Shown in pieces: positions 1-64,000 of a stretch of DNA of 64,000 nt. How positions within the stretch are numbered: the stretch's first letter is position 1; every line of letters begins with the position of its first letter. The stretch comes from Alphaproteobacteria bacterium (lineage in GTDB: Bacteria; Pseudomonadota; Alphaproteobacteria; SHVV01): the NCBI GenBank assembly GCA_965261735.1, contig OZ253470.1, positions 2,656,001-2,720,000 of the forward strand. The letters are read 5' to 3'. The position numbers and the translations under genes were made by a program. The notes under the pieces are model-generated. The model worked only from the letters and a program-made list of their open reading frames with translations, did not search any database and was not told the DNA's origin.

Positions 1-434
1 CCTTGGCGAGCGCAAGGTCGCCCTTCGACAGCTTGGTGCCTCCGCTGTTAACGCGGTTGAAGATGTCGATCACGACGTCGATCGTCTTGTCCTCGCCCGT
101 CACCTCGTCGATGTGGAGGTCGATGTCCTTGATGTTGTCCAGGCGGTTGAGGCGGGTCAGGAACTCGCCGATGCGGTCCCGGTAGGCCGGGTCCGTAACG
201 AAGCGCTGGACCACGGCGGCGGCGCCCTCTTGCAGCAGCTCGGTGACGTCGATCCAGAGCGGATCGTCGCCCATCTTGAGCGGCTGGTAGAAGGCGAAGG
301 TCTCCTCGCCGAGGTGAAAGCGGAGGTCGGTAAACGCGCGCGCTGCTGGCCGTCGAGCAGCAGCTTGACCGTGCGTGGCCTTCGAAGAAGGCGGGCGCAT
401 GGCCGCGCACCAGGCCATAGAGCGAGGTGATGCG
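1..434 (-). pseudogene. DUF262 (GmrSD N-terminal-like) protein fragment with internally permuted segments; runs off the window start
   Basis: Minus-strand translation gives LLLDGQQR, RITSLYGLVRGHAPAFFEGH and AFTDLRFHL...IDIFNRVNSGGTKLSKGDLALAK (DGQQR and F.R.N..G..L motifs of DUF262). The pieces are in different frames and the N-terminus is missing. Confidence 0.75.
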
Positions 435-589
435 ATCGCCCGCAACACTCTGAGCCACACGGCGCGGCCATTGATATCGCCCTTATCCAGCAACTCATCG
501 GCCAACATGGCGGCGTGGATCGGCGCATCCTCGCCGTGCTGGTCGATGAGGAGCTTAGCCGAGCGCCAAACATCGATATTACTGGTCAC
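435..589 (-). pseudogene. small hypothetical protein, 3'-truncated (VTSNIDVWRSAKLLIDQHGEDAPIHAAMLADELLDKGDINGRAVWLRVLRAI)
   Basis: GTG at 589 overlaps the end of the upstream HNH ORF. Resembles a small alphaproteobacterial hypothetical family as I recall it. Joined to the DUF262 fragment. Confidence 0.5.
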
Positions 590-890
590 AGTTGCTCAGC
601 ACCGTTCGGATCGCGTCAGCCTCGGCCTGGTCCATGGAGAGCTGCCACGCCTTCTTCACTTCGATCCAGGCCACGACGTAGGCACAATGGAACGCTTCGT
701 TCGGCGGTAGCCATTCCGCGGGGTCTTTGTCGCCTTTCGATTGGTTCGTGCTGTCATCAACGGCATTCAGGTGGCCGGGGTTATCGAGGTCGTTGGCATA
801 CCGCCGACGCTTGTCGTTGTCCCAGGCGTGGGCGCCGCTCTGGTGAGCTTCCTTGAGCGGGACGGGATGGTCGATATCGACGTCGCCGGG
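579..890 (-). pseudogene. HNH endonuclease family (DUF1524-like) C-terminal fragment
   Basis: DIDHPVPLKEAHQSGA..W...RR.YANDL...L.AVD.STNQSKGDKDPAEWLPP...C.Y...W..VK; N-terminal part absent. Confidence 0.75.
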
Positions 891-1226
891 CTTCGACCGC
901 GACCACGCTGATGCCGGGCTTGAGTTTCTGCGCGAGTTCGCAAGAACCGACATGGACCTCGACCTCGTGGTCCGTACGGTGCGTGATGCTGCCGAAGTGA
1001 ATTGGTGGATGTTCGACGACATTCACAAGCGCATCGAAGGCATCCGATAGACTGCGCAAGATACTCCAGGTGGGAGTCTTTCTACACCCCACGCGCAGCT
1101 ATCCGCCCCTCCGCTGCCTGAATGCCTCCGCCGTGCCAACCTCCGCGAAGTAGAACCGGGCCAAATGGCTCGGAAGAGAAGGTGGTCGGTGCTCGGTGTG
1201 GCCGTGCTCGGCCCAGTCCCCAGCTT

Positions 1227-2336
1227 CTAGTGGATTGATTCCAACGTTTGGAACCCTCTGTTTCGTGCGGCGATGATATGATCGGGGTCGGCTTTCCAGA
1301 TGAAGGGTTTTGGGTTTGCGTCATTGTATTCGCGGACAAATCGGTTGATGGCGTCCTGAAGGTCGACGACGGATTGGAAGACGCCGTATTTGAGCCTGCG
1401 CCGCGTTAGTTTGGCGAAGAAGCCCTCGACGGCATTGAGCCACGAGCACGAGGTTGGCGTGAAGTGGAAGGTCCAGCGTGGATGGCGGGCGAGCCAGGCG
1501 CGGACCTTGTCCTTCTTGTGCGCGGCGTAGTTGTCGAGGATGACGTGGACGGCCTTGTCCGTCGGCACCTCGCGCTCGATGCGGTTGAGGAAGCGGATGA
1601 ACTCCTGATGGCGGTGGCGCTGCATGTTCTGTGCGATGACCGTACCGTCCAGCACGTTGAGCGCGGCGAACAGCGTCGTCGTGCCATGCCGTTTGTAATC
1701 ATAGGTCATCGTACCGGCGCGGCCCTTCTTCATCGGCAAGCCGGGTTGGGTGCGGTCGAGCGCCTGGATCTGTGATTTCTCATCAACCGACAGCACCACG
1801 GCATGGGCCGGCGGATCGACATACAAGCCGACGATATCTGTGAGCTTCTCGGCGAAGGCGGGATCATTGGAGAGCTTGAAGTGCCGCCAGCGGTGCGGGC
1901 TGAGGCCATGGGCCTTCCAGATCGCTTGGACCGTCGACGCCGCGACGCCAGCAACCTTCGCCATCGCGCGCAGCGTCCAGTGGGTCGCCTCGTGCGGCGG
2001 CGCTTGCTGGGTCAGGCGGACGATCTCGGCGACGCGCTCCGGCGGGATCGGCGCTTTGCCAGGCGGACGGGACCTGTCGCGAAGCAAGCCGTTGACACCC
2101 TCGTGCATGAACCGCTCCTGCCAGCGCCAGACACAGGTCTTGGACTTGCCGGTCTCGGCCATGATCGACGAGTTCCCGAGCCCCTCGTCGCTCTTCAGGA
2201 TGATCCGCGCCCGCCAGACATGTTTCTGCGAGCTCTTCGGGTCCGCGACGATAGCTTGCAATCGCTGACGGTCGCCAGACGTGACAGTAAAATGGATGCC
2301 GGTGCGCATAGCACAGACTCGCATGACACCGCACAA
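1227..2336 (-). CDS. IS630-family transposase
   Basis: HTH N-terminus; DEKSQIQALDR, DYKRHGTTTLFAAL, DNYAAHK and SWLNAVEGFF DDE motifs. The stop codon is completed by the TA target; the start may be the ATG at 2309. Confidence 0.95.
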   Translation of the reverse strand: MCGVMRVCAMRTGIHFTVTSGDRQRLQAIVADPKSSQKHVWRARIILKSDEGLGNSSIMAETGKSKTCVWRWQERFMHEGVNGLLRDRSRPPGKAPIPPERVAEIVRLTQQAPPHEATHWTLRAMAKVAGVAASTVQAIWKAHGLSPHRWRHFKLSNDPAFAEKLTDIVGLYVDPPAHAVVLSVDEKSQIQALDRTQPGLPMKKGRAGTMTYDYKRHGTTTLFAALNVLDGTVIAQNMQRHRHQEFIRFLNRIEREVPTDKAVHVILDNYAAHKKDKVRAWLARHPRWTFHFTPTSCSWLNAVEGFFAKLTRRRLKYGVFQSVVDLQDAINRFVREYNDANPKPFIWKADPDHIIAARNRGFQTLESIH

Positions 2337-2378
2337 TACGGAATCTCAAATCGGACTCTTTCGTTCCGATCAATCCAC
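1230..2378 (-). mobile_element. IS630-family insertion sequence, copy 1 (1149 bp)
   Basis: Terminal inverted repeats GTGGATTGAT/ATCAATCCAC; TA duplication at 1228-1229 and 2379-2380 in CTAG context. Confidence 0.95.
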
Positions 2379-2639
2379 TAGCGTCTCACGGCACCAAGTG
2401 AGCATGGCATCAAGGCGACGGCCCAGGCCGTCGGGTGGTACCAGTACATCAACGTGGTGCAGGAGGCGCCTTTCGTCCGCTTCCTTACTCAAAAGGCTCT
2501 TGTATCGGCCTCCCCTGCTCATGGGAACAATTTAGGAACATAGAGGGCCCCTGGGAAGGCCATAGAAGGGTCTAGAATTACAATCTTGGGGTGGCGTGGT
2601 GCCCTCTTTGCCGTACTCGACATGCGCGACGAGTGTCGT

Positions 2640-2820
2640 GGTACGACATCTCCGGCAGCGCGCATTGGGTGAACAAGGCCGACATCGGGGTTGTCGTGCA
2701 TCGCAACCCGAGCGTGATGCCGCCAAAGACGGAAATCCACGTGCGCAAGGTCCGGTTCAAGTCGGGCGGCCAATCGGTTCCGTGACGCTGCGGTACGACC
2801 GCTTGACGGCGAGTTCGTGC
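2640..2820 (+). pseudogene. T7 gp4/Twinkle-like primase-helicase C-terminal fragment (frameshifted)
   Basis: YDISGSAHWVNKADIGVVVHR...EIHVRKVRFK, then IGSVTLRYDR in another frame. Confidence 0.65.
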
Positions 2821-2879
2821 CGCCTTGGGACTGGCGCCGAGGGGACCGCCTCTCGCTGCCGGCCCGGCTCAAGAACTGA

Positions 2880-3965
<1,086 letters not shown>

Positions 3966-4187
3966 CTACTTCAGCCTGCCGTAGCGCTTGGCGAGTCCTT
4001 CGCGAACCAGGCGCTCGATGGCGCCACCGACGAGATCGAATTCGACCTGCCCGGCGGGAAAGAAGACGTGCTCGGTGGCGCCGTCCTCGCCGAATGTGAC
4101 GATGCCGTGTCCCTCCGGCAGATCGACGACGGCACCGCCGACGGTGGCAGCCTTGGCGGTCTCGAAATAGTAGTTCCACCTCTTCAT
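3966..4187 (-). CDS. hypothetical protein (73 aa) directly upstream of mreB
   Basis: ATG at 4187 (MKRWNYYFETAK...), GC3-biased codons, ends 39 bp before mreB. Confidence 0.55.
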   Translation of the reverse strand: MKRWNYYFETAKAATVGGAVVDLPEGHGIVTFGEDGATEHVFFPAGQVEFDLVGGAIERLVREGLAKRYGRLK

Positions 4188-4709
4188 GGGCGGCCCTTGC
4201 GCTGGTTCGCTCAGCCTCAACCTTGACACAAATATCCAGCACCTGACCACCGGCGCCGTAGCCGGGTCAGTAGGCCAGCGAGGCGTGTCCAGAGCGTTCG
4301 CATGGGCCCAGCGTAGCGCCCTCACGAGGGCCTGCCAACGGGACACTGCACGGCGCGTCGAGCTTGCCGCACAATCGTGACGGGACTGAAAATCGATTGA
4401 CGTCCGCCGCGAGGCCGATTTCGGGATCTTCGGGCTCTCGGGCGCCAGCTACGACCGCCTGAGAAGCCCGATAGCGCGTTTCTCGGGGGCGGCCGGTAGG
4501 ATTTTTGCCCTGAGAAACCGCGCAACATTCTTTCAACACCCCGCGTGGCCCGCTGGGCGCTTTTCCTTGGCGCTGACGTGGCGTACTGTCGGCGCTGGCG
4601 ATACATCCACCGCTGTTCACACTTTGAGCTGGCCGCGCGCATAGTTTCGGGCACATCACACCCCATGACGGCACCTCGTCCTACGACAACGCCAGGGGGG
4701 GTGCGCGCT

Positions 4710-5477
4710 ATGCCGATCAGGCGGATTTTGATTGAAAATATTCGGTACAAGCGTCGATTGCGCGAGGTCAACAACGAGCGGGTTTTAGCTCTCGCGAACA
4801 GTATAGATGCTATCGATCTCCAAGTTCCTGTCACGGTTTATAAGGAGGAGGACGGAGAATATGTGCTCGTCGCTGGACTTCACCGTTTAAAAGCGGCTCA
4901 GCGGCTTGGGTGGGATTATGTCAGCGCGGAAATCACGTCTTTAGATGAGCTGGACCGCAAACTCTGGGGAATTGACGAGAATCTTTGCCGCGCCGAATTA
5001 ACCGCGCTGGAACGAGCCCAGCATTTGCAACTCCGGCAAGAAATCTGGTCGGCGAGGCGGAGTTCCGGGCAGACTTCGCCCGAAACTGCCCCCGGCGTAG
5101 GGCGACCGAAAGGCTTCGCCACGACGACCGAGCAGGCAACGGGCATCCCGAAGCGCACGATCAACCAAGACATTCGCCGAGCAGATGAAATCCTAGCGGA
5201 TTTCCAAAGTCGCATCGCCGACACAAGGATAGCCGAATCTGGGGTAGAGCTGGAAGCGCTCGCGTCGGCTCGGCCTGAGCAGCAGCGGGAGGCAGTTCAG
5301 AAAGTCCTGAGCAGCGAAGCCGAGACGGTGCGCGAAATCATCGTGAGCCCGGACAATATTATTGACGACAAAAATGCAGATCGGGATCTCAAGAACCTGC
5401 GGAAAGCTTGGGACCAAGCCAGCCCAACCGCCCGATTGCGCTTCCTCCAAACGCTGTACGATGAGAGCCACATATAG
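4710..5477 (+). CDS. ParB N-terminal domain protein (phage/plasmid-type ParB-like)
   Basis: LANSI...L..PVTV, YVLVAGLHRLKAAQRLGW, DENLCRAELTALERA; likely start ATG 4710. Confidence 0.8.
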   Translation: MPIRRILIENIRYKRRLREVNNERVLALANSIDAIDLQVPVTVYKEEDGEYVLVAGLHRLKAAQRLGWDYVSAEITSLDELDRKLWGIDENLCRAELTALERAQHLQLRQEIWSARRSSGQTSPETAPGVGRPKGFATTTEQATGIPKRTINQDIRRADEILADFQSRIADTRIAESGVELEALASARPEQQREAVQKVLSSEAETVREIIVSPDNIIDDKNADRDLKNLRKAWDQASPTARLRFLQTLYDESHI

Positions 5478-5970
5478 AAATTCTCGTCAGGCTGACGGCT
5501 GTTTTTTCTCGTACGCTTGCTGTGCCTTGTTGGGTTCGCTAAATGCTCTTGGTCAGGCGGGGCCACGGTCTTGATTCGCGCCAGCAGCGGGGGCTGCGAT
5601 TTGATTCGCACTCTCGTCGGGAGCGCTAGCGCGCTGACAGGCGAGGCCGCCGTAGCGGGTCCGCAAGATCCGGGCCGGCCCACTTCGAGCCCCGGAGCTT
5701 GCGCAAAGATGGCGAGATGGAGGTCCGCGGTCGACGCCTGTTCGCGGACGAGGGCGTAGCTCCCGTCCGCCGCCGCTAGCAGGGCCAGTTCACCGCCCGG
5801 AGCGACAGGCGCTCTTCCTGATCGATTCCGATTCACGCGGCCTGCTCCTGCAGGTAGTCGAATAAGATCGGGCCATCGCTCAGATAGAGGACCAGCATCC
5901 CTGCGGGGCGGGTCTTGGGCCAGGCGCAATGGTGGCCACTAATCCTCTCCTCAACTGCGGCTCGGCGTTT

Positions 5971-6795
5971 TCAGCTCCCGAGAAAACCGCGCAGCGTCGC
6001 CACAAATTTCTCCGGGTGCTCGATTTCCGGGAGGTGGCCGCAGTTCTCGAACGCTACCAGCTTGGCGCCCTCGATGCGCTGGTGGTTGGCCTCGATGATC
6101 TCGATCGACGCACGGATGTCCTGGCGCCCGCACAGGAATAGGGTCGGGATCTTGATTCGGTCCGGGCGGATGCGGACAGCGTCGTCGTCCGCGTGCGCGA
6201 TGAAGTTCTCGCCGAGCTCGGTGTAGGCCTCGAGCCGATCCGGCTGGGCGTAGATCGTGACCTGTATCAGGGCGATGTCGGCCGGCGAACTCTTCCGATC
6301 GAAGCAGATGTTCGCCATGCGGTCGATGCAGGATTGCCAGGTGACGTTGGTCATCGCCCTGGTGCCGTTCGCCATCGTCGCGCGGACGCCGCCGGGATCG
6401 AGCGTGCCGGTGTCCGAGACCGGCGTGTGGAGGCCGTCGATCACGAGCCTGGTGACTTGTTGGGGTCGCTCGAAGTAGAGCAGAGGCGCCAGGACGCCGC
6501 CGAGCGAGCTTCCCACCGCGGCGCCTTTCTCGATCCCGACCGCATCCATGAACCTAGCCAGATGCCGCGCCATGAACAGAGGAGCGGCCTCCTCACCAGG
6601 ATCGACCCAGTCGGTGAAGCCGTGGCCGAGGATGTCGGGCGCGAAGACCGCGTATCGCTCGGCCAGCGGATCGAGGACCTTGGCCCAGGCGTCGGCGCTG
6701 AGGCCAAAACCGTGGATTAGCAACAGCCCCTCGCCGCTACCGTCGTGGAGATATCGGGTGCGGATGCCGTCGATGTCGACGAATGAGACCTTCAC
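5971..6795 (-). CDS. alpha/beta fold hydrolase
   Basis: IHGFG, PDILGHG, GSSLGG nucleophile elbow, CGHLPEIE; RBS AGAGGAG before GTG. Confidence 0.9.
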   Translation of the reverse strand: MKVSFVDIDGIRTRYLHDGSGEGLLLIHGFGLSADAWAKVLDPLAERYAVFAPDILGHGFTDWVDPGEEAAPLFMARHLARFMDAVGIEKGAAVGSSLGGVLAPLLYFERPQQVTRLVIDGLHTPVSDTGTLDPGGVRATMANGTRAMTNVTWQSCIDRMANICFDRKSSPADIALIQVTIYAQPDRLEAYTELGENFIAHADDDAVRIRPDRIKIPTLFLCGRQDIRASIEIIEANHQRIEGAKLVAFENCGHLPEIEHPEKFVATLRGFLGS

Positions 6796-6909
6796 GATGG
6801 CGCTCCTCTTATCAGTAAGCGCTTCGAAGCCGTTAGAGGCAATGCTTCAATCGTTAGCACGAAAGTGTAAGAATCTGCGACTCCATCACCGGGCCCGCGA
6901 CCACGCAAC

Positions 6910-7939
6910 CTTGGCTATCCGGTTTACACCCACACCCACTAGGGCTAGAATGGGCGCAACCCGGATATAGGGGAGCGCGCCATGGATGTTCTCGACCGCG
7001 CCGATCTCCCATTCCCGCATTCGCTACCCGAGTTCCAGCGACTTTTCCCCGATGATGCGGCCTGCGCCGCCTACCTGGAGAAAGCCCGCTGGGGAGACGG
7101 CTTTGCCTGCCCGCACTGCGGCACGGCGGGAGAGCCGTTCCACTTTGAAAACCGCCCTGGCGTCCTGCGCTGCCGCAAGTGCCGCCAGAACACCGGGCTG
7201 ACGGTGGGAACAGTGATGGAGCGTAGCCACACTCCGCTGAACGTCTGGTTCTGGGCCGCTTATCTGGTCGCCAGTCAGACGCCCGGCATGTCCGCCGTGC
7301 AGTTTCAGCGGTAACTTGGTCTTTCGCGCTACGAGACGGCCTTTCAAATTCTCCACAAGCTCCGCTCGGGCATGGTGCGGCCCAACCAAGACAGGATCGG
7401 TGGACAGCCCAAGAACCATGTTGAGGTGGACGAAACCTGGGTTGGCGGGCGAACGCGTGGGGAAGGCCGTGGTGTTCACCACAAGGTTCCCGTCTCCTGT
7501 GCCATCGACGTCGTGCTCGACCGTAGCGCCGAGTCGCTCTGTGGGTTCGTCGAGAGCACCGTCGCGCCGCGATCGCTGATCGTTACTGACGATTGGAGCG
7601 GCTATGCTGGCCTCGGGAAGCGCGGCTATGAGCACTTCGCTGTTGCCGAGTGTGGTGATCCAGAGGTTGCCGAGCAATACCTGCCGATCATCCATCTGGT
7701 TTTCGCCAACCTGAAGACGTGGCTGATCGGTATCCACCACGGCGTTAGCCACCAGCACCTACAAGCCTACCTCAACGAGTTCACCTTCCGCTTCAACAGG
7801 CGGTTCTACCCGTTCAACGCCTTCCGCTCATTGCTCGGCATCGCGGGCGACACCTCTGCTCCAACCTATGCCGAGCTTTACTCGGGAGAGTGGCGGCACC
7901 CTACATGTAGCGGTCATGGGCGTTAACCGGATAGGCAAG
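6910..7939 (+). mobile_element. IS1595-family element copy 1 (defective, 1030 bp)
   Basis: Ends CTTGGCTATCCGGTT / AACCGGATAGGCAAG; near-identical to 10018-11122 except for a 75-bp deletion. Confidence 0.9.
6982..7926 (+). pseudogene. IS1595-family (ISXO2-like DDE) transposase pseudogene
   Basis: CAA>TAA nonsense at 7312-7314 and an in-frame 25-codon deletion (CAIDVVLDR vs CAIEVRHRK...RLAVVLDR in copy 2). Confidence 0.9.
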
Positions 7940-8530
7940 GTTCGTTCGTTTCCGCAAGCTACCCAGTGGTGGGTTCCGCCCAATAGCCGCGGCTTTGGGT
8001 GCGGCCTTCATCGCCTGCCGCAACCCGTGGAATAGGATCCCCTGCCGGGGCCATTGCCAAGCAAAGCCGCGTTGTCGGTGGCGGGTCGGTGAAGACGAAA
8101 AGCTCGAGCCCTACCGGCTTAAGGTCGTGCTGGTCGAGAACCGGCGGGTCAATGGCAGGGTGAAGCAAGAGACCATCGCCGTCCTCGGCAGCATAGAGGC
8201 GACCTGGCTCCCGGAATTCTGGGAGGGGATCGATCGAGAGGTCGCCGCCAACCTCAAAGCCGAGAAATGGGAGCTTTACTCGCTCAGGGAGCGTATCTCT
8301 TTCTGGAAGATCGCGAATCGCCGGCTGAAGCAGTTGACCAACAGACTAGGCCCCGACGTCAAACGTATCAGGATGGCGGCTCATGCCCGCGTACCCTGGC
8401 CGATGGAGGCCGGGGTGAAGCGGCTGGTACTTATGGAGACGAAAGAAGACTTGGATTTTTGGCGTCGCCACATGGGGTGGAGGCATAAGCAGAATGCGAG
8501 CCATAAGAAGATCATCGAACGCGCCCGCGT
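7940..8530 (+). pseudogene. hypothetical protein whose start codon is cut off by the IS1595 end
   Basis: Right after the IS the frame reads G|TTC GTT CGT TTC CGC AAG = (M)FVRFRK..., continuing into RLKVVLVENRRVNGRVKQETIAVLGSI. The 3' end is uncertain. Confidence 0.55.
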
Positions 8531-8723
8531 AAACCCACGAAGGCGCGCGGAACGGCGAAACAGCGTCAGGAAGAATCATAGCGGATTCCTGACCGCCCGT
8601 CAAGTGCGCCTTTCTATTGACGCAAAGGAAGGCGAATCGTACCCAGCAAGATCGGAAGAACCACCGAATTCGAAATGTCCGTGGCCGTCCTGAGATACTT
8701 GCACCATCAGCCGGATGGTGAAG

Positions 8724-9833
8724 CTAGTGGATTGATTCCAACGTTTGGAACCCTCTGTTTCGTGCGGCGATGATATGATCGGGGTCGGCTTTCCAGATGA
8801 AGGGTTTTGGGTTTGCGTCATTGTATTCGCGGACAAATCGGTTGATGGCGGCCTGAAGGTCGACGACGGATTGGAAGACGCCGTATTTGAGCCTGCGCCG
8901 CGTTAGTTTGGCGAAGAAGCCCTCGACGGCATTGAGCCACGAGCACGAGGTTGGCGTGAAGTGGAAGGTCCAGCGTGGATGGCGGGCGAGCCAGGCGCGG
9001 ACCTTGTCCTTCTTGTGCGCGGCGTAGTTGTCGAGGATGACGTGGACGGCCTTGTCCGTCGGCACCTCGCGCTCGATGCGGTTGAGGAAGCGGATGAACT
9101 CCTGATGGCGGTGGCGCTGCATGTTCTGTGCGATGACCGTACCGTCCAGCACGTTGAGCGCGGCGAACAGCGTCGTCGTGCCATGCCGTTTGTAATCATA
9201 GGTCATCGTACCGGCGCGGCCCTTCTTCATCGGCAAGCCGGGTTGGGTGCGGTCGAGCGCCTGGATCTGTGATTTCTCATCAACCGACAGCACCACGGCA
9301 TGGGCCGGCGGATCGACATACAAGCCGACGATATCTGTGAGCTTCTCGGCGAAGGCGGGATCATTGGAGAGCTTGAAGTGCCGCCAGCGGTGCGGGCTGA
9401 GGCCATGGGCCTTCCAGATCGATTGGACCGTCGACGCCGCGACGCCAGCAACCTTCGCCATCGCGCGCAGCGTCCAGTGGGTCGCCTCGTGCGGCGGCGC
9501 TTGCTGGGTCAGGCGGACGATCTCGGCGACGCGCTCCGGCGGGATCGGCGCTTTGCTAGGCGGACGGGACCTGTCGCGAAGCAAGCCGTTGACACCCTCG
9601 TGCATGAACCGCTCCTGCCAGCGCCAGACACAGGTCTTGGACTTGCCGGTCTCGGCCATGATCGACGAGTTCCCGAGCCCCTCGTCGCTCTTCAGGATGA
9701 TCCGCGCCCGCCAGACATGTTTCTGCGAGCTCTTCGGGTCCGCGACGATAGCTTGCAATCGCTGACGGTCGCCAGACGTGACAGTAAAATGGATGCCGGT
9801 GCGCATAGCACAGACTCGCATGACACCGCACAA
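8724..9833 (-). CDS. IS630-family transposase
   Basis: Differs from copy 1 at three residues (PPSK, VQSI, LQAA). Confidence 0.95.
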   Translation of the reverse strand: MCGVMRVCAMRTGIHFTVTSGDRQRLQAIVADPKSSQKHVWRARIILKSDEGLGNSSIMAETGKSKTCVWRWQERFMHEGVNGLLRDRSRPPSKAPIPPERVAEIVRLTQQAPPHEATHWTLRAMAKVAGVAASTVQSIWKAHGLSPHRWRHFKLSNDPAFAEKLTDIVGLYVDPPAHAVVLSVDEKSQIQALDRTQPGLPMKKGRAGTMTYDYKRHGTTTLFAALNVLDGTVIAQNMQRHRHQEFIRFLNRIEREVPTDKAVHVILDNYAAHKKDKVRAWLARHPRWTFHFTPTSCSWLNAVEGFFAKLTRRRLKYGVFQSVVDLQAAINRFVREYNDANPKPFIWKADPDHIIAARNRGFQTLESIH

Positions 9834-9875
9834 TACGGAATCTCAAATCGGACTCTTTCGTTCCGATCAATCCAC
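8727..9875 (-). mobile_element. IS630-family insertion sequence, copy 2 (1149 bp)
   Basis: Same terminal inverted repeats as copy 1; TA duplication at 8725-8726 and 9876-9877. Confidence 0.95.
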
Positions 9876-10017
9876 TAGCCAAGAAGAACTCAGAGCAGCC
9901 ATCTCCCATTACGTCGACTTGACGGATGGCGACATGGAAGACTCCCCTAGCCGACCCGGCGAGCAACGCTGGGAACAGATTATGCGGAACATCCAGTCAC
10001 ACCACTTAAGCCCGAAT

Positions 10018-11122
10018 CTTGCATATCCGGTTAACACCCATGACCGCTACATGTAGGGTGCCGCCACTCTCCCGAGTAAAGCTCGGCATAGGTTGGAGCA
10101 GAGGTGTCGCCCGCGATGCCGAGCAATGAGCGGAAGGCGTTGAACGGGTAGAACCGCCTGTTGAAGCGGAAGGTGAACTCGTTGAGGTAGGCTTGTAGGT
10201 GCTGGTGGCTAACGCCGTGGTGGATACCGATCAGCCACGTCTTCAGGTTGGCGAAAACCAGATGGATGATCGGCAGGTATTGCTCGGCAACCTCTGGATC
10301 ACCACACTCGGCAACAGCGAAGTGCTCATAGCCGCGCTTACCGAGGCCAGCATAGCCGCTCCAATCGTCAGTAACGATCAGCGATCGCGGTGCGACGGTG
10401 CTCTCGACGAACCCACAGAGCGACTCGGCGCTACGGTCGAGCACGACGGCGAGCCGAACGCGTCCGGCATAGCGTCCGTCTTTCCGGTTGTCGAGCTTGG
10501 TGCCCGGCTTTCGATGACGCACCTCGATGGCACAGGAGACGGGAACCTTGTGGTGAACACCACGGCCTTCCCCACGCGTTCGCCCGCCAACCCAGGTTTC
10601 GTCCACCTCAACATGGTTCTTGGGCTGTCCACCGATCCTGTCTTGGTTGGGCCGCACCATGCCCGAGCGGAGCTTGTGGAGAATTTGAAAGGCCGTCTCG
10701 TAGCGCGAAAGACCAAGTTGCCGCTGAAACTGCACGGCGGACATGCCGGGCGTCTGACTGGCGACCAGATAAGCGGCCCAGAACCAGACGTTCAGCGGAG
10801 TGTGGCTACGCTCCATCACTGTTCCCACCGTCAGCCCGGTGTTCTGGCGGCACTTGCGGCAGCGCAGGACGCCAGGGCGGTTTTCAAAGTGGAACGGCTC
10901 TCCCGCCGTGCCGCAGTGCGGGCAGGCAAAGCCGTCTCCCCAGCGGGCTTTCTCCAGGTAGGCGGCGCAGGCCGCATCATCGGGGAAAAGTCGCTGGAAC
11001 TCGGGTAGCGAATGCGGGAATGGGAGATCGGCGCGGTCGAGAACATCCATGGCGCGCTCCCCTATATCCGGGTTGCGCCCATTCTAGCCCTAGTGGGTGT
11101 GGGTGTAAACCGGATAGGCAAG
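10018..11122 (-). mobile_element. IS1595-family element copy 2 (apparently intact, 1105 bp)
   Basis: Ends CTTGCATATCCGGTT / AACCGGATAGGCAAG. Confidence 0.92.
10031..11050 (-). CDS. IS1595-family transposase
   Basis: Zn-ribbon CPHC...CRKC, VEVDETW, IVTDDW, HHGVSHQHLQAYLNEFTFRFNRR. Confidence 0.93.
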   Translation of the reverse strand: MDVLDRADLPFPHSLPEFQRLFPDDAACAAYLEKARWGDGFACPHCGTAGEPFHFENRPGVLRCRKCRQNTGLTVGTVMERSHTPLNVWFWAAYLVASQTPGMSAVQFQRQLGLSRYETAFQILHKLRSGMVRPNQDRIGGQPKNHVEVDETWVGGRTRGEGRGVHHKVPVSCAIEVRHRKPGTKLDNRKDGRYAGRVRLAVVLDRSAESLCGFVESTVAPRSLIVTDDWSGYAGLGKRGYEHFAVAECGDPEVAEQYLPIIHLVFANLKTWLIGIHHGVSHQHLQAYLNEFTFRFNRRFYPFNAFRSLLGIAGDTSAPTYAELYSGEWRHPTCSGHGC

Positions 11123-11399
11123 GAAGCTTCATGCTCGACACGCCCTTGAGGCTGGTTAGGTGCAAGTAGATAGCAAAGACCCACTTGCGGAGAGGGATAT
11201 GCGACTTGTGCATCACTGTCCCGGTCTTGACCGAGAAGTAGCCGCGACAGTCCGAGCACCGATAGGGCATGTTGTTATGGCCGGCCTCGTGGGTGTGTGT
11301 GCTCCCACAGTGGGGGCAATGCCTACCGCTTGGCCAGACACGGGCCTCAAACCACTCGCGCGCGCTTCCCTCGGTGGGAAACATGTCGCAAAGCTGCAC
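11123..11399 (-). pseudogene. fragment of a different IS1595-family transposase (Zn-ribbon N-terminus)
   Basis: FPTEGSAREWFEARVWPSGRHCPHCGS...YRCSDCRGYFSVKTGTVM..SHIPLRKW...KGVSSMKL; cut on both sides by other IS. Confidence 0.85.
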
Positions 11400-11402
11400 T
11401 AG

Positions 11403-11794
11403 CAGGCTGCTGAAAAAGTCCTCGCCTTTGCAGTTGTGACATGATTCTGTGATTCCTTCGAGTGATGGAGGATGGCATGCGGGGTCGAGATCAAAGCAGT
11501 GGCAATTTATTCAGCTACGTAGACTTGGAAGAGCGTGTTCCGGATGATCATCCGCTGCGTCTGATCCGTGAGATCGTGAACGACGTATTGGGGTCTCTAT
11601 CTTCGGAGTTCGAGACGCTTTATTCCCACATGGGTCGCCCATCGATCCCGCCGGAGAAGCTTCTTCGAGCGTTACTGTTGCAGGCGTTTTATTCGATCCG
11701 CTCGGAGCGTCAGCTGATGGAGCAGCTAAACTTCAACATGCTGTTTTGCTGGTTTGTGGGGCTTGGGCTGGACGATGGCGTGTGGGACGCCAGC
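11403..11794 (+). mobile_element. IS5-family element left end with truncated transposase (ATG 11477)
   Basis: Left end CAGGCTGCTGAAAAAG after CTAG; LFSYVDLEERVP..HPLR, GRPSIPPEKLLRALLLQAFYSIRSERQLMEQL (DUF772-like); breaks off at about 11794. Confidence 0.85.
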
Positions 11795-12762
11795 GCACGC
11801 AGGAACATTGGCTCGTTGGGTGCTCGCCCTGCCGTCAGACGAACGAAGAACTCGTGTCCCTCATCGGTCAGCGCAATGTGGCGAGGCTTGCCGGTCTTGG
11901 TGAACCGAACGAGTAACGTGCGGCTTTCCGAATTGAGGTCCGACACCTCCATCGCGGTGAGCTCGCCGTACCGCGCGCCCGTGTACAAGGCAGCTCGTAC
12001 CGGGGCGCGAAAGTCAGGCCTGCATGCGTTGATAAGCCGCACCGCCTCATCCGTCGATAGGAACCGCACCCGCGGTGCATCGACATTCGCGAACGGCTTG
12101 ACCCGCCGCCAAGCCCCGTTGCTTACGGCGTGGCCTTCGCGGTACGCAAAGTTCAGCGTTGCCTTGAGCACGGTGAGCGCGCGGTTGGCAGTGGATCGCC
12201 GCCGGCGGATACCCTCGGGATCGCTGGGCTGACTTCGGTATCTCTGTGGCTGGCCTCGCCCGGTGCGCGTCTTGGGGGCCCGTTCTGCTAGGTGGGAATG
12301 CCATTTCCGGATTGTCCCTGCGTCGAGCGTCGAAAGCTCGATCTCGCCGATGGTGGGGATGATCTCGCACTCGGCTACCCGTTGGGTCTCCTGGAAAGCC
12401 CTTGTGTGGCTCACGTCGCCGTCCAGGTAGTGACGAACGGCATCGCCTACTGAGTAGGGCCCCCGAGCAGCAGGGCTTGTCTGCGCCTCGCACCAGGCGC
12501 GTGCACCGTCAAGTGCCTGGGAGTAATCGAGGATGGCTGTGCCATCGGCCTCGAGTGCGTCGTCAGCGGATCCCAGTGCTTTGGTCACGTAGGAGCGGTT
12601 GGGCTTCCTCCAGCGAACGATCCATGTGCCGCCGTCCGCGCCCTTCCGATAGCCGAGGTGCGCGCCGCGGTCGATGGCACGCCAGTAAGGGGCCTTGCGT
12701 GGCGGGAGTTTCGACCGCGCGTTTCGCGTTGTAATAACCGCCTCGTTGACGTGGCGCCCCAT
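11795..12762 (-). pseudogene. tyrosine recombinase/integrase, C-terminally truncated
   Basis: Arm-binding N-terminus (PYWRAIDRGAHLGYRKG...GTWIVRW), RFLS..E..RL, AALYTGARYGEL, TKTGKPR. The HxxR and catalytic Tyr region is lost at the IS5 junction. Confidence 0.88.
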
Positions 12763-12773
12763 CGACTGGCTCA

Positions 12774-12792
12774 GTCTCCACTATTTCTCTAC
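12774..12792 (+). repeat. putative integrase arm-type site (GTCTCCACTATTTCTCTAC)
   Basis: 19-bp direct repeat, one mismatch, with 14633-14651; internal ~11-bp tandem unit TCTC(C/T)ACTA; lies between int and the att core. Confidence 0.65.
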
Positions 12793-12936
12793 TATATTCC
12801 CACGAACAGCGGTGGACAAGGCGAGCAATAAAGGACTAAAAACCAAGGGAACGGCCGGTTTTGTTTGTTCGTGGAAGTGCGTTAAAGTGCGCTTTTCCGC
12901 CCTCTCACGGCGAAAACAGGGGTTCGATTCCCCTAG

Positions 12937-14583
12937 GAGCGTGCGCCGCAGAAAGGTCCGCGCGGCAAAGTTGATAGCGGACGGGTTGTGGGTGGATTTG
13001 CGCAGGGGGAAGTATGATCCGATACGCCAGTTGCGTGTGGGAACTCCCGATGCCGACCACGTTTCGTGCCTACCAGCCGGACCAACCCTTGCTTTTGCCG
13101 CCGGACTTGCAGGAGTGGGTTTCCCCAGGGCACCTGGCTCATCACGTCAGCGATGTGGTCGATGCACTGGACTTGACGGCGTTCTATGCGCCCTACGAGG
13201 GGGACGGTCGACGCAACGCCCCCTACGAGCCGTCGATGATGGTCAAGGTGCTGATCTATGCCTACGCGACGGGCACATTCTCCTCGCGCGCGGTGGCGAG
13301 GAAGCTGGAGGAGGATGTAGCGTTTAGGATGCTCGCGGCGGGCAACTTCCCGCAACATCGCACGGTATGTGAGTTCCGACGCCGACATCTGGCGGAGTTC
13401 AGCGAGCTGTTTGTGGGGGTGGTGCAGGTGGCGCGCGAGATGGGACTGGCGCGGTTCGGCAAGCTCTCGGTCGACGGGACGAAGGTGCGAGCGAACGCGA
13501 GCAAGCGCAAGGCGATGAGCTATGAGCGGATGGGCAAAGAGGCGGCTCGCTTGCAGGCGGAGATCGAGGCGCTGCTGACGACGGCGGGGATGGTGGACGC
13601 CGAAGAAGACGAGCGTTGGGGCGAGGATTTCCGGGGCGACGAGTTGCCCGAGGAGTTGCAACGCAGGGAGAAGCGCCTGGCGGCGATCCAGGCAGCCAAA
13701 GCGCGTTTGGAGGCGGCGCAACGCGGGCGCGACGATGAGCGCGGGCGCGAGCCGGGGCAGGACCGCAATCCCCGGGGCGGGCGGCCTTACAAGCGGGCCT
13801 ACGGCGAGCCCGAGCCGAAGGCGCAGAGCAATTTCACCGATCCCGAGAGCCAGATCATGAAGACCAGCAGCGAGGGGTTCCAGCAGTGCTACAACGCGCA
13901 GATGGCGGTCGATGGGGAGCACCAGATCATCGTCGCGACTCAGGTGGGGCCACAGGCCAGCGACCAGGGTCAGCTGGTGGGGATGCTCGACGAGATCAAC
14001 GAGACGTTTGGGGTCGAGCCTGCGGTGGTACTGGCCGATGCGGGCTACTGCAACGAGCCGGATCTGTTGGAGCTGGAAGATCGCGGCATCGACGCGCACG
14101 TAGCGCTGGGGCGTGAAGGCAAGTCCCAGGTGGCGGTCGACCCGGCCCGGCTCCCTGCCACGCACCGCATGGGTGAGAAACTGGCGAGCCCCGCGGGCAA
14201 AGCCCGGTACGCGCAACGCAAGTGGCTCTCGGAGGCGCCGAACGGGTGGATCAAGGAGGTGCTCGGATTCCGACGATTCAGCCTGCGAGGCTTGGCGAAG
14301 GTGCGCGGCGAGTGGGACCTCGTGTGCTTGGCGTTGAACATCAAGCGGATGGGGACGGTGGCCACGTGCTGAGGCAGGTGCTGGCCTGCCAACGCACTTG
14401 ATCCGGGGCGCGCAGTGCCCATCGACCGCGTATGAAACGCGAATCTCTTCCCTTCCGGCCTTCCGGTCTGGGATTTCCATCCCAGAGTCGGGCGGGCCAG
14501 ATATCCACACTCGGGCCAAAATCCCACCTCTCCGGCGGCCGCGCGCCAATCGCCCAACATCAAAACTTCTACGGCGCACGCTC
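12937..14583 (+). mobile_element. IS1182-family insertion sequence (1647 bp)
   Basis: 17-bp TIR GAGCGTGCGCCG(C/T)AGAA; CTAG duplication at 12933-12936 and 14584-14587. Confidence 0.92.
13050..14372 (+). CDS. IS1182-family transposase
   Basis: LLPPDL.EW...HLA, PYEP.MMVKVLIYAYATG.FSSR, VDGTKVRANAS, FTDPES.IMK, YNAQ, ADAGY, E..NGWIK..LGFRRFSLRG. Confidence 0.92.
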   Translation: MPTTFRAYQPDQPLLLPPDLQEWVSPGHLAHHVSDVVDALDLTAFYAPYEGDGRRNAPYEPSMMVKVLIYAYATGTFSSRAVARKLEEDVAFRMLAAGNFPQHRTVCEFRRRHLAEFSELFVGVVQVAREMGLARFGKLSVDGTKVRANASKRKAMSYERMGKEAARLQAEIEALLTTAGMVDAEEDERWGEDFRGDELPEELQRREKRLAAIQAAKARLEAAQRGRDDERGREPGQDRNPRGGRPYKRAYGEPEPKAQSNFTDPESQIMKTSSEGFQQCYNAQMAVDGEHQIIVATQVGPQASDQGQLVGMLDEINETFGVEPAVVLADAGYCNEPDLLELEDRGIDAHVALGREGKSQVAVDPARLPATHRMGEKLASPAGKARYAQRKWLSEAPNGWIKEVLGFRRFSLRGLAKVRGEWDLVCLALNIKRMGTVATC

Positions 14584-14632
14584 CTAGGGGACGCCAGTCC
14601 TTGTTTGAGCGCGCTAGCGCTTTGCGGCGTGG

Positions 14633-14651
14633 GTCTCCACTACTTCTCTAC
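14633..14651 (+). repeat. putative integrase arm-type site (GTCTCCACTACTTCTCTAC)
   Basis: Second copy of the 12774-12792 repeat, on the other side of the att core. Confidence 0.65.
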
Positions 14652-14672
14652 GACGCGCCGTTTGGCCCTCCC

Positions 14673-15803
14673 TCAGGCCGAGCGCAGCCGATCGAGCAGC
14701 CAGTCGACCTGATAGGGCAGCACCTCGGCCCAATTGTCGACGCTGATGTGCTCGGCGCCGCCTTCCGCCTCGTCGTAGAGACGCAGCTCCTTATCGGCCA
14801 CTTCCAGCTCCTCGTAAGCGCGGCGCGCCGAGGCGACGGGCACCATGCGGTCACGTACGCCGTGGGTGATAAGGACGGGGCAGCGCACCTGCCCGAGCAC
14901 ACCCTCGAGGCTGAACGCCGCGTATATGGCACGCGCCTGGGCGTCGTCTTCGGCGCCGGCGATCCACCGCAACTGACCGCGCAGCGGCGGGTAATGCGCG
15001 TAGATGTCGTCGCACACGCTGTACAGCGCCCCCCATGCGACGCATGCCGCGATGCGGTGCTCGAAGGCGACCGCGCGCAGCGCGTAGTAGCCCGCCATGC
15101 TGACGCCGAGGAGGCCGATTTGGTCGTGATCGATGTCGGCTCGCGTCGCCAGGTAGTCGAGCGCCGCCGCCACGGGGCGCTCGTAATCGGCGACGGTGGG
15201 CAGGCCAAGAAGGCGGATGGTGCTGCCCTGCCCGGGGCCATTGAAGACGAGGCAGGCGGCACCGCGGGCGGTGATGACGCGGACACCGCGAAAGAAGTTC
15301 TCCTCGGGCAGGGCATCGGCGCCGCTGAGGAAGATGACGCATGGCGCCGGCCCCGCGGCGGCGCGGGCTTCGGGTGGGAAGAAATAGCCGGCGAGCCGAT
15401 GGCCCTCGTAGGCGATGCTCACGGCCTCAAAGGGGTGGCGCGATGCAGCGAGCCCGCGTTCGAAGCAGGCGATGGCCTGGCGATAGAGAGAGAGCTTGCG
15501 CGCATCCTGTGCCGGCAACGCGCTCTCGGCCGTACGGAAATAGGTGAAGGCGCGGAAGAAGGCCTCGCTCGCGGTCGCCTCGTGGCCCTCGGCGCGGGCG
15601 CCATCGGCCACGGCCCGCGCGCGATCGCCGCGCCGCGCGAACGCCGCCTGCCAATCCTCGCGGTTGCCCGCGCGGATGCCGGAAGCTACCGCCAGCAGCT
15701 CATTGACGTCGGCGCCCCCCTGCATGGCCTCGGCCAGCAGCATGACCAGGATGGTCGAGAAGTCGAAGGCCTCTGGCGTACCGTCATTCCAGTAGCGGAA
15801 CAT
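14673..15803 (-). CDS. alpha/beta hydrolase, S9 / 2,6-dihydropseudooxynicotine hydrolase-like
   Basis: SGADALPEE, NGPGQG, GVSMAGYY nucleophile, HG..D..VP, GGAEH. Confidence 0.85.
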   Translation of the reverse strand: MFRYWNDGTPEAFDFSTILVMLLAEAMQGGADVNELLAVASGIRAGNREDWQAAFARRGDRARAVADGARAEGHEATASEAFFRAFTYFRTAESALPAQDARKLSLYRQAIACFERGLAASRHPFEAVSIAYEGHRLAGYFFPPEARAAAGPAPCVIFLSGADALPEENFFRGVRVITARGAACLVFNGPGQGSTIRLLGLPTVADYERPVAAALDYLATRADIDHDQIGLLGVSMAGYYALRAVAFEHRIAACVAWGALYSVCDDIYAHYPPLRGQLRWIAGAEDDAQARAIYAAFSLEGVLGQVRCPVLITHGVRDRMVPVASARRAYEELEVADKELRLYDEAEGGAEHISVDNWAEVLPYQVDWLLDRLRSA

Positions 15804-15898
15804 GGCGGGCCTCCTTCTGCTCGGCCGCTTTCGCGCCGGCCGCCCCCGGGGCACGCCCGCGCCGCCGATGTGTCACGACGCGCGGGACCGGCCGCGAT

Positions 15899-16786
15899 TC
15901 ACACTACGTTGAAGTGGTCGGGGACGCCGGCCGGCCATACGTCGCCCCAAAGCTGCATGCCGCCGTCGATGGCCAGCACCTCCCCGGTGACGAATTGGCC
16001 GCTGCCGGCCGATAGGTACACCACGCCTTGGGCGACGTCCCAACCCTCGCCCAAGCGGCGCATTGGATTGCTGTCCTGAAATCGCGCGGTCGCCTCGGGC
16101 GCGTAGAATTTTAGCCCTTCCGAAGCGATCGAACCGGGCGCGAGGCAGTTCGCCCGAATGTTCAGCGGCGCCCACTCCACGGCCACCGTCTTGGTCAGGC
16201 CGATGACGCCCGCGCGCGCCGCGCAGGTATGCGCGACCTGCGGCATGCCCCGCGTGACGACCGCGACGATGTTGACGATGTTTCCGGGCTCGGCCCGGTC
16301 GCGCCAACGCCGCGCGGCGCCCTGCATCATGTACCAGGTTCCGTTCAGGTTGAGGTCGATGACGGCGTGCCACCCCTTGTGGCTGAAATCGATCGCATCC
16401 TGAGCGAATTGGCCGCCTGCGTTGTTGACGAGCGTATCCAACCGACCAAAACGCTCCCAGGTTTCGTCGAGCACGCGATCCACCGCTTCCGGGTCGCGGA
16501 TCGACATGGGTATGGGGGTGACGCGCGCTCCGACGATCCCGGCCGCCTCGTCGGCAGCCTCCCGCAGGCGCTCCTCGCGGCGCCCACAGATGACGACCTG
16601 CGCGCCGAGCCGCGCCAGCAGGAACGTGGTCACGCGCCCCAGTCCGGTGCCGCCACCCGACACGATGAAGACCTGACCGTCGAGGAGATCGGGCCGGAAC
16701 ACGGTCGGGACGCGGGCCAGCTCCGCCATCGTGTGCTCGAGCTTGACGCCCGCGCCGCCCTCGCTCGGAGTCGATGCCTTACCCAT
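15899..16786 (-). CDS. SDR oxidoreductase (2,4-dienoyl-CoA/trans-2-enoyl-CoA reductase-like)
   Basis: SGGGTGLG, NNAGGQF, AHTCAARAGV, IDGG. Confidence 0.88.
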   Translation of the reverse strand: MGKASTPSEGGAGVKLEHTMAELARVPTVFRPDLLDGQVFIVSGGGTGLGRVTTFLLARLGAQVVICGRREERLREAADEAAGIVGARVTPIPMSIRDPEAVDRVLDETWERFGRLDTLVNNAGGQFAQDAIDFSHKGWHAVIDLNLNGTWYMMQGAARRWRDRAEPGNIVNIVAVVTRGMPQVAHTCAARAGVIGLTKTVAVEWAPLNIRANCLAPGSIASEGLKFYAPEATARFQDSNPMRRLGEGWDVAQGVVYLSAGSGQFVTGEVLAIDGGMQLWGDVWPAGVPDHFNVV

Positions 16787-17151
16787 GGTCCGGGTCTGTC
16801 CTCATCACCGCTACAGTTGGGTCGATTCGCGTCGCCGCCGCAGTTTTACCGTTCGCGACCGCGAGTGCCAGGCATTCACCGCCAGAGTCCACGAAACCTG
16901 AGCTGTCATGGTTTCAGATGGCGCCGACATGCCCCATTCGGGAGCGCCGGGAGCCGCTAGTGACGACGCTATTACTTGTATAAAGAATCCGCAAAACAGT
17001 ATATGGGTGAGCGCCTTGTGTGCAACGGGCGAGCCCGTTTCAGGAGCCCGGACCGCCGGACAAGCCAACATGCAGGGGCCACGCCCCTCTCGTTCCCCTG
17101 TACCAACCTACAAAAGAAACTCATCCCGGCCAATGACAGGAGGAAGACCCA

Positions 17152-18174
17152 ATGCTGACAGCACGGCCCACTGAAATAGCTGCTCGTGGAAGCAGGTGGT
17201 ATGGCGCCGCCATCGTCGCCGCCATCGGCTTTGCCGCATTCCTGCTCGCAGATGGTTCAGCCCATGCGCAATCGGCGAAACTAGGCTCGCCGACCCCGAT
17301 CAAGATGCTCTCTGTGCCTTACTTTTCGCCCGAGCTGATCGCGCAGGACAGGGGTTTCTTCAAGAAGTACAACCTTGAGGTCGAGTTCGTTAAACAGGTG
17401 GCCCAGGGCACGGCAGGAATCCCCGCGATCGTCGCCAACCACGTACAGACGGGTCAGGGGTTCGGCGCGCCGCCCATCATCCAGGCCTTGGCCGGCGGCG
17501 CGGAAGTGACGGCTATATTTGCCGGGATCGTTTCGACCGATGGCGACTTCCGGCTCTATGCGCTGGCCGACAGCGGTATCAAGACCGCGCAGGACGTCGT
17601 CGGGAAGACCGTCGGCATCCACAATTTCGGCTCGTACGCCGACTATGCGCTGCGCGGCTTCGTGCATAAGAGCGGTATTGGGATCGATCAGGTGAAGCGC
17701 TTGACGGTGCCGCTGCCGACGATGTGCCAGGCGCTGCTGTCCAAACAAGTCGACATTGTCGCGATGTACAGCCTCTTTTACATCCCTTGCGTGAGACAGA
17801 ATCCGGACAAGCTGCACCTCCTCGCCAAGGACAACGAGGGCCTCCCGGCTTCGGCCTTCCTGTACTCGGCCTATGTCTTCAGCAACGACTACATCAAGGA
17901 ACGGCCCGATGTGGTGCGCGCCTTCGTCGCGGCGCTCAATGACGCAACCGGTTTCGTTCAGGGCAACCCTGACGCGGCCAAGGAGATCATCTCCAAGAAC
18001 ACCGGCATTTCAGCCGATCTCCTGACCGTCCCCACGTTCGCCAAGGGTGGCTGCGTGAGTACCAAGGCGGCATCGGACTGGGTTAAGGTGCTGACGGAAT
18101 TCGACGCGATCAAGGCCGGCAGCGTCGATTCGACCGGGTGGGTATCAAACAGCTTCAACCCGAACTGCTCGTAG
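17152..18174 (+). CDS. ABC transporter substrate-binding protein (SsuA/THI5/NitT-like)
   Basis: Signal peptide ending AHA; IAQDRGFFKKYNLEVEF, SGIKT..D..GKTVG, PDVVRAFV.A. Confidence 0.85.
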   Translation: MLTARPTEIAARGSRWYGAAIVAAIGFAAFLLADGSAHAQSAKLGSPTPIKMLSVPYFSPELIAQDRGFFKKYNLEVEFVKQVAQGTAGIPAIVANHVQTGQGFGAPPIIQALAGGAEVTAIFAGIVSTDGDFRLYALADSGIKTAQDVVGKTVGIHNFGSYADYALRGFVHKSGIGIDQVKRLTVPLPTMCQALLSKQVDIVAMYSLFYIPCVRQNPDKLHLLAKDNEGLPASAFLYSAYVFSNDYIKERPDVVRAFVAALNDATGFVQGNPDAAKEIISKNTGISADLLTVPTFAKGGCVSTKAASDWVKVLTEFDAIKAGSVDSTGWVSNSFNPNCS

Positions 18175-18211
18175 GAGTCGAGGCAGTCACTTCGGGCTGA
18201 GGAGTGGCAGG

Positions 18212-19087
18212 ATGCCCGGCGCCGGCACCCTTACCGAGGAGCGACGGGCGGCCGACGGAGCCGGGGCCACCGGCCCCCGGCCCGCCGGCGCGCCCCGCGA
18301 ACGCCGGCCCGCACCAGCGACGGCGTCGGCGCGCCGGGGCCGGGCGCTTCTCGTGTCGGCCGTTCCGATCGTGTGCCTATTTCTGCTGTGGGAGCTCACC
18401 TCGCGGGCCGGCTGGCTCAACGCGACGCTCCTCACTCCGCCGTCCCGCGCCCTCTACGAGGTGTGGAACTACGTCATAACCGGTGCGATCCTTCCCCATC
18501 TCGAGGCGAGCCTGAAGCGCGGGGGTGCGGGGCTGGCGATCGCCATCGCGGTCGGAATCCCGCTCGGCCTGTTCATCGGGTCGGTCAAGGCGGTCTCGCG
18601 TGCGGCCTCCCCGGTGATCGAGTTCCTGCGCCAGTTGCCGCCGCTCGCCATGCTGCCCGTGTTCCTGCTTTTTCTCGGCCTAGGCTTCCGCGCTCAAGTA
18701 GCGATCGTGATATGGGCGGCGATCTGGCCGATTTTGCTCAATACGATCACCGGCGCCCGCGGTGTCGATGTGCGGCTCATCAAGGCGGCGCATACCCTTG
18801 GTGCGAGCCGGCGCGACGTGTTCCTGAAGGTCGCCCTTCCGGCGGCCCTGCCGATGACGATGACGGGGATCCGCTTGGGGGCTTCCTACGCCTTTCTCGT
18901 GCTCGTCGCGGCCGAGATGGTCGGCGCGGACTCGGGCCTCGGTTTCCTCATCCTCAACAACCAGTACACCTTCCGCATCCCACAAATGTATGCCGCCATC
19001 CTCATCCTCGCGGCCCTCGGCGTGGCTCTCAACTACAGCCTTATGTTTCTCGAGCGCCGGTTGACGCCGTGGCAAGGTTACACATGA
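18212..19087 (+). CDS. ABC transporter permease (SsuC/TauC-like)
   Basis: LPPLAMLP, EAA-like LIKAAHTLGAS, LVAAEMVGA..GLG. Confidence 0.9.
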   Translation: MPGAGTLTEERRAADGAGATGPRPAGAPRERRPAPATASARRGRALLVSAVPIVCLFLLWELTSRAGWLNATLLTPPSRALYEVWNYVITGAILPHLEASLKRGGAGLAIAIAVGIPLGLFIGSVKAVSRAASPVIEFLRQLPPLAMLPVFLLFLGLGFRAQVAIVIWAAIWPILLNTITGARGVDVRLIKAAHTLGASRRDVFLKVALPAALPMTMTGIRLGASYAFLVLVAAEMVGADSGLGFLILNNQYTFRIPQMYAAILILAALGVALNYSLMFLERRLTPWQGYT

Positions 19088-19920
19088 GTACGGGCGCGGC
19101 CGAGGGGGCTCCGGCGACGGCACGGCCCGCTGCAGCCACCGCGGCGCCGAAAATCGTGGTCGAGGGCGTCGCCAAGGAATTCACGACCGCCACCGGCGAG
19201 ACGTTCGTCGCCCTCGACAACATCGAACTCACGGTCGGGCTGCATGAGCTCGTCAGCCTCGTCGGGCCGAGCGGTTGCGGCAAGACCACGCTGCTCGAGA
19301 TTCTCGCCGGGCTACAGTTCCCGACCCACGGGCGCGTCCTCATGGACGGCGCCGAGATCAAGCGGCCGGGACCGGACCGGACCGTGGTGTTTCAGCATTT
19401 CGCGCTTTTTCCCTGGCGCACGGTCGTGGCCAACGTGGAGTTCCCGATGGAGGCCGCGCGGGTCGGACGCGCCGAGAGGCGGGCGCGCGCCCTCGAGTAC
19501 CTCGGCATGGTCGGCCTCGAGGGCTTCGGAGATCGCCATATCTGGCAGCTCTCGGGCGGGATGCAGCAACGCGTGGCGCTCGCCCGGGGGATGGCGTGCA
19601 CACCGGAAGTGATGCTGATGGACGAGCCCTTCAGCGGCGCCGACGCGATCACGCGCGAGCTGCTCCAGGACCAGCTCGCACGGCTGCGCCGGGCGACGCG
19701 CCAGACCATCGTCTTCGTCACGCATAGCGTTGACGAGGCGATCCGCCTGTCGGACCGGATCGTGGTCATGGGAACCAGGCCCGGACGCGTCGTCGACGTG
19801 TTCGACGTCGACGACGAAAGCCGCGCGCACGCCGACAGAACGGCCGAGCTGCGCGACGCCGTCTGGGCGCTGCTGAGGCAGGAGATCGTGCCCCTCGTGG
19901 ACGCCGCCGAGGCGCCATGA
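19084..19920 (+). CDS. ABC transporter ATP-binding protein (SsuB/TauB-like)
   Basis: GPSGCGKTT, LSGGMQQR, DEPF, VTHS; ATG 19084 overlaps the permease stop. Confidence 0.92.
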   Translation: MSTGAAEGAPATARPAAATAAPKIVVEGVAKEFTTATGETFVALDNIELTVGLHELVSLVGPSGCGKTTLLEILAGLQFPTHGRVLMDGAEIKRPGPDRTVVFQHFALFPWRTVVANVEFPMEAARVGRAERRARALEYLGMVGLEGFGDRHIWQLSGGMQQRVALARGMACTPEVMLMDEPFSGADAITRELLQDQLARLRRATRQTIVFVTHSVDEAIRLSDRIVVMGTRPGRVVDVFDVDDESRAHADRTAELRDAVWALLRQEIVPLVDAAEAP

Positions 19921-20795
19921 GCCGGGTGATCGATTTCCGGGCGCGCCCCAACACACCGGAGTGGGCGCGCTACCTTTCCCGGCGCCGCAAGGCCATTCGC
20001 TCCGAGGCCGGGGCGGGCTTCGGCGACTACCATGCCCCCGAGGAGACGCTGGAGCAGTACGTCGCCCAGCTCGACGGCGCCGGCATCGAGCGCGCCGTGT
20101 TCGCCGCTCGTAATCGCTCGGGGAGCGACCCGGAGTGGACGTTGACCAATGACTTCGTCGCCGATTGCGTGCGCGCGGTTCCCGACCGCATCGTCGGCTT
20201 TGCCGGCGTGGACGCGAGCGAGCCCGACATGGCGGCAGCGGAAGCGCGTCGAGCCGTACTCGAACTCGGGCTGCTCGGCGTGTGCTTCGACCCCTTCGCG
20301 CTCGGGGCGGCGCCCGACGATCCCCGGTTCGATGGCATCTGTGGCGCCTGTGACGAGCTCGGCGTGCCGGTTGTCATCACGCTCGGCGGGTGGCCCGGCA
20401 TCGCGGCGCCGCTGCGCGATTCGAGCCCGCTGGCGATCGACGTCCTCGCCAAACGCTTCCCCCAGCTCACCATCATCGCCTCACATGCCGGGTGGCCCTT
20501 TGTGCAGGAGATGATCGCGGTCGCGTGGCGCTGCGAGAACGTGTACTTCGAGAACTCCTTCTACCACTTCGCCCCGGGCGCCGAGGTCCTCGTCGAGGCC
20601 GCAAACACCATGATCGGCGACAAGATCCTCTACGCCTCCGCCTACCCTTTCGCGCCGCTCGGCGAGACGCTCGAACGGTTTCGCGCGCTGCCCTTCGCGG
20701 CCGACGTGGCCGAGCGCGTGCTGTTCGCGAACGGTGAGGGTTTGCTGGCACGTATTGCCGCGGCCGCCGCCACGCCGGCCCGCTCGGCACCATAG
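19917..20795 (+). CDS. amidohydrolase family 2 fold protein (non-canonical motifs)
   Basis: IDFRAR, GIERAV, PDRIVGFAGVD, FPQL.II.SHAGWP, NVYFE, YASAYP. Confidence 0.8.
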   Translation: MSRVIDFRARPNTPEWARYLSRRRKAIRSEAGAGFGDYHAPEETLEQYVAQLDGAGIERAVFAARNRSGSDPEWTLTNDFVADCVRAVPDRIVGFAGVDASEPDMAAAEARRAVLELGLLGVCFDPFALGAAPDDPRFDGICGACDELGVPVVITLGGWPGIAAPLRDSSPLAIDVLAKRFPQLTIIASHAGWPFVQEMIAVAWRCENVYFENSFYHFAPGAEVLVEAANTMIGDKILYASAYPFAPLGETLERFRALPFAADVAERVLFANGEGLLARIAAAAATPARSAP

Positions 20796-20809
20796 GGTCG
20801 GGCCGCCGG

Positions 20810-21607
20810 ATGGATCTCCAGCTCGCGAAGCAGCGGGCGCTCGTCGTCGGGGCGACCGGCGACATCGGCGGCGCCGTGGCGACGGCGCTCTCGGGCGAAG
20901 GGGTTCGGGTCGTGCTCGGCGGACGCAACGGTGCGCGCCTCGAGTCGTTAGCGCATGAGCTCGGTCCCCGATGCGGCGGGACGGTGAGCGTCGACCTCGC
21001 CGATGGCGCATCGGTCCAGACCGCTATCGACGAAAGCTATCGCCTGCTCGGCGAGGTCGACATTCTCGTCTGCGCGGCGGTCGATCAGACCTACGGCTCG
21101 CTGTGGGAAATGGAGCGCGATGCGGTGGAGCGGGCGTTCCGGGTCAAGTATGTGGGCTCGATCGATGTCTGCCGACGTGTCGGCGAGCGCATGGCGCGGC
21201 GCCAGTCGGGTGTGATCGTCAACCTCATCGGCATCGCGACCGAGGTTCTCTATCCGGCGAATCCGGTGGGCGGCGACGTCAACATCGCCACGGCACGCTT
21301 TACCCGCTTTCTCGCGGCCGACCTCGCGCAGTCCGGCGTCCGCGTCCTCGGCGTGAGCCCGGGATTCGTCCACGGCCGCCGACTTGCCGCGTTTCTCGAG
21401 GCCGGGCGTGCCGATCTCGAGGCCAGCATCCCGCTCGGCCGCATCTGTTCGCCCGGCGAGATCGCCAACACGGTGACCTTCCTCGCCTCGCCGCGGGCGA
21501 GCTACGTGACCGGCACCATCGTCACCGTGGATGGCGGACTGTCACTGCACGTCCCGCCCGGCGGCACCGGCCCTGCCGCCGGTTCGAGAAGGAGAAGCGA
21601 GGCATGA
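20810..21607 (+). CDS. SDR-family oxidoreductase (atypical, no YxxxK)
   Basis: GATGDIGG, VSPG, GTIVTVDGG; GGDVN where YxxxK is expected. Confidence 0.8.
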   Translation: MDLQLAKQRALVVGATGDIGGAVATALSGEGVRVVLGGRNGARLESLAHELGPRCGGTVSVDLADGASVQTAIDESYRLLGEVDILVCAAVDQTYGSLWEMERDAVERAFRVKYVGSIDVCRRVGERMARRQSGVIVNLIGIATEVLYPANPVGGDVNIATARFTRFLAADLAQSGVRVLGVSPGFVHGRRLAAFLEAGRADLEASIPLGRICSPGEIANTVTFLASPRASYVTGTIVTVDGGLSLHVPPGGTGPAAGSRRRSEA

Positions 21608-22047
21608 CGGACGCCAGCGATACCGCATCGCGCCAAGAAATCACCGAGGTCATCGCCAAATATGCCGTCTACATCGACGCCGGCGAGTTCGACCAGCTCG
21701 AGTCCCTGTTCGCCGAAGACGCCGTCTTCGACATCACGCCCGATCCCGGCATCGTGCCGGTGCCCGTACGCGGCGGGCGTCAGATTCGCGAGGCCCTCGA
21801 GGAGCGCTACCGTCTCGTGTCGCCACAGGCACAGCGGCGGCATCTGATGACCAACACGGTCATCGACGAGCTCGCCGGCGACCGAGCCCGGGCGCGCTCG
21901 TTTCTCACGGTGCTATCGGTGCCGAAGTCGGCCGGCGGCGGCGTGGAACTACGCGGAACCGGCGTCTACAACGACACCTTGGAGCGGAGAAAGCAGATGT
22001 GGCTGTTTACGGAGCGTCGACTCGTGCTCGACGTGTTGGGCACATGA
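21604..22047 (+). CDS. SnoaL/NTF2-like family protein
   Basis: I...YA..ID..E...L..LF.EDA, RRHLMTN, G.Y.D, W.F.ER. Confidence 0.85.
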   Translation: MTDASDTASRQEITEVIAKYAVYIDAGEFDQLESLFAEDAVFDITPDPGIVPVPVRGGRQIREALEERYRLVSPQAQRRHLMTNTVIDELAGDRARARSFLTVLSVPKSAGGGVELRGTGVYNDTLERRKQMWLFTERRLVLDVLGT

Positions 22048-22514
22048 GCGACATCGACGACAGGACCCGCGCGCGGTTCGAGATCACGCAAATGATCTCG
22101 ACCTATGGCAACTGCCTCGACCGGGGCGACTTCGACGGCCTCCAGGCTCTGTTCACCGAGGACGCCGCCTTTCACGTCGGCCCCAATCCCGGCATCGAGT
22201 CGCCGCTCATCGGTGCGCGAACCATTCGTGAATCGATAGAGCGCCGGTGGCGGTTGTTTTTCGAGGAGGCGCAGCGCCGTCACGTCATGGCGAACATCGT
22301 GGTCGAGGAGCTTGCTGAGGCGGCGGCCCGCACGCGCACCGTCATCATGGTTTTCGAAGTCAAGAGGAAACCCGGCAGTCCGATCAATGTGCACGGCCTG
22401 GGCGTTTTCGACGATGTCCTGGAGCGCCACGACGGCCGCTGGCTCTTCAAGGAACGGCATCTGACGCTCGACCGCGTGGACTACTTCGCACCCGGCTGGA
22501 TGAGCCCCGACTGA
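22044..22514 (+). CDS. SnoaL/NTF2-like family protein
   Basis: YG..LD.GD...L..LFTEDA, RRHVMAN, GRWLFKER. Confidence 0.85.
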   Translation: MSDIDDRTRARFEITQMISTYGNCLDRGDFDGLQALFTEDAAFHVGPNPGIESPLIGARTIRESIERRWRLFFEEAQRRHVMANIVVEELAEAAARTRTVIMVFEVKRKPGSPINVHGLGVFDDVLERHDGRWLFKERHLTLDRVDYFAPGWMSPD

Positions 22515-22523
22515 GGTTGGCGC

Positions 22524-23279
22524 ATGCGGTTTGCCGGCAGGGCCTTGATCGTTACCGGCGGCGGCTCCGGAATCGGCGCCGCCGTGGCGCGCCGGTTCGC
22601 GGCCGAGGGCGGCAGGGTCGCGGTCCTTGACCTCGATTCGAACCGCGCCGCCGCGGTAGCCGACGCCCTAGAGGGTGGCATCGCCGTGCAGGTGGACGTC
22701 GCCGACGAGGCCTCGGTCGCCGCTGCCGTAGGCGCCGCGTACGAGCACATGGGCAAGATCGACTGCGTCTGCAATGCCGCCGGCCACCTCACCGCGGGAT
22801 CGATCGACACCTACCCGCTCGCTGAATGGACACGGATGCTCGCCGTGCACGCCACAGGGACCTTCCTGGTCTGTCGCGCGGCGCTGCCCCACCTGCGCGC
22901 CGCCGGCGGCGGCTCGATCGTCAATATCTCGTCGGTGGGCGCGCTCATGGCGCGCAAGCACATCGGTGCCTACTCGGCCGCGAAGGGCGCCGTGCTCGCG
23001 TTCTCGCGTCAGCTCGCGTTCGAGCTCGGCGACGACGGCATCCGCGTCAACGTGGTCGCGCCCGGCACGGTGAAGACGGGAATGACGGTCCCGTTGTGGA
23101 CCGAGCGCGGCGGTGGCGACTACGAGGTTGGCGCCGAGCGCGCGGCATCCGATTCGATCCAGCGCCGCATCGCCGAGCCCGAGGAAATCGCGGCGAGCGT
23201 GTGCTTCCTGCTCTCCGCCGACGCCGGCTTTTATACCGGCGCGGTGCTGGTGCCGGACGGTGGCATGACCGCGATATAG
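22524..23279 (+). CDS. SDR-family NAD(P)-dependent oxidoreductase
   Basis: TGGGSGIG, NISS, YSAAK, VPDGG. Confidence 0.92.
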   Translation: MRFAGRALIVTGGGSGIGAAVARRFAAEGGRVAVLDLDSNRAAAVADALEGGIAVQVDVADEASVAAAVGAAYEHMGKIDCVCNAAGHLTAGSIDTYPLAEWTRMLAVHATGTFLVCRAALPHLRAAGGGSIVNISSVGALMARKHIGAYSAAKGAVLAFSRQLAFELGDDGIRVNVVAPGTVKTGMTVPLWTERGGGDYEVGAERAASDSIQRRIAEPEEIAASVCFLLSADAGFYTGAVLVPDGGMTAI

Positions 23280-23293
23280 CTCGGGAAGACTCC

Positions 23294-23491
23294 ATGCGCA
23301 TCGTCATCAACCGCGAGCTGTGCATTGGCGCCGGGCAGTGCGTCAGCGCCGCACCCGAGGTGTTCGCGCAAGACGAGGACGACGGACTCGTCTTCCTATT
23401 GCTTGAGCGCCCGCGGTCGGAGCTACATGATTCGGTGAGGGCAGCGGTTCGAACGTGCCCAGTCAGGGCCATTTCAGCGGAGCCAGAATGA
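23294..23491 (+). CDS. ferredoxin ([3Fe-4S] type, P450-associated)
   Basis: CIGAGQC...APEVF...CPVRAI; 65 aa; overlaps the P450 start. Confidence 0.9.
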   Translation: MRIVINRELCIGAGQCVSAAPEVFAQDEDDGLVFLLLERPRSELHDSVRAAVRTCPVRAISAEPE

Positions 23492-24735
23492 CGAAACCGA
23501 CGCACCAAGAAAGAACTGAGTTGGCCGACGAGCGGTCAGACCTACCCTCTTTCCCCTTCTCCCGGGCCTTTCCCTTGGACCCGCCGCCCGAGTATGCGCA
23601 GCTGCGGGCCGAGCGCCCGGTGACCAAGGCCAGGCTGTGGGACGGGTCGACCGCCTGGATCGTGACCCGCTACGACGACGTTCGCGACGTGCTCAGCGAC
23701 GACCGCTTCAGCAACGTCCCCAGCCAGCCGGGCTACCCCAAGTTGACGCCGACGCGCGATGCCATGCTGCTCAAGGAAGAACAGACCTTCGTCCGGATGA
23801 ACCCGCCCGAGCACGGCATTTTCCGCCGCATGCTCACCAAGGAGTTCATGGTCGGCCGGATGAACGCGCTCCGCCCCGATATCCAGCGCATGGTCGACGC
23901 GCTGATCGACCAGATGATCGCGACGGGTCGGCCCGCCGATCTCGTCGAAGCCCTGGCGATCCCGCTGCCCTCGTTGGTGATCTCGGAGATGCTCGGCGTG
24001 CCCTACGAGAATCACGCGTTCTTCGAGGAGCGCAGCAAGGCGCGGCTCGCCCTCGACGTCGACCCGGAGATCCCCGTCGCCGCGGGTCGCGACGTCATGA
24101 ACTACCTCGACGAGCTGTTCACGAAACGGGAAGAGGACCCGGGCGCGGGTGACGATATCATCAGCCGCCTGGTGATCGATCAGATCAGGCCCGGTCATTT
24201 GCAGCACGACGAGGCGGTCCGAATGGTCGAGCTCCTGCTCCGCGCGGGACACGAGACGACCTCGAACCTGATCGGTATGGGGCTGCTGTCCCTGTTCGAA
24301 CACCCGGAGCAATTGGCGCTGCTGCGCGCCGACCCCTCGCTCATGAGCGGTGCCGTCGAAGAAATGCTGCGCTACACCAGCGTGGTCCACTACATCGGCG
24401 CGCGCGCCGCCACGGCCGACGTCGAAGTTGGCGGCCAGACGATAGCGGCGGGCGAAGGCGTCTACGCGCTGATCAGCGCCGCCAACCGAGACGGCGGGGC
24501 GTTTCCCGAGCCCGACGCCTTCGACATCCGTCGCGAGGCGCGCCACCACGTCGCCTTCGGATACGGCGTGCATCAATGCCTCGGCCAGACCCTGGCGCGC
24601 GCCGAGCTCGAGATCGTGTTCGCCACCCTGATGCGCCGCCTGCCCGAGCTACGCCTCGCCGTCCCCTTCGAAGACGTCGGCTACAAGCACAACTTCTTCG
24701 TCTACGGCGTCGTCGGGCTCCCCGTGACCTGGTAG
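23488..24735 (+). CDS. cytochrome P450 (CYP105-like)
   Basis: I-helix AGHETT, EEMLR, heme motif FGYGVHQCLG. Confidence 0.95.
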   Translation: MTKPTHQERTELADERSDLPSFPFSRAFPLDPPPEYAQLRAERPVTKARLWDGSTAWIVTRYDDVRDVLSDDRFSNVPSQPGYPKLTPTRDAMLLKEEQTFVRMNPPEHGIFRRMLTKEFMVGRMNALRPDIQRMVDALIDQMIATGRPADLVEALAIPLPSLVISEMLGVPYENHAFFEERSKARLALDVDPEIPVAAGRDVMNYLDELFTKREEDPGAGDDIISRLVIDQIRPGHLQHDEAVRMVELLLRAGHETTSNLIGMGLLSLFEHPEQLALLRADPSLMSGAVEEMLRYTSVVHYIGARAATADVEVGGQTIAAGEGVYALISAANRDGGAFPEPDAFDIRREARHHVAFGYGVHQCLGQTLARAELEIVFATLMRRLPELRLAVPFEDVGYKHNFFVYGVVGLPVTW

Positions 24736-24737
24736 CC

Positions 24738-26411
24738 ATGCCCGACGGCACAAACCAGCAAGCCCCTGACGAGATCGGCGTCACCACCCTCGGTGATTTG
24801 TTGCTGGGTGCCGCGCGGCGATGGCCCGAGCGCGAGTTCATCGTGCTGCCGGACGCGCGCTTTACATATAGCGACATGGCCGAGCGGGTGATACGCAGGG
24901 CCCGTGGCCTAATGGCGCTGGGTACGCGGCCTGGGGACCATGTCGGTATCTTTCTGCCGACCTGCATCGAGTTTACCGAGGCCCTTTTCGCCATCGCGCT
25001 CGCCGGCGCGGTCCCAGTGCTGATCAATGCGCGCTACCGCGGTGCGGAGCTGCGCTACCTGATCGAGAATTCCGATTCGGTGGCCGTGCTGACGACCGGC
25101 CGGGTGGCCGATGGCGTGAATCTACTGGAGCGGCTGAACGAGGAAATCGGCGACGCGGGCTCGACTCAGGACCCGCCCCAACTCGACGTGCCGGGTCTGC
25201 CCATGCTGCGCCGCATCATCACAATGACCGGTGACGCTCCGGGCGCTCTCGGGTCCGACGCGCTCGACCGCTTGGCCGAACAGGTGCCGGTCGAGGCCGT
25301 CCACGAACGACGTTCGCGGGTGCGCGTGCGCGATACCGGGCTCATCCTCTACACCTCCGGCACGACCTCCAACCCCAAGGGCTGCCTGTTCAGCCATGAG
25401 GCCATCGTGCGCAACGGGCAGGAGCTGGGACGGCGCTACGACATGACCGGCGAGGACCGATTCTGGTCGCCGCTCGCGATGTACCACATCGGCGCGATCA
25501 TGCCGATAACGGCCGTCCTCGCGGTCGGCGGCACGTATCTGACCACGCCCTACTTCGATGCGGGCCGCGCGCTGCGTATGCTCGAGGACGAGAAGGTCAC
25601 GATCAACTATGTGTGCTTCTGGACGATGCTGGCCGACCTCATGAACCATCCCGACTTCGCGACGACGGACCTGTCGGCGACGCGGCTCATGAACAGCAAT
25701 TTGGCGCTACAGCCCGAGGCCTTACAGGAGCAGCTCGCACGGGCCATGCCGCATGCCGTTCAGGTCAGCACCTACGGGTTGACCGAGGCAGCCGGCACCG
25801 TCTCCACCAACGGCGGCAATGACTCCTACAAGGCGCGCACGACCCGGCTCGGCTCGCCCCTGCGAGGTGTTGGGGTCCGTATCGTCGACGCCGAAGACCG
25901 CGACGCTCCGGCCGGTGAGCACGGCGAGATTATCGTCAACGGCTACGGGATCATCGACGGCTACTACAAAGACGCCGAGAAAACGGAGGCCGCGCTGCGC
26001 GGCGGGTGGCTGCATACGGGAGACATCGGCTCGCTCGACGAGGCTGGCGACGTGATGTTCCACGGCCGCGTGAAAGACATGCTGAAGGTCGGCGGCGAGA
26101 ACGTCGCCGCCCTCGAGGTCGAGGCGTTCATCGGCGACCACCCGGCGGTCAAGCTGTGCCAGGTTGTGGGCTGTCCGGACTCCCGCCTGGTGGAGGTGCC
26201 GGCGGCGTTCGTCGAACTCAAGCCGGACGCGACGGCGAACGAGGACGACATCATCGCTTTTTGCCGCAACAGGATCGCGAGCTTCAAGGTGCCCCGGCAC
26301 GTCCGTTTCGTCACAGAGTGGCCGATGGGGGCGAGCAAGATCCAGAAGTTCAAGCTCCGCGATGGCTTGATCGCAGAGCTCGGCATCGAGGACACAACGC
26401 GGATCACCTAG
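24738..26411 (+). CDS. acyl-CoA synthetase (AMP-binding enzyme)
   Basis: YTSGTTSNPKG, YGLTE, LHTGDIG, GRVKDMLKVGGEN, SKIQK. Confidence 0.93.
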   Translation: MPDGTNQQAPDEIGVTTLGDLLLGAARRWPEREFIVLPDARFTYSDMAERVIRRARGLMALGTRPGDHVGIFLPTCIEFTEALFAIALAGAVPVLINARYRGAELRYLIENSDSVAVLTTGRVADGVNLLERLNEEIGDAGSTQDPPQLDVPGLPMLRRIITMTGDAPGALGSDALDRLAEQVPVEAVHERRSRVRVRDTGLILYTSGTTSNPKGCLFSHEAIVRNGQELGRRYDMTGEDRFWSPLAMYHIGAIMPITAVLAVGGTYLTTPYFDAGRALRMLEDEKVTINYVCFWTMLADLMNHPDFATTDLSATRLMNSNLALQPEALQEQLARAMPHAVQVSTYGLTEAAGTVSTNGGNDSYKARTTRLGSPLRGVGVRIVDAEDRDAPAGEHGEIIVNGYGIIDGYYKDAEKTEAALRGGWLHTGDIGSLDEAGDVMFHGRVKDMLKVGGENVAALEVEAFIGDHPAVKLCQVVGCPDSRLVEVPAAFVELKPDATANEDDIIAFCRNRIASFKVPRHVRFVTEWPMGASKIQKFKLRDGLIAELGIEDTTRIT

Positions 26412-26426
26412 GCGAAGGCGCCGGCT

Positions 26427-26990
26427 TCACGATCTCCCCGAACGGCGCACCGGATCGCTGCCGTCCCAGCCGCGCGCCGCCTCGCGCATCACCGCGAAAG
26501 CGCCCAGCAGGGCGCCGCTGGGCTGGATAATCTCGACCAGCGGCTCCGATTCCTTCATTTGCGCATAGAGGAACGGGCCCCTGGCTTTGGGCATGGTCCC
26601 CTCCTGAACGATAGCCGCGCCGGCGCGCGCGCAGGTCTCGCGCGCCATCTCAAGATCGCCGACGAGGATGCACAGGTGGTGCAGGCCCTCGCGTCCCTCC
26701 TGCTGCCAAGGCAGGTAGATGGAGGGCGCGTCATTGTGTTGGTGCGCGAGCTCGATCTGGATATCGCCCCAGTAGCCGATCGCGACCGCCACATCGATGT
26801 CACAGGGTTGGCCGCGAAAGCTCAGGCTCTCGAATTTGACGTGGTCGATGACGAAGAAGGGGCCGGCCCCCACGACCTCGGTCCAGAAGCGAAGGGCACC
26901 CTCGAAATCGCGCGGCAGGAAGGAGAGCTGCATCACCTCGCCGAGGCCGGCTATGGACTGCGGCAGCGCGTGCGTACGCAGGATCGTCAT
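26427..26990 (-). CDS. VOC/glyoxalase family protein
   Basis: MQL.F.P.DF..AL.FW....G.GPF, QIEL, GLHHL, EII. Confidence 0.8.
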   Translation of the reverse strand: MTILRTHALPQSIAGLGEVMQLSFLPRDFEGALRFWTEVVGAGPFFVIDHVKFESLSFRGQPCDIDVAVAIGYWGDIQIELAHQHNDAPSIYLPWQQEGREGLHHLCILVGDLEMARETCARAGAAIVQEGTMPKARGPFLYAQMKESEPLVEIIQPSGALLGAFAVMREAARGWDGSDPVRRSGRS

Positions 26991-27039
26991 GTTGCGGCCG
27001 CTTCCGGATCCACAAGGCCGGCCACGCCTGTGCTGCCCC

Positions 27040-28299
27040 TCATCGGGCGGCGCTGCGCGACCCGATCGCCTCCCGGTCGACACCACCCCAGTCCTCGACG
27101 TACGCCTCGAGCACGGGCTCGACCCTGAGGCCCTCCTCGATCCGGTCGGCGCCGATCCGGCGGTCGAGCTCCTGGTGCCAGTGATAGAGCCGCCGCTCCT
27201 GGTAGTTGAGCGGCATGCCGCCGAAACCCGAGGACTCGACTGACCTCTGGATTGCCTCGGCGAACTGCAGGTCCTCCTCGAGAATTCGGTCGAAATTTTC
27301 GAGGCGGGTGTCCCAAACAGCGGGCCGCGGCCCGTCGCCCCAACTCAATCCGAACCAATGGACCTCGATGACCATGGTCGTGAGGTCGACCGGCCAAAAG
27401 CAGATGAAGGGCATGCCTGCCGGTGCCACCGGGGTTACCAGGTTGGGGTACAGGTTGAGGGAAATGTTCGCGTTGGCGACGATGGGATCGAGGTCCGCGA
27501 CCTCGGGCAGGCCGACGGTACCGGGATCAACCCAGTTTTCGCGCCGGTTCGGCGTGACCATGCGCGAGTGCCCGCCGCGCCACAGCGTGATGAACGCGGC
27601 GCGATGATCGAGGAAGCGCTCGACCGAATTCATGTGGATCGACTTGAGGTGGTAGACCTCGAGGAACGCGTCCAGAAGGACCTTGATGTTGCACTTGAGC
27701 GTAAACGCCTTCTTGTCGACCAGCCGCAGCTCTTCGGGGTGGAAGTCCTGGAGGTGGTCCCAGATCGGTCGAATGCTGTCGGCCAAGGGCTCGGCGTCGG
27801 GATTGAGGTTGACGAAGTGCCATTGGCCAAACGATTCGCATCGCACCTCGATGAGCGATCGGCACGACATGTCGAGGCCGACGAAATCGCGCTGATCGCG
27901 AAGCGCCACCAGGTGCCCCGCCAAGTCATAGGTCCATCCGTGGTATTTGCAGGCGAGCTTGGGCGCCCCGCCGCGCTCCTCGGTGACGACCGGCGCGCCG
28001 CGGTGGCGGCAGGTGTTGTAGAAGCAGCGCACGCGATCGTCCTCGCCGCGTACGAAGAACAACGGCTCGCCCACCCGCTCCCAGCGAACGTAATCGCCGC
28101 TCTTGGGAACCTCGTCGCCATGGATGGCGTAGAGCCACGCATCGCGCCACAGATGCTGCCTCTCGAGGTCGAAGAAGCCGGGTTCGACATAGCGCCCGCC
28201 CGGTATATCCGGCAGACGCGGGAAGCCTTCGGGCGGCTCGGTCCGGCCCGCCTCGAAGCTCATGCCGGCCGTTATGCGGCCGACTTCCATCGCGTCCAT
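27040..28299 (-). CDS. Rieske ring-hydroxylating oxygenase alpha subunit
   Basis: CRHRG...CKYHGW; mononuclear Fe motif EVYHLKSIH; EED. Confidence 0.92.
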   Translation of the reverse strand: MDAMEVGRITAGMSFEAGRTEPPEGFPRLPDIPGGRYVEPGFFDLERQHLWRDAWLYAIHGDEVPKSGDYVRWERVGEPLFFVRGEDDRVRCFYNTCRHRGAPVVTEERGGAPKLACKYHGWTYDLAGHLVALRDQRDFVGLDMSCRSLIEVRCESFGQWHFVNLNPDAEPLADSIRPIWDHLQDFHPEELRLVDKKAFTLKCNIKVLLDAFLEVYHLKSIHMNSVERFLDHRAAFITLWRGGHSRMVTPNRRENWVDPGTVGLPEVADLDPIVANANISLNLYPNLVTPVAPAGMPFICFWPVDLTTMVIEVHWFGLSWGDGPRPAVWDTRLENFDRILEEDLQFAEAIQRSVESSGFGGMPLNYQERRLYHWHQELDRRIGADRIEEGLRVEPVLEAYVEDWGGVDREAIGSRSAAR

Positions 28300-28513
28300 A
28301 CAACCTCTCCGACGACATGAGCCGACCCCTGGCTCGCTGCCGGCAGAGTGCCAGAAATACCGGGTATGCGCAAAGTAGGCCCTGGATATACAAAACTTGC
28401 GCGGCCTCGACCCCGTGGCCCACTATGGAAGCTCGCAACACCGCCTCGCGCGGCCGCCTCCGCAGACCTCGGTGGAGCGGCCGCGTCGCGCTCGAACAGC
28501 GGAGACTCGCCGA

Positions 28514-29275
28514 ATGGATCTTGGTTTGAAGGGACGCAAGGCGGTGATTACGGGCGCCACCCGCGGGATCGGTAGGCGGATCGCCGAGCTGCTCGCGCAG
28601 GAAGGCTGCGACATCGCCTTCTGTGCGCGCAAGGCCGAGGAGATTTCCGAGACGACCGATGCGCTCAAGGCGCACGGGCGCGCGGTGTTCGGGGCGTCGA
28701 CCAACGTCAAGGACGGGGAGGCCTACAAAGCCTGGCTGGCCGAGGCGGCCGAGAGCCTAGGCGGGGTCGACATCTTCATCCCCAACGTCAGCGCCGGCGG
28801 CGGCGTCGAGGGTGAGAAGAGCTGGTACCGCAACTTCGAGATCGACCTGATGGGCGCCGTGCGCGGGTGCGACGAGCTGATGCCCGTCCTGCGCAACTCG
28901 GACGCCGGCGCAATCGTGTTCATCGGCACGACGGCGGCGGTCGAGACCTTCATCGCGCCCATGGCCTACAACGCGATGAAGGCGGCCCTGATCACCTACG
29001 CCAAGCAGCTGTCGCAGACCGTGTTCAGGCGGAACATCCGCGTCAACGTGGTCTCACCAGGCCCGATCTATTTCGACGGCGGCTCGTGGGATGCGATCAG
29101 GACCGCCAATGCCGACCTATATACGCACACGCTCGCGCAGCAGCCCAACGGCCGGATGGGGACGCCGGAGGAGGTCGCGCGGTGCGTCGCCTTCCTCGCG
29201 AGCCCGGCGGCGAGCTGGATCACCGGCATCAATCTTATCGTCGACGGCGGCCTCACCAAGCGCGTGCAGTTCTAA
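28514..29275 (+). CDS. SDR-family oxidoreductase
   Basis: TGATRGIG, YNAMK, VSPGP, VDGG. Confidence 0.92.
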   Translation: MDLGLKGRKAVITGATRGIGRRIAELLAQEGCDIAFCARKAEEISETTDALKAHGRAVFGASTNVKDGEAYKAWLAEAAESLGGVDIFIPNVSAGGGVEGEKSWYRNFEIDLMGAVRGCDELMPVLRNSDAGAIVFIGTTAAVETFIAPMAYNAMKAALITYAKQLSQTVFRRNIRVNVVSPGPIYFDGGSWDAIRTANADLYTHTLAQQPNGRMGTPEEVARCVAFLASPAASWITGINLIVDGGLTKRVQF

Positions 29276-29314
29276 CGGGCGCGTCTTGCCGGCATGGACG
29301 TGTAGGGCTCGACG

Positions 29315-30010
29315 ATGAAGCCGGCGGCGCCGACCCACTCCGAGATCGTGCGGCTCGCCATCGAGCAGGACATTTTCACCGGGCGGCTGCCGCCGGGCGC
29401 GCCGCTCGACGAAGTGGCGATCGCCGAGCGTTTCGCCATTTCGCGCACGCCCGTGCGCGAGGCCATGCTGCAGCTCGTTCAATCCGGATTGGTCAAGAAG
29501 AAGCCGCGCCAGGGTGCGAGCGTCGCACGGATCGACATCCGCCGCATGATTCAGATGTTCGAGGTGATGTCGGAGCTCGAGGGTGTGTGCAGCAAGCTCG
29601 CGGCGCGCCGAATGTCGAAGCCCGAGCGGACCGAGCTTGCGAAGCTGCACAGCCAAGGCGCGCGCGCGCTGCGCAAGCAGGACGCCGACAGCTATTACAT
29701 GCTGAGCCGCAGCTTCCATCTCGCGATCATTGCCGGGACACACAACGAGGTCCTTATCGACATGACCAACAAGCTCGGCATTCAGTTGGTCCCTTACCGC
29801 CGCTTCCAACTTCGCTATCCCGGGCGGCCGGAAGACAACCTCGCCGACCATGGCGCGATCCTCGACGCCATCGTCCAGAGCGACTCGGATCGGGCCGGCC
29901 AGCTATTGCGCAAGCACACGACCGTGCAGGGTGACGTGCTCGCCGACTACATCTCGCTAACCGGCAACGGCGAGGAAAACGCGCCCGAGGACGTGGTGGC
30001 GGCGGGTTGA
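29315..30010 (+). CDS. GntR-family (FadR/FCD) transcriptional regulator
   Basis: LPPG..LDE..IAERF.ISRTPVREA HTH; FCD domain FH...N, DH.AI. Confidence 0.93.
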   Translation: MKPAAPTHSEIVRLAIEQDIFTGRLPPGAPLDEVAIAERFAISRTPVREAMLQLVQSGLVKKKPRQGASVARIDIRRMIQMFEVMSELEGVCSKLAARRMSKPERTELAKLHSQGARALRKQDADSYYMLSRSFHLAIIAGTHNEVLIDMTNKLGIQLVPYRRFQLRYPGRPEDNLADHGAILDAIVQSDSDRAGQLLRKHTTVQGDVLADYISLTGNGEENAPEDVVAAG

Positions 30011-30030
30011 GGCGGTGCGGCTTACGCCCG

Positions 30031-30282
30031 CCCCTCCCCCTACCCCCTCCCACCAGGGGAGGGGGGAAATTATGACGCTGCGAGAAATTGATAAACACGT
30101 CCCCCTCGCCTATGTCGTCCGGACTGCTTTGGGCTCAGCGTGAAAGAGGGCCGTCCCCCGGGGCGGCGGGTGGGGCGCTCCCTCCCAAAACAGCTTTCGT
30201 CCACCGCCTGCCACATAGCTCTCGCGATGCGGTCGCGGACCCCGCACCCTCCCCCTCGATGGGGGAGCGCTGGGTGGGGGTG
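30031..30282. repeat. inverted pair of REP-like palindromic elements between convergent genes
   Basis: CCCCTCCCCCTACCCCCTCCCACCAGGGGAGGGGG (30031-30066) and oppositely oriented CCCTCCCCCTCGATGGGGGAGCGCTGGGTGGGGGTG (30247-30282). Confidence 0.7.
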
Positions 30283-30308
30283 ACACGCGGACTTTGCGTA
30301 AGCATGAC

Positions 30309-30614
30309 CTATTCCCAGGTGGCGGGCTGGAACGCCGTGACGAACGCGTCGATGTCGGCTTCGCTGACGGCGGGCTCGGCGAGAACCGCGATCAGCGAAC
30401 CCACCGGCAGCGTGTCGCCGACCGAAGCGACGCGGCGGCGCAGCACGCCGGCGACCTCCGCATCGAGCGTGTTGGTGATCTTGTCGGTCTCGATATCGAC
30501 GAGGTCGGTGCCCTTCTCGACCTGCGCGCCCTCCTCCAGATGCCAGGCAACGATCTTACCCTCGGACATTTCGAGACCCCATTTCGGCAGGGTCACCGGC
30601 TGAATGAGCGCCAT
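30309..30614 (-). CDS. stand-alone lipoyl-domain protein (AcoC N-terminus-like, 101 aa)
   Basis: LPKWGLEMSEG, ETDKI lipoyl-Lys motif, GDTLPVG; stop right after the domain. Confidence 0.85.
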   Translation of the reverse strand: MALIQPVTLPKWGLEMSEGKIVAWHLEEGAQVEKGTDLVDIETDKITNTLDAEVAGVLRRRVASVGDTLPVGSLIAVLAEPAVSEADIDAFVTAFQPATWE

Positions 30615-30622
30615 AGCCGCGG

Positions 30623-31633
30623 CTACCGCTCGAGGACGCCGCGGATGGCCGCCTCGATACGCGGCGGTCCCGGTACGTAAGCGCGCTCCAGCTCGCGCGC
30701 GAACGGGATCGGCGTGTGCGGCGCGGTCACCTGGGCGATGGGTGCCTTGAGGTCGCGGAAGCCCTTTTCGGCCACGATCCCGGCGATGTCGGAGGCGATG
30801 CTGCACCGGGGCGGCGATTCATCGACGATCACCAGGCGGCCCGTCTTGGCGACGCTCGCCAGGATCGCCTCTTCATCGAGCGGCGAGGTCGTGCGTGGGT
30901 CGATCAAGTCGCAGGTGATCCCGTCGGCCGCGACCTGATCGAGCGCACGCTCGGCGAAGCCGACCATGCGGGCGAGCGCCACGACGGTCGCGTCCTTGCC
31001 CTCGCGCACCCGCGCGGCCTTGCCGAGCGGCACTGTGTGCTCGCCGTCCGGCACCTCTCCCTTGCGCGAATACAGAGCCTTGTGCTCGAAAAAGATCACC
31101 GGGTCGTCGTCGCGAATCGCCGTCGTCAACAGGCCCTTGGCATCCGCCGGGTTGGACGGGATCGCCACCTTGAGGCCGGGCACCGACGTCAGCATCGGGT
31201 AGACGGTCTGTGAGTGCTGCGCGCCGGCGTTCATGCCCGCTCCCATCGAGGTCCGGATCACGAGCGGCGTGCGCGCTTTGCCGCCGAACATGTAGCGAAA
31301 CTTGGCCGCCTGGTTGTAGAGCTGGTCGAGGCAGACGCCCACGAAGTCGGCGAACATGATCTCGGCCACCGGCCTCAGCCCGGCGAGGGCCGCGCCGTTG
31401 GCGGCGCCGGCGATGCATGATTCGCTGATCGGCGTGTCGATCACGCGATCCTCGCCGAACTCCGTGATCAGCCCCTTGGTGACCCCGAAGATACCGCCGG
31501 CCGCATCGCGGGTTCCCGATGTGCCGCCGGCGCCGCCCGAGACGTCCTCACCGAGAACGATCACGGTCTCGTCGCGGCGCATCTCGGCGAACAGGGCTTC
31601 GTTGAGCGCCTCCCGCATGGTCTTGGTCGCCAT
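30623..31633 (-). CDS. acoB: acetoin/2-oxoacid dehydrogenase E1 beta subunit
   Basis: RVIDTPISE, AEIMFADF, NQAAKFRYMFGG, AQHSQ, FFEHK. Confidence 0.85.
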   Translation of the reverse strand: MATKTMREALNEALFAEMRRDETVIVLGEDVSGGAGGTSGTRDAAGGIFGVTKGLITEFGEDRVIDTPISESCIAGAANGAALAGLRPVAEIMFADFVGVCLDQLYNQAAKFRYMFGGKARTPLVIRTSMGAGMNAGAQHSQTVYPMLTSVPGLKVAIPSNPADAKGLLTTAIRDDDPVIFFEHKALYSRKGEVPDGEHTVPLGKAARVREGKDATVVALARMVGFAERALDQVAADGITCDLIDPRTTSPLDEEAILASVAKTGRLVIVDESPPRCSIASDIAGIVAEKGFRDLKAPIAQVTAPHTPIPFARELERAYVPGPPRIEAAIRGVLER

Positions 31634-31648
31634 TCGCCGCGCTCCCGC

Positions 31649-32617
31649 TCAGTAGCTCAGGTAGACGTCTTCGAGGCCGCTTTCGACGGGAGGCGCGGGC
31701 GCCGCCTTGGCGGCGACCACCGCGTCCTCGATCAGTGCGCCGACCTCCTGATCGATCTCGTCGAGGTCCTTGGCCTCGAGCACCGCGGCCTCGAGCACGG
31801 CGTTGCGGAACTTGAGCAGGCAGTCCTTCTCGGCACGCAATTTCTCGACCTCACCCTTCGCGCGATAGAGCTGCGGGTCGCCCTCGAAGTGGCCGAAATA
31901 TCGTGTCGCCTCGGCATAGACGGCGCTCGGGCCGTCGCCCTTGCGGGCATGTTGAACGGCGTTCTGTGCCGCCTCGTGGACCGAGAAGAAGTCGAAGCCG
32001 TCCGCCTCCCACACCGGAAGGCCGAAGCCGGCGATCCGTTTGACCGGGTCCTTGCAGCCGATGCCGTAGCTCGCCCCGGTGTGCTCGCTGTAGCCGTTGT
32101 TCTCGAACACGAACACCTTGGGCACTTGGAGCACCACTGCCATGTTCATGGCCTCGAACACGGTGCCCTGGTTGGTCGCCCCATCACCGCTGAAGGAGAC
32201 GGCGACGCGGCCGTCCTTTCGCACCTTTGCCGCGATCGCGGCGCCGACCGCGATGGGTGGCCCGCCACCGACGATGGCGTTGGCGCCGAGCATCCCCTTG
32301 TCGAGGTCGGCGATGTGCATCGATCCGCCGCGACCCTTGCACAGGCCGTCCTGCCGCCCGTAGATCTCGAGCATCATCCCCCTGACATCGCAGCCCTTGG
32401 CGATGCAGTGGCCGTGGCCGCGGTGGGTGCTGATAATGTAGTCGCGATCGCCGAGGTTTTCGCATACACCGACCGCGATCGCCTCCTGCCCGGCATACAG
32501 GTGGGTGAAGCCGGCGATCTCACCGGTGCGGTTCTCGACGTGGAGCCGCTCCTCGAACTCGCGGATCGTCCTCATCTGGCGATAGGCGCGGAGCATCTGT
32601 TCGCGGCTGTGCTGCAC
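31649..32617 (-). CDS. acoA: acetoin/2-oxoacid dehydrogenase E1 alpha subunit (TPP)
   Basis: GFTHLYAGQEA, THRGHGH, GRGGSMH, GDGATNQG...ENN, RYFGHFEGD. Confidence 0.85.
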   Translation of the reverse strand: MQHSREQMLRAYRQMRTIREFEERLHVENRTGEIAGFTHLYAGQEAIAVGVCENLGDRDYIISTHRGHGHCIAKGCDVRGMMLEIYGRQDGLCKGRGGSMHIADLDKGMLGANAIVGGGPPIAVGAAIAAKVRKDGRVAVSFSGDGATNQGTVFEAMNMAVVLQVPKVFVFENNGYSEHTGASYGIGCKDPVKRIAGFGLPVWEADGFDFFSVHEAAQNAVQHARKGDGPSAVYAEATRYFGHFEGDPQLYRAKGEVEKLRAEKDCLLKFRNAVLEAAVLEAKDLDEIDQEVGALIEDAVVAAKAAPAPPVESGLEDVYLSY

Positions 32618-32708
32618 CAGTTCTTCTCCTTGCCGATATCCCTGCCCGAGCGCCGCAGTCTAGCCGTGCGGCCGCCGAGGATATAGGGCGGATGCGCCGA
32701 CGTGTCGG

Positions 32709-33461
32709 CTAGGCGGTGTCCTGCGATCCCATCGCCCACCGAATACCGCGCCGCAGCAGCTCGTAGTAGACCGGGAGCTGCCAGGCGCCGCGCTCGACGA
32801 ACGGATAGAACTGCGCGAGCGGCCGCAAGTCGAACCGGCCGCGGGCATGGCCGAGGGTGAGGTACAACACCTCGCCGCCGCCATGCTCTCGCAAATACAT
32901 CACCTGGTGCTCGCTATCCGGCCACTCGTCGCGGACGAAGGTCTCGGTGCGGCCCGCGAACCGCGTGACCAAAAGCGGTCGGTTGCCCGGCCGGTGGTCC
33001 TGGAGGTACTGCTCGTCCTCGACGACGAATTCTTCGATCCCTCGCACCAGCGGGTGCTCCGCCTCCGCGGGTGTCACCTTGAAACGCCCTATCGGAACGG
33101 GGTGCGCCATGAACTGGCTGCCGACCATGTCGAGGAACGCGGCATCCAGCTCGGGGCACTCGACGCGCTTGTCGTCGCGGAAGCGCAGGGTCGAGTTGGT
33201 GCCGTGCAGGGCGAGCCAGCGCCGTCCACGGCCGAGGAAGCGGGACAACCCCTCGATCTCGTCCGCGCCGGGGATAACGTCGCACGTATAGGTGACGAGC
33301 ATGTCGGCGCCGGCGATGGCCTCGATGTCGGCGTAGGAGTCGGCGACGCGCACGCGCAGCGTTTCGTGCTCCGCGAGCAGCTTCAGGAGTTCGAGGCGGG
33401 CGAAGTCGATGTCGTGGTACTTGCCGCCCGCCACCAGGTAGACGCTGATCGGGGCAGCCAA
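32709..33461 (-). CDS. ThuA-like domain protein
   Basis: GGKYHDIDFARL, LHGT, HPL, DEQY, YLTLGH; TTG start with GGAGG RBS. Confidence 0.78.
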   Translation of the reverse strand: MAAPISVYLVAGGKYHDIDFARLELLKLLAEHETLRVRVADSYADIEAIAGADMLVTYTCDVIPGADEIEGLSRFLGRGRRWLALHGTNSTLRFRDDKRVECPELDAAFLDMVGSQFMAHPVPIGRFKVTPAEAEHPLVRGIEEFVVEDEQYLQDHRPGNRPLLVTRFAGRTETFVRDEWPDSEHQVMYLREHGGGEVLYLTLGHARGRFDLRPLAQFYPFVERGAWQLPVYYELLRRGIRWAMGSQDTA

Positions 33462-33462
33462 C

Positions 33463-33906
33463 CTATGCCTCCGGGCGGCGTCGCACGAGGTCGGTCGAAT
33501 CGAAGCACAGCACGACCTCGTCATTCTGCTTGAGGACCTCGTGGTGCAGCGTGATCACGCCGGCCTCGGGCCGCTTGGCCGAACGACGCTTCATGACACA
33601 ACGCGAGGTCGCATAGATCAGATCGCCGGGCCGAACGGGGCGGCGCCACTTCACCTCGTCCCAGGCGACGCCGCAGATGAAGGCGATATCGCCGCTGACC
33701 TCGTGATCCATCAGGCGCCATAGCGCCGCCGTGTAGATGCCGCTGGCGATGAGCCCGTCGAACAGGGACTCCTTCGCGGCTTGCCGGTCCGTGTGAAAGG
33801 GCTGAGGATCGTACTTGCACGCGAACTCGACCATCGCGGCCTCGTCGACCCGCATAGCGCTCGACCGGGTGGTCTCGCCGATCTCGATATCGTCCCAGTA
33901 GCGCAT
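33463..33906 (-). CDS. MaoC-family dehydratase
   Basis: FA..YDPQPFH.D..AA..S.F.GLIASG, W.RPVRPGD. Confidence 0.9.
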   Translation of the reverse strand: MRYWDDIEIGETTRSSAMRVDEAAMVEFACKYDPQPFHTDRQAAKESLFDGLIASGIYTAALWRLMDHEVSGDIAFICGVAWDEVKWRRPVRPGDLIYATSRCVMKRRSAKRPEAGVITLHHEVLKQNDEVVLCFDSTDLVRRRPEA

Positions 33907-33911
33907 GGCCC

Positions 33912-35222
33912 TCAGCGCGCCGCGCTCGCCGGTTCGCCGTAGCGCTCGAGATAATCGTCGATGACCTTGTGGAAGTGGCGGATGCGCACCTCTTGCTTGC
34001 CGAGCCACAGACCGCTGAAGCCGTTCGAGTGCATCCCCGCCTGAACACCCGGCAGGTTGTGGGCGTCCTGGTTGAGGACCCGGCCGAGCGATACTTCGCC
34101 GTGCTTGAAGCGCTGGTGCCGGGGGGCCGGGGGCCGCTCCTCTTCTTCGCGCCTGAGCAGCCTGAAATTCTGCAGGTCGAAGTACATCTTGTTCGGGTCG
34201 AACGGGTGCGGGCGGTGTCGAAACAGCATCAGATCGTCGGCGTGCGTGTTGAAGGTGACGTTGGGGAAGACCGCGTAGTGATAGTCGTCGGTCAGCTGGT
34301 CGTCGTTGAGATCGGCATAGTCGAGCCCTTCGCTCGGCCCGTGTTCGCGCTTCCAGCGCTGGACGGCATGGCGCACCTCCGAGACGCGGCCGTCGAAATC
34401 GGCCGGGTCCATGCCCGCCTCGGTCATGATGAGCTTGATCAGGGGCGGCAGTTCGCTCGTTTCGCCGACCCGCTCGCTGACCGTGGCAAAGGGCACGAGG
34501 TAGCGGCTGTGGCGCTCGTAGCAGTCGATCTGGAGGTCGCGGTCCTCGAGGTAATACAGGAGCTGCGGATGAATGCCCTGGACGTGATAGCTCTCGTTGA
34601 AGGCATCGACCGCGGTCTTCCAGTTGCAGTCCCATTCGACTGTCCAGTCTCGAATCATCACCATGCGCTCGAAGTGATAGGGATCGAGGTGCGCAGGCAA
34701 CGGAGCGAGGAAGTCGTGAAGCGGCTCCGGTTCGGGGTTCAGGGTGAACCACACGAAGCTTCCCCAGGTGTCGCAGTGGAGCTCGGCCAGGCCGTTGCAG
34801 GGCGTCCCTTGGGCGAAGGTCTCGCCATCCGGAATACGGTGGAACCGGCCGTCGAGCTCATATTCCCAGTGATGGTAGGCGCACCTGAACGTCTCGGCGG
34901 TCCCCATGCGTGCCGGCACCAGTCGATTGCCGCGATGCTGGCACACGTTGTAGAAGGCCCGCACGCGGTCGTCGGCCTGGCGCACGAGAAGAACGGACTC
35001 GAGCCCGATCTCGTCGACGAAATAGTCGCCGGGCCCGGGAATGTCATCCTCGCGGCACGCCATCAGCCACACCTTGGACCACACGCACGCCCATTCTCGC
35101 TGCATGAATTCAGGGCTGGTGTAGCGCTCCTTGGCAATCGGCGCGGTGCCGAAATCGGGATCAGCCTCTTTACCGATTGGCGTCTTGGTGAAGTCGGCCG
35201 GCCCGATTCTGCGTACGCTCAT
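33912..35222 (-). CDS. Rieske ring-hydroxylating oxygenase alpha subunit
   Basis: CQHRG...CAYHHW, ESYHVQGIH, NQD. Confidence 0.92.
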   Translation of the reverse strand: MSVRRIGPADFTKTPIGKEADPDFGTAPIAKERYTSPEFMQREWACVWSKVWLMACREDDIPGPGDYFVDEIGLESVLLVRQADDRVRAFYNVCQHRGNRLVPARMGTAETFRCAYHHWEYELDGRFHRIPDGETFAQGTPCNGLAELHCDTWGSFVWFTLNPEPEPLHDFLAPLPAHLDPYHFERMVMIRDWTVEWDCNWKTAVDAFNESYHVQGIHPQLLYYLEDRDLQIDCYERHSRYLVPFATVSERVGETSELPPLIKLIMTEAGMDPADFDGRVSEVRHAVQRWKREHGPSEGLDYADLNDDQLTDDYHYAVFPNVTFNTHADDLMLFRHRPHPFDPNKMYFDLQNFRLLRREEEERPPAPRHQRFKHGEVSLGRVLNQDAHNLPGVQAGMHSNGFSGLWLGKQEVRIRHFHKVIDDYLERYGEPASAAR

Positions 35223-35238
35223 CGTGGCTCCGCCCTCC

Positions 35239-35994
35239 TCAGAAGGGTACGCGACGGGAGAATCCGCCATCGACGAGGAGGTTGCTCCCGCTCATCCAGC
35301 TGGCGGCCGGGCTCACCAGGAACAGGACGCTATCGGCTATCTCGTCCACCGTACCCATTCGGCGGGCCGGGTGCCGACGTAGCGCGGCGTTGTAGAGCTT
35401 CGGGTCGGCACGCTCCAGCATGTCCCACCTGCTCCCCTCGAACATGGTCGGTCCGGGCGAGACGACATTGACCCGTATGCCACGCTCAGCCTGAGAGAGC
35501 TGCTTGGCGTAGACGATCAGGGCCGCGTTGAGGGCATTGTAAGCCGATGGCGCGGCAAACGTCTCGGCCGCCTCCGCGTCCGCCATGAAAACGATCGCCG
35601 CGGCATCGGAGCGGCGCAGAAAGGGCAGAATGCACTCGCAGCCGCGGACCGCGCCCATGACATCGATCTCGAAGTTGCGGTACCAGTTGCGCTCGCTGTC
35701 CATCCCCGTTCCACCGCTGACGCCGGCAACGAAGATATCCAATCCGCCCAGTGTGTCGCCGGCCGCGGCGAGCCAGCGCCGATACGCCGCGGCATCGCGG
35801 ACGTTGAGGGCTGCGCCCGACGCGCTGACGCCGCGCGATTTCAGCGCGGCCACCGTCTCCCTGACGCCATCCTCGCCGCGCGCACAGATCGCGAGTTCGC
35901 AGCCCTCGTCGGCGAGCCGTTCGGCAAGCTTGCGGCCGATCCCCCGCGTGGCACCGGTCACGATCGCCTTTCGCCGCTGCAGCCCTAATTCCAT
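35239..35994 (-). CDS. SDR-family protein, paralog of 28514-29275 with degenerate catalytic motif
   Basis: TGATRGIG, WYRNFEID.MGAVRGC shared with the paralog; YNALN instead of YNAMK. Confidence 0.85.
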   Translation of the reverse strand: MELGLQRRKAIVTGATRGIGRKLAERLADEGCELAICARGEDGVRETVAALKSRGVSASGAALNVRDAAAYRRWLAAAGDTLGGLDIFVAGVSGGTGMDSERNWYRNFEIDVMGAVRGCECILPFLRRSDAAAIVFMADAEAAETFAAPSAYNALNAALIVYAKQLSQAERGIRVNVVSPGPTMFEGSRWDMLERADPKLYNAALRRHPARRMGTVDEIADSVLFLVSPAASWMSGSNLLVDGGFSRRVPF

Positions 35995-36184
35995 TCCGCC
36001 TCCGCGGCGCATGTGGGGCGCCATCGCTGCCCGCGCCGCCACCACCACGCCATGGCTACGAGTATACAATACAAAGGGATTCGTATATTGATCCCGTCTT
36101 TCCGCGGGTCGACCAAGGCGCGACGCGCGGGCGGGTGCGATGCCGCTGGCGCACACTGCGTCACCCCGACTGAAAGAGATTCGC

Positions 36185-37489
36185 GTGGCAACAGATGGTG
36201 CACCCGATCGCCATGCGACCGGGTCAGAATTCCACCCCCCGGAGCCGAGCGATCAGGAGACCAAGGCGCCGGGGGTCCTGTCGGGCATCCAGGTCATCGA
36301 CATGTCCCGGGTCGTCGCCGGTCCGCTGGCCGGGCAGATTCTGGCCGACCTCGGTGCCAACGTGATCAAGATCGAGCGCCGCGGCGATGGCGACGATGTG
36401 CGCGCCCTGGGCCCACCCTGGATCAAGGACGCGGCCGGCGAGGATACGGAACACTCTACGTATTTCCAGTCGGTCAATCGCGGCAAGCGCTCACTGACCC
36501 TGGATTTCACCCGTCCCGAAGGAGCCTCGGTGCTGCACCGACTGATCGCCGGGGCTGATGTCGTGCTCGAGAATTTCCGCCCCGGAACGCTGGCAAAGTA
36601 CAGCCTCGGCCCGGAGGAGCTTCTCACCCGACACCCGCGCCTGATCTACTGCTCGATCAGTGGGTTCGGTCATTCCGGGCCCTACGCCGAGCGCTCGGGA
36701 TACGACTACCTCGTCCAGGCGATGGGCGGGCAGATGGCGGTGACCGGGCTTCCCGATGGCGCGCCCGGCGCCTCGCCGATGCGGGTCGGCGTGCCGATCG
36801 CCGATATATGTGCGGGCAATAACGCGGCGATCGCCATTCTCGCGGCGCTGCTGTATCGCGAGCGGACGGGCGCCGGCCAGCACATCGATATCGCGCTCTT
36901 CGACTCGCAGATCGCGATCGTGCTCAACCCGCTCACCGCGTGGCTGAATGGGCGATCAGCGGTGCCACGGACCGGCAACGAGCACCCGAGCGCGGTTCCC
37001 TACGGCGTGTTCCCCACGGCCGATGGTCACCTGTTGATCGCCACGTTCAACAATCGCGAATTCGCTCGGCTCGCCGGGGCCCTCGGGAAAGCGGAGTGGG
37101 CCGAGGACCCGCGGTTCGAGAATTCAAGCGATCGCGTGGCACACCGGGCCGAACTGGTCGCCGAGATGTCCGCGGTCCTGGCCGGCGCCGGCCGGCTGGA
37201 ATGGATGGAGCGCCTCAATGCGGCGAAGATTTCGTGCGGACCGATCAACACGATGGCCGATATCGAGGCCGACCCGCAAGTGGCCGCGCGCGAGATGATC
37301 GTTACGCTCGCGCACCCGGTCGCGGGCGAGCTACGTGTCGCCGGCAGCCCGCTCAAGATGTCCGCCCTCCCCGTCCGCTACGACCGCCCGCCGCCCCTGG
37401 TCGGCGAGCATACCGACGAAATCCTGACCGGCCGGCTCGGCTTGACCACCGCCGAGATCGCGGCGCTCCGGCGTGCCGAGGTGATATGA
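36185..37489 (+). CDS. CaiB/BaiF family III CoA-transferase
   Basis: SRVVAGP, DLGA.VIKIE, NRGKRS, ENFRPG, GYD; start uncertain (36140 or 36185). Confidence 0.93.
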   Translation: MATDGAPDRHATGSEFHPPEPSDQETKAPGVLSGIQVIDMSRVVAGPLAGQILADLGANVIKIERRGDGDDVRALGPPWIKDAAGEDTEHSTYFQSVNRGKRSLTLDFTRPEGASVLHRLIAGADVVLENFRPGTLAKYSLGPEELLTRHPRLIYCSISGFGHSGPYAERSGYDYLVQAMGGQMAVTGLPDGAPGASPMRVGVPIADICAGNNAAIAILAALLYRERTGAGQHIDIALFDSQIAIVLNPLTAWLNGRSAVPRTGNEHPSAVPYGVFPTADGHLLIATFNNREFARLAGALGKAEWAEDPRFENSSDRVAHRAELVAEMSAVLAGAGRLEWMERLNAAKISCGPINTMADIEADPQVAAREMIVTLAHPVAGELRVAGSPLKMSALPVRYDRPPPLVGEHTDEILTGRLGLTTAEIAALRRAEVI

Positions 37490-37884
37490 CCGGCGACGGG
37501 CGCGAAATGGATGATGCCGCCGTCGCGCCGCCCGCTGCGCAGTACGTGGCGTTCCTTCGCCTGGGCCGGTTCATGCTGCAGCGCTCGCGCGTGACGGGCG
37601 CGTTCTTCTTCTACCCGCGCGTGGCCGAACCCGGCACCGGCTCGGGCGAGCTGGAATGGGTCGAGGCCTCAGGTCAGGGCCGCGTCTACTCGACGACGGT
37701 GATCCGCAAGCGTTCGCCCGAGCCGAGCTACAATCTCGCCCTCATCGACCTCGAGGAGGGACCACGGATGATCAGCCGGGTCGAAGGGCTGGCCCCGGAA
37801 GACGTCCGCATCGGCATGGAGGTGCGGGTCAAGATCGTTGCGGGTGAGCCGCACGCTTACGTCGTTTTCACACCGATCTCCTGA
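37486..37884 (+). CDS. OB-fold (DUF35/ChsH2-like) protein
   Basis: FFYPR, LEWVEASG.G.VYS.T, L.EGPRM.SRV, V.IGM.V. Confidence 0.88.
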   Translation: MTGDGREMDDAAVAPPAAQYVAFLRLGRFMLQRSRVTGAFFFYPRVAEPGTGSGELEWVEASGQGRVYSTTVIRKRSPEPSYNLALIDLEEGPRMISRVEGLAPEDVRIGMEVRVKIVAGEPHAYVVFTPIS

Positions 37885-37905
37885 CGGTAGGGGCCCCGTG
37901 TAGCG

Positions 37906-39066
37906 ATGGCTTCGATGGATGCGTTTCCGCGCGGCGGCGCCGCCATCGTCGGTGCGGCAACGTTCGGAATCGGTGAGGCGCCGGGCTTCGAGTCGATCGA
38001 CCTGGCCGCCCAGGCCTCGCTCAGCGCGCTACGCGATGCAGGCGTCGCGGTGCGCGAGGTTGACGCACTTTTCGTTGGGCTCCCGCGGGACTATCTCTCG
38101 GGGCTCACGCTGTCCGAGTATCTCGGCATCCGGCCGACGCTGACCAACAACAACCGCACCGGCGGTTCGAGCTTCCTGACCCACACGAGCGCTGCCGCGA
38201 TCGCGTTGTCGGCGGGGCTCTGCGACGTCGCGCTGATCGCCTACGGCAGCAATCAGCGTACCGGCGCCGGTAAGCTCGTCAGCTCGTGGAACTCTTCGCC
38301 CTTCGAGGCGGCCTACGAGCCGATGATGCCGGTCGCCGGCTATGCGCTGGCCGCGGCGCGGCACATGCACGAGTTCGGCACCGCGCGCGAGCAGCTGGCC
38401 GAGGTCGCGGTCGCGGCACGGGCGTGGGCGAAGCTGAACCCGGAGGCCTTCATGCGCGACGATCTCGACGTTGCGCAGTGCCTCGCCTCGCGCATGGTCG
38501 CCGATCCGCTAACGGTGCGCGATTGCTGCCTGGTGACGGACGGTGCGGCCGCTGTGGTGATGACGCGGGCCGACCGGGCGCGTGATGCCGTGAGCGAGCC
38601 GATTTACCTGCTCGGTGCAGGCGAGGCGGTGACGCACAAGGAAATCGCCAGCATGCCGGACCTGACGGTGACGGGTGCGCTCGAGTCCGGACGGTGCGCC
38701 TACGAGAGCGCGCGCCTCGAACCCTCCGACATCGACGTGGTCGAGCTCTACGACGCCTTCACGATCAACACGATCCTGTTCCTCGAGGACCTGGGCTTTT
38801 GCGAGAAGGGTGAGGGCGGGCGCTTCGTGGAGGGAGGGCGCATCGCCCCCGGCGGCGCTCTGCCCGTCAATACCAACGGCGGCGGCCTGTCCTGCGTCCA
38901 CCCCGGCATGTACGGTCTGTTCACGCTGGTCGAGGCGGTCGAGCAGCTGCGCGGTGGCGCCGGGGCACGCCAAATCGAGGGCGCCAAGCTCGCCCTGTGC
39001 CACGGCAACGGCGGCGTGCTTTCGAGCCAGGTCACGAACATCCTCGGCACCGCCGAGACGCTGTAG
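37906..39066 (+). CDS. thiolase-superfamily protein (SCP-x/Ltp2-like)
   Basis: RDCCLVTDGA, ELYDAFT, PVNTNGGGLS, HGNGG. Confidence 0.88.
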   Translation: MASMDAFPRGGAAIVGAATFGIGEAPGFESIDLAAQASLSALRDAGVAVREVDALFVGLPRDYLSGLTLSEYLGIRPTLTNNNRTGGSSFLTHTSAAAIALSAGLCDVALIAYGSNQRTGAGKLVSSWNSSPFEAAYEPMMPVAGYALAAARHMHEFGTAREQLAEVAVAARAWAKLNPEAFMRDDLDVAQCLASRMVADPLTVRDCCLVTDGAAAVVMTRADRARDAVSEPIYLLGAGEAVTHKEIASMPDLTVTGALESGRCAYESARLEPSDIDVVELYDAFTINTILFLEDLGFCEKGEGGRFVEGGRIAPGGALPVNTNGGGLSCVHPGMYGLFTLVEAVEQLRGGAGARQIEGAKLALCHGNGGVLSSQVTNILGTAETL

Positions 39067-39078
39067 CGGCGGCGCTCT

Positions 39079-39876
39079 CTATCTTCCCTGAAAATCGGGC
39101 TTGCGCTTTTCCAGCATGGCGGTCACGCCTTCGCGGAAGTCGTCGGTGGCTTGCGCGATTGATTGCAGCGCCGCCGCGAGCTCCAGGCTCTGCGGCAGGG
39201 TGAGGCGCTCGGTCTCGCGGAGCAGGCGCTTGTTCAGCCGCAGCGAATGCGGCGGATGGCGGGCCATGCGCTCGGCAATGGCGAGCGCCTGCGGCAACAG
39301 GTCCTGCGGCGGATGCACGGCGGAGACCAGGCCCCAGTCGAGCGCGCGCTCGGCGTCGACCGGATCGCCGGTCAGGGTCATCTCGTAGGCGCGAGCTGCA
39401 CCGACGATGCGCGGCAGAAACCATGCACCGCCATCGCCCGACACGAGCCCGAGGCGGACGAAGCTCTCGGCGAAACTCGCCTGCTCGGCGGCAACGCGGA
39501 CGTCGCACATGAGCGCGAGATCGCAACCCGCGCCAACCGCCGGCCCGTTGACCGCCGCAACGACCGGAATCTCGAGGTCGTACATCGCCAGCGGAATGCG
39601 CTGGATGCCGAAGCGATAGCCGCGCCGCGCCTCGGCAGGATTGCCACCGAACATCCCGGCGCGAGCCTGCATATCCTTGACGTTGCCGCCGGAGCAAAAG
39701 GCGCTTCCCGCGCCGGTCAGCACGAGGCAGGAGACCGACATTTCGCGGTTCAGGCGGTCGCATCGGCTCGCGATCGCCTCGGCCAGCTCATCGTCGATCG
39801 CGTTGCGCGTTTCGGGGCGGTTGAGCGTGAGGACACCGACGCGCCCGCGCTGCTCGAATAGGACCGCTTCACTCAT
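39079..39876 (-). CDS. enoyl-CoA hydratase/crotonase family protein
   Basis: LNRP..RNA, AFCSGGN, AVNGPAVGAG, LGLVSGDGG. Confidence 0.92.
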   Translation of the reverse strand: MSEAVLFEQRGRVGVLTLNRPETRNAIDDELAEAIASRCDRLNREMSVSCLVLTGAGSAFCSGGNVKDMQARAGMFGGNPAEARRGYRFGIQRIPLAMYDLEIPVVAAVNGPAVGAGCDLALMCDVRVAAEQASFAESFVRLGLVSGDGGAWFLPRIVGAARAYEMTLTGDPVDAERALDWGLVSAVHPPQDLLPQALAIAERMARHPPHSLRLNKRLLRETERLTLPQSLELAAALQSIAQATDDFREGVTAMLEKRKPDFQGR

Positions 39877-40910
39877 GTTTCCTCCTCCTCCGGCGCGCGG
39901 CCAATGGCCTCGATCAAGGACCAGATTTGCGCGGGCCCGGCATCCATCGCTCGGGCGCCGATGCGCTCGTGCCAATACGCCTCGTTGCCGACCTCGTCGC
40001 GCAGCGCCAACAGGCGCAGCGTCGCCAGGTGCAAGGGGTGTTCGATCGCGAAGCCCATGGCGCCCATGACCTGATGCGCGATTTCGGCGACGTGCCCGGC
40101 GGCTTCGGCGGTACGAGACTTGGCGAGGCCGGCGGCCAGCACCGGATCGCCGGCGGCAAATGCATCGCACCCGAGATCGACCGCCGCCGCGGCGGCGGCG
40201 CCGTGGCCCGCGAGCTGCGCCAGCATCTGCTGGACCGCCTGGAACTTGCCGATCGGCCGCCCGAATTGGACGCGAGTAGCCGCGTGTTCGAGGGAAAGGT
40301 CGAGGGCCCGCGCCATTGCGCCAGCCATCGTCGCCGCACGCATCAGCGCGAGCAACCCGAGCAACTCGTCCTCTTTGACACCCTCGGCGGTGCGGATGGC
40401 CGCGCCGTCGCCATCGAAGATCAGGCCATCACGTGGTTCGCCGGCGAGGTTGCGGCCCTCGATCACGGTCGCGTCGGCGGCCTCGATTCGTAACAGGCGA
40501 TCGTCGACGACGGCGAACACCGCGCTCGCGTGGCGGCCGAAGGGCACCCCTTCGAGCCGCCCGCGCAGGCGCGTGGCGCCCCGCCCATGAGGGCGGAAGA
40601 CCGCCTCCTCGGCGTGGGGTGCAACGGTGGGGATTGCCGACTCCTCGCTCCAGCCGACCCGCATCGCGGCCCACCGCGCGACCATGGCCTCGGCCAGCGG
40701 GACTCGGGCGGCATGGTAGCCCGCGAGCGTGACCACGGCGGCGCCGTCGCGCAGCGCGCTCGCCTCACCGGTGATCAATACCTGCTCCAGCCCGGCTTGC
40801 TTGCAGGTTTCCCAAAGTTTGCGATCGAAAGCGTCGGCCGGCGGCGGCCTCTCGCGGCGCTCGAACACCCGTCGGGCGAGGTCGGCGATGAGATGGTCGG
40901 GCGTGCTCAT
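39873..40910 (-). CDS. acyl-CoA dehydrogenase family protein (short, likely beta-type subunit)
   Basis: R.QFGRPIGKFQAVQ, AHQV.GA.GF..EH. Confidence 0.85.
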   Translation of the reverse strand: MSTPDHLIADLARRVFERRERPPPADAFDRKLWETCKQAGLEQVLITGEASALRDGAAVVTLAGYHAARVPLAEAMVARWAAMRVGWSEESAIPTVAPHAEEAVFRPHGRGATRLRGRLEGVPFGRHASAVFAVVDDRLLRIEAADATVIEGRNLAGEPRDGLIFDGDGAAIRTAEGVKEDELLGLLALMRAATMAGAMARALDLSLEHAATRVQFGRPIGKFQAVQQMLAQLAGHGAAAAAAVDLGCDAFAAGDPVLAAGLAKSRTAEAAGHVAEIAHQVMGAMGFAIEHPLHLATLRLLALRDEVGNEAYWHERIGARAMDAGPAQIWSLIEAIGRAPEEEET

Positions 40911-40923
40911 GGCGGCCGCACGC

Positions 40924-42069
40924 TCAGCGTAAGCCGAGTTCGCGGGCGACGATGCCGCGCAGGATCTCGCGCGTGCCGCCGCGCAGCGTGAACGAGGGGC
41001 CGGCCAGCATTGCGTCCGCCAGCAGCGCCGCGTACCGGTCGCCGCCGCCGGGCTCGGCCCGCCGGTCCACCAGTCTTCGGGCGACGTCGGGAATCTCGCG
41101 CTCGAGAGCGCCGCCCAGGTCCTTGACGATCGCCGCCTCAACGTCCGGTGCGGTGCTACCACCAAGCGCTCCGGCGATCGCCAACGACATCCGCCGCAGC
41201 GTCGCGATGTGAACGATCAGCCGGCCGACCTCGGCTCGCGCCTGCGGCGAGGCATCGGCACCGAGGCGGTCGACCAGCGCGACCAGGAGGGGAAAGGTGC
41301 TGAGAAAGCGTTCCGGGCCGCTGCGCTCAAAGGCGAGTTCCTCGGTCACCAGGCGCCAGCCGTCACCCGGCGCACCGAGGACGAATTCATCGGCGACGAA
41401 AACATCGTCGAATGTGATCTCGCTGAAGTCATGGCCCCCGGTGATGTCCCCGATCGACTTCGCTTCAACGCCGCCGGCGCTCATGTCGATGATGAGCTGC
41501 GACAGTCCCTCGTGGCGCTTGTCGCCGGGCGGCGCCGTTCGTACCAGGGCGATGACGTAGTGGGCGCGATGGCCGTGCGAGGTCCAGAGCTTGGAGCCAT
41601 TGACGCGCCAGCCGCCGTCGGCTTTGGCCGCACGGGTCCGCACCGCCGCGAGATCGGAGCCCGCGTCGGGCTCGCTCATGCCGATGCCGATACAGCACCG
41701 TCCGGCCGCAATCTGCGGCAAGATCCGGCGGCGCGCCGCCTCGCTACCGTGGCGCAGGATCTGAGGGCCGCTCTGGCGGTCGGCGACCCATTGCATACCC
41801 ACGGGTGCGCCCGCCGCGAGCATTTCCTCGCACACCACGTAGCGCTCGAGCGACGATCCGCCGCGGCCGCCATACGCCCGCGGGAGAGTAATCCCGACGA
41901 AGCCACGCTCGCCGCAGCGTCGTGTGAACGCCGCGTCGAAGCGGAGCCACGCGTTCACCTGCGCGGCGAAGCGTCCTTGCGACTGCTCCTGCGACAGGAA
42001 GGCGCGCACCTCGCGCCGAAGCGCTCGCGCCGTCGGCGGCAGGTCGGGCGCGTCGAAACCAAACCTCAA
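40924..42069 (-). CDS. acyl-CoA dehydrogenase
   Basis: GMSEPDAGSDL, NGSKLWTS, L.FERSG, RGGT.EI; TTG start with GGAGAGG RBS. Confidence 0.92.
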   Translation of the reverse strand: MRFGFDAPDLPPTARALRREVRAFLSQEQSQGRFAAQVNAWLRFDAAFTRRCGERGFVGITLPRAYGGRGGSSLERYVVCEEMLAAGAPVGMQWVADRQSGPQILRHGSEAARRRILPQIAAGRCCIGIGMSEPDAGSDLAAVRTRAAKADGGWRVNGSKLWTSHGHRAHYVIALVRTAPPGDKRHEGLSQLIIDMSAGGVEAKSIGDITGGHDFSEITFDDVFVADEFVLGAPGDGWRLVTEELAFERSGPERFLSTFPLLVALVDRLGADASPQARAEVGRLIVHIATLRRMSLAIAGALGGSTAPDVEAAIVKDLGGALEREIPDVARRLVDRRAEPGGGDRYAALLADAMLAGPSFTLRGGTREILRGIVARELGLR

Positions 42070-42170
42070 GCGGCTCGTCCTCTCCGGATCCGCGGAATGC
42101 GACTCCCTTCGGCGCCACATGGTATACGCGATGGTCGCCTAAATATAATGCAGGCATCGAGGGAGCACAC

Positions 42171-42647
42171 ATGAGCGCTACGCACGAGCCGCAAAGCTGC
42201 ATTCGCTGCGCGATTACCGATCTCGTGAGCCGCTACGCGCACGTCATCGATCGCGCCGGTACGGACGCTGCGGCGGAACTCAGCTCGCTCTTCGTCGAGG
42301 ACGCGACCTTCGACATTGCGCCCCGACCGGAGGGCTCGGCCCTTCCCGCGCGTGGAGCCACGGCAATCGCCCGGCTCATGGTCGGTCGACGCGACGCGGG
42401 CGACGCGCTCGCGAAGCGACGGCACCTGATGTCGAGCGTCCTGGCCGATGACTTGACCGAGTCGCGCGCCCGCGTCAGTTCGGTACTGACGCTCATGAGG
42501 CTCGATCAGCCGGTACCGACGATCGTCAACACGGGCTTCTACGACGATATCGTCGTCCGCGGCGACGACGGGCGTTGGCGCTTCGAGAGCCGCTTTCTCA
42601 CCATGGAGTATGTCTTGGCCAAGCGTCCCCCGATGGATACGGGGTAG
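42171..42647 (+). CDS. SnoaL/NTF2-like family protein
   Basis: RYA..ID, LF.EDA, RRHLMS, TG.Y.D, GRWRF.SR. Confidence 0.82.
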   Translation: MSATHEPQSCIRCAITDLVSRYAHVIDRAGTDAAAELSSLFVEDATFDIAPRPEGSALPARGATAIARLMVGRRDAGDALAKRRHLMSSVLADDLTESRARVSSVLTLMRLDQPVPTIVNTGFYDDIVVRGDDGRWRFESRFLTMEYVLAKRPPMDTG

Positions 42648-42809
42648 GCGCGCTCACACCGTGAGGTGCGCCGTCATGCCCGGTCAAGCGCGGCGGTTTG
42701 CGCGCCTCTCATATCCGTATATCATCCGCGCGCTATTTCCGTTGCACACGTTATTCGCGACCGCCGGCGAGCGTAGAACCGGTCGGATGTTAAATCAGGA
42801 GGACCACCC

Positions 42810-43880
42810 ATGAAGATAGGTAAGCGTACCTTTAGGCTATTGGCGTCGCTCGCTCTGGGCGTGTTTTTCGTCGTCGCCCAGTCCTTGGGCGCTGACGTGC
42901 AAGCCCAGAAGCTCAGCGGCCAGATCGTGTTCGGCGGCGCCGGCGGCACGCCGGGCAAGATGTTCCGCGAGGACTTCATTCCGGCGTTCGAGAAAGAGAC
43001 CGGCGTCAAGGTCGTCTACGTGACCGGAACGCTCCAGCAGCACTTCGCACGGATTACGGCGCAGCCGGACAACCCGGAGTTCGACGCCGTGTGGTCCACA
43101 TTCTCCACACACAACCGCGGCAAAGCGGCCGGGGTATTCGCCGCGCTCGATGAAGCGAGCGTCCCCAACCTCAAGGACATCTATCCGCAGTTCCGCGACA
43201 GCGTCGGCGTCGCGTCCTCGAACAGCGCGGTCGGGATCGAGTTCAACACCGAGGCCTTCGCCAAAGCGGGTATCCCCAAGCCGCAGTCGTGGAGCGACCT
43301 CTGGGATCCTCGGCTCAAGGGACGCGTCGGTGTGTGGACCGTGGCCTCGACCTACGGCAGCACGATGATTCCGTTTATCGCTCAGCTCTACGGCTCCGGC
43401 GAGGACGACTACGCAACCGCCTTCGCGAAGCTGAAGGAACTGGCGGGCGGCGACACGCCGCTGCTTACTGCGCCGGCCGCGCTTGAGCCTTTGATCTCAC
43501 AAGGAACGATCTGGGTGACCCAGAACAGCGATGCGCGCACGTTCCAGGCCATTCGCAAGGGTCTGCCGGTCGAGTTCGTCGTCCCCAAGGAGGGGGCGAT
43601 CGGGCTCCAGAACTACTTCGACGTGCTCGCCAAGGCGAAGAACCCGGACGCGGCGCGCGGGTTCGTTAATCACCTTATCAGTGCCCAGTCGCAGACCACG
43701 TTCGCGAACAGGCTCGCCATCGGACCGACGAACTCGATGGTCAAGCTTGACGCCGACGTATCGGCCAGGGTCCTCGACAGCACGGAGGAGATGAAGACCC
43801 TTTTCATCCCCGACTACACCAAGCTGATCGCCAACCTGCCGCAGATCACCAAGGAGTTTAACGCGCAGATCGCGAGATAG
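42810..43880 (+). CDS. ABC transporter substrate-binding protein (PotD/AfuA-like)
   Basis: Signal peptide; FEKETGVKV, P.SWSDLWDP.LKG, VPKEG, A..F.N.L.S. Confidence 0.88.
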   Translation: MKIGKRTFRLLASLALGVFFVVAQSLGADVQAQKLSGQIVFGGAGGTPGKMFREDFIPAFEKETGVKVVYVTGTLQQHFARITAQPDNPEFDAVWSTFSTHNRGKAAGVFAALDEASVPNLKDIYPQFRDSVGVASSNSAVGIEFNTEAFAKAGIPKPQSWSDLWDPRLKGRVGVWTVASTYGSTMIPFIAQLYGSGEDDYATAFAKLKELAGGDTPLLTAPAALEPLISQGTIWVTQNSDARTFQAIRKGLPVEFVVPKEGAIGLQNYFDVLAKAKNPDAARGFVNHLISAQSQTTFANRLAIGPTNSMVKLDADVSARVLDSTEEMKTLFIPDYTKLIANLPQITKEFNAQIAR

Positions 43881-43885
43881 CGTTG

Positions 43886-43990
43886 GCGAGCGGGATCGGG
43901 ACCGCGGATCTTCGCGGCCCCGCTCGCGGACCGACGAGTTCGAATCTTGCCTGTCCCCGGGGTGTCGGTTAGTCCGACCGACACCCCGGG
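43886..43990 (+). terminator. intercistronic stem-loops after the binding-protein gene
   Basis: GCGAGCGGG/CCCGCTCGC (43886-43927) and a perfect 14-bp stem CCCGGGGTGTCGGT-7nt-ACCGACACCCCGGG (43956-43990). Confidence 0.6.
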
Positions 43991-44192
43991 TGGGCGGGGT
44001 TTTCGGGTCGTTGCCATTTTGGCAAGTCGACTTGGGGCGCGTTGCATTTGGCCAGGGAGTTCGACACTGAGATCGCCTACGGGCGCCGGCGAACGAGATC
44101 GGAGTCTCGGATCAACACTTTCGGATTCGGTAGCAGGTGCGCCGCCGCGCGCCGGGAGCGACTCCGCTCGCGATAGCACCGCCGGAATCGCG

Positions 44193-45287
44193 TTGACGAC
44201 ACGGGGGCTCACCAAGTCCTACGGCGGAGTCACCGTGCTCCAGGCCGCCGACCTCGACGTGCACAGCGGCTCGCTCGTCTCGATTCTCGGTCCATCGGGC
44301 TCGGGCAAGACGACCCTGCTGCAGTGCATCGCCGGATTCGTGCAGCCGGACGCCGGCACGGTGCGCGTCGGCGGCCACGACGTGACCTGGGCGCCACCGC
44401 ACAAGCGCAACCTCGGGCTCGTGTTCCAGAGCCACGCGCTCTTCGGCCACATGAGCGTGCTCGACAACGTCGCGTTCGGATTGCGGATGCGCAAACAGAG
44501 CCGGGGGGACGCGCGCAGCGGGGCTCGAGACGCGCTGCGGCTGGTTCGCCTCGAGGGCTTCGAGGATCGCTATCCGCGCCAGCTCTCGGGCGGTCAACAG
44601 CAGCGCGTCGCGCTGGCGCGCGCTCTGGTCATCTCACCCTCGGCACTCCTTCTCGACGAACCTCTCAGCAGCCTCGATCGGGCGCTCCGCGATGAGTTGC
44701 GCTCGGAGATCAGACGCTTGCAGCTCTCGCTCGCGACACCAACCCTCTTCGTCACCCACGACCAGGAGGAGGCGCTGGCGATATCCGACCGCGTGGCCGT
44801 GATGAATGAGGGGCGAATCGAGCAGGTCGGGACCCCGGCCGAGCTCTACGACGTGCCGCGCACGCCGTTCGTCGCCAAGTTCCTGGGCTCGAGCAATGTT
44901 CTCGAAGGACGGTTCGTCGCGGACGGTGATCGCCCCGTCCTGCGCTGGGGTTCCCGGAGTCTTCCGACGCCGTCGCCTCAGGGGGCGGCGCGGCCTTCGC
45001 AGCAGGCCTCCATCGTCGTCAAGCCCGATACCATCGCGTTCACCGAATCCGCGACCGACATCCCAGAGGGGGTGGCGGTCGTTGATGGCGTGCTGATCCA
45101 ATCGGTCGAGTTTCTCGGCCGGGCGAGCCTCGTCACCTGCGAGATCGACGGTGTACAGTTGCGGGCGCGGGTGGGCCGAGGCGCACCCACGCCGGCTCCC
45201 GGCAGCACCGCCTGCATCTTCTGGGATCCGAGCGACAGCCACCTGATCTTGAGCCGCAGCGAGCCCGAAGACGAGGGCCCGGGGTGA
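44193..45287 (+). CDS. ABC transporter ATP-binding protein (PotA-like)
   Basis: GPSGSGKTT, LSGGQQQR, DEPLS, VTHDQEEA, TOBE-like tail; start uncertain (frame open from 43947). Confidence 0.9.
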   Translation: MTTRGLTKSYGGVTVLQAADLDVHSGSLVSILGPSGSGKTTLLQCIAGFVQPDAGTVRVGGHDVTWAPPHKRNLGLVFQSHALFGHMSVLDNVAFGLRMRKQSRGDARSGARDALRLVRLEGFEDRYPRQLSGGQQQRVALARALVISPSALLLDEPLSSLDRALRDELRSEIRRLQLSLATPTLFVTHDQEEALAISDRVAVMNEGRIEQVGTPAELYDVPRTPFVAKFLGSSNVLEGRFVADGDRPVLRWGSRSLPTPSPQGAARPSQQASIVVKPDTIAFTESATDIPEGVAVVDGVLIQSVEFLGRASLVTCEIDGVQLRARVGRGAPTPAPGSTACIFWDPSDSHLILSRSEPEDEGPG

Positions 45288-46147
45288 GCGCGGTCGCGCC
45301 GGAGTTTCGCCTTCGCCGGTCGGTCACGGATCGCCGCTTGCTCGTCGTGCCCGGCGTGACCATCGTCGTCGTGCTGTTCCTGGTCCCTGTGGGTTTCCTG
45401 ATTCGGCAGAGCATCGTCGGGCCGCAAGGGAGTTTCACCCTCGCCCACTATGGCGAGTTCTTCGGCGAGGCGCTGTACCAGCGGGTTCTCGTCCGCACCG
45501 CGGTGCTCAACGCAATCGTCGCGTTGATCGCCGCCGCGCTCGCCTACCCGGCGACGCTCTACCTGGCGACCCGGGCGGGCGCGTCGGCCCGTATCCTGCT
45601 CGGCCTGCTCACGCTTCCCTTGCTCGTCGGCGGCACCTCGCTCGCCTATGGCTGGGTGATCATGTTCTCTCGAAGCGGCCCGTTGGATCGCATGGCGGTC
45701 TCGCTGTTCGGCGGGTCGAATTTCGTCCTGATCAACAGCGAAGCCGGCATCGTCATCGGGTTGGTCCACATTCTGCTGCCGTTCATGACGTTCTCGCTCC
45801 TCGCCTCCTACGACCGTCTCGATTGGAACGCGGTCAGGGCCGCGCGCAGCCTCGGGGCCGGTCCGATCCAGACGTTCCTGCGGGTGACGCTGCCCATGAC
45901 CCGGCCCGGTCTGATCACGGGCATCGCCATCGTCTTCTCGCTCGGCGCCAGCACCTTCATCATTCCCTACCTCATCGGCGGCGCCCGCATCCTGCTCATG
46001 AGTACGCTCAGCTACCAGCAGAACGTCTCGCTTTTGGAGTACGGGTTCGGGAGTGCCATCGCGCTCGTGCTGGTCGGCATGACGGCCGTGATGGTCAGCC
46101 TGGTGTTGCTGTTCGAGCGCCAGGGCGGTGAGCAAAGCCATGAGTGA
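45284..46147 (+). CDS. ABC transporter permease (PotB-like)
   Basis: LAYP, LPFM, AARSLGA....F.RVTLP. Confidence 0.88.
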   Translation: MSAVAPEFRLRRSVTDRRLLVVPGVTIVVVLFLVPVGFLIRQSIVGPQGSFTLAHYGEFFGEALYQRVLVRTAVLNAIVALIAAALAYPATLYLATRAGASARILLGLLTLPLLVGGTSLAYGWVIMFSRSGPLDRMAVSLFGGSNFVLINSEAGIVIGLVHILLPFMTFSLLASYDRLDWNAVRAARSLGAGPIQTFLRVTLPMTRPGLITGIAIVFSLGASTFIIPYLIGGARILLMSTLSYQQNVSLLEYGFGSAIALVLVGMTAVMVSLVLLFERQGGEQSHE

Positions 46148-47006
46148 ACGGGCTCTACCCATTGCGTCCGGGCCATCGCTCGCGGTGCGCGCGGCCGTGC
46201 GCTTGCGGCGGCTCGCCCTACCCTCCTACCTGGTCTTGCTTGCCGCCTTCCTGCTCTCGCCCGTGATCGTTGTGATGGGTACCGCACTGACCGCGAGCCT
46301 CTTTCCGCGCTTCCCGCCCGACGGCCTCAGCCTGCAGTGGCTGAGGGAGGCCGTCGAGCGCCGCGAGTTTGTCGAGTCGTTCTGGATCAGCATTCGAATT
46401 GCGGTGGTCGTGACCCTGGTCGCGATCGTCGTCGGCACCGCGACCGCAATCGGACTGCTGCGGATGCGGGCGCGGGCACGCGCGGCGTTCTCGGTGGTGT
46501 TCCTGTCGCCGCTGATGTTTCCCAACATCGTCATCGGCATCGGCCTTCTGCAGTGGTTCATCTATCTCGGCGTCGTCCGCTCCCAATCGACCATCGTCGC
46601 CGGCCACCTCGTGGTTGCGCTACCGTTCGTCGTACGGCTCGTGATCGCCTCGCTGCTCGGCCATGCGGACCTCGAGGAGCGCGCCGCCCGCAGCCTCGGC
46701 GCCTCCAGCCTGCGCGCCTTCTTCGCGGTGACGCTGCCCAACATCCGGGCGGGCCTGATCGGCGCCGGCACGTTTGCGTTTATCGTCTCCTTCGCCGACG
46801 TGAACCTTTCCGTTTTCCTGTCGTCGATCCGGGTCCAGACTCTGCCGATCACGCTCATGGCCTATGTCGAGACCGAGCCCGACCCGATCGGCGCCGCCGT
46901 GTCCGCATGGATCGTGCTCATCGGCATCACGGCGCTGTTCGTCATCGACCGGGTGGTGGGACTGAGGTCACTCTCGGGGCGCGGAGGCGAGGCGGAGGTG
47001 CGCTGA
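46140..47006 (+). CDS. ABC transporter permease (PotC-like)
   Basis: FPP.G.SL.W, LPFVVR, E.AA.SLGA, TLP. Confidence 0.88.
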   Translation: MSERALPIASGPSLAVRAAVRLRRLALPSYLVLLAAFLLSPVIVVMGTALTASLFPRFPPDGLSLQWLREAVERREFVESFWISIRIAVVVTLVAIVVGTATAIGLLRMRARARAAFSVVFLSPLMFPNIVIGIGLLQWFIYLGVVRSQSTIVAGHLVVALPFVVRLVIASLLGHADLEERAARSLGASSLRAFFAVTLPNIRAGLIGAGTFAFIVSFADVNLSVFLSSIRVQTLPITLMAYVETEPDPIGAAVSAWIVLIGITALFVIDRVVGLRSLSGRGGEAEVR

Positions 47007-47047
47007 GCAGCGCATCAGATCGAAGCGATTTCGGAAAGGGGACACCC

Positions 47048-47539
47048 GTGAACAAAGATGCACCCGTGGCGGCGGGATCAGTCAGCGCAGACGCTTTCGT
47101 CGCCATCAGCGCGCTCGTCGCCGACTACGGCCTCGCCCTGGACGCCAGCGACTTCGAGCGCTTTCGAGGCATCTGGGCCAGGGATGCGCACTTCAACGCC
47201 GAGCCCGATCTCGGAGTCGTGCAAGTCCCGTTGGTCGGGCGCGACACCATCGTCGAGGCGTTCAAAGCGATGCGCCGAAAGCCCAGGGATCGTCGCACCC
47301 GCCACTACACGATAAACCTGCGCCTCGAGCCCGGCGAGCACGGCACCGTGCATGGCCTCTCGGCGTTGCTCGCCGTCGCGATGCTCAAGAGCGACGGCTC
47401 GCAGGTGGTTCACCGCACCGGGTGGTACCGGGACGTGTTCGCGCTCGAAGACGGCGCGTGGCGGGTGCAGAGCCGGCTCCTACAGTACGACGTGGCCGAT
47501 CCGGTAGTGCCGCCCGCCGCGAGCGAGGTCCAGTCATGA
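47048..47539 (+). CDS. SnoaL/NTF2-like family protein
   Basis: DY..ALD..D, W..DA, TRHY..N, TG.Y.D, DG.WR..SR. Confidence 0.82.
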   Translation: MNKDAPVAAGSVSADAFVAISALVADYGLALDASDFERFRGIWARDAHFNAEPDLGVVQVPLVGRDTIVEAFKAMRRKPRDRRTRHYTINLRLEPGEHGTVHGLSALLAVAMLKSDGSQVVHRTGWYRDVFALEDGAWRVQSRLLQYDVADPVVPPAASEVQS

Positions 47540-48378
47540 GCACGATCGACTTTCGCCTGCGGGCCGCAACGCCTGCCTTCGTCGCGCACCTTAGGTGGCG
47601 GACCGACAAGCACGCGCAGAAGGAATCGTCGCACGTGAGCGCGGCGATCGCGCGCGCGCTGCCGGTTCCCCAACTGATCGAGGCGATGGACGCCGCAGGA
47701 ATTTCGCTCGGCGTGTTCACCGGCCGCGACTGGGTCGGCGACGACGCCGATTGGCCGCTGACGAACGAATCGATCGCGCACGCCACCGCCGAATCGGCCG
47801 GCAGGCTGATCGGTTATGGCGGCGTCGATCCGCGCCGGCCCGACGTCGCCGAGCACTGCCGCCACTCCATCGGCCTCGGCCTCAAGGGCCTATGCGTCGA
47901 CGGGTTTGTGCTCGCCACGGGCCCCCACGATCCGGCGTTCTTTCCGGTCTACGAGGCGTGCCTCGAGCTCGACGTGCCGATCGTGATCACCGTCGGGGCC
48001 CTCCCCGGCGTGCCGGCGCCGATGTCGGCCTCGCACCCCCACAACATCGACGAGGTCGCGCGGCGCTATCCCGGCCTGCGCATCCTCGCATCGCACGCGG
48101 GCTGGCCCTACACCAGCGAAATGCTCGGGGTCGCCTTCAGGCACGACAATGTTTGGATTGAGAACTCGTTCTACCACTTCGCCCCCGGGGTTTCCGGGCT
48201 GATGGTCGAGGCGGCGAACGGCTGGCTCGCGGACCGCATCATGTACGCATCGGCCTTCCCCTCGGCTCCGCTGCGCGAAACCCTCGAAGCGTTCGCGGCA
48301 CTCCCCTTCACCGACGAGGCGCGGCGCAAGGTGCTGCACGACAACGCGGCCAGCTTCCTGAGCCTCGCCGACGCTTGA
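47536..48378 (+). CDS. amidohydrolase family 2 fold protein (paralog of 19917-20795)
   Basis: IDFRLR, MDAAGI, SHAGWP, ENSFYHFAPG, YASAFP. Confidence 0.8.
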   Translation: MSTIDFRLRAATPAFVAHLRWRTDKHAQKESSHVSAAIARALPVPQLIEAMDAAGISLGVFTGRDWVGDDADWPLTNESIAHATAESAGRLIGYGGVDPRRPDVAEHCRHSIGLGLKGLCVDGFVLATGPHDPAFFPVYEACLELDVPIVITVGALPGVPAPMSASHPHNIDEVARRYPGLRILASHAGWPYTSEMLGVAFRHDNVWIENSFYHFAPGVSGLMVEAANGWLADRIMYASAFPSAPLRETLEAFAALPFTDEARRKVLHDNAASFLSLADA

Positions 48379-48471
48379 GGGCGTCGTCCACGAGGGCTTA
48401 TTGGCGGAATGCCCGGGGCCTGCGAATTGGGTTAGAGTGTCGGGCGAAGCGGGAGGCGAGGGAGAGCGCCA

Positions 48472-49074
48472 ATGGTGACAGCGGAGGTTCGTTCCGAGGG
48501 CGAGTTGCGCGAGCGCTACGGCCAGCCGAGCGCGACGATCGTCAAGTTGAAGGGGAACCGGCTCGACGGGCACGCGCGCCACTTCATCTCGCTGTCGCCG
48601 TTCCTGGTGCTGGGGACGCTGGGAGATGTTTCGCCCAAGGGCGATGCGCCCGGGTTCGTTCAGGTCGTCGACGACGCGACGCTGCTCATACCCGACCGGC
48701 CCGGCAACAACCGGCTCGACTCGCTCGGCAACATTCTCGACAACCCGAGCGTCGGTTTGCTGTTCTTCGTCCCCGGATTCAACGAGACCCTGCGCATCAA
48801 CGGCACGGCTCGCATCACGACGGAGGAGGCGCGGTTAGCGCCGCTCGCCGTTCGCGGCAAGGTGCCGAAGGCCGCCATCGAGGTCGCGATCGCGGAGGCC
48901 TATTTCCACTGCGGCAAGGCGCTCATTCGCTCCAAGCTATGGAATGCGACCGAGCAGGTCGAGCGCAAGAGCTTCCCGGCGATGGGCCAGATCGTCGCCG
49001 ACCAGATCGCCGGACTCGATGCGGCCGAAGTCGAGGAGGGCTACCAGCAGGCGCTGCGCGAGCGCCTCTACTAG
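48472..49074 (+). CDS. pyridoxamine 5'-phosphate oxidase-like FMN-binding protein
   Basis: DVSPKGD.PGFV, PDRPGNNRLD, ETLRING, YFHC.KA..RS.LW. Confidence 0.88.
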   Translation: MVTAEVRSEGELRERYGQPSATIVKLKGNRLDGHARHFISLSPFLVLGTLGDVSPKGDAPGFVQVVDDATLLIPDRPGNNRLDSLGNILDNPSVGLLFFVPGFNETLRINGTARITTEEARLAPLAVRGKVPKAAIEVAIAEAYFHCGKALIRSKLWNATEQVERKSFPAMGQIVADQIAGLDAAEVEEGYQQALRERLY

Positions 49075-49103
49075 CCTGAGCCCGACAAGACCAACGCCGC
49101 GGC

Positions 49104-50261
49104 CTACGCGGCTTCCCCGAACATGCGGTCGAGGTAGTAGTTGAGGGCGTGGTGGATGGGCTTTTCCACGTGCGACATGGGGCCGGGCTCGAACCATCGC
49201 GAGCCCGTCGCCCGCTGTAGCGACTGCACCATCTCGGTATCCTCGGCGATCGTGTCGATCGAGGTCTGGCAGTAGGTCTTCACCACGTCCTTGAAGTTGG
49301 GGAGCGTGAAGAAATCCTCGGGGAACAGGACGTAGAACATGAGCCGCAGCGAGCTCACCGAGGTCGGCCAGCAGACCAGAACCGAGACGTTGTCGACGTA
49401 GGTGAAGGTCTGCATGTTGGGAGCGAGGAAGCCCGCGTGCGCGAAGTCGTCCGGCTTGTCCTCGAGCCACGGCATCTTGCGGTCGAACCACAGCGTGCCC
49501 GCAGGCCCGCGCGGCGGCATCTGGTAGGAGAAGGTGTGGCCACCGCGCCGGCGCAGCTCGAACTCGACAGCGGCGGCCTCCCAGCCGTCCTTGCCCAGCG
49601 TCGTGTCGTGCAACGTGTTCACGTGGTAGTTGTCCATCGCGTTCTCGACGAACATTTTCCAGTTGCAGTCCATGTCGAGGACGAAGGTGTCGGCGAGGCG
49701 AAGCTTGTCCTGCCGGTAGATGGCGAAATCGCGCTCGAAGTCGGCGACGAAGTCGGCCAGGGGCTCGGCCTCGGGATCGAAGGAGATGAAAATCCAGCCG
49801 GCCCAGGCGTCGATCCGTAACGGGTGCAGCCGACAGCGCGAGGCATCGAAGGTCTCGGCCTGGTCCATGTAGGCGGCGCCGATGAGCCTGCCCTCGAGGT
49901 CGTAGGTCCAGCCGTGATAGGGGCATGAGAACTGGCGCGCGTTACCGCGCCCGTAGGCGACCTCGACACCGCGGTGGCGGCATTGGTTGGCGACGGCGTT
50001 GAGTGCACCGTCGGCGCCGCGCGTGACGAGGACCGGCTCGTCGACGACGGTGAGCGTCAGGTAGTCGCCGGGGTTTGCGAGCTCCTCGACGCGGCCGACG
50101 CAGAGCCAGTCCTTCATGAAGATCTTTTCCTTCTCCATGCGCAGGACCTCGGCCGAGCTGTAGATGTAGCCGGGTACGTGATGTGCCCGCTGTAGCGGAC
50201 CGCGCGTGGATGCCAAGCCTCCGCCCAGCGCCGCTCCTGTGGCCTGCTCGATTATGGCCAT
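49104..50261 (-). CDS. Rieske oxygenase alpha subunit (choline monooxygenase-like)
   Basis: CRHRG...CPYHGW, NWK..VEN..DNYH...LH, ED. Confidence 0.92.
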   Translation of the reverse strand: MAIIEQATGAALGGGLASTRGPLQRAHHVPGYIYSSAEVLRMEKEKIFMKDWLCVGRVEELANPGDYLTLTVVDEPVLVTRGADGALNAVANQCRHRGVEVAYGRGNARQFSCPYHGWTYDLEGRLIGAAYMDQAETFDASRCRLHPLRIDAWAGWIFISFDPEAEPLADFVADFERDFAIYRQDKLRLADTFVLDMDCNWKMFVENAMDNYHVNTLHDTTLGKDGWEAAAVEFELRRRGGHTFSYQMPPRGPAGTLWFDRKMPWLEDKPDDFAHAGFLAPNMQTFTYVDNVSVLVCWPTSVSSLRLMFYVLFPEDFFTLPNFKDVVKTYCQTSIDTIAEDTEMVQSLQRATGSRWFEPGPMSHVEKPIHHALNYYLDRMFGEAA

Positions 50262-50356
50262 TTTCCGTCCCTCCTCGCCCGAGGATGTCCGAGCACCCAT
50301 TGTAGGAACACGCGAGACAGCGGTCCAGAGAACACCGAAGTGCGATCCTCGCCTGG

Positions 50357-50545
50357 CTACTCCGCCTGCCTCGACGGGTACGGGACGCTGCCGTACGAGC
50401 AGTAGACGCAGCAATCGCCCTCCCGCAGCTTCAGCAAGGTGCCGCATCCCTCGCACTCGTAGAAGTATTGGCAAGAATCGGTCGGCATCGTTTCGGTCTT
50501 CTCGTGCCCGCAAGCCGGGCAGGTAATGGTCGATTCGAAGATCAT
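50357..50545 (-). CDS. GDCCVxC-domain small cysteine-rich protein
   Basis: STITCP.CG....E.MPTD.CQ.FYEC..C......GDCCVYCSYG. Confidence 0.85.
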   Translation of the reverse strand: MIFESTITCPACGHEKTETMPTDSCQYFYECEGCGTLLKLREGDCCVYCSYGSVPYPSRQAE

Positions 50546-50896
50546 GTCGCGCCCCTCGCTCTCTACAACCGCCCTTGGGCTCGCGGCCCAGAAGCCGCAG
50601 AATCGCCGCAACCCTCGCGCCCTCGCGGTCGATGATGCCGTCGGGGCGCCGCAGCATGATGATGTCATAAGGGCGCCTCGACCACGATCTCGATGCCGAA
50701 CTTCTTAGCAAGCGCGGAACACGTTGGCGTGAAGAAGCCCTGCGGCCGGTGGATCAAATCGCCTGGGTTGCGTCCGGGGGCAAAGCGCCGCGGGCTCACC
50801 AATTCGTGTTCATGTCCCTGTTGCGCGTGCAACGCTCGGTCATCACGATGTCGCGCGCACGCTGCTGCGTGCCGTCAACGAAAGGGAGGCGACACC

Positions 50897-51748
50897 ATGA
50901 GGTTCGGTCTTTGGAAGGGCGTACTCGGAATTCTGGTCGCGGCACCGGCGCTCGCATGGGGTGCGCCGGCGCAGGCCCAACAGGCGCCGCAGCGGGCGCT
51001 CGTCAACGTCGCCGGCGATCTCTACCGCTGGCAGAACAACTTCCACTACGGGGTCGTGTACGACACGCCCGACGGACTGATCGTGGGGGACACGATCAAC
51101 GCCGACGCGTCGCGATGGCTCAAGGGCCAGCTCGCCGAGCGCTTTCCGGGCAAGCAGGTCAAGTACGTGATCTTCAGTCACGAGGACGGCGATCACGCCT
51201 CGGGCGGCGAGGTGTTCGCCGACACCGCCACTTTTGTCATGCACGAAAAGGCCGACAAGCTGCCCCTTCGGGTCGACGAATCGAAGATCCTGCGCGTCGG
51301 CGACCGCCACGACCTCGCCCTTGGCGGCAAGGTGGTCGAGCTCCACTATTTCGGCCGCAACCACTCCGACAGCCTCATCTTCCCGCTGTTCCGCGACGAG
51401 AAAGTGCTTTTCGTTGTCGACCTGGTGACACCTGGCAGCGTCGGCTTCCGCGATTTCCCGAACGCCGACATCGACAACTGGATCGAGAGCCTCAAGAAGG
51501 TCGAGGCGCTCGACTTCAACATCCTCGTACCCGGCCACGGCAGGATCGCCGACAAGGGCGCGGCGGCGGCCTATCGCGAGTACAAGACCGCGCTGCGGGC
51601 CGCGGTCAAGGCGTAGATTGACGCCGGCAAGTCGCTCGATGAGATCAAGGACATCGTCAAGATGGAGGACTACAAGAGCTGGGGCGGCTACGAGCGCATG
51701 TTCGCCCTCAACGTCGAGGGCATGTACCGACATCTCATGGGCCAGTAG
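50897..51748 (+). pseudogene. secreted metallo-beta-lactamase-fold hydrolase with an in-frame TAG at 51614-51616
   Basis: Signal peptide, SHEDGDH, VPGHG; the frame continues 43 codons past the TAG (IDAGKSLDEIK...NVEGMY). Confidence 0.75.
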
Positions 51749-51769
51749 CTCCGATCGCGCCCGCGCAAT

Positions 51770-52895
51770 GGGTTCGCCCTTCTCGGAGATATTCGATCTC
51801 AACGGCCTCACCGTCTACTCGTCGGAGCCAGCCCAGATCGGGGCCGACAAGAGCGATAGACCAGGCGTCCTCTCCGCCACCCGGGAACGGAGGCCGGCGA
51901 GCAAACTTACGCACAAGGGCTCCTTCAGCGCGTTCGCCAAGGTCGTATTCGACCGCGACCTTGTCGAGAGTTATGTCCCCATCGCGGGCGAAGACGGCTC
52001 CGTCCAAGGGTGTTCGAGCTCTATGCGGACGTGTCCCCCGTGATCGCTAGGATCAAAACGACGACCATCGAGCTACTGATGGTTCTCGCCGCGATGTTCG
52101 GGCTTCTTTACGGCGTGCTGTTTCTGATCGTCCGTCATGCCGACCGCATCCTCAGGCGCTCGCATGAGGACCTGCGCGCCGCCAAGGCGAGTGAAGAGGC
52201 CAAGGTGATTGCCCGCACGAGCGAGCTACAGTGGTCCAATCAGGCTCTCGCGCTCGCCAAGGAGGCGGCCGACGCCGCCAATCACGAGAAATCCCAGTTC
52301 CTCGCCAACATGAGCCACGAGCTGCGGACGCCGCTCAATGCCACCCTCGGCTTCTCATCCTCGACCTCTCGAGGATCGAACTCGGGCAGCTGGAGATTCA
52401 TGACGAGCAGGTCGACCGGGCGGAATGCGTGGACGAGTGTGTGCGCGTGCTCGACGGCAAAACCGGTCACGCTGGGCTCGAGATCGAGACGGCCGGTTGT
52501 CGCGACCTGCCGGTCATCAGAGCCGCCAACCGCAAGGTCAGGCAGGTCCTCTTCAATGTGCTCGCCAATGCGATCAAGTTCAGCCCTCGCGGCGGCATCA
52601 TTTCGATCCGAGGGGACCGTGCCGGCGCGGGGGGCGCCGCTCTCAGGGTTTCGGATAGGGCATCGGCATGTCGGCCGAGGACATCGATACGGCCTTTTCG
52701 CTATTTGGCCCGGTTGCCTCGGGTATGGACCGCGACTATCAGGGGGCGGGGCTGGGGCTTGCGCTGTGCAAGTCGATCATGGAAGGCCACGGGGGGACGC
52801 TCGACATCGAGAGCGAGCTCGGCGTCGGCACGATCGTGACGCTGAATTTCCCTCATGAGCGCGGCTACGGGCCGCGGCACGGCTTGGGTACATGA
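51770..52895 (+). pseudogene. sensor histidine kinase remnant (5'-truncated, frameshifted, internal deletion)
   Basis: [35 protein letters not shown] and GAGLGL...HGG are spread over several frames. Confidence 0.85.
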
Positions 52896-53338
52896 AGGCG
52901 TTGGTGCAACGGGTGAGCGAGGCGCGCGTGCGCGTCGAAGGCGAAGTCTTCGCCGACATCGGCGCGGGACTCCTCGTGCTGCTGGGTGTCGAGGCCGGCG
53001 ATGGCGAGGCCGAGGCCGAGCACCTATCGGGCAAGATCGCGCGGCTGCGCATCTTCGCCGACGAGTCCGCTAAGATGAACCGCTCGCTGCTCGATACGGG
53101 CGGCAGCGCCCTCGTGGTGAGTCAATTCACATTGTGCGCCGACCTGAGCCGCGGCAACCGCCCTGGCTTTTCGCGGGCCGCCGCACCGGAGGTCGCCGAG
53201 GCCCTGTACGCCCACTTCTGCGCCGCGCTTGCCGGGCACGGCGTGCCGGTGGAGCACGGCCGCTTCGCCGCCCACATGGAGGTCGGCCTCGTCAACGACG
53301 GGCCGGTGACGATCTGGCTCGATACCGGCGCGGGTTGA
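52892..53338 (+). CDS. dtd: D-aminoacyl-tRNA deacylase
   Basis: [26 protein letters not shown]. Confidence 0.97.
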
Positions 53339-53362
53339 GCGGGGTTAATCACGGCACCGCCT

Positions 53363-54277
53363 CTAGCGCGTTTTCGCTTCGATCCAGGTGCCGATCAGGG
53401 CGGCGATCTCGTCGCTATTCTCCTCCAGCATGAGCATGTGACCGTTGCCCTCGATGCCGAGATCGGAGAGGAACCAGTTGTCGACGGCAGCGCCGGCTTG
53501 CGTGAGCCAATCGGCGATCGCGGCGTCGGCCTCACGGGGGTGGTCGCGGTCTTGCTGTCCCGTCGCGATGAGAACTGGTTTGTCCCGGTAGGCCGTCACG
53601 TTGGCGACGACGTACTGGCTCCCCTCGATGTTCATGCGCTCGTGCATGAGGCGCGGCGCGAGCGGTTGCAGCGTGGCCGCGTAGCCGTCGACAAAGGCTC
53701 GCGGGAACCGGGTCGTCGTGCCCGCCAGCTTATGCCGCACGAAATCCTCGTCCACGGCCCACGGCTCATGCACCGGGATACGATGCCTGATCCCGCCGCG
53801 CTCGATCTCGATGTGGGAGTCCTGGCTATCCACGACCTCGGCGCGCGGCTGGATATTCCCGGGCGGCCCAGGCGCGACGGCGACCAGCGCAGCGATTCGA
53901 TCCGCGTGCGTTTCCAGGAGCCGCCAGCCGTAGGGCCCGGACATGGAGTGCGTCAGGAGGACGACGGGCACGCCAAGATGATCGAGAAGGCCGGCGAGCC
54001 CACTGCAAACCACCTCGCCGGTTAGCGCGTCGGGCGCGACGGCGCCGCTGCGGCCCGTGCCAGGCCAATCGGGAACCGCGACGGGATGGCCGTGCCGGGC
54101 GAAAAAGGGGGCCCAACCCGGACGGCCATCCACGGTGTGCAGGTAGCAGGTGCCGGTGTGCGCACCGCCATGCACGAGCACGAGGCACGGCTTGCCGGTC
54201 GGCCGGCGCGGCCTGAGAAGATCGAAGTACACCGCAGGCCGGGTGCACGTGAGACCCGACTCGCGGCAAATGTCCAT
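53363..54277 (-). CDS. alpha/beta fold hydrolase
   Basis: VHGG..TG, DGRPGW, THSMSG, GNGHMLM.E.N. Confidence 0.85.
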   Translation of the reverse strand: MDICRESGLTCTRPAVYFDLLRPRRPTGKPCLVLVHGGAHTGTCYLHTVDGRPGWAPFFARHGHPVAVPDWPGTGRSGAVAPDALTGEVVCSGLAGLLDHLGVPVVLLTHSMSGPYGWRLLETHADRIAALVAVAPGPPGNIQPRAEVVDSQDSHIEIERGGIRHRIPVHEPWAVDEDFVRHKLAGTTTRFPRAFVDGYAATLQPLAPRLMHERMNIEGSQYVVANVTAYRDKPVLIATGQQDRDHPREADAAIADWLTQAGAAVDNWFLSDLGIEGNGHMLMLEENSDEIAALIGTWIEAKTR

Positions 54278-54296
54278 CTGCGGAGGGCGAAGCCCC

Positions 54297-54965
54297 TTAA
54301 TCGACGGACGCCGCGAGGATCAGGCTGAGATGGGCCAGCGGGCGCCCGCTCTCGGCGGCCCATTTGTTGAACGCCGCCTGCACTGCCTGGCGCGCCTTCT
54401 TGCCCTTGGGCTCGCCCTCGTAGCCGCCCCAGGCGTTGAGCGCCTTGATGACGTCGGGCGAGAGCAGGAAGGTGTCCTTGCCGGTCATGCGCAGGAAGTA
54501 GGGCCCGGAGTAGCCGCCGAGCTGGGTGAAGCGCTTGGGTAGGTCGTCCCACAGGCCGACGATGTCGTCGGCGGGCCAGCCCGCGAGCCAGGCGCCGAAA
54601 CTCCTGTGCTCGGCGGCGAGTTCGCACATCGCGGCCGCGTTGGCCCGCGTCGCCCTGATCTTGCCCCAATGGCGGATGATGCGTGCATCCTTCATCAGCG
54701 CCTCGAGCCGCTCGTCGTTCATGGCGTGCACGCGCTTGGGGTCGAACCCGAAAAACACCTCCTCGAAGTTGGGCCATTTGGCGCGCACCATGCTGTGCTT
54801 GAGGCCGGCCGAGAAGACGCGCAACGACATCAGCGACAGGTAGCGGTCGTCGCGCTCGGCTTTTAGCTCGGCCGCAGACTTCACCTTGGGCAGCCGCTCC
54901 TTAAGCGCCGCCTCGCCGCCGCAGCGCTTCGCCGCCGTCTTGAATATCGTTTCGAATGAACGCAT
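54297..54965 (-). CDS. DNA-3-methyladenine glycosylase I-like protein
   Basis: DDRYL, VF.AG, KWP.FEE.F.GF.P, IIRH.GKI....NA, GG.SG.YFLR..GKD. Confidence 0.8.
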   Translation of the reverse strand: MRSFETIFKTAAKRCGGEAALKERLPKVKSAAELKAERDDRYLSLMSLRVFSAGLKHSMVRAKWPNFEEVFFGFDPKRVHAMNDERLEALMKDARIIRHWGKIRATRANAAAMCELAAEHRSFGAWLAGWPADDIVGLWDDLPKRFTQLGGYSGPYFLRMTGKDTFLLSPDVIKALNAWGGYEGEPKGKKARQAVQAAFNKWAAESGRPLAHLSLILAASVD

Positions 54966-55039
54966 GGCTCCCTCGCGATTGGATGCGCTAGAGGTTAGCG
55001 GCTCGATGGGACGTTGCAAGGGCTTGCCTTGCCGATACC

Positions 55040-56089
55040 ATGGTCGCGATGAAGTTCTGCCTCCAGTTTCCCCCCGACCGGCCGATCCCGGAGTTCGCGA
55101 AGCTGTGGCGCGCCGCGGACGCGGCCGGCATCGATACCCTCACCGTCAGCGATTCGCCGCTCCGCGTACACGAGATGTACATCCTCGCCACCCTGTGCGC
55201 GCGGGAGGCCGCGCAGGCCCGAATCCTCACCTGCGTCACCAACCCCGTGACCCGGCACCCCTCGGTGGCTGCCTCGGCACTCCTGTCGCTCAACGAACTC
55301 GCGCCCGGCCGCATCGCCTTCGGCATCGCCACGGGCGACAGCGCCCTATGGGGCGTCGGCCTCAAGTCCGCAACCGTCGCGCGCCTCCGGGAATACATCC
55401 TGGCCGTGAAGGCGCTGTTGCGGGGCGAGAGCGCAACCTGGCAGGGCACCACGTTTGCGGGCGCGTGGAGCGATTGGCAGCCGATCAACATTCCCGTTTA
55501 CGTCGCCTGCTCGGGCCCCAAGACACTGCGCATGGCAGCGCAGGTGGCCGATGGCCTGATTCTCGCCATGGGGTTCGCGCCCGAGGACATCGACCACATC
55601 CGTGGCATTATCGACGACGCCTGCGCCGAGATCGGGCGCGATCCGAACAGCCTCGATCTGTGGTGGAACGCCGATGTCACGTTTGCCCCGAGCATCGCCG
55701 AAGCGAGCGAAGCGAGCCTCGGTTGGGGCGTCTCGTGGCTCACCATGGGGAGCCTCGAAGGAAAGCGCATCCCCGAGCGCTACAAGGCGGCGCTCCTCGA
55801 GCTGAACGCCGACACCCACAATCTCACCGCCGTCTACCGCACGCCCGGGCGCGGGCGGCTCATGGTCGAGCGGGCCAAGAGGGCGGGTCTCTACGATTGG
55901 CTGGTGTCGCGCTCACCCCGGCTTTGGGGCACGCCCGAGGACGTGAGCCGGCGCCTCGCAGAGCTGGCGGACATGGGCCTCGCCAACTGGATCTTCTTCA
56001 CCGGGCGGACCGAGGATAAGTTCGGGCTCATCGACAAGCTCACGCACGAGGTGATGCCGGCGCTGCGCGACGCACGCCTCTCCTCCTAG
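55040..56089 (+). CDS. LLM-class flavin-dependent oxidoreductase
   Basis: VTNP.TRHP, GR..FGI.TGD, P.YVA.SGPKTL..A..VADG, GTPED. Confidence 0.9.
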   Translation: MVAMKFCLQFPPDRPIPEFAKLWRAADAAGIDTLTVSDSPLRVHEMYILATLCAREAAQARILTCVTNPVTRHPSVAASALLSLNELAPGRIAFGIATGDSALWGVGLKSATVARLREYILAVKALLRGESATWQGTTFAGAWSDWQPINIPVYVACSGPKTLRMAAQVADGLILAMGFAPEDIDHIRGIIDDACAEIGRDPNSLDLWWNADVTFAPSIAEASEASLGWGVSWLTMGSLEGKRIPERYKAALLELNADTHNLTAVYRTPGRGRLMVERAKRAGLYDWLVSRSPRLWGTPEDVSRRLAELADMGLANWIFFTGRTEDKFGLIDKLTHEVMPALRDARLSS

Positions 56090-56162
56090 CTCGATCCGGC
56101 GGTTGGAAGCGGCGCCGCCCGCCCGTTATAATCGCGCCTACGACCACGGGAGGGGCAGGACC

Positions 56163-57359
56163 ATGGCGCTCGCGGAAGCATTCCCACCCGGCAACGGAAG
56201 CACCTCCCTCGGCGAAGGGCTCGAGGCGACGCGGCGGCCGCTCGACGAGGCGCGCCACCTGCCGGCCTACATCTACACCTCGCCCGAGCTGTTCGAGATG
56301 GAGAAGCAGAAGATCTTCATGAAGGACTGGCTCGCCGTGGCCCGCGCCGAGGAGGTCGAGAAGCCCGGCGACTACATGACCTTCAACATCATGGGCGAGC
56401 CTATCGTCGTTGCGCGGAACCACGACGGCGAGCTCAACGCCTTCTACAACGTGTGCGCCCACCGCGGCGTCGAGGTCGCCGCCGGCGAGGGCAACCTCAA
56501 GCACTTCCAGTGCCCCTACCACGCCTGGACCTACGACTTATCGGGCAAGCTCCTGGGCGCGGCCTATATGGACGACGTCAAGGGCTTCGACGCGGGCGAC
56601 TGCCGCCTGCGCCCGCTCCGGCTCGGCGTCTGGGAGGGCTGGGTGTTCGTGAACTTCGATGAGCACGCGGCACCGCTCGCCGATTTCATCGCCGAGTTCG
56701 CGGAGGAGTTCGGCGTCTTCCAGCAGGGCCGCTGCCGGCTCCTGCGCAAGCTCGAATCGACGCTCGAGTGCAACTGGAAGCTCGTCAACGAGAACTTCGT
56801 CGACGTCTATCACCTCATCACCCTGCACGGCGACACGCTCACCGATTGGCCGCGGCCCGAGAACTACGACTACCGCCGTATGAAGAACGGCGGCTACCGC
56901 GCGTTCTACCAGAACCGCATGGAGACGCTCGATCCGATCCAAGAGCTCGGAAACATGCCCTGGCTGGAGGAGTGGCTCAAGGACAAGGACGCGGAACTTT
57001 TCGCCGGCGCGGGCTTCCTCGGCCCCAACGTCACCACCTTCGTACGCGCCTTCAACATCGCCCAGATCATCGTCTGGCCGATCTCCCCGGAGCGCACCAA
57101 GATCGTCCAATACACGACCTTTCAGGCCGCGCACCTCGACTTTCCCGACATCGAGGCGCGCACTGAACGGCTGCACGACGTGATGATCGAGGTCCTGGAG
57201 GAGGACCGGCCCATGATCGAATCGCTGCAGCGCGTGGGCCGCACGCGAGCGTTCGCGCCCGGCCGGATGTCGACGAGCGAGTTCCTCGTCCACAACTACA
57301 TCAGCGACTATTTAGGGCGCATGTTCGGCGGGCCAGCGCCGGCGCAGCCCACCCGTTAG
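56163..57359 (+). CDS. Rieske oxygenase alpha subunit (paralog of 49104-50261)
   Basis: CAHRG...CPYHAW, NWK..NEN..DVYH...LH; EK.KIFMKDWL shared with the paralog. Confidence 0.92.
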   Translation: MALAEAFPPGNGSTSLGEGLEATRRPLDEARHLPAYIYTSPELFEMEKQKIFMKDWLAVARAEEVEKPGDYMTFNIMGEPIVVARNHDGELNAFYNVCAHRGVEVAAGEGNLKHFQCPYHAWTYDLSGKLLGAAYMDDVKGFDAGDCRLRPLRLGVWEGWVFVNFDEHAAPLADFIAEFAEEFGVFQQGRCRLLRKLESTLECNWKLVNENFVDVYHLITLHGDTLTDWPRPENYDYRRMKNGGYRAFYQNRMETLDPIQELGNMPWLEEWLKDKDAELFAGAGFLGPNVTTFVRAFNIAQIIVWPISPERTKIVQYTTFQAAHLDFPDIEARTERLHDVMIEVLEEDRPMIESLQRVGRTRAFAPGRMSTSEFLVHNYISDYLGRMFGGPAPAQPTR

Positions 57360-57374
57360 GGCCGGCTCGGTAGC

Positions 57375-58097
57375 TTAACCGCCTATCGCTTTGGCGGGCG
57401 TGCCCTTGGCGGTTCCCGCCTCCATCAGCGCGACGACCTCGTCCGCCGTGCGCACGTCGCCGAAGGCTTGAAACACCGACCACAGTCCGGCCAGGTGGTT
57501 CTCGTCGTTGAACGCGGCGTTGGCGTCCGAGACCATGATCACCTTGTAGTCGAGCATCATGGCGTCGCGCGCGGTCGATTCGCAGCAGCCGTTGGTCGCC
57601 GCGCCGACGATCAGCAGCGTGTCGACGCCGCGCGCCGTGAGGTGGTCCTCGATGTCGGAGGAGCCCCTGATAAAGGCGCTGAAGCGATTCTTCTTCACGA
57701 TACGCTCGCCGGACGCGATGTCGAGGCCCGGGTAGAGTGCGTGCAGGGGGCTGCCGTCGATGAGCGCCGCTTTGCACGCGTCACGCCGCTCCGGGCTCTC
57801 GAAATAGTCGAAGAAGAGGGTCCACTGGCCGGGCGCGTCGAGCGGCGGCTGCGTCGATTGCAGCCACACCACCTCGCCGCCAGCCTCCCGCATGGCCACA
57901 GCCAGCCGGTTGATCGTCGGCACGATGTCGCGCGCGGGCGGGCACTCGTAGGGCGCGCCCTCGGCAACGAAGGCGTTCTGCATGTCGACCACGATCAGCG
58001 CCGTGGTGCTCGGCTCGATGGACTCGAACACGTGCAACCGACCGCGCCGCGCGACCAGGCGATCGAGGTAGGCTTGGGGGAAGTTGACCTGGTGCAT
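57375..58097 (-). CDS. isochorismatase-family cysteine hydrolase
   Basis: VVDMQN, KNRFSAF, TNGCCESTARDA. Confidence 0.9.
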   Translation of the reverse strand: MHQVNFPQAYLDRLVARRGRLHVFESIEPSTTALIVVDMQNAFVAEGAPYECPPARDIVPTINRLAVAMREAGGEVVWLQSTQPPLDAPGQWTLFFDYFESPERRDACKAALIDGSPLHALYPGLDIASGERIVKKNRFSAFIRGSSDIEDHLTARGVDTLLIVGAATNGCCESTARDAMMLDYKVIMVSDANAAFNDENHLAGLWSVFQAFGDVRTADEVVALMEAGTAKGTPAKAIGG

Positions 58098-58274
58098 GGC
58101 ATCCTCGCGAATAGCCTCACGGCCAGTATGCCAGCGCCGGGCGTCTGCGCCAATGGCCGTAGGGACGGCGCGCCTCGCGGCCACATATCCCTTGCCAATC
58201 TGCGCCCCCAATCCCATCCTGCGCCCCTGCGAGGCCGCCCCTCGCGGCGCAGGCAATCGATTCGAGGCACCTCC

Positions 58275-59651
58275 ATGATTCAGAAAGACTTTGCCGAGTA
58301 CGCGGCTTCGCTCCACGAAGCGGCGCTGCCGCCGGAGATCGTGCATGGTGCCAAGCGGGTGGTGATCGACTGGTTCGCCGCCACCGTGCCGGGCGGCGCC
58401 GTGGCGCCGGCAACGCTGCTCATCAAGGCCCTCCAGAAAGAGGGCATCGGCCAGGGCAGCGCGGTGCTCGTGCCCTCGGGCAAGCGCGCGAGCCTGCGCA
58501 CGGCCGCACTGATCAACGGCACCGCGGCCCATACCGTCGAATTCGACGACATCTACCGCTTCGCCATCTATCACCCCGGGGTCGTGGTCATCCCGGCGGC
58601 GCTGGCGGCGGCGCAGACCGAGCACGCCTCGGGCGATCGCTTCCTGCGCGCCGTGATCGCCGGCTACGAGGTCTCAAACCGCATCGGCCGTACCGTCAAC
58701 CCGGCGCACTACAAGTATTGGCACACCACCGGCACCGTCGGCCATTTCGGTGCCGCCGTGGCGACCGCGGTGGTGCTCGGCCTCGATGCCGGCCAGATAG
58801 CGCATGCGTTGGCCACCGCCGGGACCATGGCGGCAGCGTTGCAGCAGGCATTTCGCGCCGATGCCATGACCAAGCCGATGCACGCCGGGCAGGCGGCCTC
58901 GAACGGCGCGCTGGCGGCGATGGCCGCGGGCGCCGGGGTGACGGGCGCGCCGTCCATGTTCGAGGGCGAAGTCGGCTTCGGCGCGGCCATGAGCGACAAT
59001 CCCGATTGGTCGGCGGCGCTCGCCGATCTCGGGAGCCACTGGACCATCCTCGACATGACGCAGAAGAACCATGCCTGCTGCGGCTTCATCCACGCCGCGA
59101 TCGATGCGCTCATGAACCTGCGCCTCGAACACGGCCTCGAGGCAGACAACGTCGCCCGCATTCGTGTCGGCACCTATGGCACCGCCCTCGAGGTGGCGGG
59201 AAACGAGAACCCGAAGACGCTGTATGAATGCAAGTTCAGCATCCCCTATTGCGCCGCCCTCGCACTGCTCACGGGGCGCGTCCGAATGGACGCCTTCGCC
59301 GACGAATGGCTCCACGATACGCGCGTGCGCGAGGTCATGGGCCGGGTCGAGATGTACGTCGATGCCGAAGCCGACGCCGCGTTCCCCGGTCAGCGCGGGG
59401 CCCTGGTCGAGATCGAAACCACCTCGGGCGAGCGCTACAGCGAACGGCGCCGCACCCGCAAGGGTGACTCCGACGATCCCCTGACCGAGGCCGAGCTCGC
59501 CGACAAGTACTGGGAGCTGGTGACGCCAGTGATCGGCGCCGAGGCCGGCGGGCTCCTGCTCGACGGCCTCAACGCGATCGAGACCCTGGACGATATGGCG
59601 GCGCTGCCGTTCCAGGGACCGCTCGCCGAATCGCGCTCACGCACCGGTTAG
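58275..59651 (+). CDS. MmgE/PrpD family protein
   Basis: AALING.AAH..EFDD, HPG, GYEV, WHTTGT, KP.HAG, K.H.CC, KFS.PY. Confidence 0.9.
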   Translation: MIQKDFAEYAASLHEAALPPEIVHGAKRVVIDWFAATVPGGAVAPATLLIKALQKEGIGQGSAVLVPSGKRASLRTAALINGTAAHTVEFDDIYRFAIYHPGVVVIPAALAAAQTEHASGDRFLRAVIAGYEVSNRIGRTVNPAHYKYWHTTGTVGHFGAAVATAVVLGLDAGQIAHALATAGTMAAALQQAFRADAMTKPMHAGQAASNGALAAMAAGAGVTGAPSMFEGEVGFGAAMSDNPDWSAALADLGSHWTILDMTQKNHACCGFIHAAIDALMNLRLEHGLEADNVARIRVGTYGTALEVAGNENPKTLYECKFSIPYCAALALLTGRVRMDAFADEWLHDTRVREVMGRVEMYVDAEADAAFPGQRGALVEIETTSGERYSERRRTRKGDSDDPLTEAELADKYWELVTPVIGAEAGGLLLDGLNAIETLDDMAALPFQGPLAESRSRTG

Positions 59652-59700
59652 CGCGCCAGACCGCAACCTCGCCGTTAGCCGCGACCTCTCACCGGCGACC

Positions 59701-60078
59701 TCAGCCGCGGGGCGCCGGGGTCATGAGGCCGACCATGCCGCCGTCGGGGTCGCTGATGATGGCGATTCGGCCGACGCCCGGAATGTCGAAGGGCTCGCGC
59801 ACCACGCTGCCGCCGAGGTCGCTCGTTTTCTTGGCCGTGGCATCGACGTCGTCGACGCCGATATAAGCCATCCAGGCCTGGGGTGTCGGACCCATCTCGG
59901 GCGTGATCTGGAACATGCCGCCGCGGTCCTCGCCGCCAGCCTTCACCAGCGTATAGAAGCCGGACGACATCGGCATGTCCGCCGTTTCCCAGCCGAGCAG
60001 GCCGGAATAGAAGGCCTTGCTCTTGTCCATGTCCTTGGCCATCAGCTCGTTCCAAATGAAAGTACCCTGTACGCTCAT
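59701..60078 (-). CDS. VOC/glyoxalase family protein
   Basis: F.WNEL...D.....FY..L.GW, W..YI.V.DVD, GR.A...DP.G. Confidence 0.9.
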   Translation of the reverse strand: MSVQGTFIWNELMAKDMDKSKAFYSGLLGWETADMPMSSGFYTLVKAGGEDRGGMFQITPEMGPTPQAWMAYIGVDDVDATAKKTSDLGGSVVREPFDIPGVGRIAIISDPDGGMVGLMTPAPRG

Positions 60079-60181
60079 GCCTTCCTCCCTTGATCCTTGT
60101 TGGTCGTGTTCTGGCCGTGAGTCTACACGCGGCGCGACGCGGGAGTGAACCCGTTCACGGCGTTTTGTAGCGCCGGAGCGC

Positions 60182-61060
60182 TTAGTCGAGACTCGCGATC
60201 CATTCGGCCAGCGCGGCGCCGATCGCGTCGGGCGAATCCTCCTGCACGAAGTGGAGGCCCGGCACCGTGACCTCGCGCTGGTTCGGCCAGGTGCGGCAGA
60301 ACTCGCGCGGGCGACCGACGAGGATGGCGCCGGGCTCGGCGTTGATAAACAGCTTGGGCACGGCGCTCGCCGCGAGCCACTCGGCGGAGCTCGCGACGAT
60401 GGCCACAACATCCGCCGGCTCGCCTTCGAGGGGCAGCTCGCGCGGCCAGGTGAGCGTCGGGCGACGGCTCTCGCCGGGCTCAACGTAAGGCGCGCGGTAG
60501 GCATCCATCTCGGCGTCGCCGAGGGTTCGCAAGATGGAGCCGGGTAGGACGCGCTCGACGAACAGGTTCTTTTCCAGAACCATGCCCTCTCCGGCTGGGG
60601 AGCGTAAGCCCTCGAACACCGGCCGGGCGGCCTGCGGCCAGTCGTCCCAGGTCGCGGGCTGCACGATCGCCTCCATGTAGGCGAGGCCGCGCACGCCCTC
60701 ACGGTGGCGGTTGGCCCAATCGAAGGCGAGCGCGGAGCCCCAATCGTGGCCGACGAAGACGACCCGGGTTGCGACGCCGAGGCCCTCGAGGAGCGCGTCG
60801 AGGTAGTCGCGGTGCTCGATGAAGCGGTATCGGCCGGGACCGCTATCGTCGAGTTTATCGGAATCACCCATGCCGATAAGGTCGGGCGCGATGCAGCGCC
60901 CGAGGCCCTCGCAGGCCGGGATGACGTTGCGCCACAGGTAGGACGACGTCGGGTTGCCGTGGAGAAAGACGATGGGGTCACCGGTGCCGGCCTCGACGTA
61001 GGCCATGGCACGACCCTTGATAATGGCTCGTTTCTTCGTGTAGCGGCCGGCATCGACCAT
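60182..61060 (-). CDS. haloalkane dehalogenase (LinB/DhaA-like)
   Basis: [20 protein letters not shown] nucleophile, [24 protein letters not shown]. Confidence 0.9.
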
Positions 61061-61168
61061 GGGCGCACCTCCAACGGCTGCGGTTGCCTGCTCGTGGCGG
61101 GGCGCGTAGTTTAGGCCAGATGCGCCCTCTCACAAGTCATACGGAGCGGTATTTCCGAGGCGCCGCCG

Positions 61169-62008
61169 ATGGCATCACCCGATAGCGAGCCGGCCGCCGA
61201 TCGCTCGGCCGCGGCGCAACGTGCGGAGCGCCCGGCGATCGCGGTTCGCGGCGTGGTCAAGTCGTTCGGCGGCATCACCGCGGTCGACCACTGCTCGATC
61301 GACGTGCGCCAAGGCTCGATCACCGGGCTGATCGGGCCCAACGGCGCCGGCAAGACGACCCTGTTCAACATCGTCGCCGGCTTCATGCGGCCCGACGGCG
61401 GGCGCATCGAACTCGAGGGGCGCGACGTGACCGGCATGGCGCCACATCTCCTGTTCGCCCGCGGCCTCGTGCGTACGTTCCAGATCCCGCACGAGTTCCA
61501 GCGCATGAGCGTGCTCGAAAACCTGATGGTGGTGCCGGGGCGGCAGACGGGCGAAAACGTCCTCAAGGCGTGGTTCCGTTGGGGCCGGGTCACGCACGAG
61601 GAGGAAGCACTGCGCGACAAGGCGGCCGAAGTCCTCGAATTCCTCGAGCTTACCCGGGTTACGGACGAGCTCGCGGGCAACCTGTCGGGAGGCCAGAAGA
61701 AGCTGCTCGAGCTCGGCCGGACGATGATGGCGGACGCCCGCGTCGTGTTGCTCGATGAGCCCGGTGCCGGGGTCAACCGCACATTGCTGGCCAAGCTCAG
61801 CGACAACATCGTCCGCCTCAACGAGGAGCGCGGCATGACCTTTTGCGTGATCGAGCACGACATGGACCTGATCGCCCGCCTGTGCAATCCGGTGATCGTG
61901 CTCGCCGAGGGACGGGTGATCGCCGAGGGCACGATGGACGACATCCGCCACAATGAGCAGGTGTTGGAGGCCTATCTCGGCGGGGGCGCGTCCGCGCACG
62001 AGGACTAG
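61169..62008 (+). CDS. branched-chain amino acid-type ABC ATP-binding protein (LivG-like)
   Basis: GPNGAGKTT, RTFQ, LSGGQKK, DEP.AG, IEHDM, EAYLG. Confidence 0.92.
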   Translation: MASPDSEPAADRSAAAQRAERPAIAVRGVVKSFGGITAVDHCSIDVRQGSITGLIGPNGAGKTTLFNIVAGFMRPDGGRIELEGRDVTGMAPHLLFARGLVRTFQIPHEFQRMSVLENLMVVPGRQTGENVLKAWFRWGRVTHEEEALRDKAAEVLEFLELTRVTDELAGNLSGGQKKLLELGRTMMADARVVLLDEPGAGVNRTLLAKLSDNIVRLNEERGMTFCVIEHDMDLIARLCNPVIVLAEGRVIAEGTMDDIRHNEQVLEAYLGGGASAHED

Positions 62009-62044
62009 CGGCGCTCGCGCCCAGGACGGACGGGGCCGGTACGC

Positions 62045-62749
62045 ATGAGCTTGCTCGACGTCGACGACATCTATGGTGGCTACGGCGGCGCCGATATCCT
62101 GAACTCGGTCTCGATGCGGGTCGCGGCGGGTGAGATCGTGGTCATCGTCGGGCCCAACGGGGCCGGCAAGTCGACGGCGATGAAGGCGGTGTTCGGGCTG
62201 GTGGCGGTGCGGCGCGGGCACATCCGCTTCGACGGCTCCGATATCGCCAACCTCCGGCCCGACCAGATCGTCCGCCACGGACTGAGCTACGTACCCCAGG
62301 AACACAACGTCTTCCCCTCGCTCAGCGTGATCGAGAACCTCGAGATGGGCGCCTATGTCCGGCGCGACGCCTACGGCGCGCAGATCGAGCACGTGCTCAA
62401 CGTGTTTCCCCCGTTGCGCGAGAAGCGCCATCAGCCCGCGGGATCGCTGTCGGGCGGGCAGCGCCAGATGGTGGCGATCGGCCGCGCGCTGATGCTGGAG
62501 CCGCGGCTGCTGCTGCTCGACGAGCCGACCGCCGGCCTGTCGCCGTTGTTCATCGAGATCATTTTCGAACGCATTCTGGAGATCAACCGGCTCGGAATCA
62601 GCCTGCTGATGGTCGAGCAGAACGCCAAGCAGGCGCTCGGCATCGCACACCGCGGCTACGTGCTGACACTGGGCACCAACCGCTTCGAGGACACCGGCCC
62701 CAACCTGTTGGCGAACCCCGAGGTCGCCGAGATGTTTCTCGGCGGCTGA
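62045..62749 (+). CDS. branched-chain amino acid-type ABC ATP-binding protein (LivF-like)
   Basis: GPNGAGKST, LSGGQRQM, DEPTAGLSP, VEQNA. Confidence 0.92.
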   Translation: MSLLDVDDIYGGYGGADILNSVSMRVAAGEIVVIVGPNGAGKSTAMKAVFGLVAVRRGHIRFDGSDIANLRPDQIVRHGLSYVPQEHNVFPSLSVIENLEMGAYVRRDAYGAQIEHVLNVFPPLREKRHQPAGSLSGGQRQMVAIGRALMLEPRLLLLDEPTAGLSPLFIEIIFERILEINRLGISLLMVEQNAKQALGIAHRGYVLTLGTNRFEDTGPNLLANPEVAEMFLGG

Positions 62750-62761
62750 CGCGGCGGCGCG

Positions 62762-63628
62762 ATGCTCGAGGTCATCCAGCTCACCGTCTACGGGATCGTT
62801 CTCGGCAGCATCCTGACGCTCGGCGCCATCGGCCTGTCGCTGCTGTTCGGTATCCTGCGCTTCGCCCATTTCGCGCACGGCGACATGATGACGCTCGGCG
62901 CCTACCTCGCGCTCGCCGTCGTCGCCGGCCTGGGCCTGCCCATGGTGGTCGCCTTTCCGCTCGCCATGGCCGGCACCGTCGCCGTCGCGCTCGGCATCGA
63001 CCGTGTGCTGTACCGGCGGCTGCGCCGTACCCAGCCCGTCATTCTGCTGATCTCCTCGGTCGGCGTCGCGTTGATGCTACGCAGCGCCGTGCAGCTGGTC
63101 TGGGGCCCGCGCAACCAGGTCTATGAGCCCGGCATCAAGCTGCCGCTGAGCATCGCGGACATCAGGATCAAGCCCGATCAGCTCACTATCGTCGCCGGCG
63201 CCGCGGTCCTCGTCATCGCGCTGCATCTGTTCCTGAAGTACACCAAGATCGGCAAGGCGATGCGGGCGATGAGTGATAACGCCGACCTCGCGCGCGTCAC
63301 CGGCATCGACACCGAGCGCGTGGTCGCCTGGACTTGGGTGATCGGCGGAAGCCTGGCGGCGGCGGCCGGTATCTTCCTCGCCATCGACACCCGCCTGCTA
63401 CCGACGCTGGGCTGGAACCTACTGCTGCCGGTGTTCGCGGCCGCCATCCTCGGCGGTATCGGCCGCCCCTATGGGGCCATCGCCGGGGGCATGGTCATCG
63501 GCATCACGGCGGAGCTGTCGACACTGTTCCTGGTGCCCGCCTACAAGCCCGTGGTCCCCTTCGTGCTGATGGTGGCGATGCTCGTGTGGCGGCCCCAGGG
63601 CCTGTTCGGAGGACCGAAATGGAACTAG
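62762..63628 (+). CDS. branched-chain amino acid-type ABC permease (LivH-like)
   Basis: AIGLSL..GI, FAHG, GKAMRA, GGIG...GA, RPQGLFG. Confidence 0.9.
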   Translation: MLEVIQLTVYGIVLGSILTLGAIGLSLLFGILRFAHFAHGDMMTLGAYLALAVVAGLGLPMVVAFPLAMAGTVAVALGIDRVLYRRLRRTQPVILLISSVGVALMLRSAVQLVWGPRNQVYEPGIKLPLSIADIRIKPDQLTIVAGAAVLVIALHLFLKYTKIGKAMRAMSDNADLARVTGIDTERVVAWTWVIGGSLAAAAGIFLAIDTRLLPTLGWNLLLPVFAAAILGGIGRPYGAIAGGMVIGITAELSTLFLVPAYKPVVPFVLMVAMLVWRPQGLFGGPKWN

Positions 63629-64000
63629 GCGGCCTGCTCAGCTACCTCGTCTTTTTCGTCACCCTGGTCGGTGTCTACGCGCTGCTTTCGCTCGGCCTCA
63701 ACGTGCAATGGGGCTTCACGGGCCTGTTCAATATCGGCATCGCCGCCTACTTCGCGGTCGGCGCCTACGCGAGCGCGATCCTCACCACCGACCCGAGCCC
63801 GACGCACCTCGGCGGCTTCGGGCTGCCCTTCGTCGTCGGCCTCTCCGGCGCCATGGCGAGTGCCGGCGTGCTCGCCTACCTCATCGGCCGCGCCACGCTG
63901 AATCTACGCGGCGACTACCTCGCCATCGCGACCATCGGTATCGCCGAGATCGTGCGCCTGGTGCTCAAGAACGAGGCCTGGCTGACCAACGGGGTGCGCG
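63619..64000 (+). CDS. branched-chain amino acid-type ABC permease (LivM-like), partial
   Basis: LGLN.QWG.TGL.N.G..A.F.VGAY, LRGDYLAIAT; runs off the window end. Confidence 0.88.
   Translation, partial: MELGGLLSYLVFFVTLVGVYALLSLGLNVQWGFTGLFNIGIAAYFAVGAYASAILTTDPSPTHLGGFGLPFVVGLSGAMASAGVLAYLIGRATLNLRGDYLAIATIGIAEIVRLVLKNEAWLTNGVR

Follow-up and report, generated by a model that had tools for sequence, protein, structure and literature searches.

Introduction

The amidohydrolase-fold family PF04909 (Amidohydro_2) includes decarboxylases and a hydratase of the COG2159 type, which are Zn- or Mn-dependent. LigI and the COG3618 lactonases carry out metal-free catalysis on carboxylated lactones and are often paired with SDR dehydrogenases. 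LigI keeps His residues and uses the Asp of strand β8 as base; in LigI and related decarboxylases this Asp acts as a general base or proton shuttle. AibH1 is said to be the ligand-less partner subunit of the heteromeric PF04909 enzyme AibH1H2. The 6,7-dihydroxylumazine isomerase (DHLI) of Cupriavidus sp. LA-1 is an Amidohydro_2 heterotetramer, whose α subunit belongs to the same Pfam family, has lost metal-binding His residues and is encoded by a gene under selection (PMC12391406). The branch considered here has Arg at both His positions of the HxH motif (RxR family). Its sole solved member is the uncharacterised protein BB4693 of Bordetella bronchiseptica (PDB 3IRS/3K4W), a structural genomics entry titled 'uncharacterized TIM-barrel protein'.

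Two RxR proteins, AH1 (19917..20795, plus strand) and AH2 (47536..48378, plus strand), are encoded in the window, by which we mean the whole stretch of 64,000 nucleotides analysed. The original prediction was of a recurring module in which a distinct, undescribed type of amidohydrolase-fold protein accompanies SnoaL proteins and an ABC importer.

Results

Sequence and fold of AH1 and AH2

AH1 has the Amidohydro_2 fold and belongs to the RxR (BB4693-like) family, and AH2 is its paralog; with PF04909 scores of 117 and 106 bits, respectively, both exceed the cut-off of 26.4 bits. The two proteins are intact, are 44% identical across 276 residues (BLASTP) and have G(V/L)C(F/V)D and ENSFYHFAPG in common. 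The motifs are IDFRAR, VITLG, SHAGWP and YASAYP in AH1 and IDFRLR, VITVG, SHAGWP and YASAFP in AH2. Alignment with the canonical relatives P0113 and P0108 and with the IDxHTHA sister family confirmed the substitutions first described for both genes. R8 and R10 occupy the positions of the HxH histidines, T155 that of the β5 His and A242 that of the β8 Asp. Of the five canonical residues in the active site, AH1 and AH2 have thus lost four (H to R twice, H to T and D to A), and the β6 His (H190) alone is kept. The canonical sister family nearest to RxR keeps all of H8, H10, H155 and D242.

The AH1 model (pLDDT 91.5) has strands at residues 5–9, 59–63, 92–97, 122–124, 152–155 and 186–189. R8/R10, R65, D99, D125, T155 and H190 are located at or just past the C-terminal ends of these model strands. 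The top Foldseek match is 3irs_A (TM 0.80), followed by LigW, γ-resorcylate and 2,3-DHB decarboxylases, ACMSD, the hydratase LigJ and a LigI-like lactonase.

Gene organisation of the two loci

At locus 1, an SDR gene (15899..16786, minus strand; adh_short_C2, 162.7 bits) diverges from the operon, and its ortholog takes the equivalent place in the alphaproteobacterial MAG loci L039, L040, L042, L044 and L054. The operon genes are all on the plus strand. The periplasmic solute-binding protein (17152..18174) is NMT1/THI5-like, of the SsuA/TauA-type family (PF09084, 93 bits); its NCBIfam SsuA_fam score of 78 bits is below the cut-off of 163.5, and its PDB matches to THI5 and TauA are weak. The ABC permease (18212..19087; BPD_transp_1, 101.7 bits), whose true start is possibly further in, precedes the ABC ATPase (19087..19920; ABC_tran, 108.3 bits), whose start is uncertain between 19087 and 19156. 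The ATPase stop and the AH1 start overlap as ATGA (19917–19920). Directly 3' of AH1 is an SDR (20810..21607; adh_short_C2, 141.9 bits), with orthologs (local HMM) immediately 3' of AH in the betaproteobacterial and actinobacterial loci L045–L047 and L055–L069. Two NTF2-fold SnoaL_4 proteins follow, each start overlapping the preceding stop: SnoaL-A (21604..22047; PF13577, 82.1 bits in the genome search) and SnoaL-B (22044..22514; PF13577, 67.9 bits). Beyond them are a second operon SDR (22524..23279; adh_short_C2, 200.3 bits), a small [3Fe/4Fe-4S] ferredoxin (23294..23491; Fer4_13, 50.2 bits), which is the likely partner of the adjoining cytochrome P450 (23521..24735, longest ORF from 23455; PF00067, 107.5 bits), and an AMP-binding acyl-CoA synthetase (24738..26411; 239.8 bits). 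A P450 gene is also close to AH in L041, L062, L067 and L069, and in L039-type loci an ortholog of the acyl-CoA synthetase comes after the two SnoaL genes. Positions 17000–26500 are covered by DNA contigs from two public runs (X4, X7), each listed contig showing 1–9 differences, and 19 runs from nine studies contain half or more of the sampled words; locus 1 is therefore not an assembly artefact.

Locus 2, also on the plus strand, has a SnoaL_4 gene (42171..42647; PF13577, 59.5 bits) 5' of its importer. The solute-binding protein (42810..43880) is of the SBP_bac_8 type, PhnS/PotD/AfuA-like (PF13416, 81.4 bits); NCBIfam PhnS2, PhnS, PotF and PotD all score below cut-off, and the PDB matches are 4EDP, 4R72, 6WCE and PotD. 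An ABC ATPase with a TOBE_2 domain (44193..45287; ABC_tran 117.9 bits, TOBE_2 24 bits) is followed by two permeases (45284–46147 and 46128–47006; BPD_transp_1, 31.5 and 24 bits), the second just below the 26.4-bit cut-off; a local HMM gave 248 and 252 bits for the pair. As originally stated, the two importers are of different families, locus 1 combining an NMT1/SsuA-like protein with one permease and locus 2 an SBP_bac_8 protein with two permeases and a TOBE_2 ATPase. A second SnoaL_4 gene (47066..47539, start maybe 47015; PF13577, 80 bits) overlaps the AH2 start as ATGA (47536–47539), so the translational coupling claimed for both AH genes is present at each. 3' of AH2 are a PPOX-type FMN flavoprotein (48472..49074; PNPOx_N 60.7 bits; TIGR04025 237.8 bits, above the cut-off of 170) and, convergent with the locus, a Rieske oxygenase α subunit (49104..50216, minus strand; Rieske and Ring_hydroxyl_A). 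Similar α-only Rieske genes occur at 27043–28299 and in L039. No SDR gene lies within 5 kb of AH2. L048 has an AH2 ortholog in identical gene order.

Conservation in the RxR family

The family is large. About 120 of the best 150 representatives at 50% identity (of 801 at E ≤ 1e-30) carry the RxR signature, which agrees with the predicted distinct, conserved subgroup lacking metal ligands. In this set R8 is present in 125 and R10 in 128 of the 132 representatives having the N-terminus, R65 in 120 of 150 and H190 in 149 of 150. Just 7 of the 150 have Asp at residue 242, and positions 155 and 242 are non-ligating in most (T/M/S and A/S/G). D6, R8, R10, R65, D99, H190 and R205 do not vary in 27 homologs with identity down to 33%. 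D99, D/E125 and H190 are conserved across the whole RxR family and E212 within the AH1/AH2 clade. Since R8, R10, R65, D99, D/E125 and H190 are kept at strand ends of the barrel model, the pattern fits a functional pocket better than decay, and the idea of an Arg-lined pocket agrees with the conserved R8, R10 and R65.

None of the PDB names belongs to a characterised RxR member, the one entry reading 'uncharacterized protein BB4693'. No NCBIfam profile matched AH1 or AH2 at E 1e-5. Literature searches returned no paper on BB4693, 3K4W or 3IRS as an amidohydrolase and none about an ssuD-linked sulfonate amidohydrolase. A characterised metal-dependent member, named at the outset as evidence against the proposal, was thus not found in the PDB names, NCBIfam or the literature searched. 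The subgroup is undescribed in function only, as the 3IRS structure has been known since 2009. The RxR family is widespread and functionally unstudied, and AH1 and AH2 are two module-associated members.

Linkage to SnoaL_4, SDR and importer genes

In this genome both RxR copies are within 5 kb of a SnoaL_4 match, versus 1 of 28 other PF04909 matches. Regions this near a SnoaL_4 match make up just 2.0% of the genome, so the pairing exceeds chance. AH1 and AH2 fall in one clade (support 96/96), with members from alpha- and betaproteobacterial MAGs, Microthrix, Acidimicrobiales, Euzebyaceae and metagenomes, the phyla including Actinomycetota. Among 16 dereplicated loci of this clade, SnoaL_4 is found within 5 kb in 14, an ABC ATPase nearby in 12 and an SDR, usually between AH and SnoaL_4, in 13. 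Outside the clade SnoaL_4 is found in 1 of 25 loci, 10 of which have only 1.5 kb of flank. The single assessable exception within the clade, L072/L073, encodes a protein of the SnoaL_2 type and an importer of the TAXI-TRAP type. The importer family changes (NMT1 type, SBP_bac_6/8 type, TRAP); AH and the NTF2 protein are constant. A SnoaL_4 gene also lies 0.9 kb 3' of one canonical, ligand-bearing HxH sister cluster (L015/L019), and another PF04909 type is paired with two SnoaL_4 genes elsewhere in this genome, at a third locus. The linkage of AH to SnoaL_4 is real and clade-specific: the expected SnoaL/ABC enrichment holds across phyla for the AH1/AH2 clade, but not for the whole RxR family. 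The proposed module correctly joined importer, AH and SnoaL, but missed the SDR, which is as much part of the conserved core as SnoaL.

Other RxR clades share an anion theme in their gene context. Azospirillum has the order ssuA-AH-ssuD and Aliarcobacter ssuADCB-AH, and in L051 an NMT1_2 importer, AH and a sulfite-oxidase-like gene follow one another. BB4693-like copies have TctC, TauE and fumarase-like genes as neighbours, a di/tricarboxylate-type symporter gene is in a Peptococcaceae RxR locus, and MR/MLE and FAH genes are in a Caballeronia RxR locus. The contexts diverge, sulfonate/phosphonate-type importers suggesting small polar anions, and P450, acyl-CoA synthetase, CoA transferase and Rieske oxygenases suggesting a bulkier hydrophobic acid instead. 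The genes identified in the window include none for sulfite handling.

SnoaL_4 partners

Y20, D25, R79 and H80 of SnoaL-A (model pLDDT 93.1) do not vary in the alignment; Y20, D25 and H80 resemble the catalytic residues of NTF2-fold eliminases and dehydratases. By profile and fold the SnoaL_4 proteins match LinA, the putative scytalone dehydratase 3EF8, ActVI-ORFA and BaiE, with the first three among the closest folds, at identities of only 16–28%. With these invariant residues and nearest folds the partners look like enzymes. Matches to Rv3472 and 3B8L, whose annotations give no function, and to Rieske-oxygenase β subunits are equally good, and BaiE ranks only 50th.

Discussion

Proposed function

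The RxR family probably acts on a small organic anion. We give an even chance to AH1 and AH2 being functional, metal-free members of this uncharacterised Amidohydro_2 branch, working in a degradation module for an organic anion taken up by the importer. The metal site would have been rebuilt, with R8 and R10 of strand 1 replacing the HxH pair and R65 of strand 2 the neighbouring acid; the β5 His and β8 Asp ligands are lost and H190, D99 and D/E125 remain. The Arg triad may stand in for a divalent cation by binding and polarising an anionic substrate such as a carboxylate or sulfonate, while H190, D99 and D/E125 would serve as acid and base. In the AH1/AH2 clade the enzyme would perform one step of a module consisting of a binding-protein-dependent importer, AH, SDR and one or two SnoaL_4 enzymes, with CoA activation and P450 often near. 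An imported organic anion with a hydrocarbon part might be oxidised at a hydroxyl by the SDR, and the NTF2 enzyme(s) might then dehydrate or isomerise the product beside the carbonyl so formed. A metal-free hydrolysis or decarboxylation of an activated β-keto-acid or lactone-type intermediate by AH could follow. AH1 and AH2 lack the β8 Asp, so this chemistry has no direct precedent.

We regard it as unlikely that AH1 and AH2 are still metalloenzymes, with ligands such as D99, D/E125, H190 and E212 and arginines that bind substrate only. These acids and H190 are kept, family-wide or (E212) in the clade, at strand ends, and the characterised structural relatives nearest AH1 are, we take it, Zn/Mn enzymes except for the LigI-type lactonase. 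With three guanidinium groups at the position of the relatives' cation, binding of a cation there would, however, be electrostatically unfavourable; residues 155 and 242 are non-ligating in most of the best 150 of 801 representatives, and the loci contain no metal-chaperone gene. It is quite unlikely that both proteins are non-catalytic subunits stabilising or activating another protein, maybe SnoaL_4 or SDR, despite the four substituted active-site residues, the translational coupling of AH2 to a SnoaL_4 gene and the adjacent RxR paralogs in Peptococcaceae and Gemmatimonadaceae loci. A precedent exists in the DHLI α subunit, which has lost two of the His residues that bind Zn and is inactive, and on which β-subunit activity depends (PMC12391406). 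The known precedents adjoin an intact ligand-bearing paralog, whereas no canonical PF04909 gene stands beside AH1 or AH2, the nearest PF04909 match to either being the other, at 27 kb, followed by one located 37 kb from AH2. The most strictly conserved residues (R8, R10, R65, D99, D/E125, H190) are polar and on the catalytic face, which fits ligand binding or catalysis better than scaffolding, and the ssu operons gain no hydrolase-fold gene other than that of the RxR protein.

The gene linkage itself could reflect only a shared catabolic island, the SnoaL_4 genes encoding β subunits of the nearby α-only Rieske oxygenases. Rieske α genes are present at 27043–28299, at 49104–50216 and in L039, β subunits are among the top PDB matches of the SnoaL_4 proteins, and there are weak matches to Ring_hydroxyl_B (19–20 bits) and to the AndAd small subunit (32–36 bits). 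These scores are below the family cut-offs (27 and 230 bits), and the SnoaL genes are coupled to SDR and AH genes, with the Rieske α genes on the opposite strand. Microthrix L045 keeps AH-SDR-SnoaL_4 with no Rieske gene within about 6 kb, none is among the neighbours scanned in the marine and actinobacterial loci L060, L063 and L069, and the linkage recurs across phyla, in 14 of the 16 loci of the clade. This explanation is very unlikely.

Comparison with known systems

BB4693 is closest to AH1 (phmmer E 9.4e-39 over residues 3–280; 32% identity; TM 0.80). Like AH1 and AH2 it has an RxR motif (IDFRLRP), the β6 His (SHGNWP) and Ala at the β8 Asp position (FGTAYP). It differs in belonging to another clade; the BB4693-like genes of G364 and G230 have Sdh/Frd-like genes, class-I fumarase-like subunits, TctC and TauE as neighbours, but not SnoaL_4. 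The COG2159-type enzymes (LigW, the γ-resorcylate and 2,3-DHB decarboxylases, ACMSD, LigJ) share PF04909, the (β/α)8 fold and the β6 His with AH1, at TM 0.62–0.70 and 15–20% identity; unlike AH1 and AH2, they keep metal ligands on strands 1, 5 and 8 and are longer (305–352 residues in the matched chains). Foldseek matches AH1 to, among others, the LigI-like structure 4i6k, but AH1 and AH2 have Arg and Ala in place of the LigI His and Asp, and LigI is absent from the phmmer matches, the sequence similarity being too low. The DHLI α subunit is encoded beside an intact catalytic paralog to which it is 65% similar, a neighbour that AH1 and AH2 do not have (PMC12391406). The conserved Arg triad on the active-site face sets AH1 and AH2 apart from both the DHLI α subunit and AibH1.

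Gene organisation of the two loci

Our analysis confirms a distinct, conserved and functionally unassigned subfamily of ligand-less amidohydrolases, which recurs as part of a module that also has an importer, an SDR and NTF2-fold enzymes. The source genome is a single contig of 5.03 Mb with about 66% G+C, and the window contains two such proteins, AH1 (19917-20795) and AH2 (47536-48378), which score 117 and 106 bits with PF04909 (cut-off 26.4 bits). The genes of locus 1, which surround AH1, are all co-directional and form one string. It starts with an NMT1-type binding protein (17152-18174; 93 bits with Pfam NMT1), a permease (18212-19087) and an ABC ATPase (ending at 19920), followed by AH1, an SDR (20810-21607) and two SnoaL_4 proteins, SnoaL-A (21604-22047) and SnoaL-B (22044-22514). 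A second SDR (22524-23279), a ferredoxin (23294-23491), a P450 (ending at 24735) and an acyl-CoA synthetase (24738-26411) complete the string. Locus 2 consists of a SnoaL_4 protein (42171-42647), an SBP_bac_8 binding protein (42810-43880; 81.4 bits), an ATPase with a TOBE_2 domain (44193-45287), two permeases (45284-47006), another SnoaL_4 protein (approximately 47066-47539), AH2 and a PPOX-type flavoprotein (48472-49074); a Rieske alpha subunit gene is convergent with it. Four window genes pass the SnoaL_4 (PF13577) cut-off of 24 bits, with 82.1, 67.9, 59.5 and 80 bits. The start codons of both AH1 and AH2 overlap the stop codon of the preceding gene (ATGA), in agreement with the translational coupling originally predicted.

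The importers had been described as SsuABC-like and PotABCD-like, and their assignment to different families holds at the level of NMT1-type versus SBP_bac_8 binding proteins. The narrower types are not reached in NCBIfam. The locus 1 binding protein scores 78 bits with SsuA_fam (cut-off 163.5) and 35–37 bits with the taurine models (cut-offs 304–490), and belongs to the broad Pfam NMT1 family only; the locus 2 binding protein scores 40–55 bits with PotD, PotF and PhnS (cut-offs 310–636) and belongs to the broad SBP_bac_8 family. In the metatranscriptome RNA library X20, short contigs match five places of locus 1 with 0–1 differences, and one bridges the junction between the SDR and SnoaL-A. 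We do not count these contigs as transcription of locus 1, as DNA carry-over is possible and the share of sampled words in X20 is only 0.09.

Loss of metal ligands and the predicted active site

AH1 and AH2 were aligned with two canonical PF04909 relatives (P0113 and P0108) and a sister family from the same phylum with the motifs IDxHTHA...FHTG...AHPSFPW...FGSDYP. In AH1 numbering, R8 and R10 align to the histidines of HxH, T155 to the β-5 His and A242 to the β-8 Asp; the residues of AH2 at these positions are R, R, T and A. HMMER alignments also place the Asp of 3NUR and 4INF opposite A242. Neither protein thus has the canonical ligand set of strands 1, 5 and 8 found in the metal-dependent enzymes ACMSD, LigW and gamma-RSD, and both keep the His after strand 6 (H190, in SHAGWP); the predicted ligand loss is borne out.

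The AlphaFold (AF2) model of AH1, calculated with 27 homologs, has a pLDDT of 91.5 and a pTM of 0.90 and shows alternating strands and helices. The fold is a (β/α)8 barrel: the PDB yields 500 or more matches with E ≤ 0.001, and those listed are all amidohydrolase-family barrels. In the model, R8/R10, R65, D99, D125, T155 and H190 are predicted to be located at or just past the C-termini of strands 1–6, on the face that usually carries the catalytic site in the amidohydrolase fold. Relative to the canonical sister family, the substitutions are H8R, H10R, D65R, H125D/E, H155T/M/S and D242A/S/G. This substitution pattern, together with the conservation among representatives, argues for an active site that is rebuilt rather than eroded.

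Extent of the RxR family

We define the RxR (BB4693-like) subfamily by R8, R10, R65, D99, D/E125, H190 and no Asp at 242. The set is complete in AH1, AH2 and every one of the 16 representatives of their clade, as well as in copies from Azospirillum, Aliarcobacter, M. nodulans and Caballeronia. When a profile was run against 1.84 billion representatives, 801 were recovered at E ≤ 1e-30. The signature dominates the best 150 of the 801, as expected for the distinct ligand-less subgroup that had been proposed: R8 is present in 125 and R10 in 128 of the 132 with an N-terminus, R65 in 120/150 and H190 in 149/150, while Asp is found at 242 in only 7/150. A homolog on pHV4 of Haloferax volcanii was considered as a member from a model organism and rejected, since it is a canonical HxH protein. 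A further offshoot has lost the first Arg; its members L086 and L087, from Pseudosulfitobacter plasmids, and L052 and L053, from genomes G116 and G287, lack the β-6 His as well (an example is IDFGATPP, where position 190 is Pro). The Pseudosulfitobacter gene has an AMP-binding enzyme on one side and two amidase genes on the other, with a PotD-type importer alongside.

No NCBIfam model matches AH1 or AH2 at E 1e-5, and the source names of 113 homologs are all generic. The current labels, 'amidohydrolase family protein' and 'metal-dependent hydrolase', are probably misleading for RxR proteins.

Linkage to SnoaL_4, SDR and importer genes

Homologous loci were drawn from species-representative genomes and metagenomes with a closer alignment (A3) as query; a single-protein scan of genome contigs gave mostly distant or partial matches. 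Neighbours were called with local HMMs, built from Pfam-verified neighbours and run on six-frame ORFs. Dereplication of the AH proteins at 90% identity gave 42 clusters, and 41 representatives of at least 220 residues entered the tree, one outgroup row of which (L036) comes from an unpublished genome (G383) on which no claim rests. Both AH1 and AH2 fall in a clade of 16 representatives (support 96/96), with hosts among Alphaproteobacteria/Rhodospirillaceae MAGs, a Betaproteobacteria MAG, Candidatus Microthrix, Acidimicrobiales, Euzebyaceae and metagenome contigs. Within 5 kb, SnoaL_4 is present in 14 of the 16, an SDR in 13 and an ABC ATPase in 12. The usual order is AH-SDR-SnoaL_4 or AH-SnoaL_4-SnoaL_4, directly downstream. 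Two exceptions lack a SnoaL_4 match: L065, which has just 520 bp of downstream sequence, too little to judge by, and L072/L073, which has an adjoining TAXI-TRAP importer and, 3.3 kb upstream, a SnoaL_2 protein.

Outside the clade, SnoaL_4 is a neighbour in 1/25 representatives, 10 of these 25 loci having only 1.5 kb of flank. The sole case (L015, genome G379, and L019, genome G325) is a canonical, ligand-bearing HxH gene of the IDMHTHA type with SnoaL_4 0.9 kb downstream (Pfam 59.5 and 65.9 bits); tree labels use a 50-bit local-HMM threshold, below which the L015 match falls. Linkage to SnoaL and ABC genes is upheld for the AH1/AH2 clade, and the SnoaL_4 linkage is not a trait of the whole subfamily. 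The recurring module itself stands, and the SDR can be added to the predicted NTF2-fold enzymes and importer.

In the source genome, both RxR copies lie within 5 kb of a SnoaL_4 match, as compared to 1/28 of the other PF04909 matches; 2.0% of the genome lies within this distance. At 3554415-3558905 of the contig, a PF04909 gene of the ADSHV type and two SnoaL_4 genes occur within 3.3 kb, so the pairing of PF04909 with NTF2 proteins is not limited to the ligand-less family. The genome has 30 PF04909 matches, with some 20 further Amidohydro_2 paralogs of the signature (S/G)(A/G)DSH(V/I)xEP ... GSD(F/Y)PH. Two paralog copies are identical (3168504-3169274 and 3781322-3782092), and one gene (2336418-2337183) is disrupted by a frameshift as well as an in-frame TGA.

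Origin of the two copies

AH1 and AH2 share 44% identity, their importers belong to different families, and one MAG has separate orthologs of both window loci (L044 and L048), all of which argue against a recent segmental duplication. At E ≤ 1e-30, AH1 homologs are absent from all seven genomes of the same taxonomic family that were compared; with the transposase run at 1-14.4 kb, this suggests horizontal acquisition of the island. That run (1-14400) is a dense set of mobile-element genes ahead of the catabolic island. It comprises two DDE_3 transposases that are nearly identical (1230-2261 and 8727-9758), IS1595-type transposases (6982-7923, apparently split, and 10034-11050, whole), a fragment of an integrase (11713-11988) and a transposase of the IS4/5 type (13035-14369).

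Between the loci (27000-42200) lies a CoA-dependent catabolic gene set. It encodes two alpha-only Rieske oxygenases, SDRs and a GntR regulator, together with 2-oxoacid dehydrogenase E1 alpha/beta and a lipoyl protein. Also present are ThuA-like and MaoC dehydratase genes, CoA-transferase III, a DUF35/OB-fold protein accompanied by an SCP-x-type thiolase, an enoyl-CoA hydratase and two genes for acyl-CoA dehydrogenases. At 51618-52858 a histidine-kinase-like reading is split over two frames, with a motif of 13 residues in one and an ATPase-like part in the other, which suggests a frameshifted or mis-assembled sensor histidine kinase gene.

Functional context and proposed mechanism

P450 genes recur in the AH1/AH2 clade (window, L041, L062, L067 and L069), as do CoA transferase or ligase genes. 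At four actinobacterial/marine loci (L045, L060, L063 and L069) SnoaL_4 is fused to a domain of the carboxymuconolactone-decarboxylase family (PF02627), and at L047 the two domains are neighbouring separate genes. The SnoaL_4 proteins have invariant Y20, D25, R79 and H80 and look like enzymes.

Other RxR clades adjoin transporters and enzymes of small organic anions. In an 'RSR' sister clade (N-terminus ID[LM]RSRP), three of the four members examined are inside or beside sulfonate-scavenging genes: ssuA-like-AH-ssuD with sfnG and msuE on pAB510b of Azospirillum sp. B510 (L084), ssuA-ssuD-ssuC-ssuB-AH on pACIB of Aliarcobacter cibarius (L088), and NMT1_2 importer-AH-GNAT-sulfite-oxidase-like gene in genome G349 (L051). 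The literature searched contains no paper connecting an RSR-type amidohydrolase with ssu function. In genomes G364 (L049) and G230 (L050), BB4693-like genes share a conserved cluster with an Sdh/Frd-like complex of four subunits, class-I fumarase-like alpha and beta subunits, a TauE/SafE-family exporter and a LysR regulator; TctC or a TPP enzyme is also part of it. The cluster resembles a separate, uncharacterised pathway for dicarboxylates or sulfonates. Two uncultured Peptococcaceae MAGs (L002 and L005) carry four RxR-type paralogs, none with canonical ligands; they form two tandem pairs, placed around genes for a LysR regulator, an OYE-like flavin/NAD(P) oxidoreductase of 631 aa and a symporter of the Na-sulfate/citrate (di/tricarboxylate) type. 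The order on a Caballeronia plasmid is MR/MLE-AH-SCP2-hydrolase-MFS-FAH.

For AH1, sulfonate carbon catabolism was rejected, as no gene for a sulfite exporter, sulfite oxidase, Xsc or SsuD was found in the window. A bile-salt pathway, in which AH would be an amidase for taurine or glycine conjugates, SnoaL_4 a 7-alpha-dehydratase of the Hsh2/BaiE type and the SDR a 3-alpha-HSDH, is speculation; it was demoted, BaiE being 50th by fold and missing from the best 60 profile matches of SnoaL_4. An amidohydrolase of unspecified type is described as induced in the Caenibius paper.

Beyond the observed fold, substitutions, conservation and linkage, we infer the chemistry throughout. The Arg triad would take over from the cation in binding and polarising an anionic substrate, with H190 and two carboxylates as acid and base. 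The module would import an organic anion, the SDR would oxidise a hydroxyl, the NTF2 enzyme would dehydrate or isomerise next to the carbonyl, and AH would act last, by metal-free hydrolysis or decarboxylation. We give this general mechanism about an even chance, a level set by the missing β-8 Asp and the mixed signals on substrate size; any particular reaction is clearly less probable. The central idea of the original prediction, a distinct function such as that of a metal-independent enzyme working with NTF2-fold partners, is partly supported. A fuller proposal is tentative and rather doubtful as a whole: RxR proteins may be metal-free catalysts in which the Arg triad replaces the divalent cation in an undescribed reaction of organic anions, which could be a new step of organosulfonate use in the ssu-linked clade and cleavage of C-C, C-O or C-S bonds with NTF2 enzymes, possibly in a complex, in the AH1/AH2 clade.

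Three other explanations have to be weighed. Use of alternative metal ligands by AH1 and AH2, in place of the lost set, is improbable. That they are pseudoenzymes or partner subunits of another protein would have precedents within PF04909 in the ligand-less DHLI alpha and AibH1; these, however, adjoin an intact paralog, which AH1 and AH2 do not. Apart from each other, AH1 and AH2 have no PF04909 match within 27 kb, and the clade loci have no adjacent canonical paralog, the nearest other PF04909-type genes being about 5 kb (L047) and 6 kb (L062) away. We consider the subunit explanation quite improbable. By profile and fold, the SnoaL_4 proteins are as similar to Rieske-oxygenase beta subunits as to putative scytalone dehydratase, LinA and ActVI-ORFA, but their scores with the ring-hydroxylating beta family PF00866 (19–20 bits) are below its 27-bit cut-off, the Rieske alpha genes do not adjoin them and lie on the other strand, and the actinobacterial loci have no Rieske gene among the scanned neighbours. 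These points together weaken the beta-subunit assignment, which is very improbable.

The amidohydrolase superfamily is a textbook case of one metal-centred barrel from which many reactions evolved. If active, the RxR branch, with hundreds of sequence clusters and three Arg for metal ligands, would represent a new way of catalysis within this fold. The importer-AH-SDR-NTF2 module offers a concrete handle on its function in the form of a binding-protein ligand and four small soluble enzymes. The relatives in ssu operons suggest that part of the family serves sulfur scavenging from organosulfonates, a process in which enzyme gaps remain.

Comparison with known proteins

LigI and the COG3618 lactonases, which are metal-independent, retain their His residues and have a catalytic Asp after strand 8; AH1 and AH2 differ in having Arg at 8 and 10 and Ala at 242, and no LigI-type chain matches them with phmmer at E ≤ 0.1. 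By structure, LigW, gamma-resorcylate and dihydroxybenzoate decarboxylases, ACMSD, LigJ and a LigI-like lactonase are neighbours at 15–20% identity, after the top PDB match, 3IRS/3K4W, 'uncharacterized protein BB4693' (E 9.4e-39 by sequence, TM 0.80 by fold). A literature search found no paper on BB4693, 3K4W or 3IRS as an amidohydrolase, and broader searches gave nothing pertinent among the papers listed; although a crystal structure dates from 2009, the RxR family is functionally unassigned. BB4693 resembles AH1 and AH2 in its motifs IDFRLRP, SHGNWP and FGTAYP.
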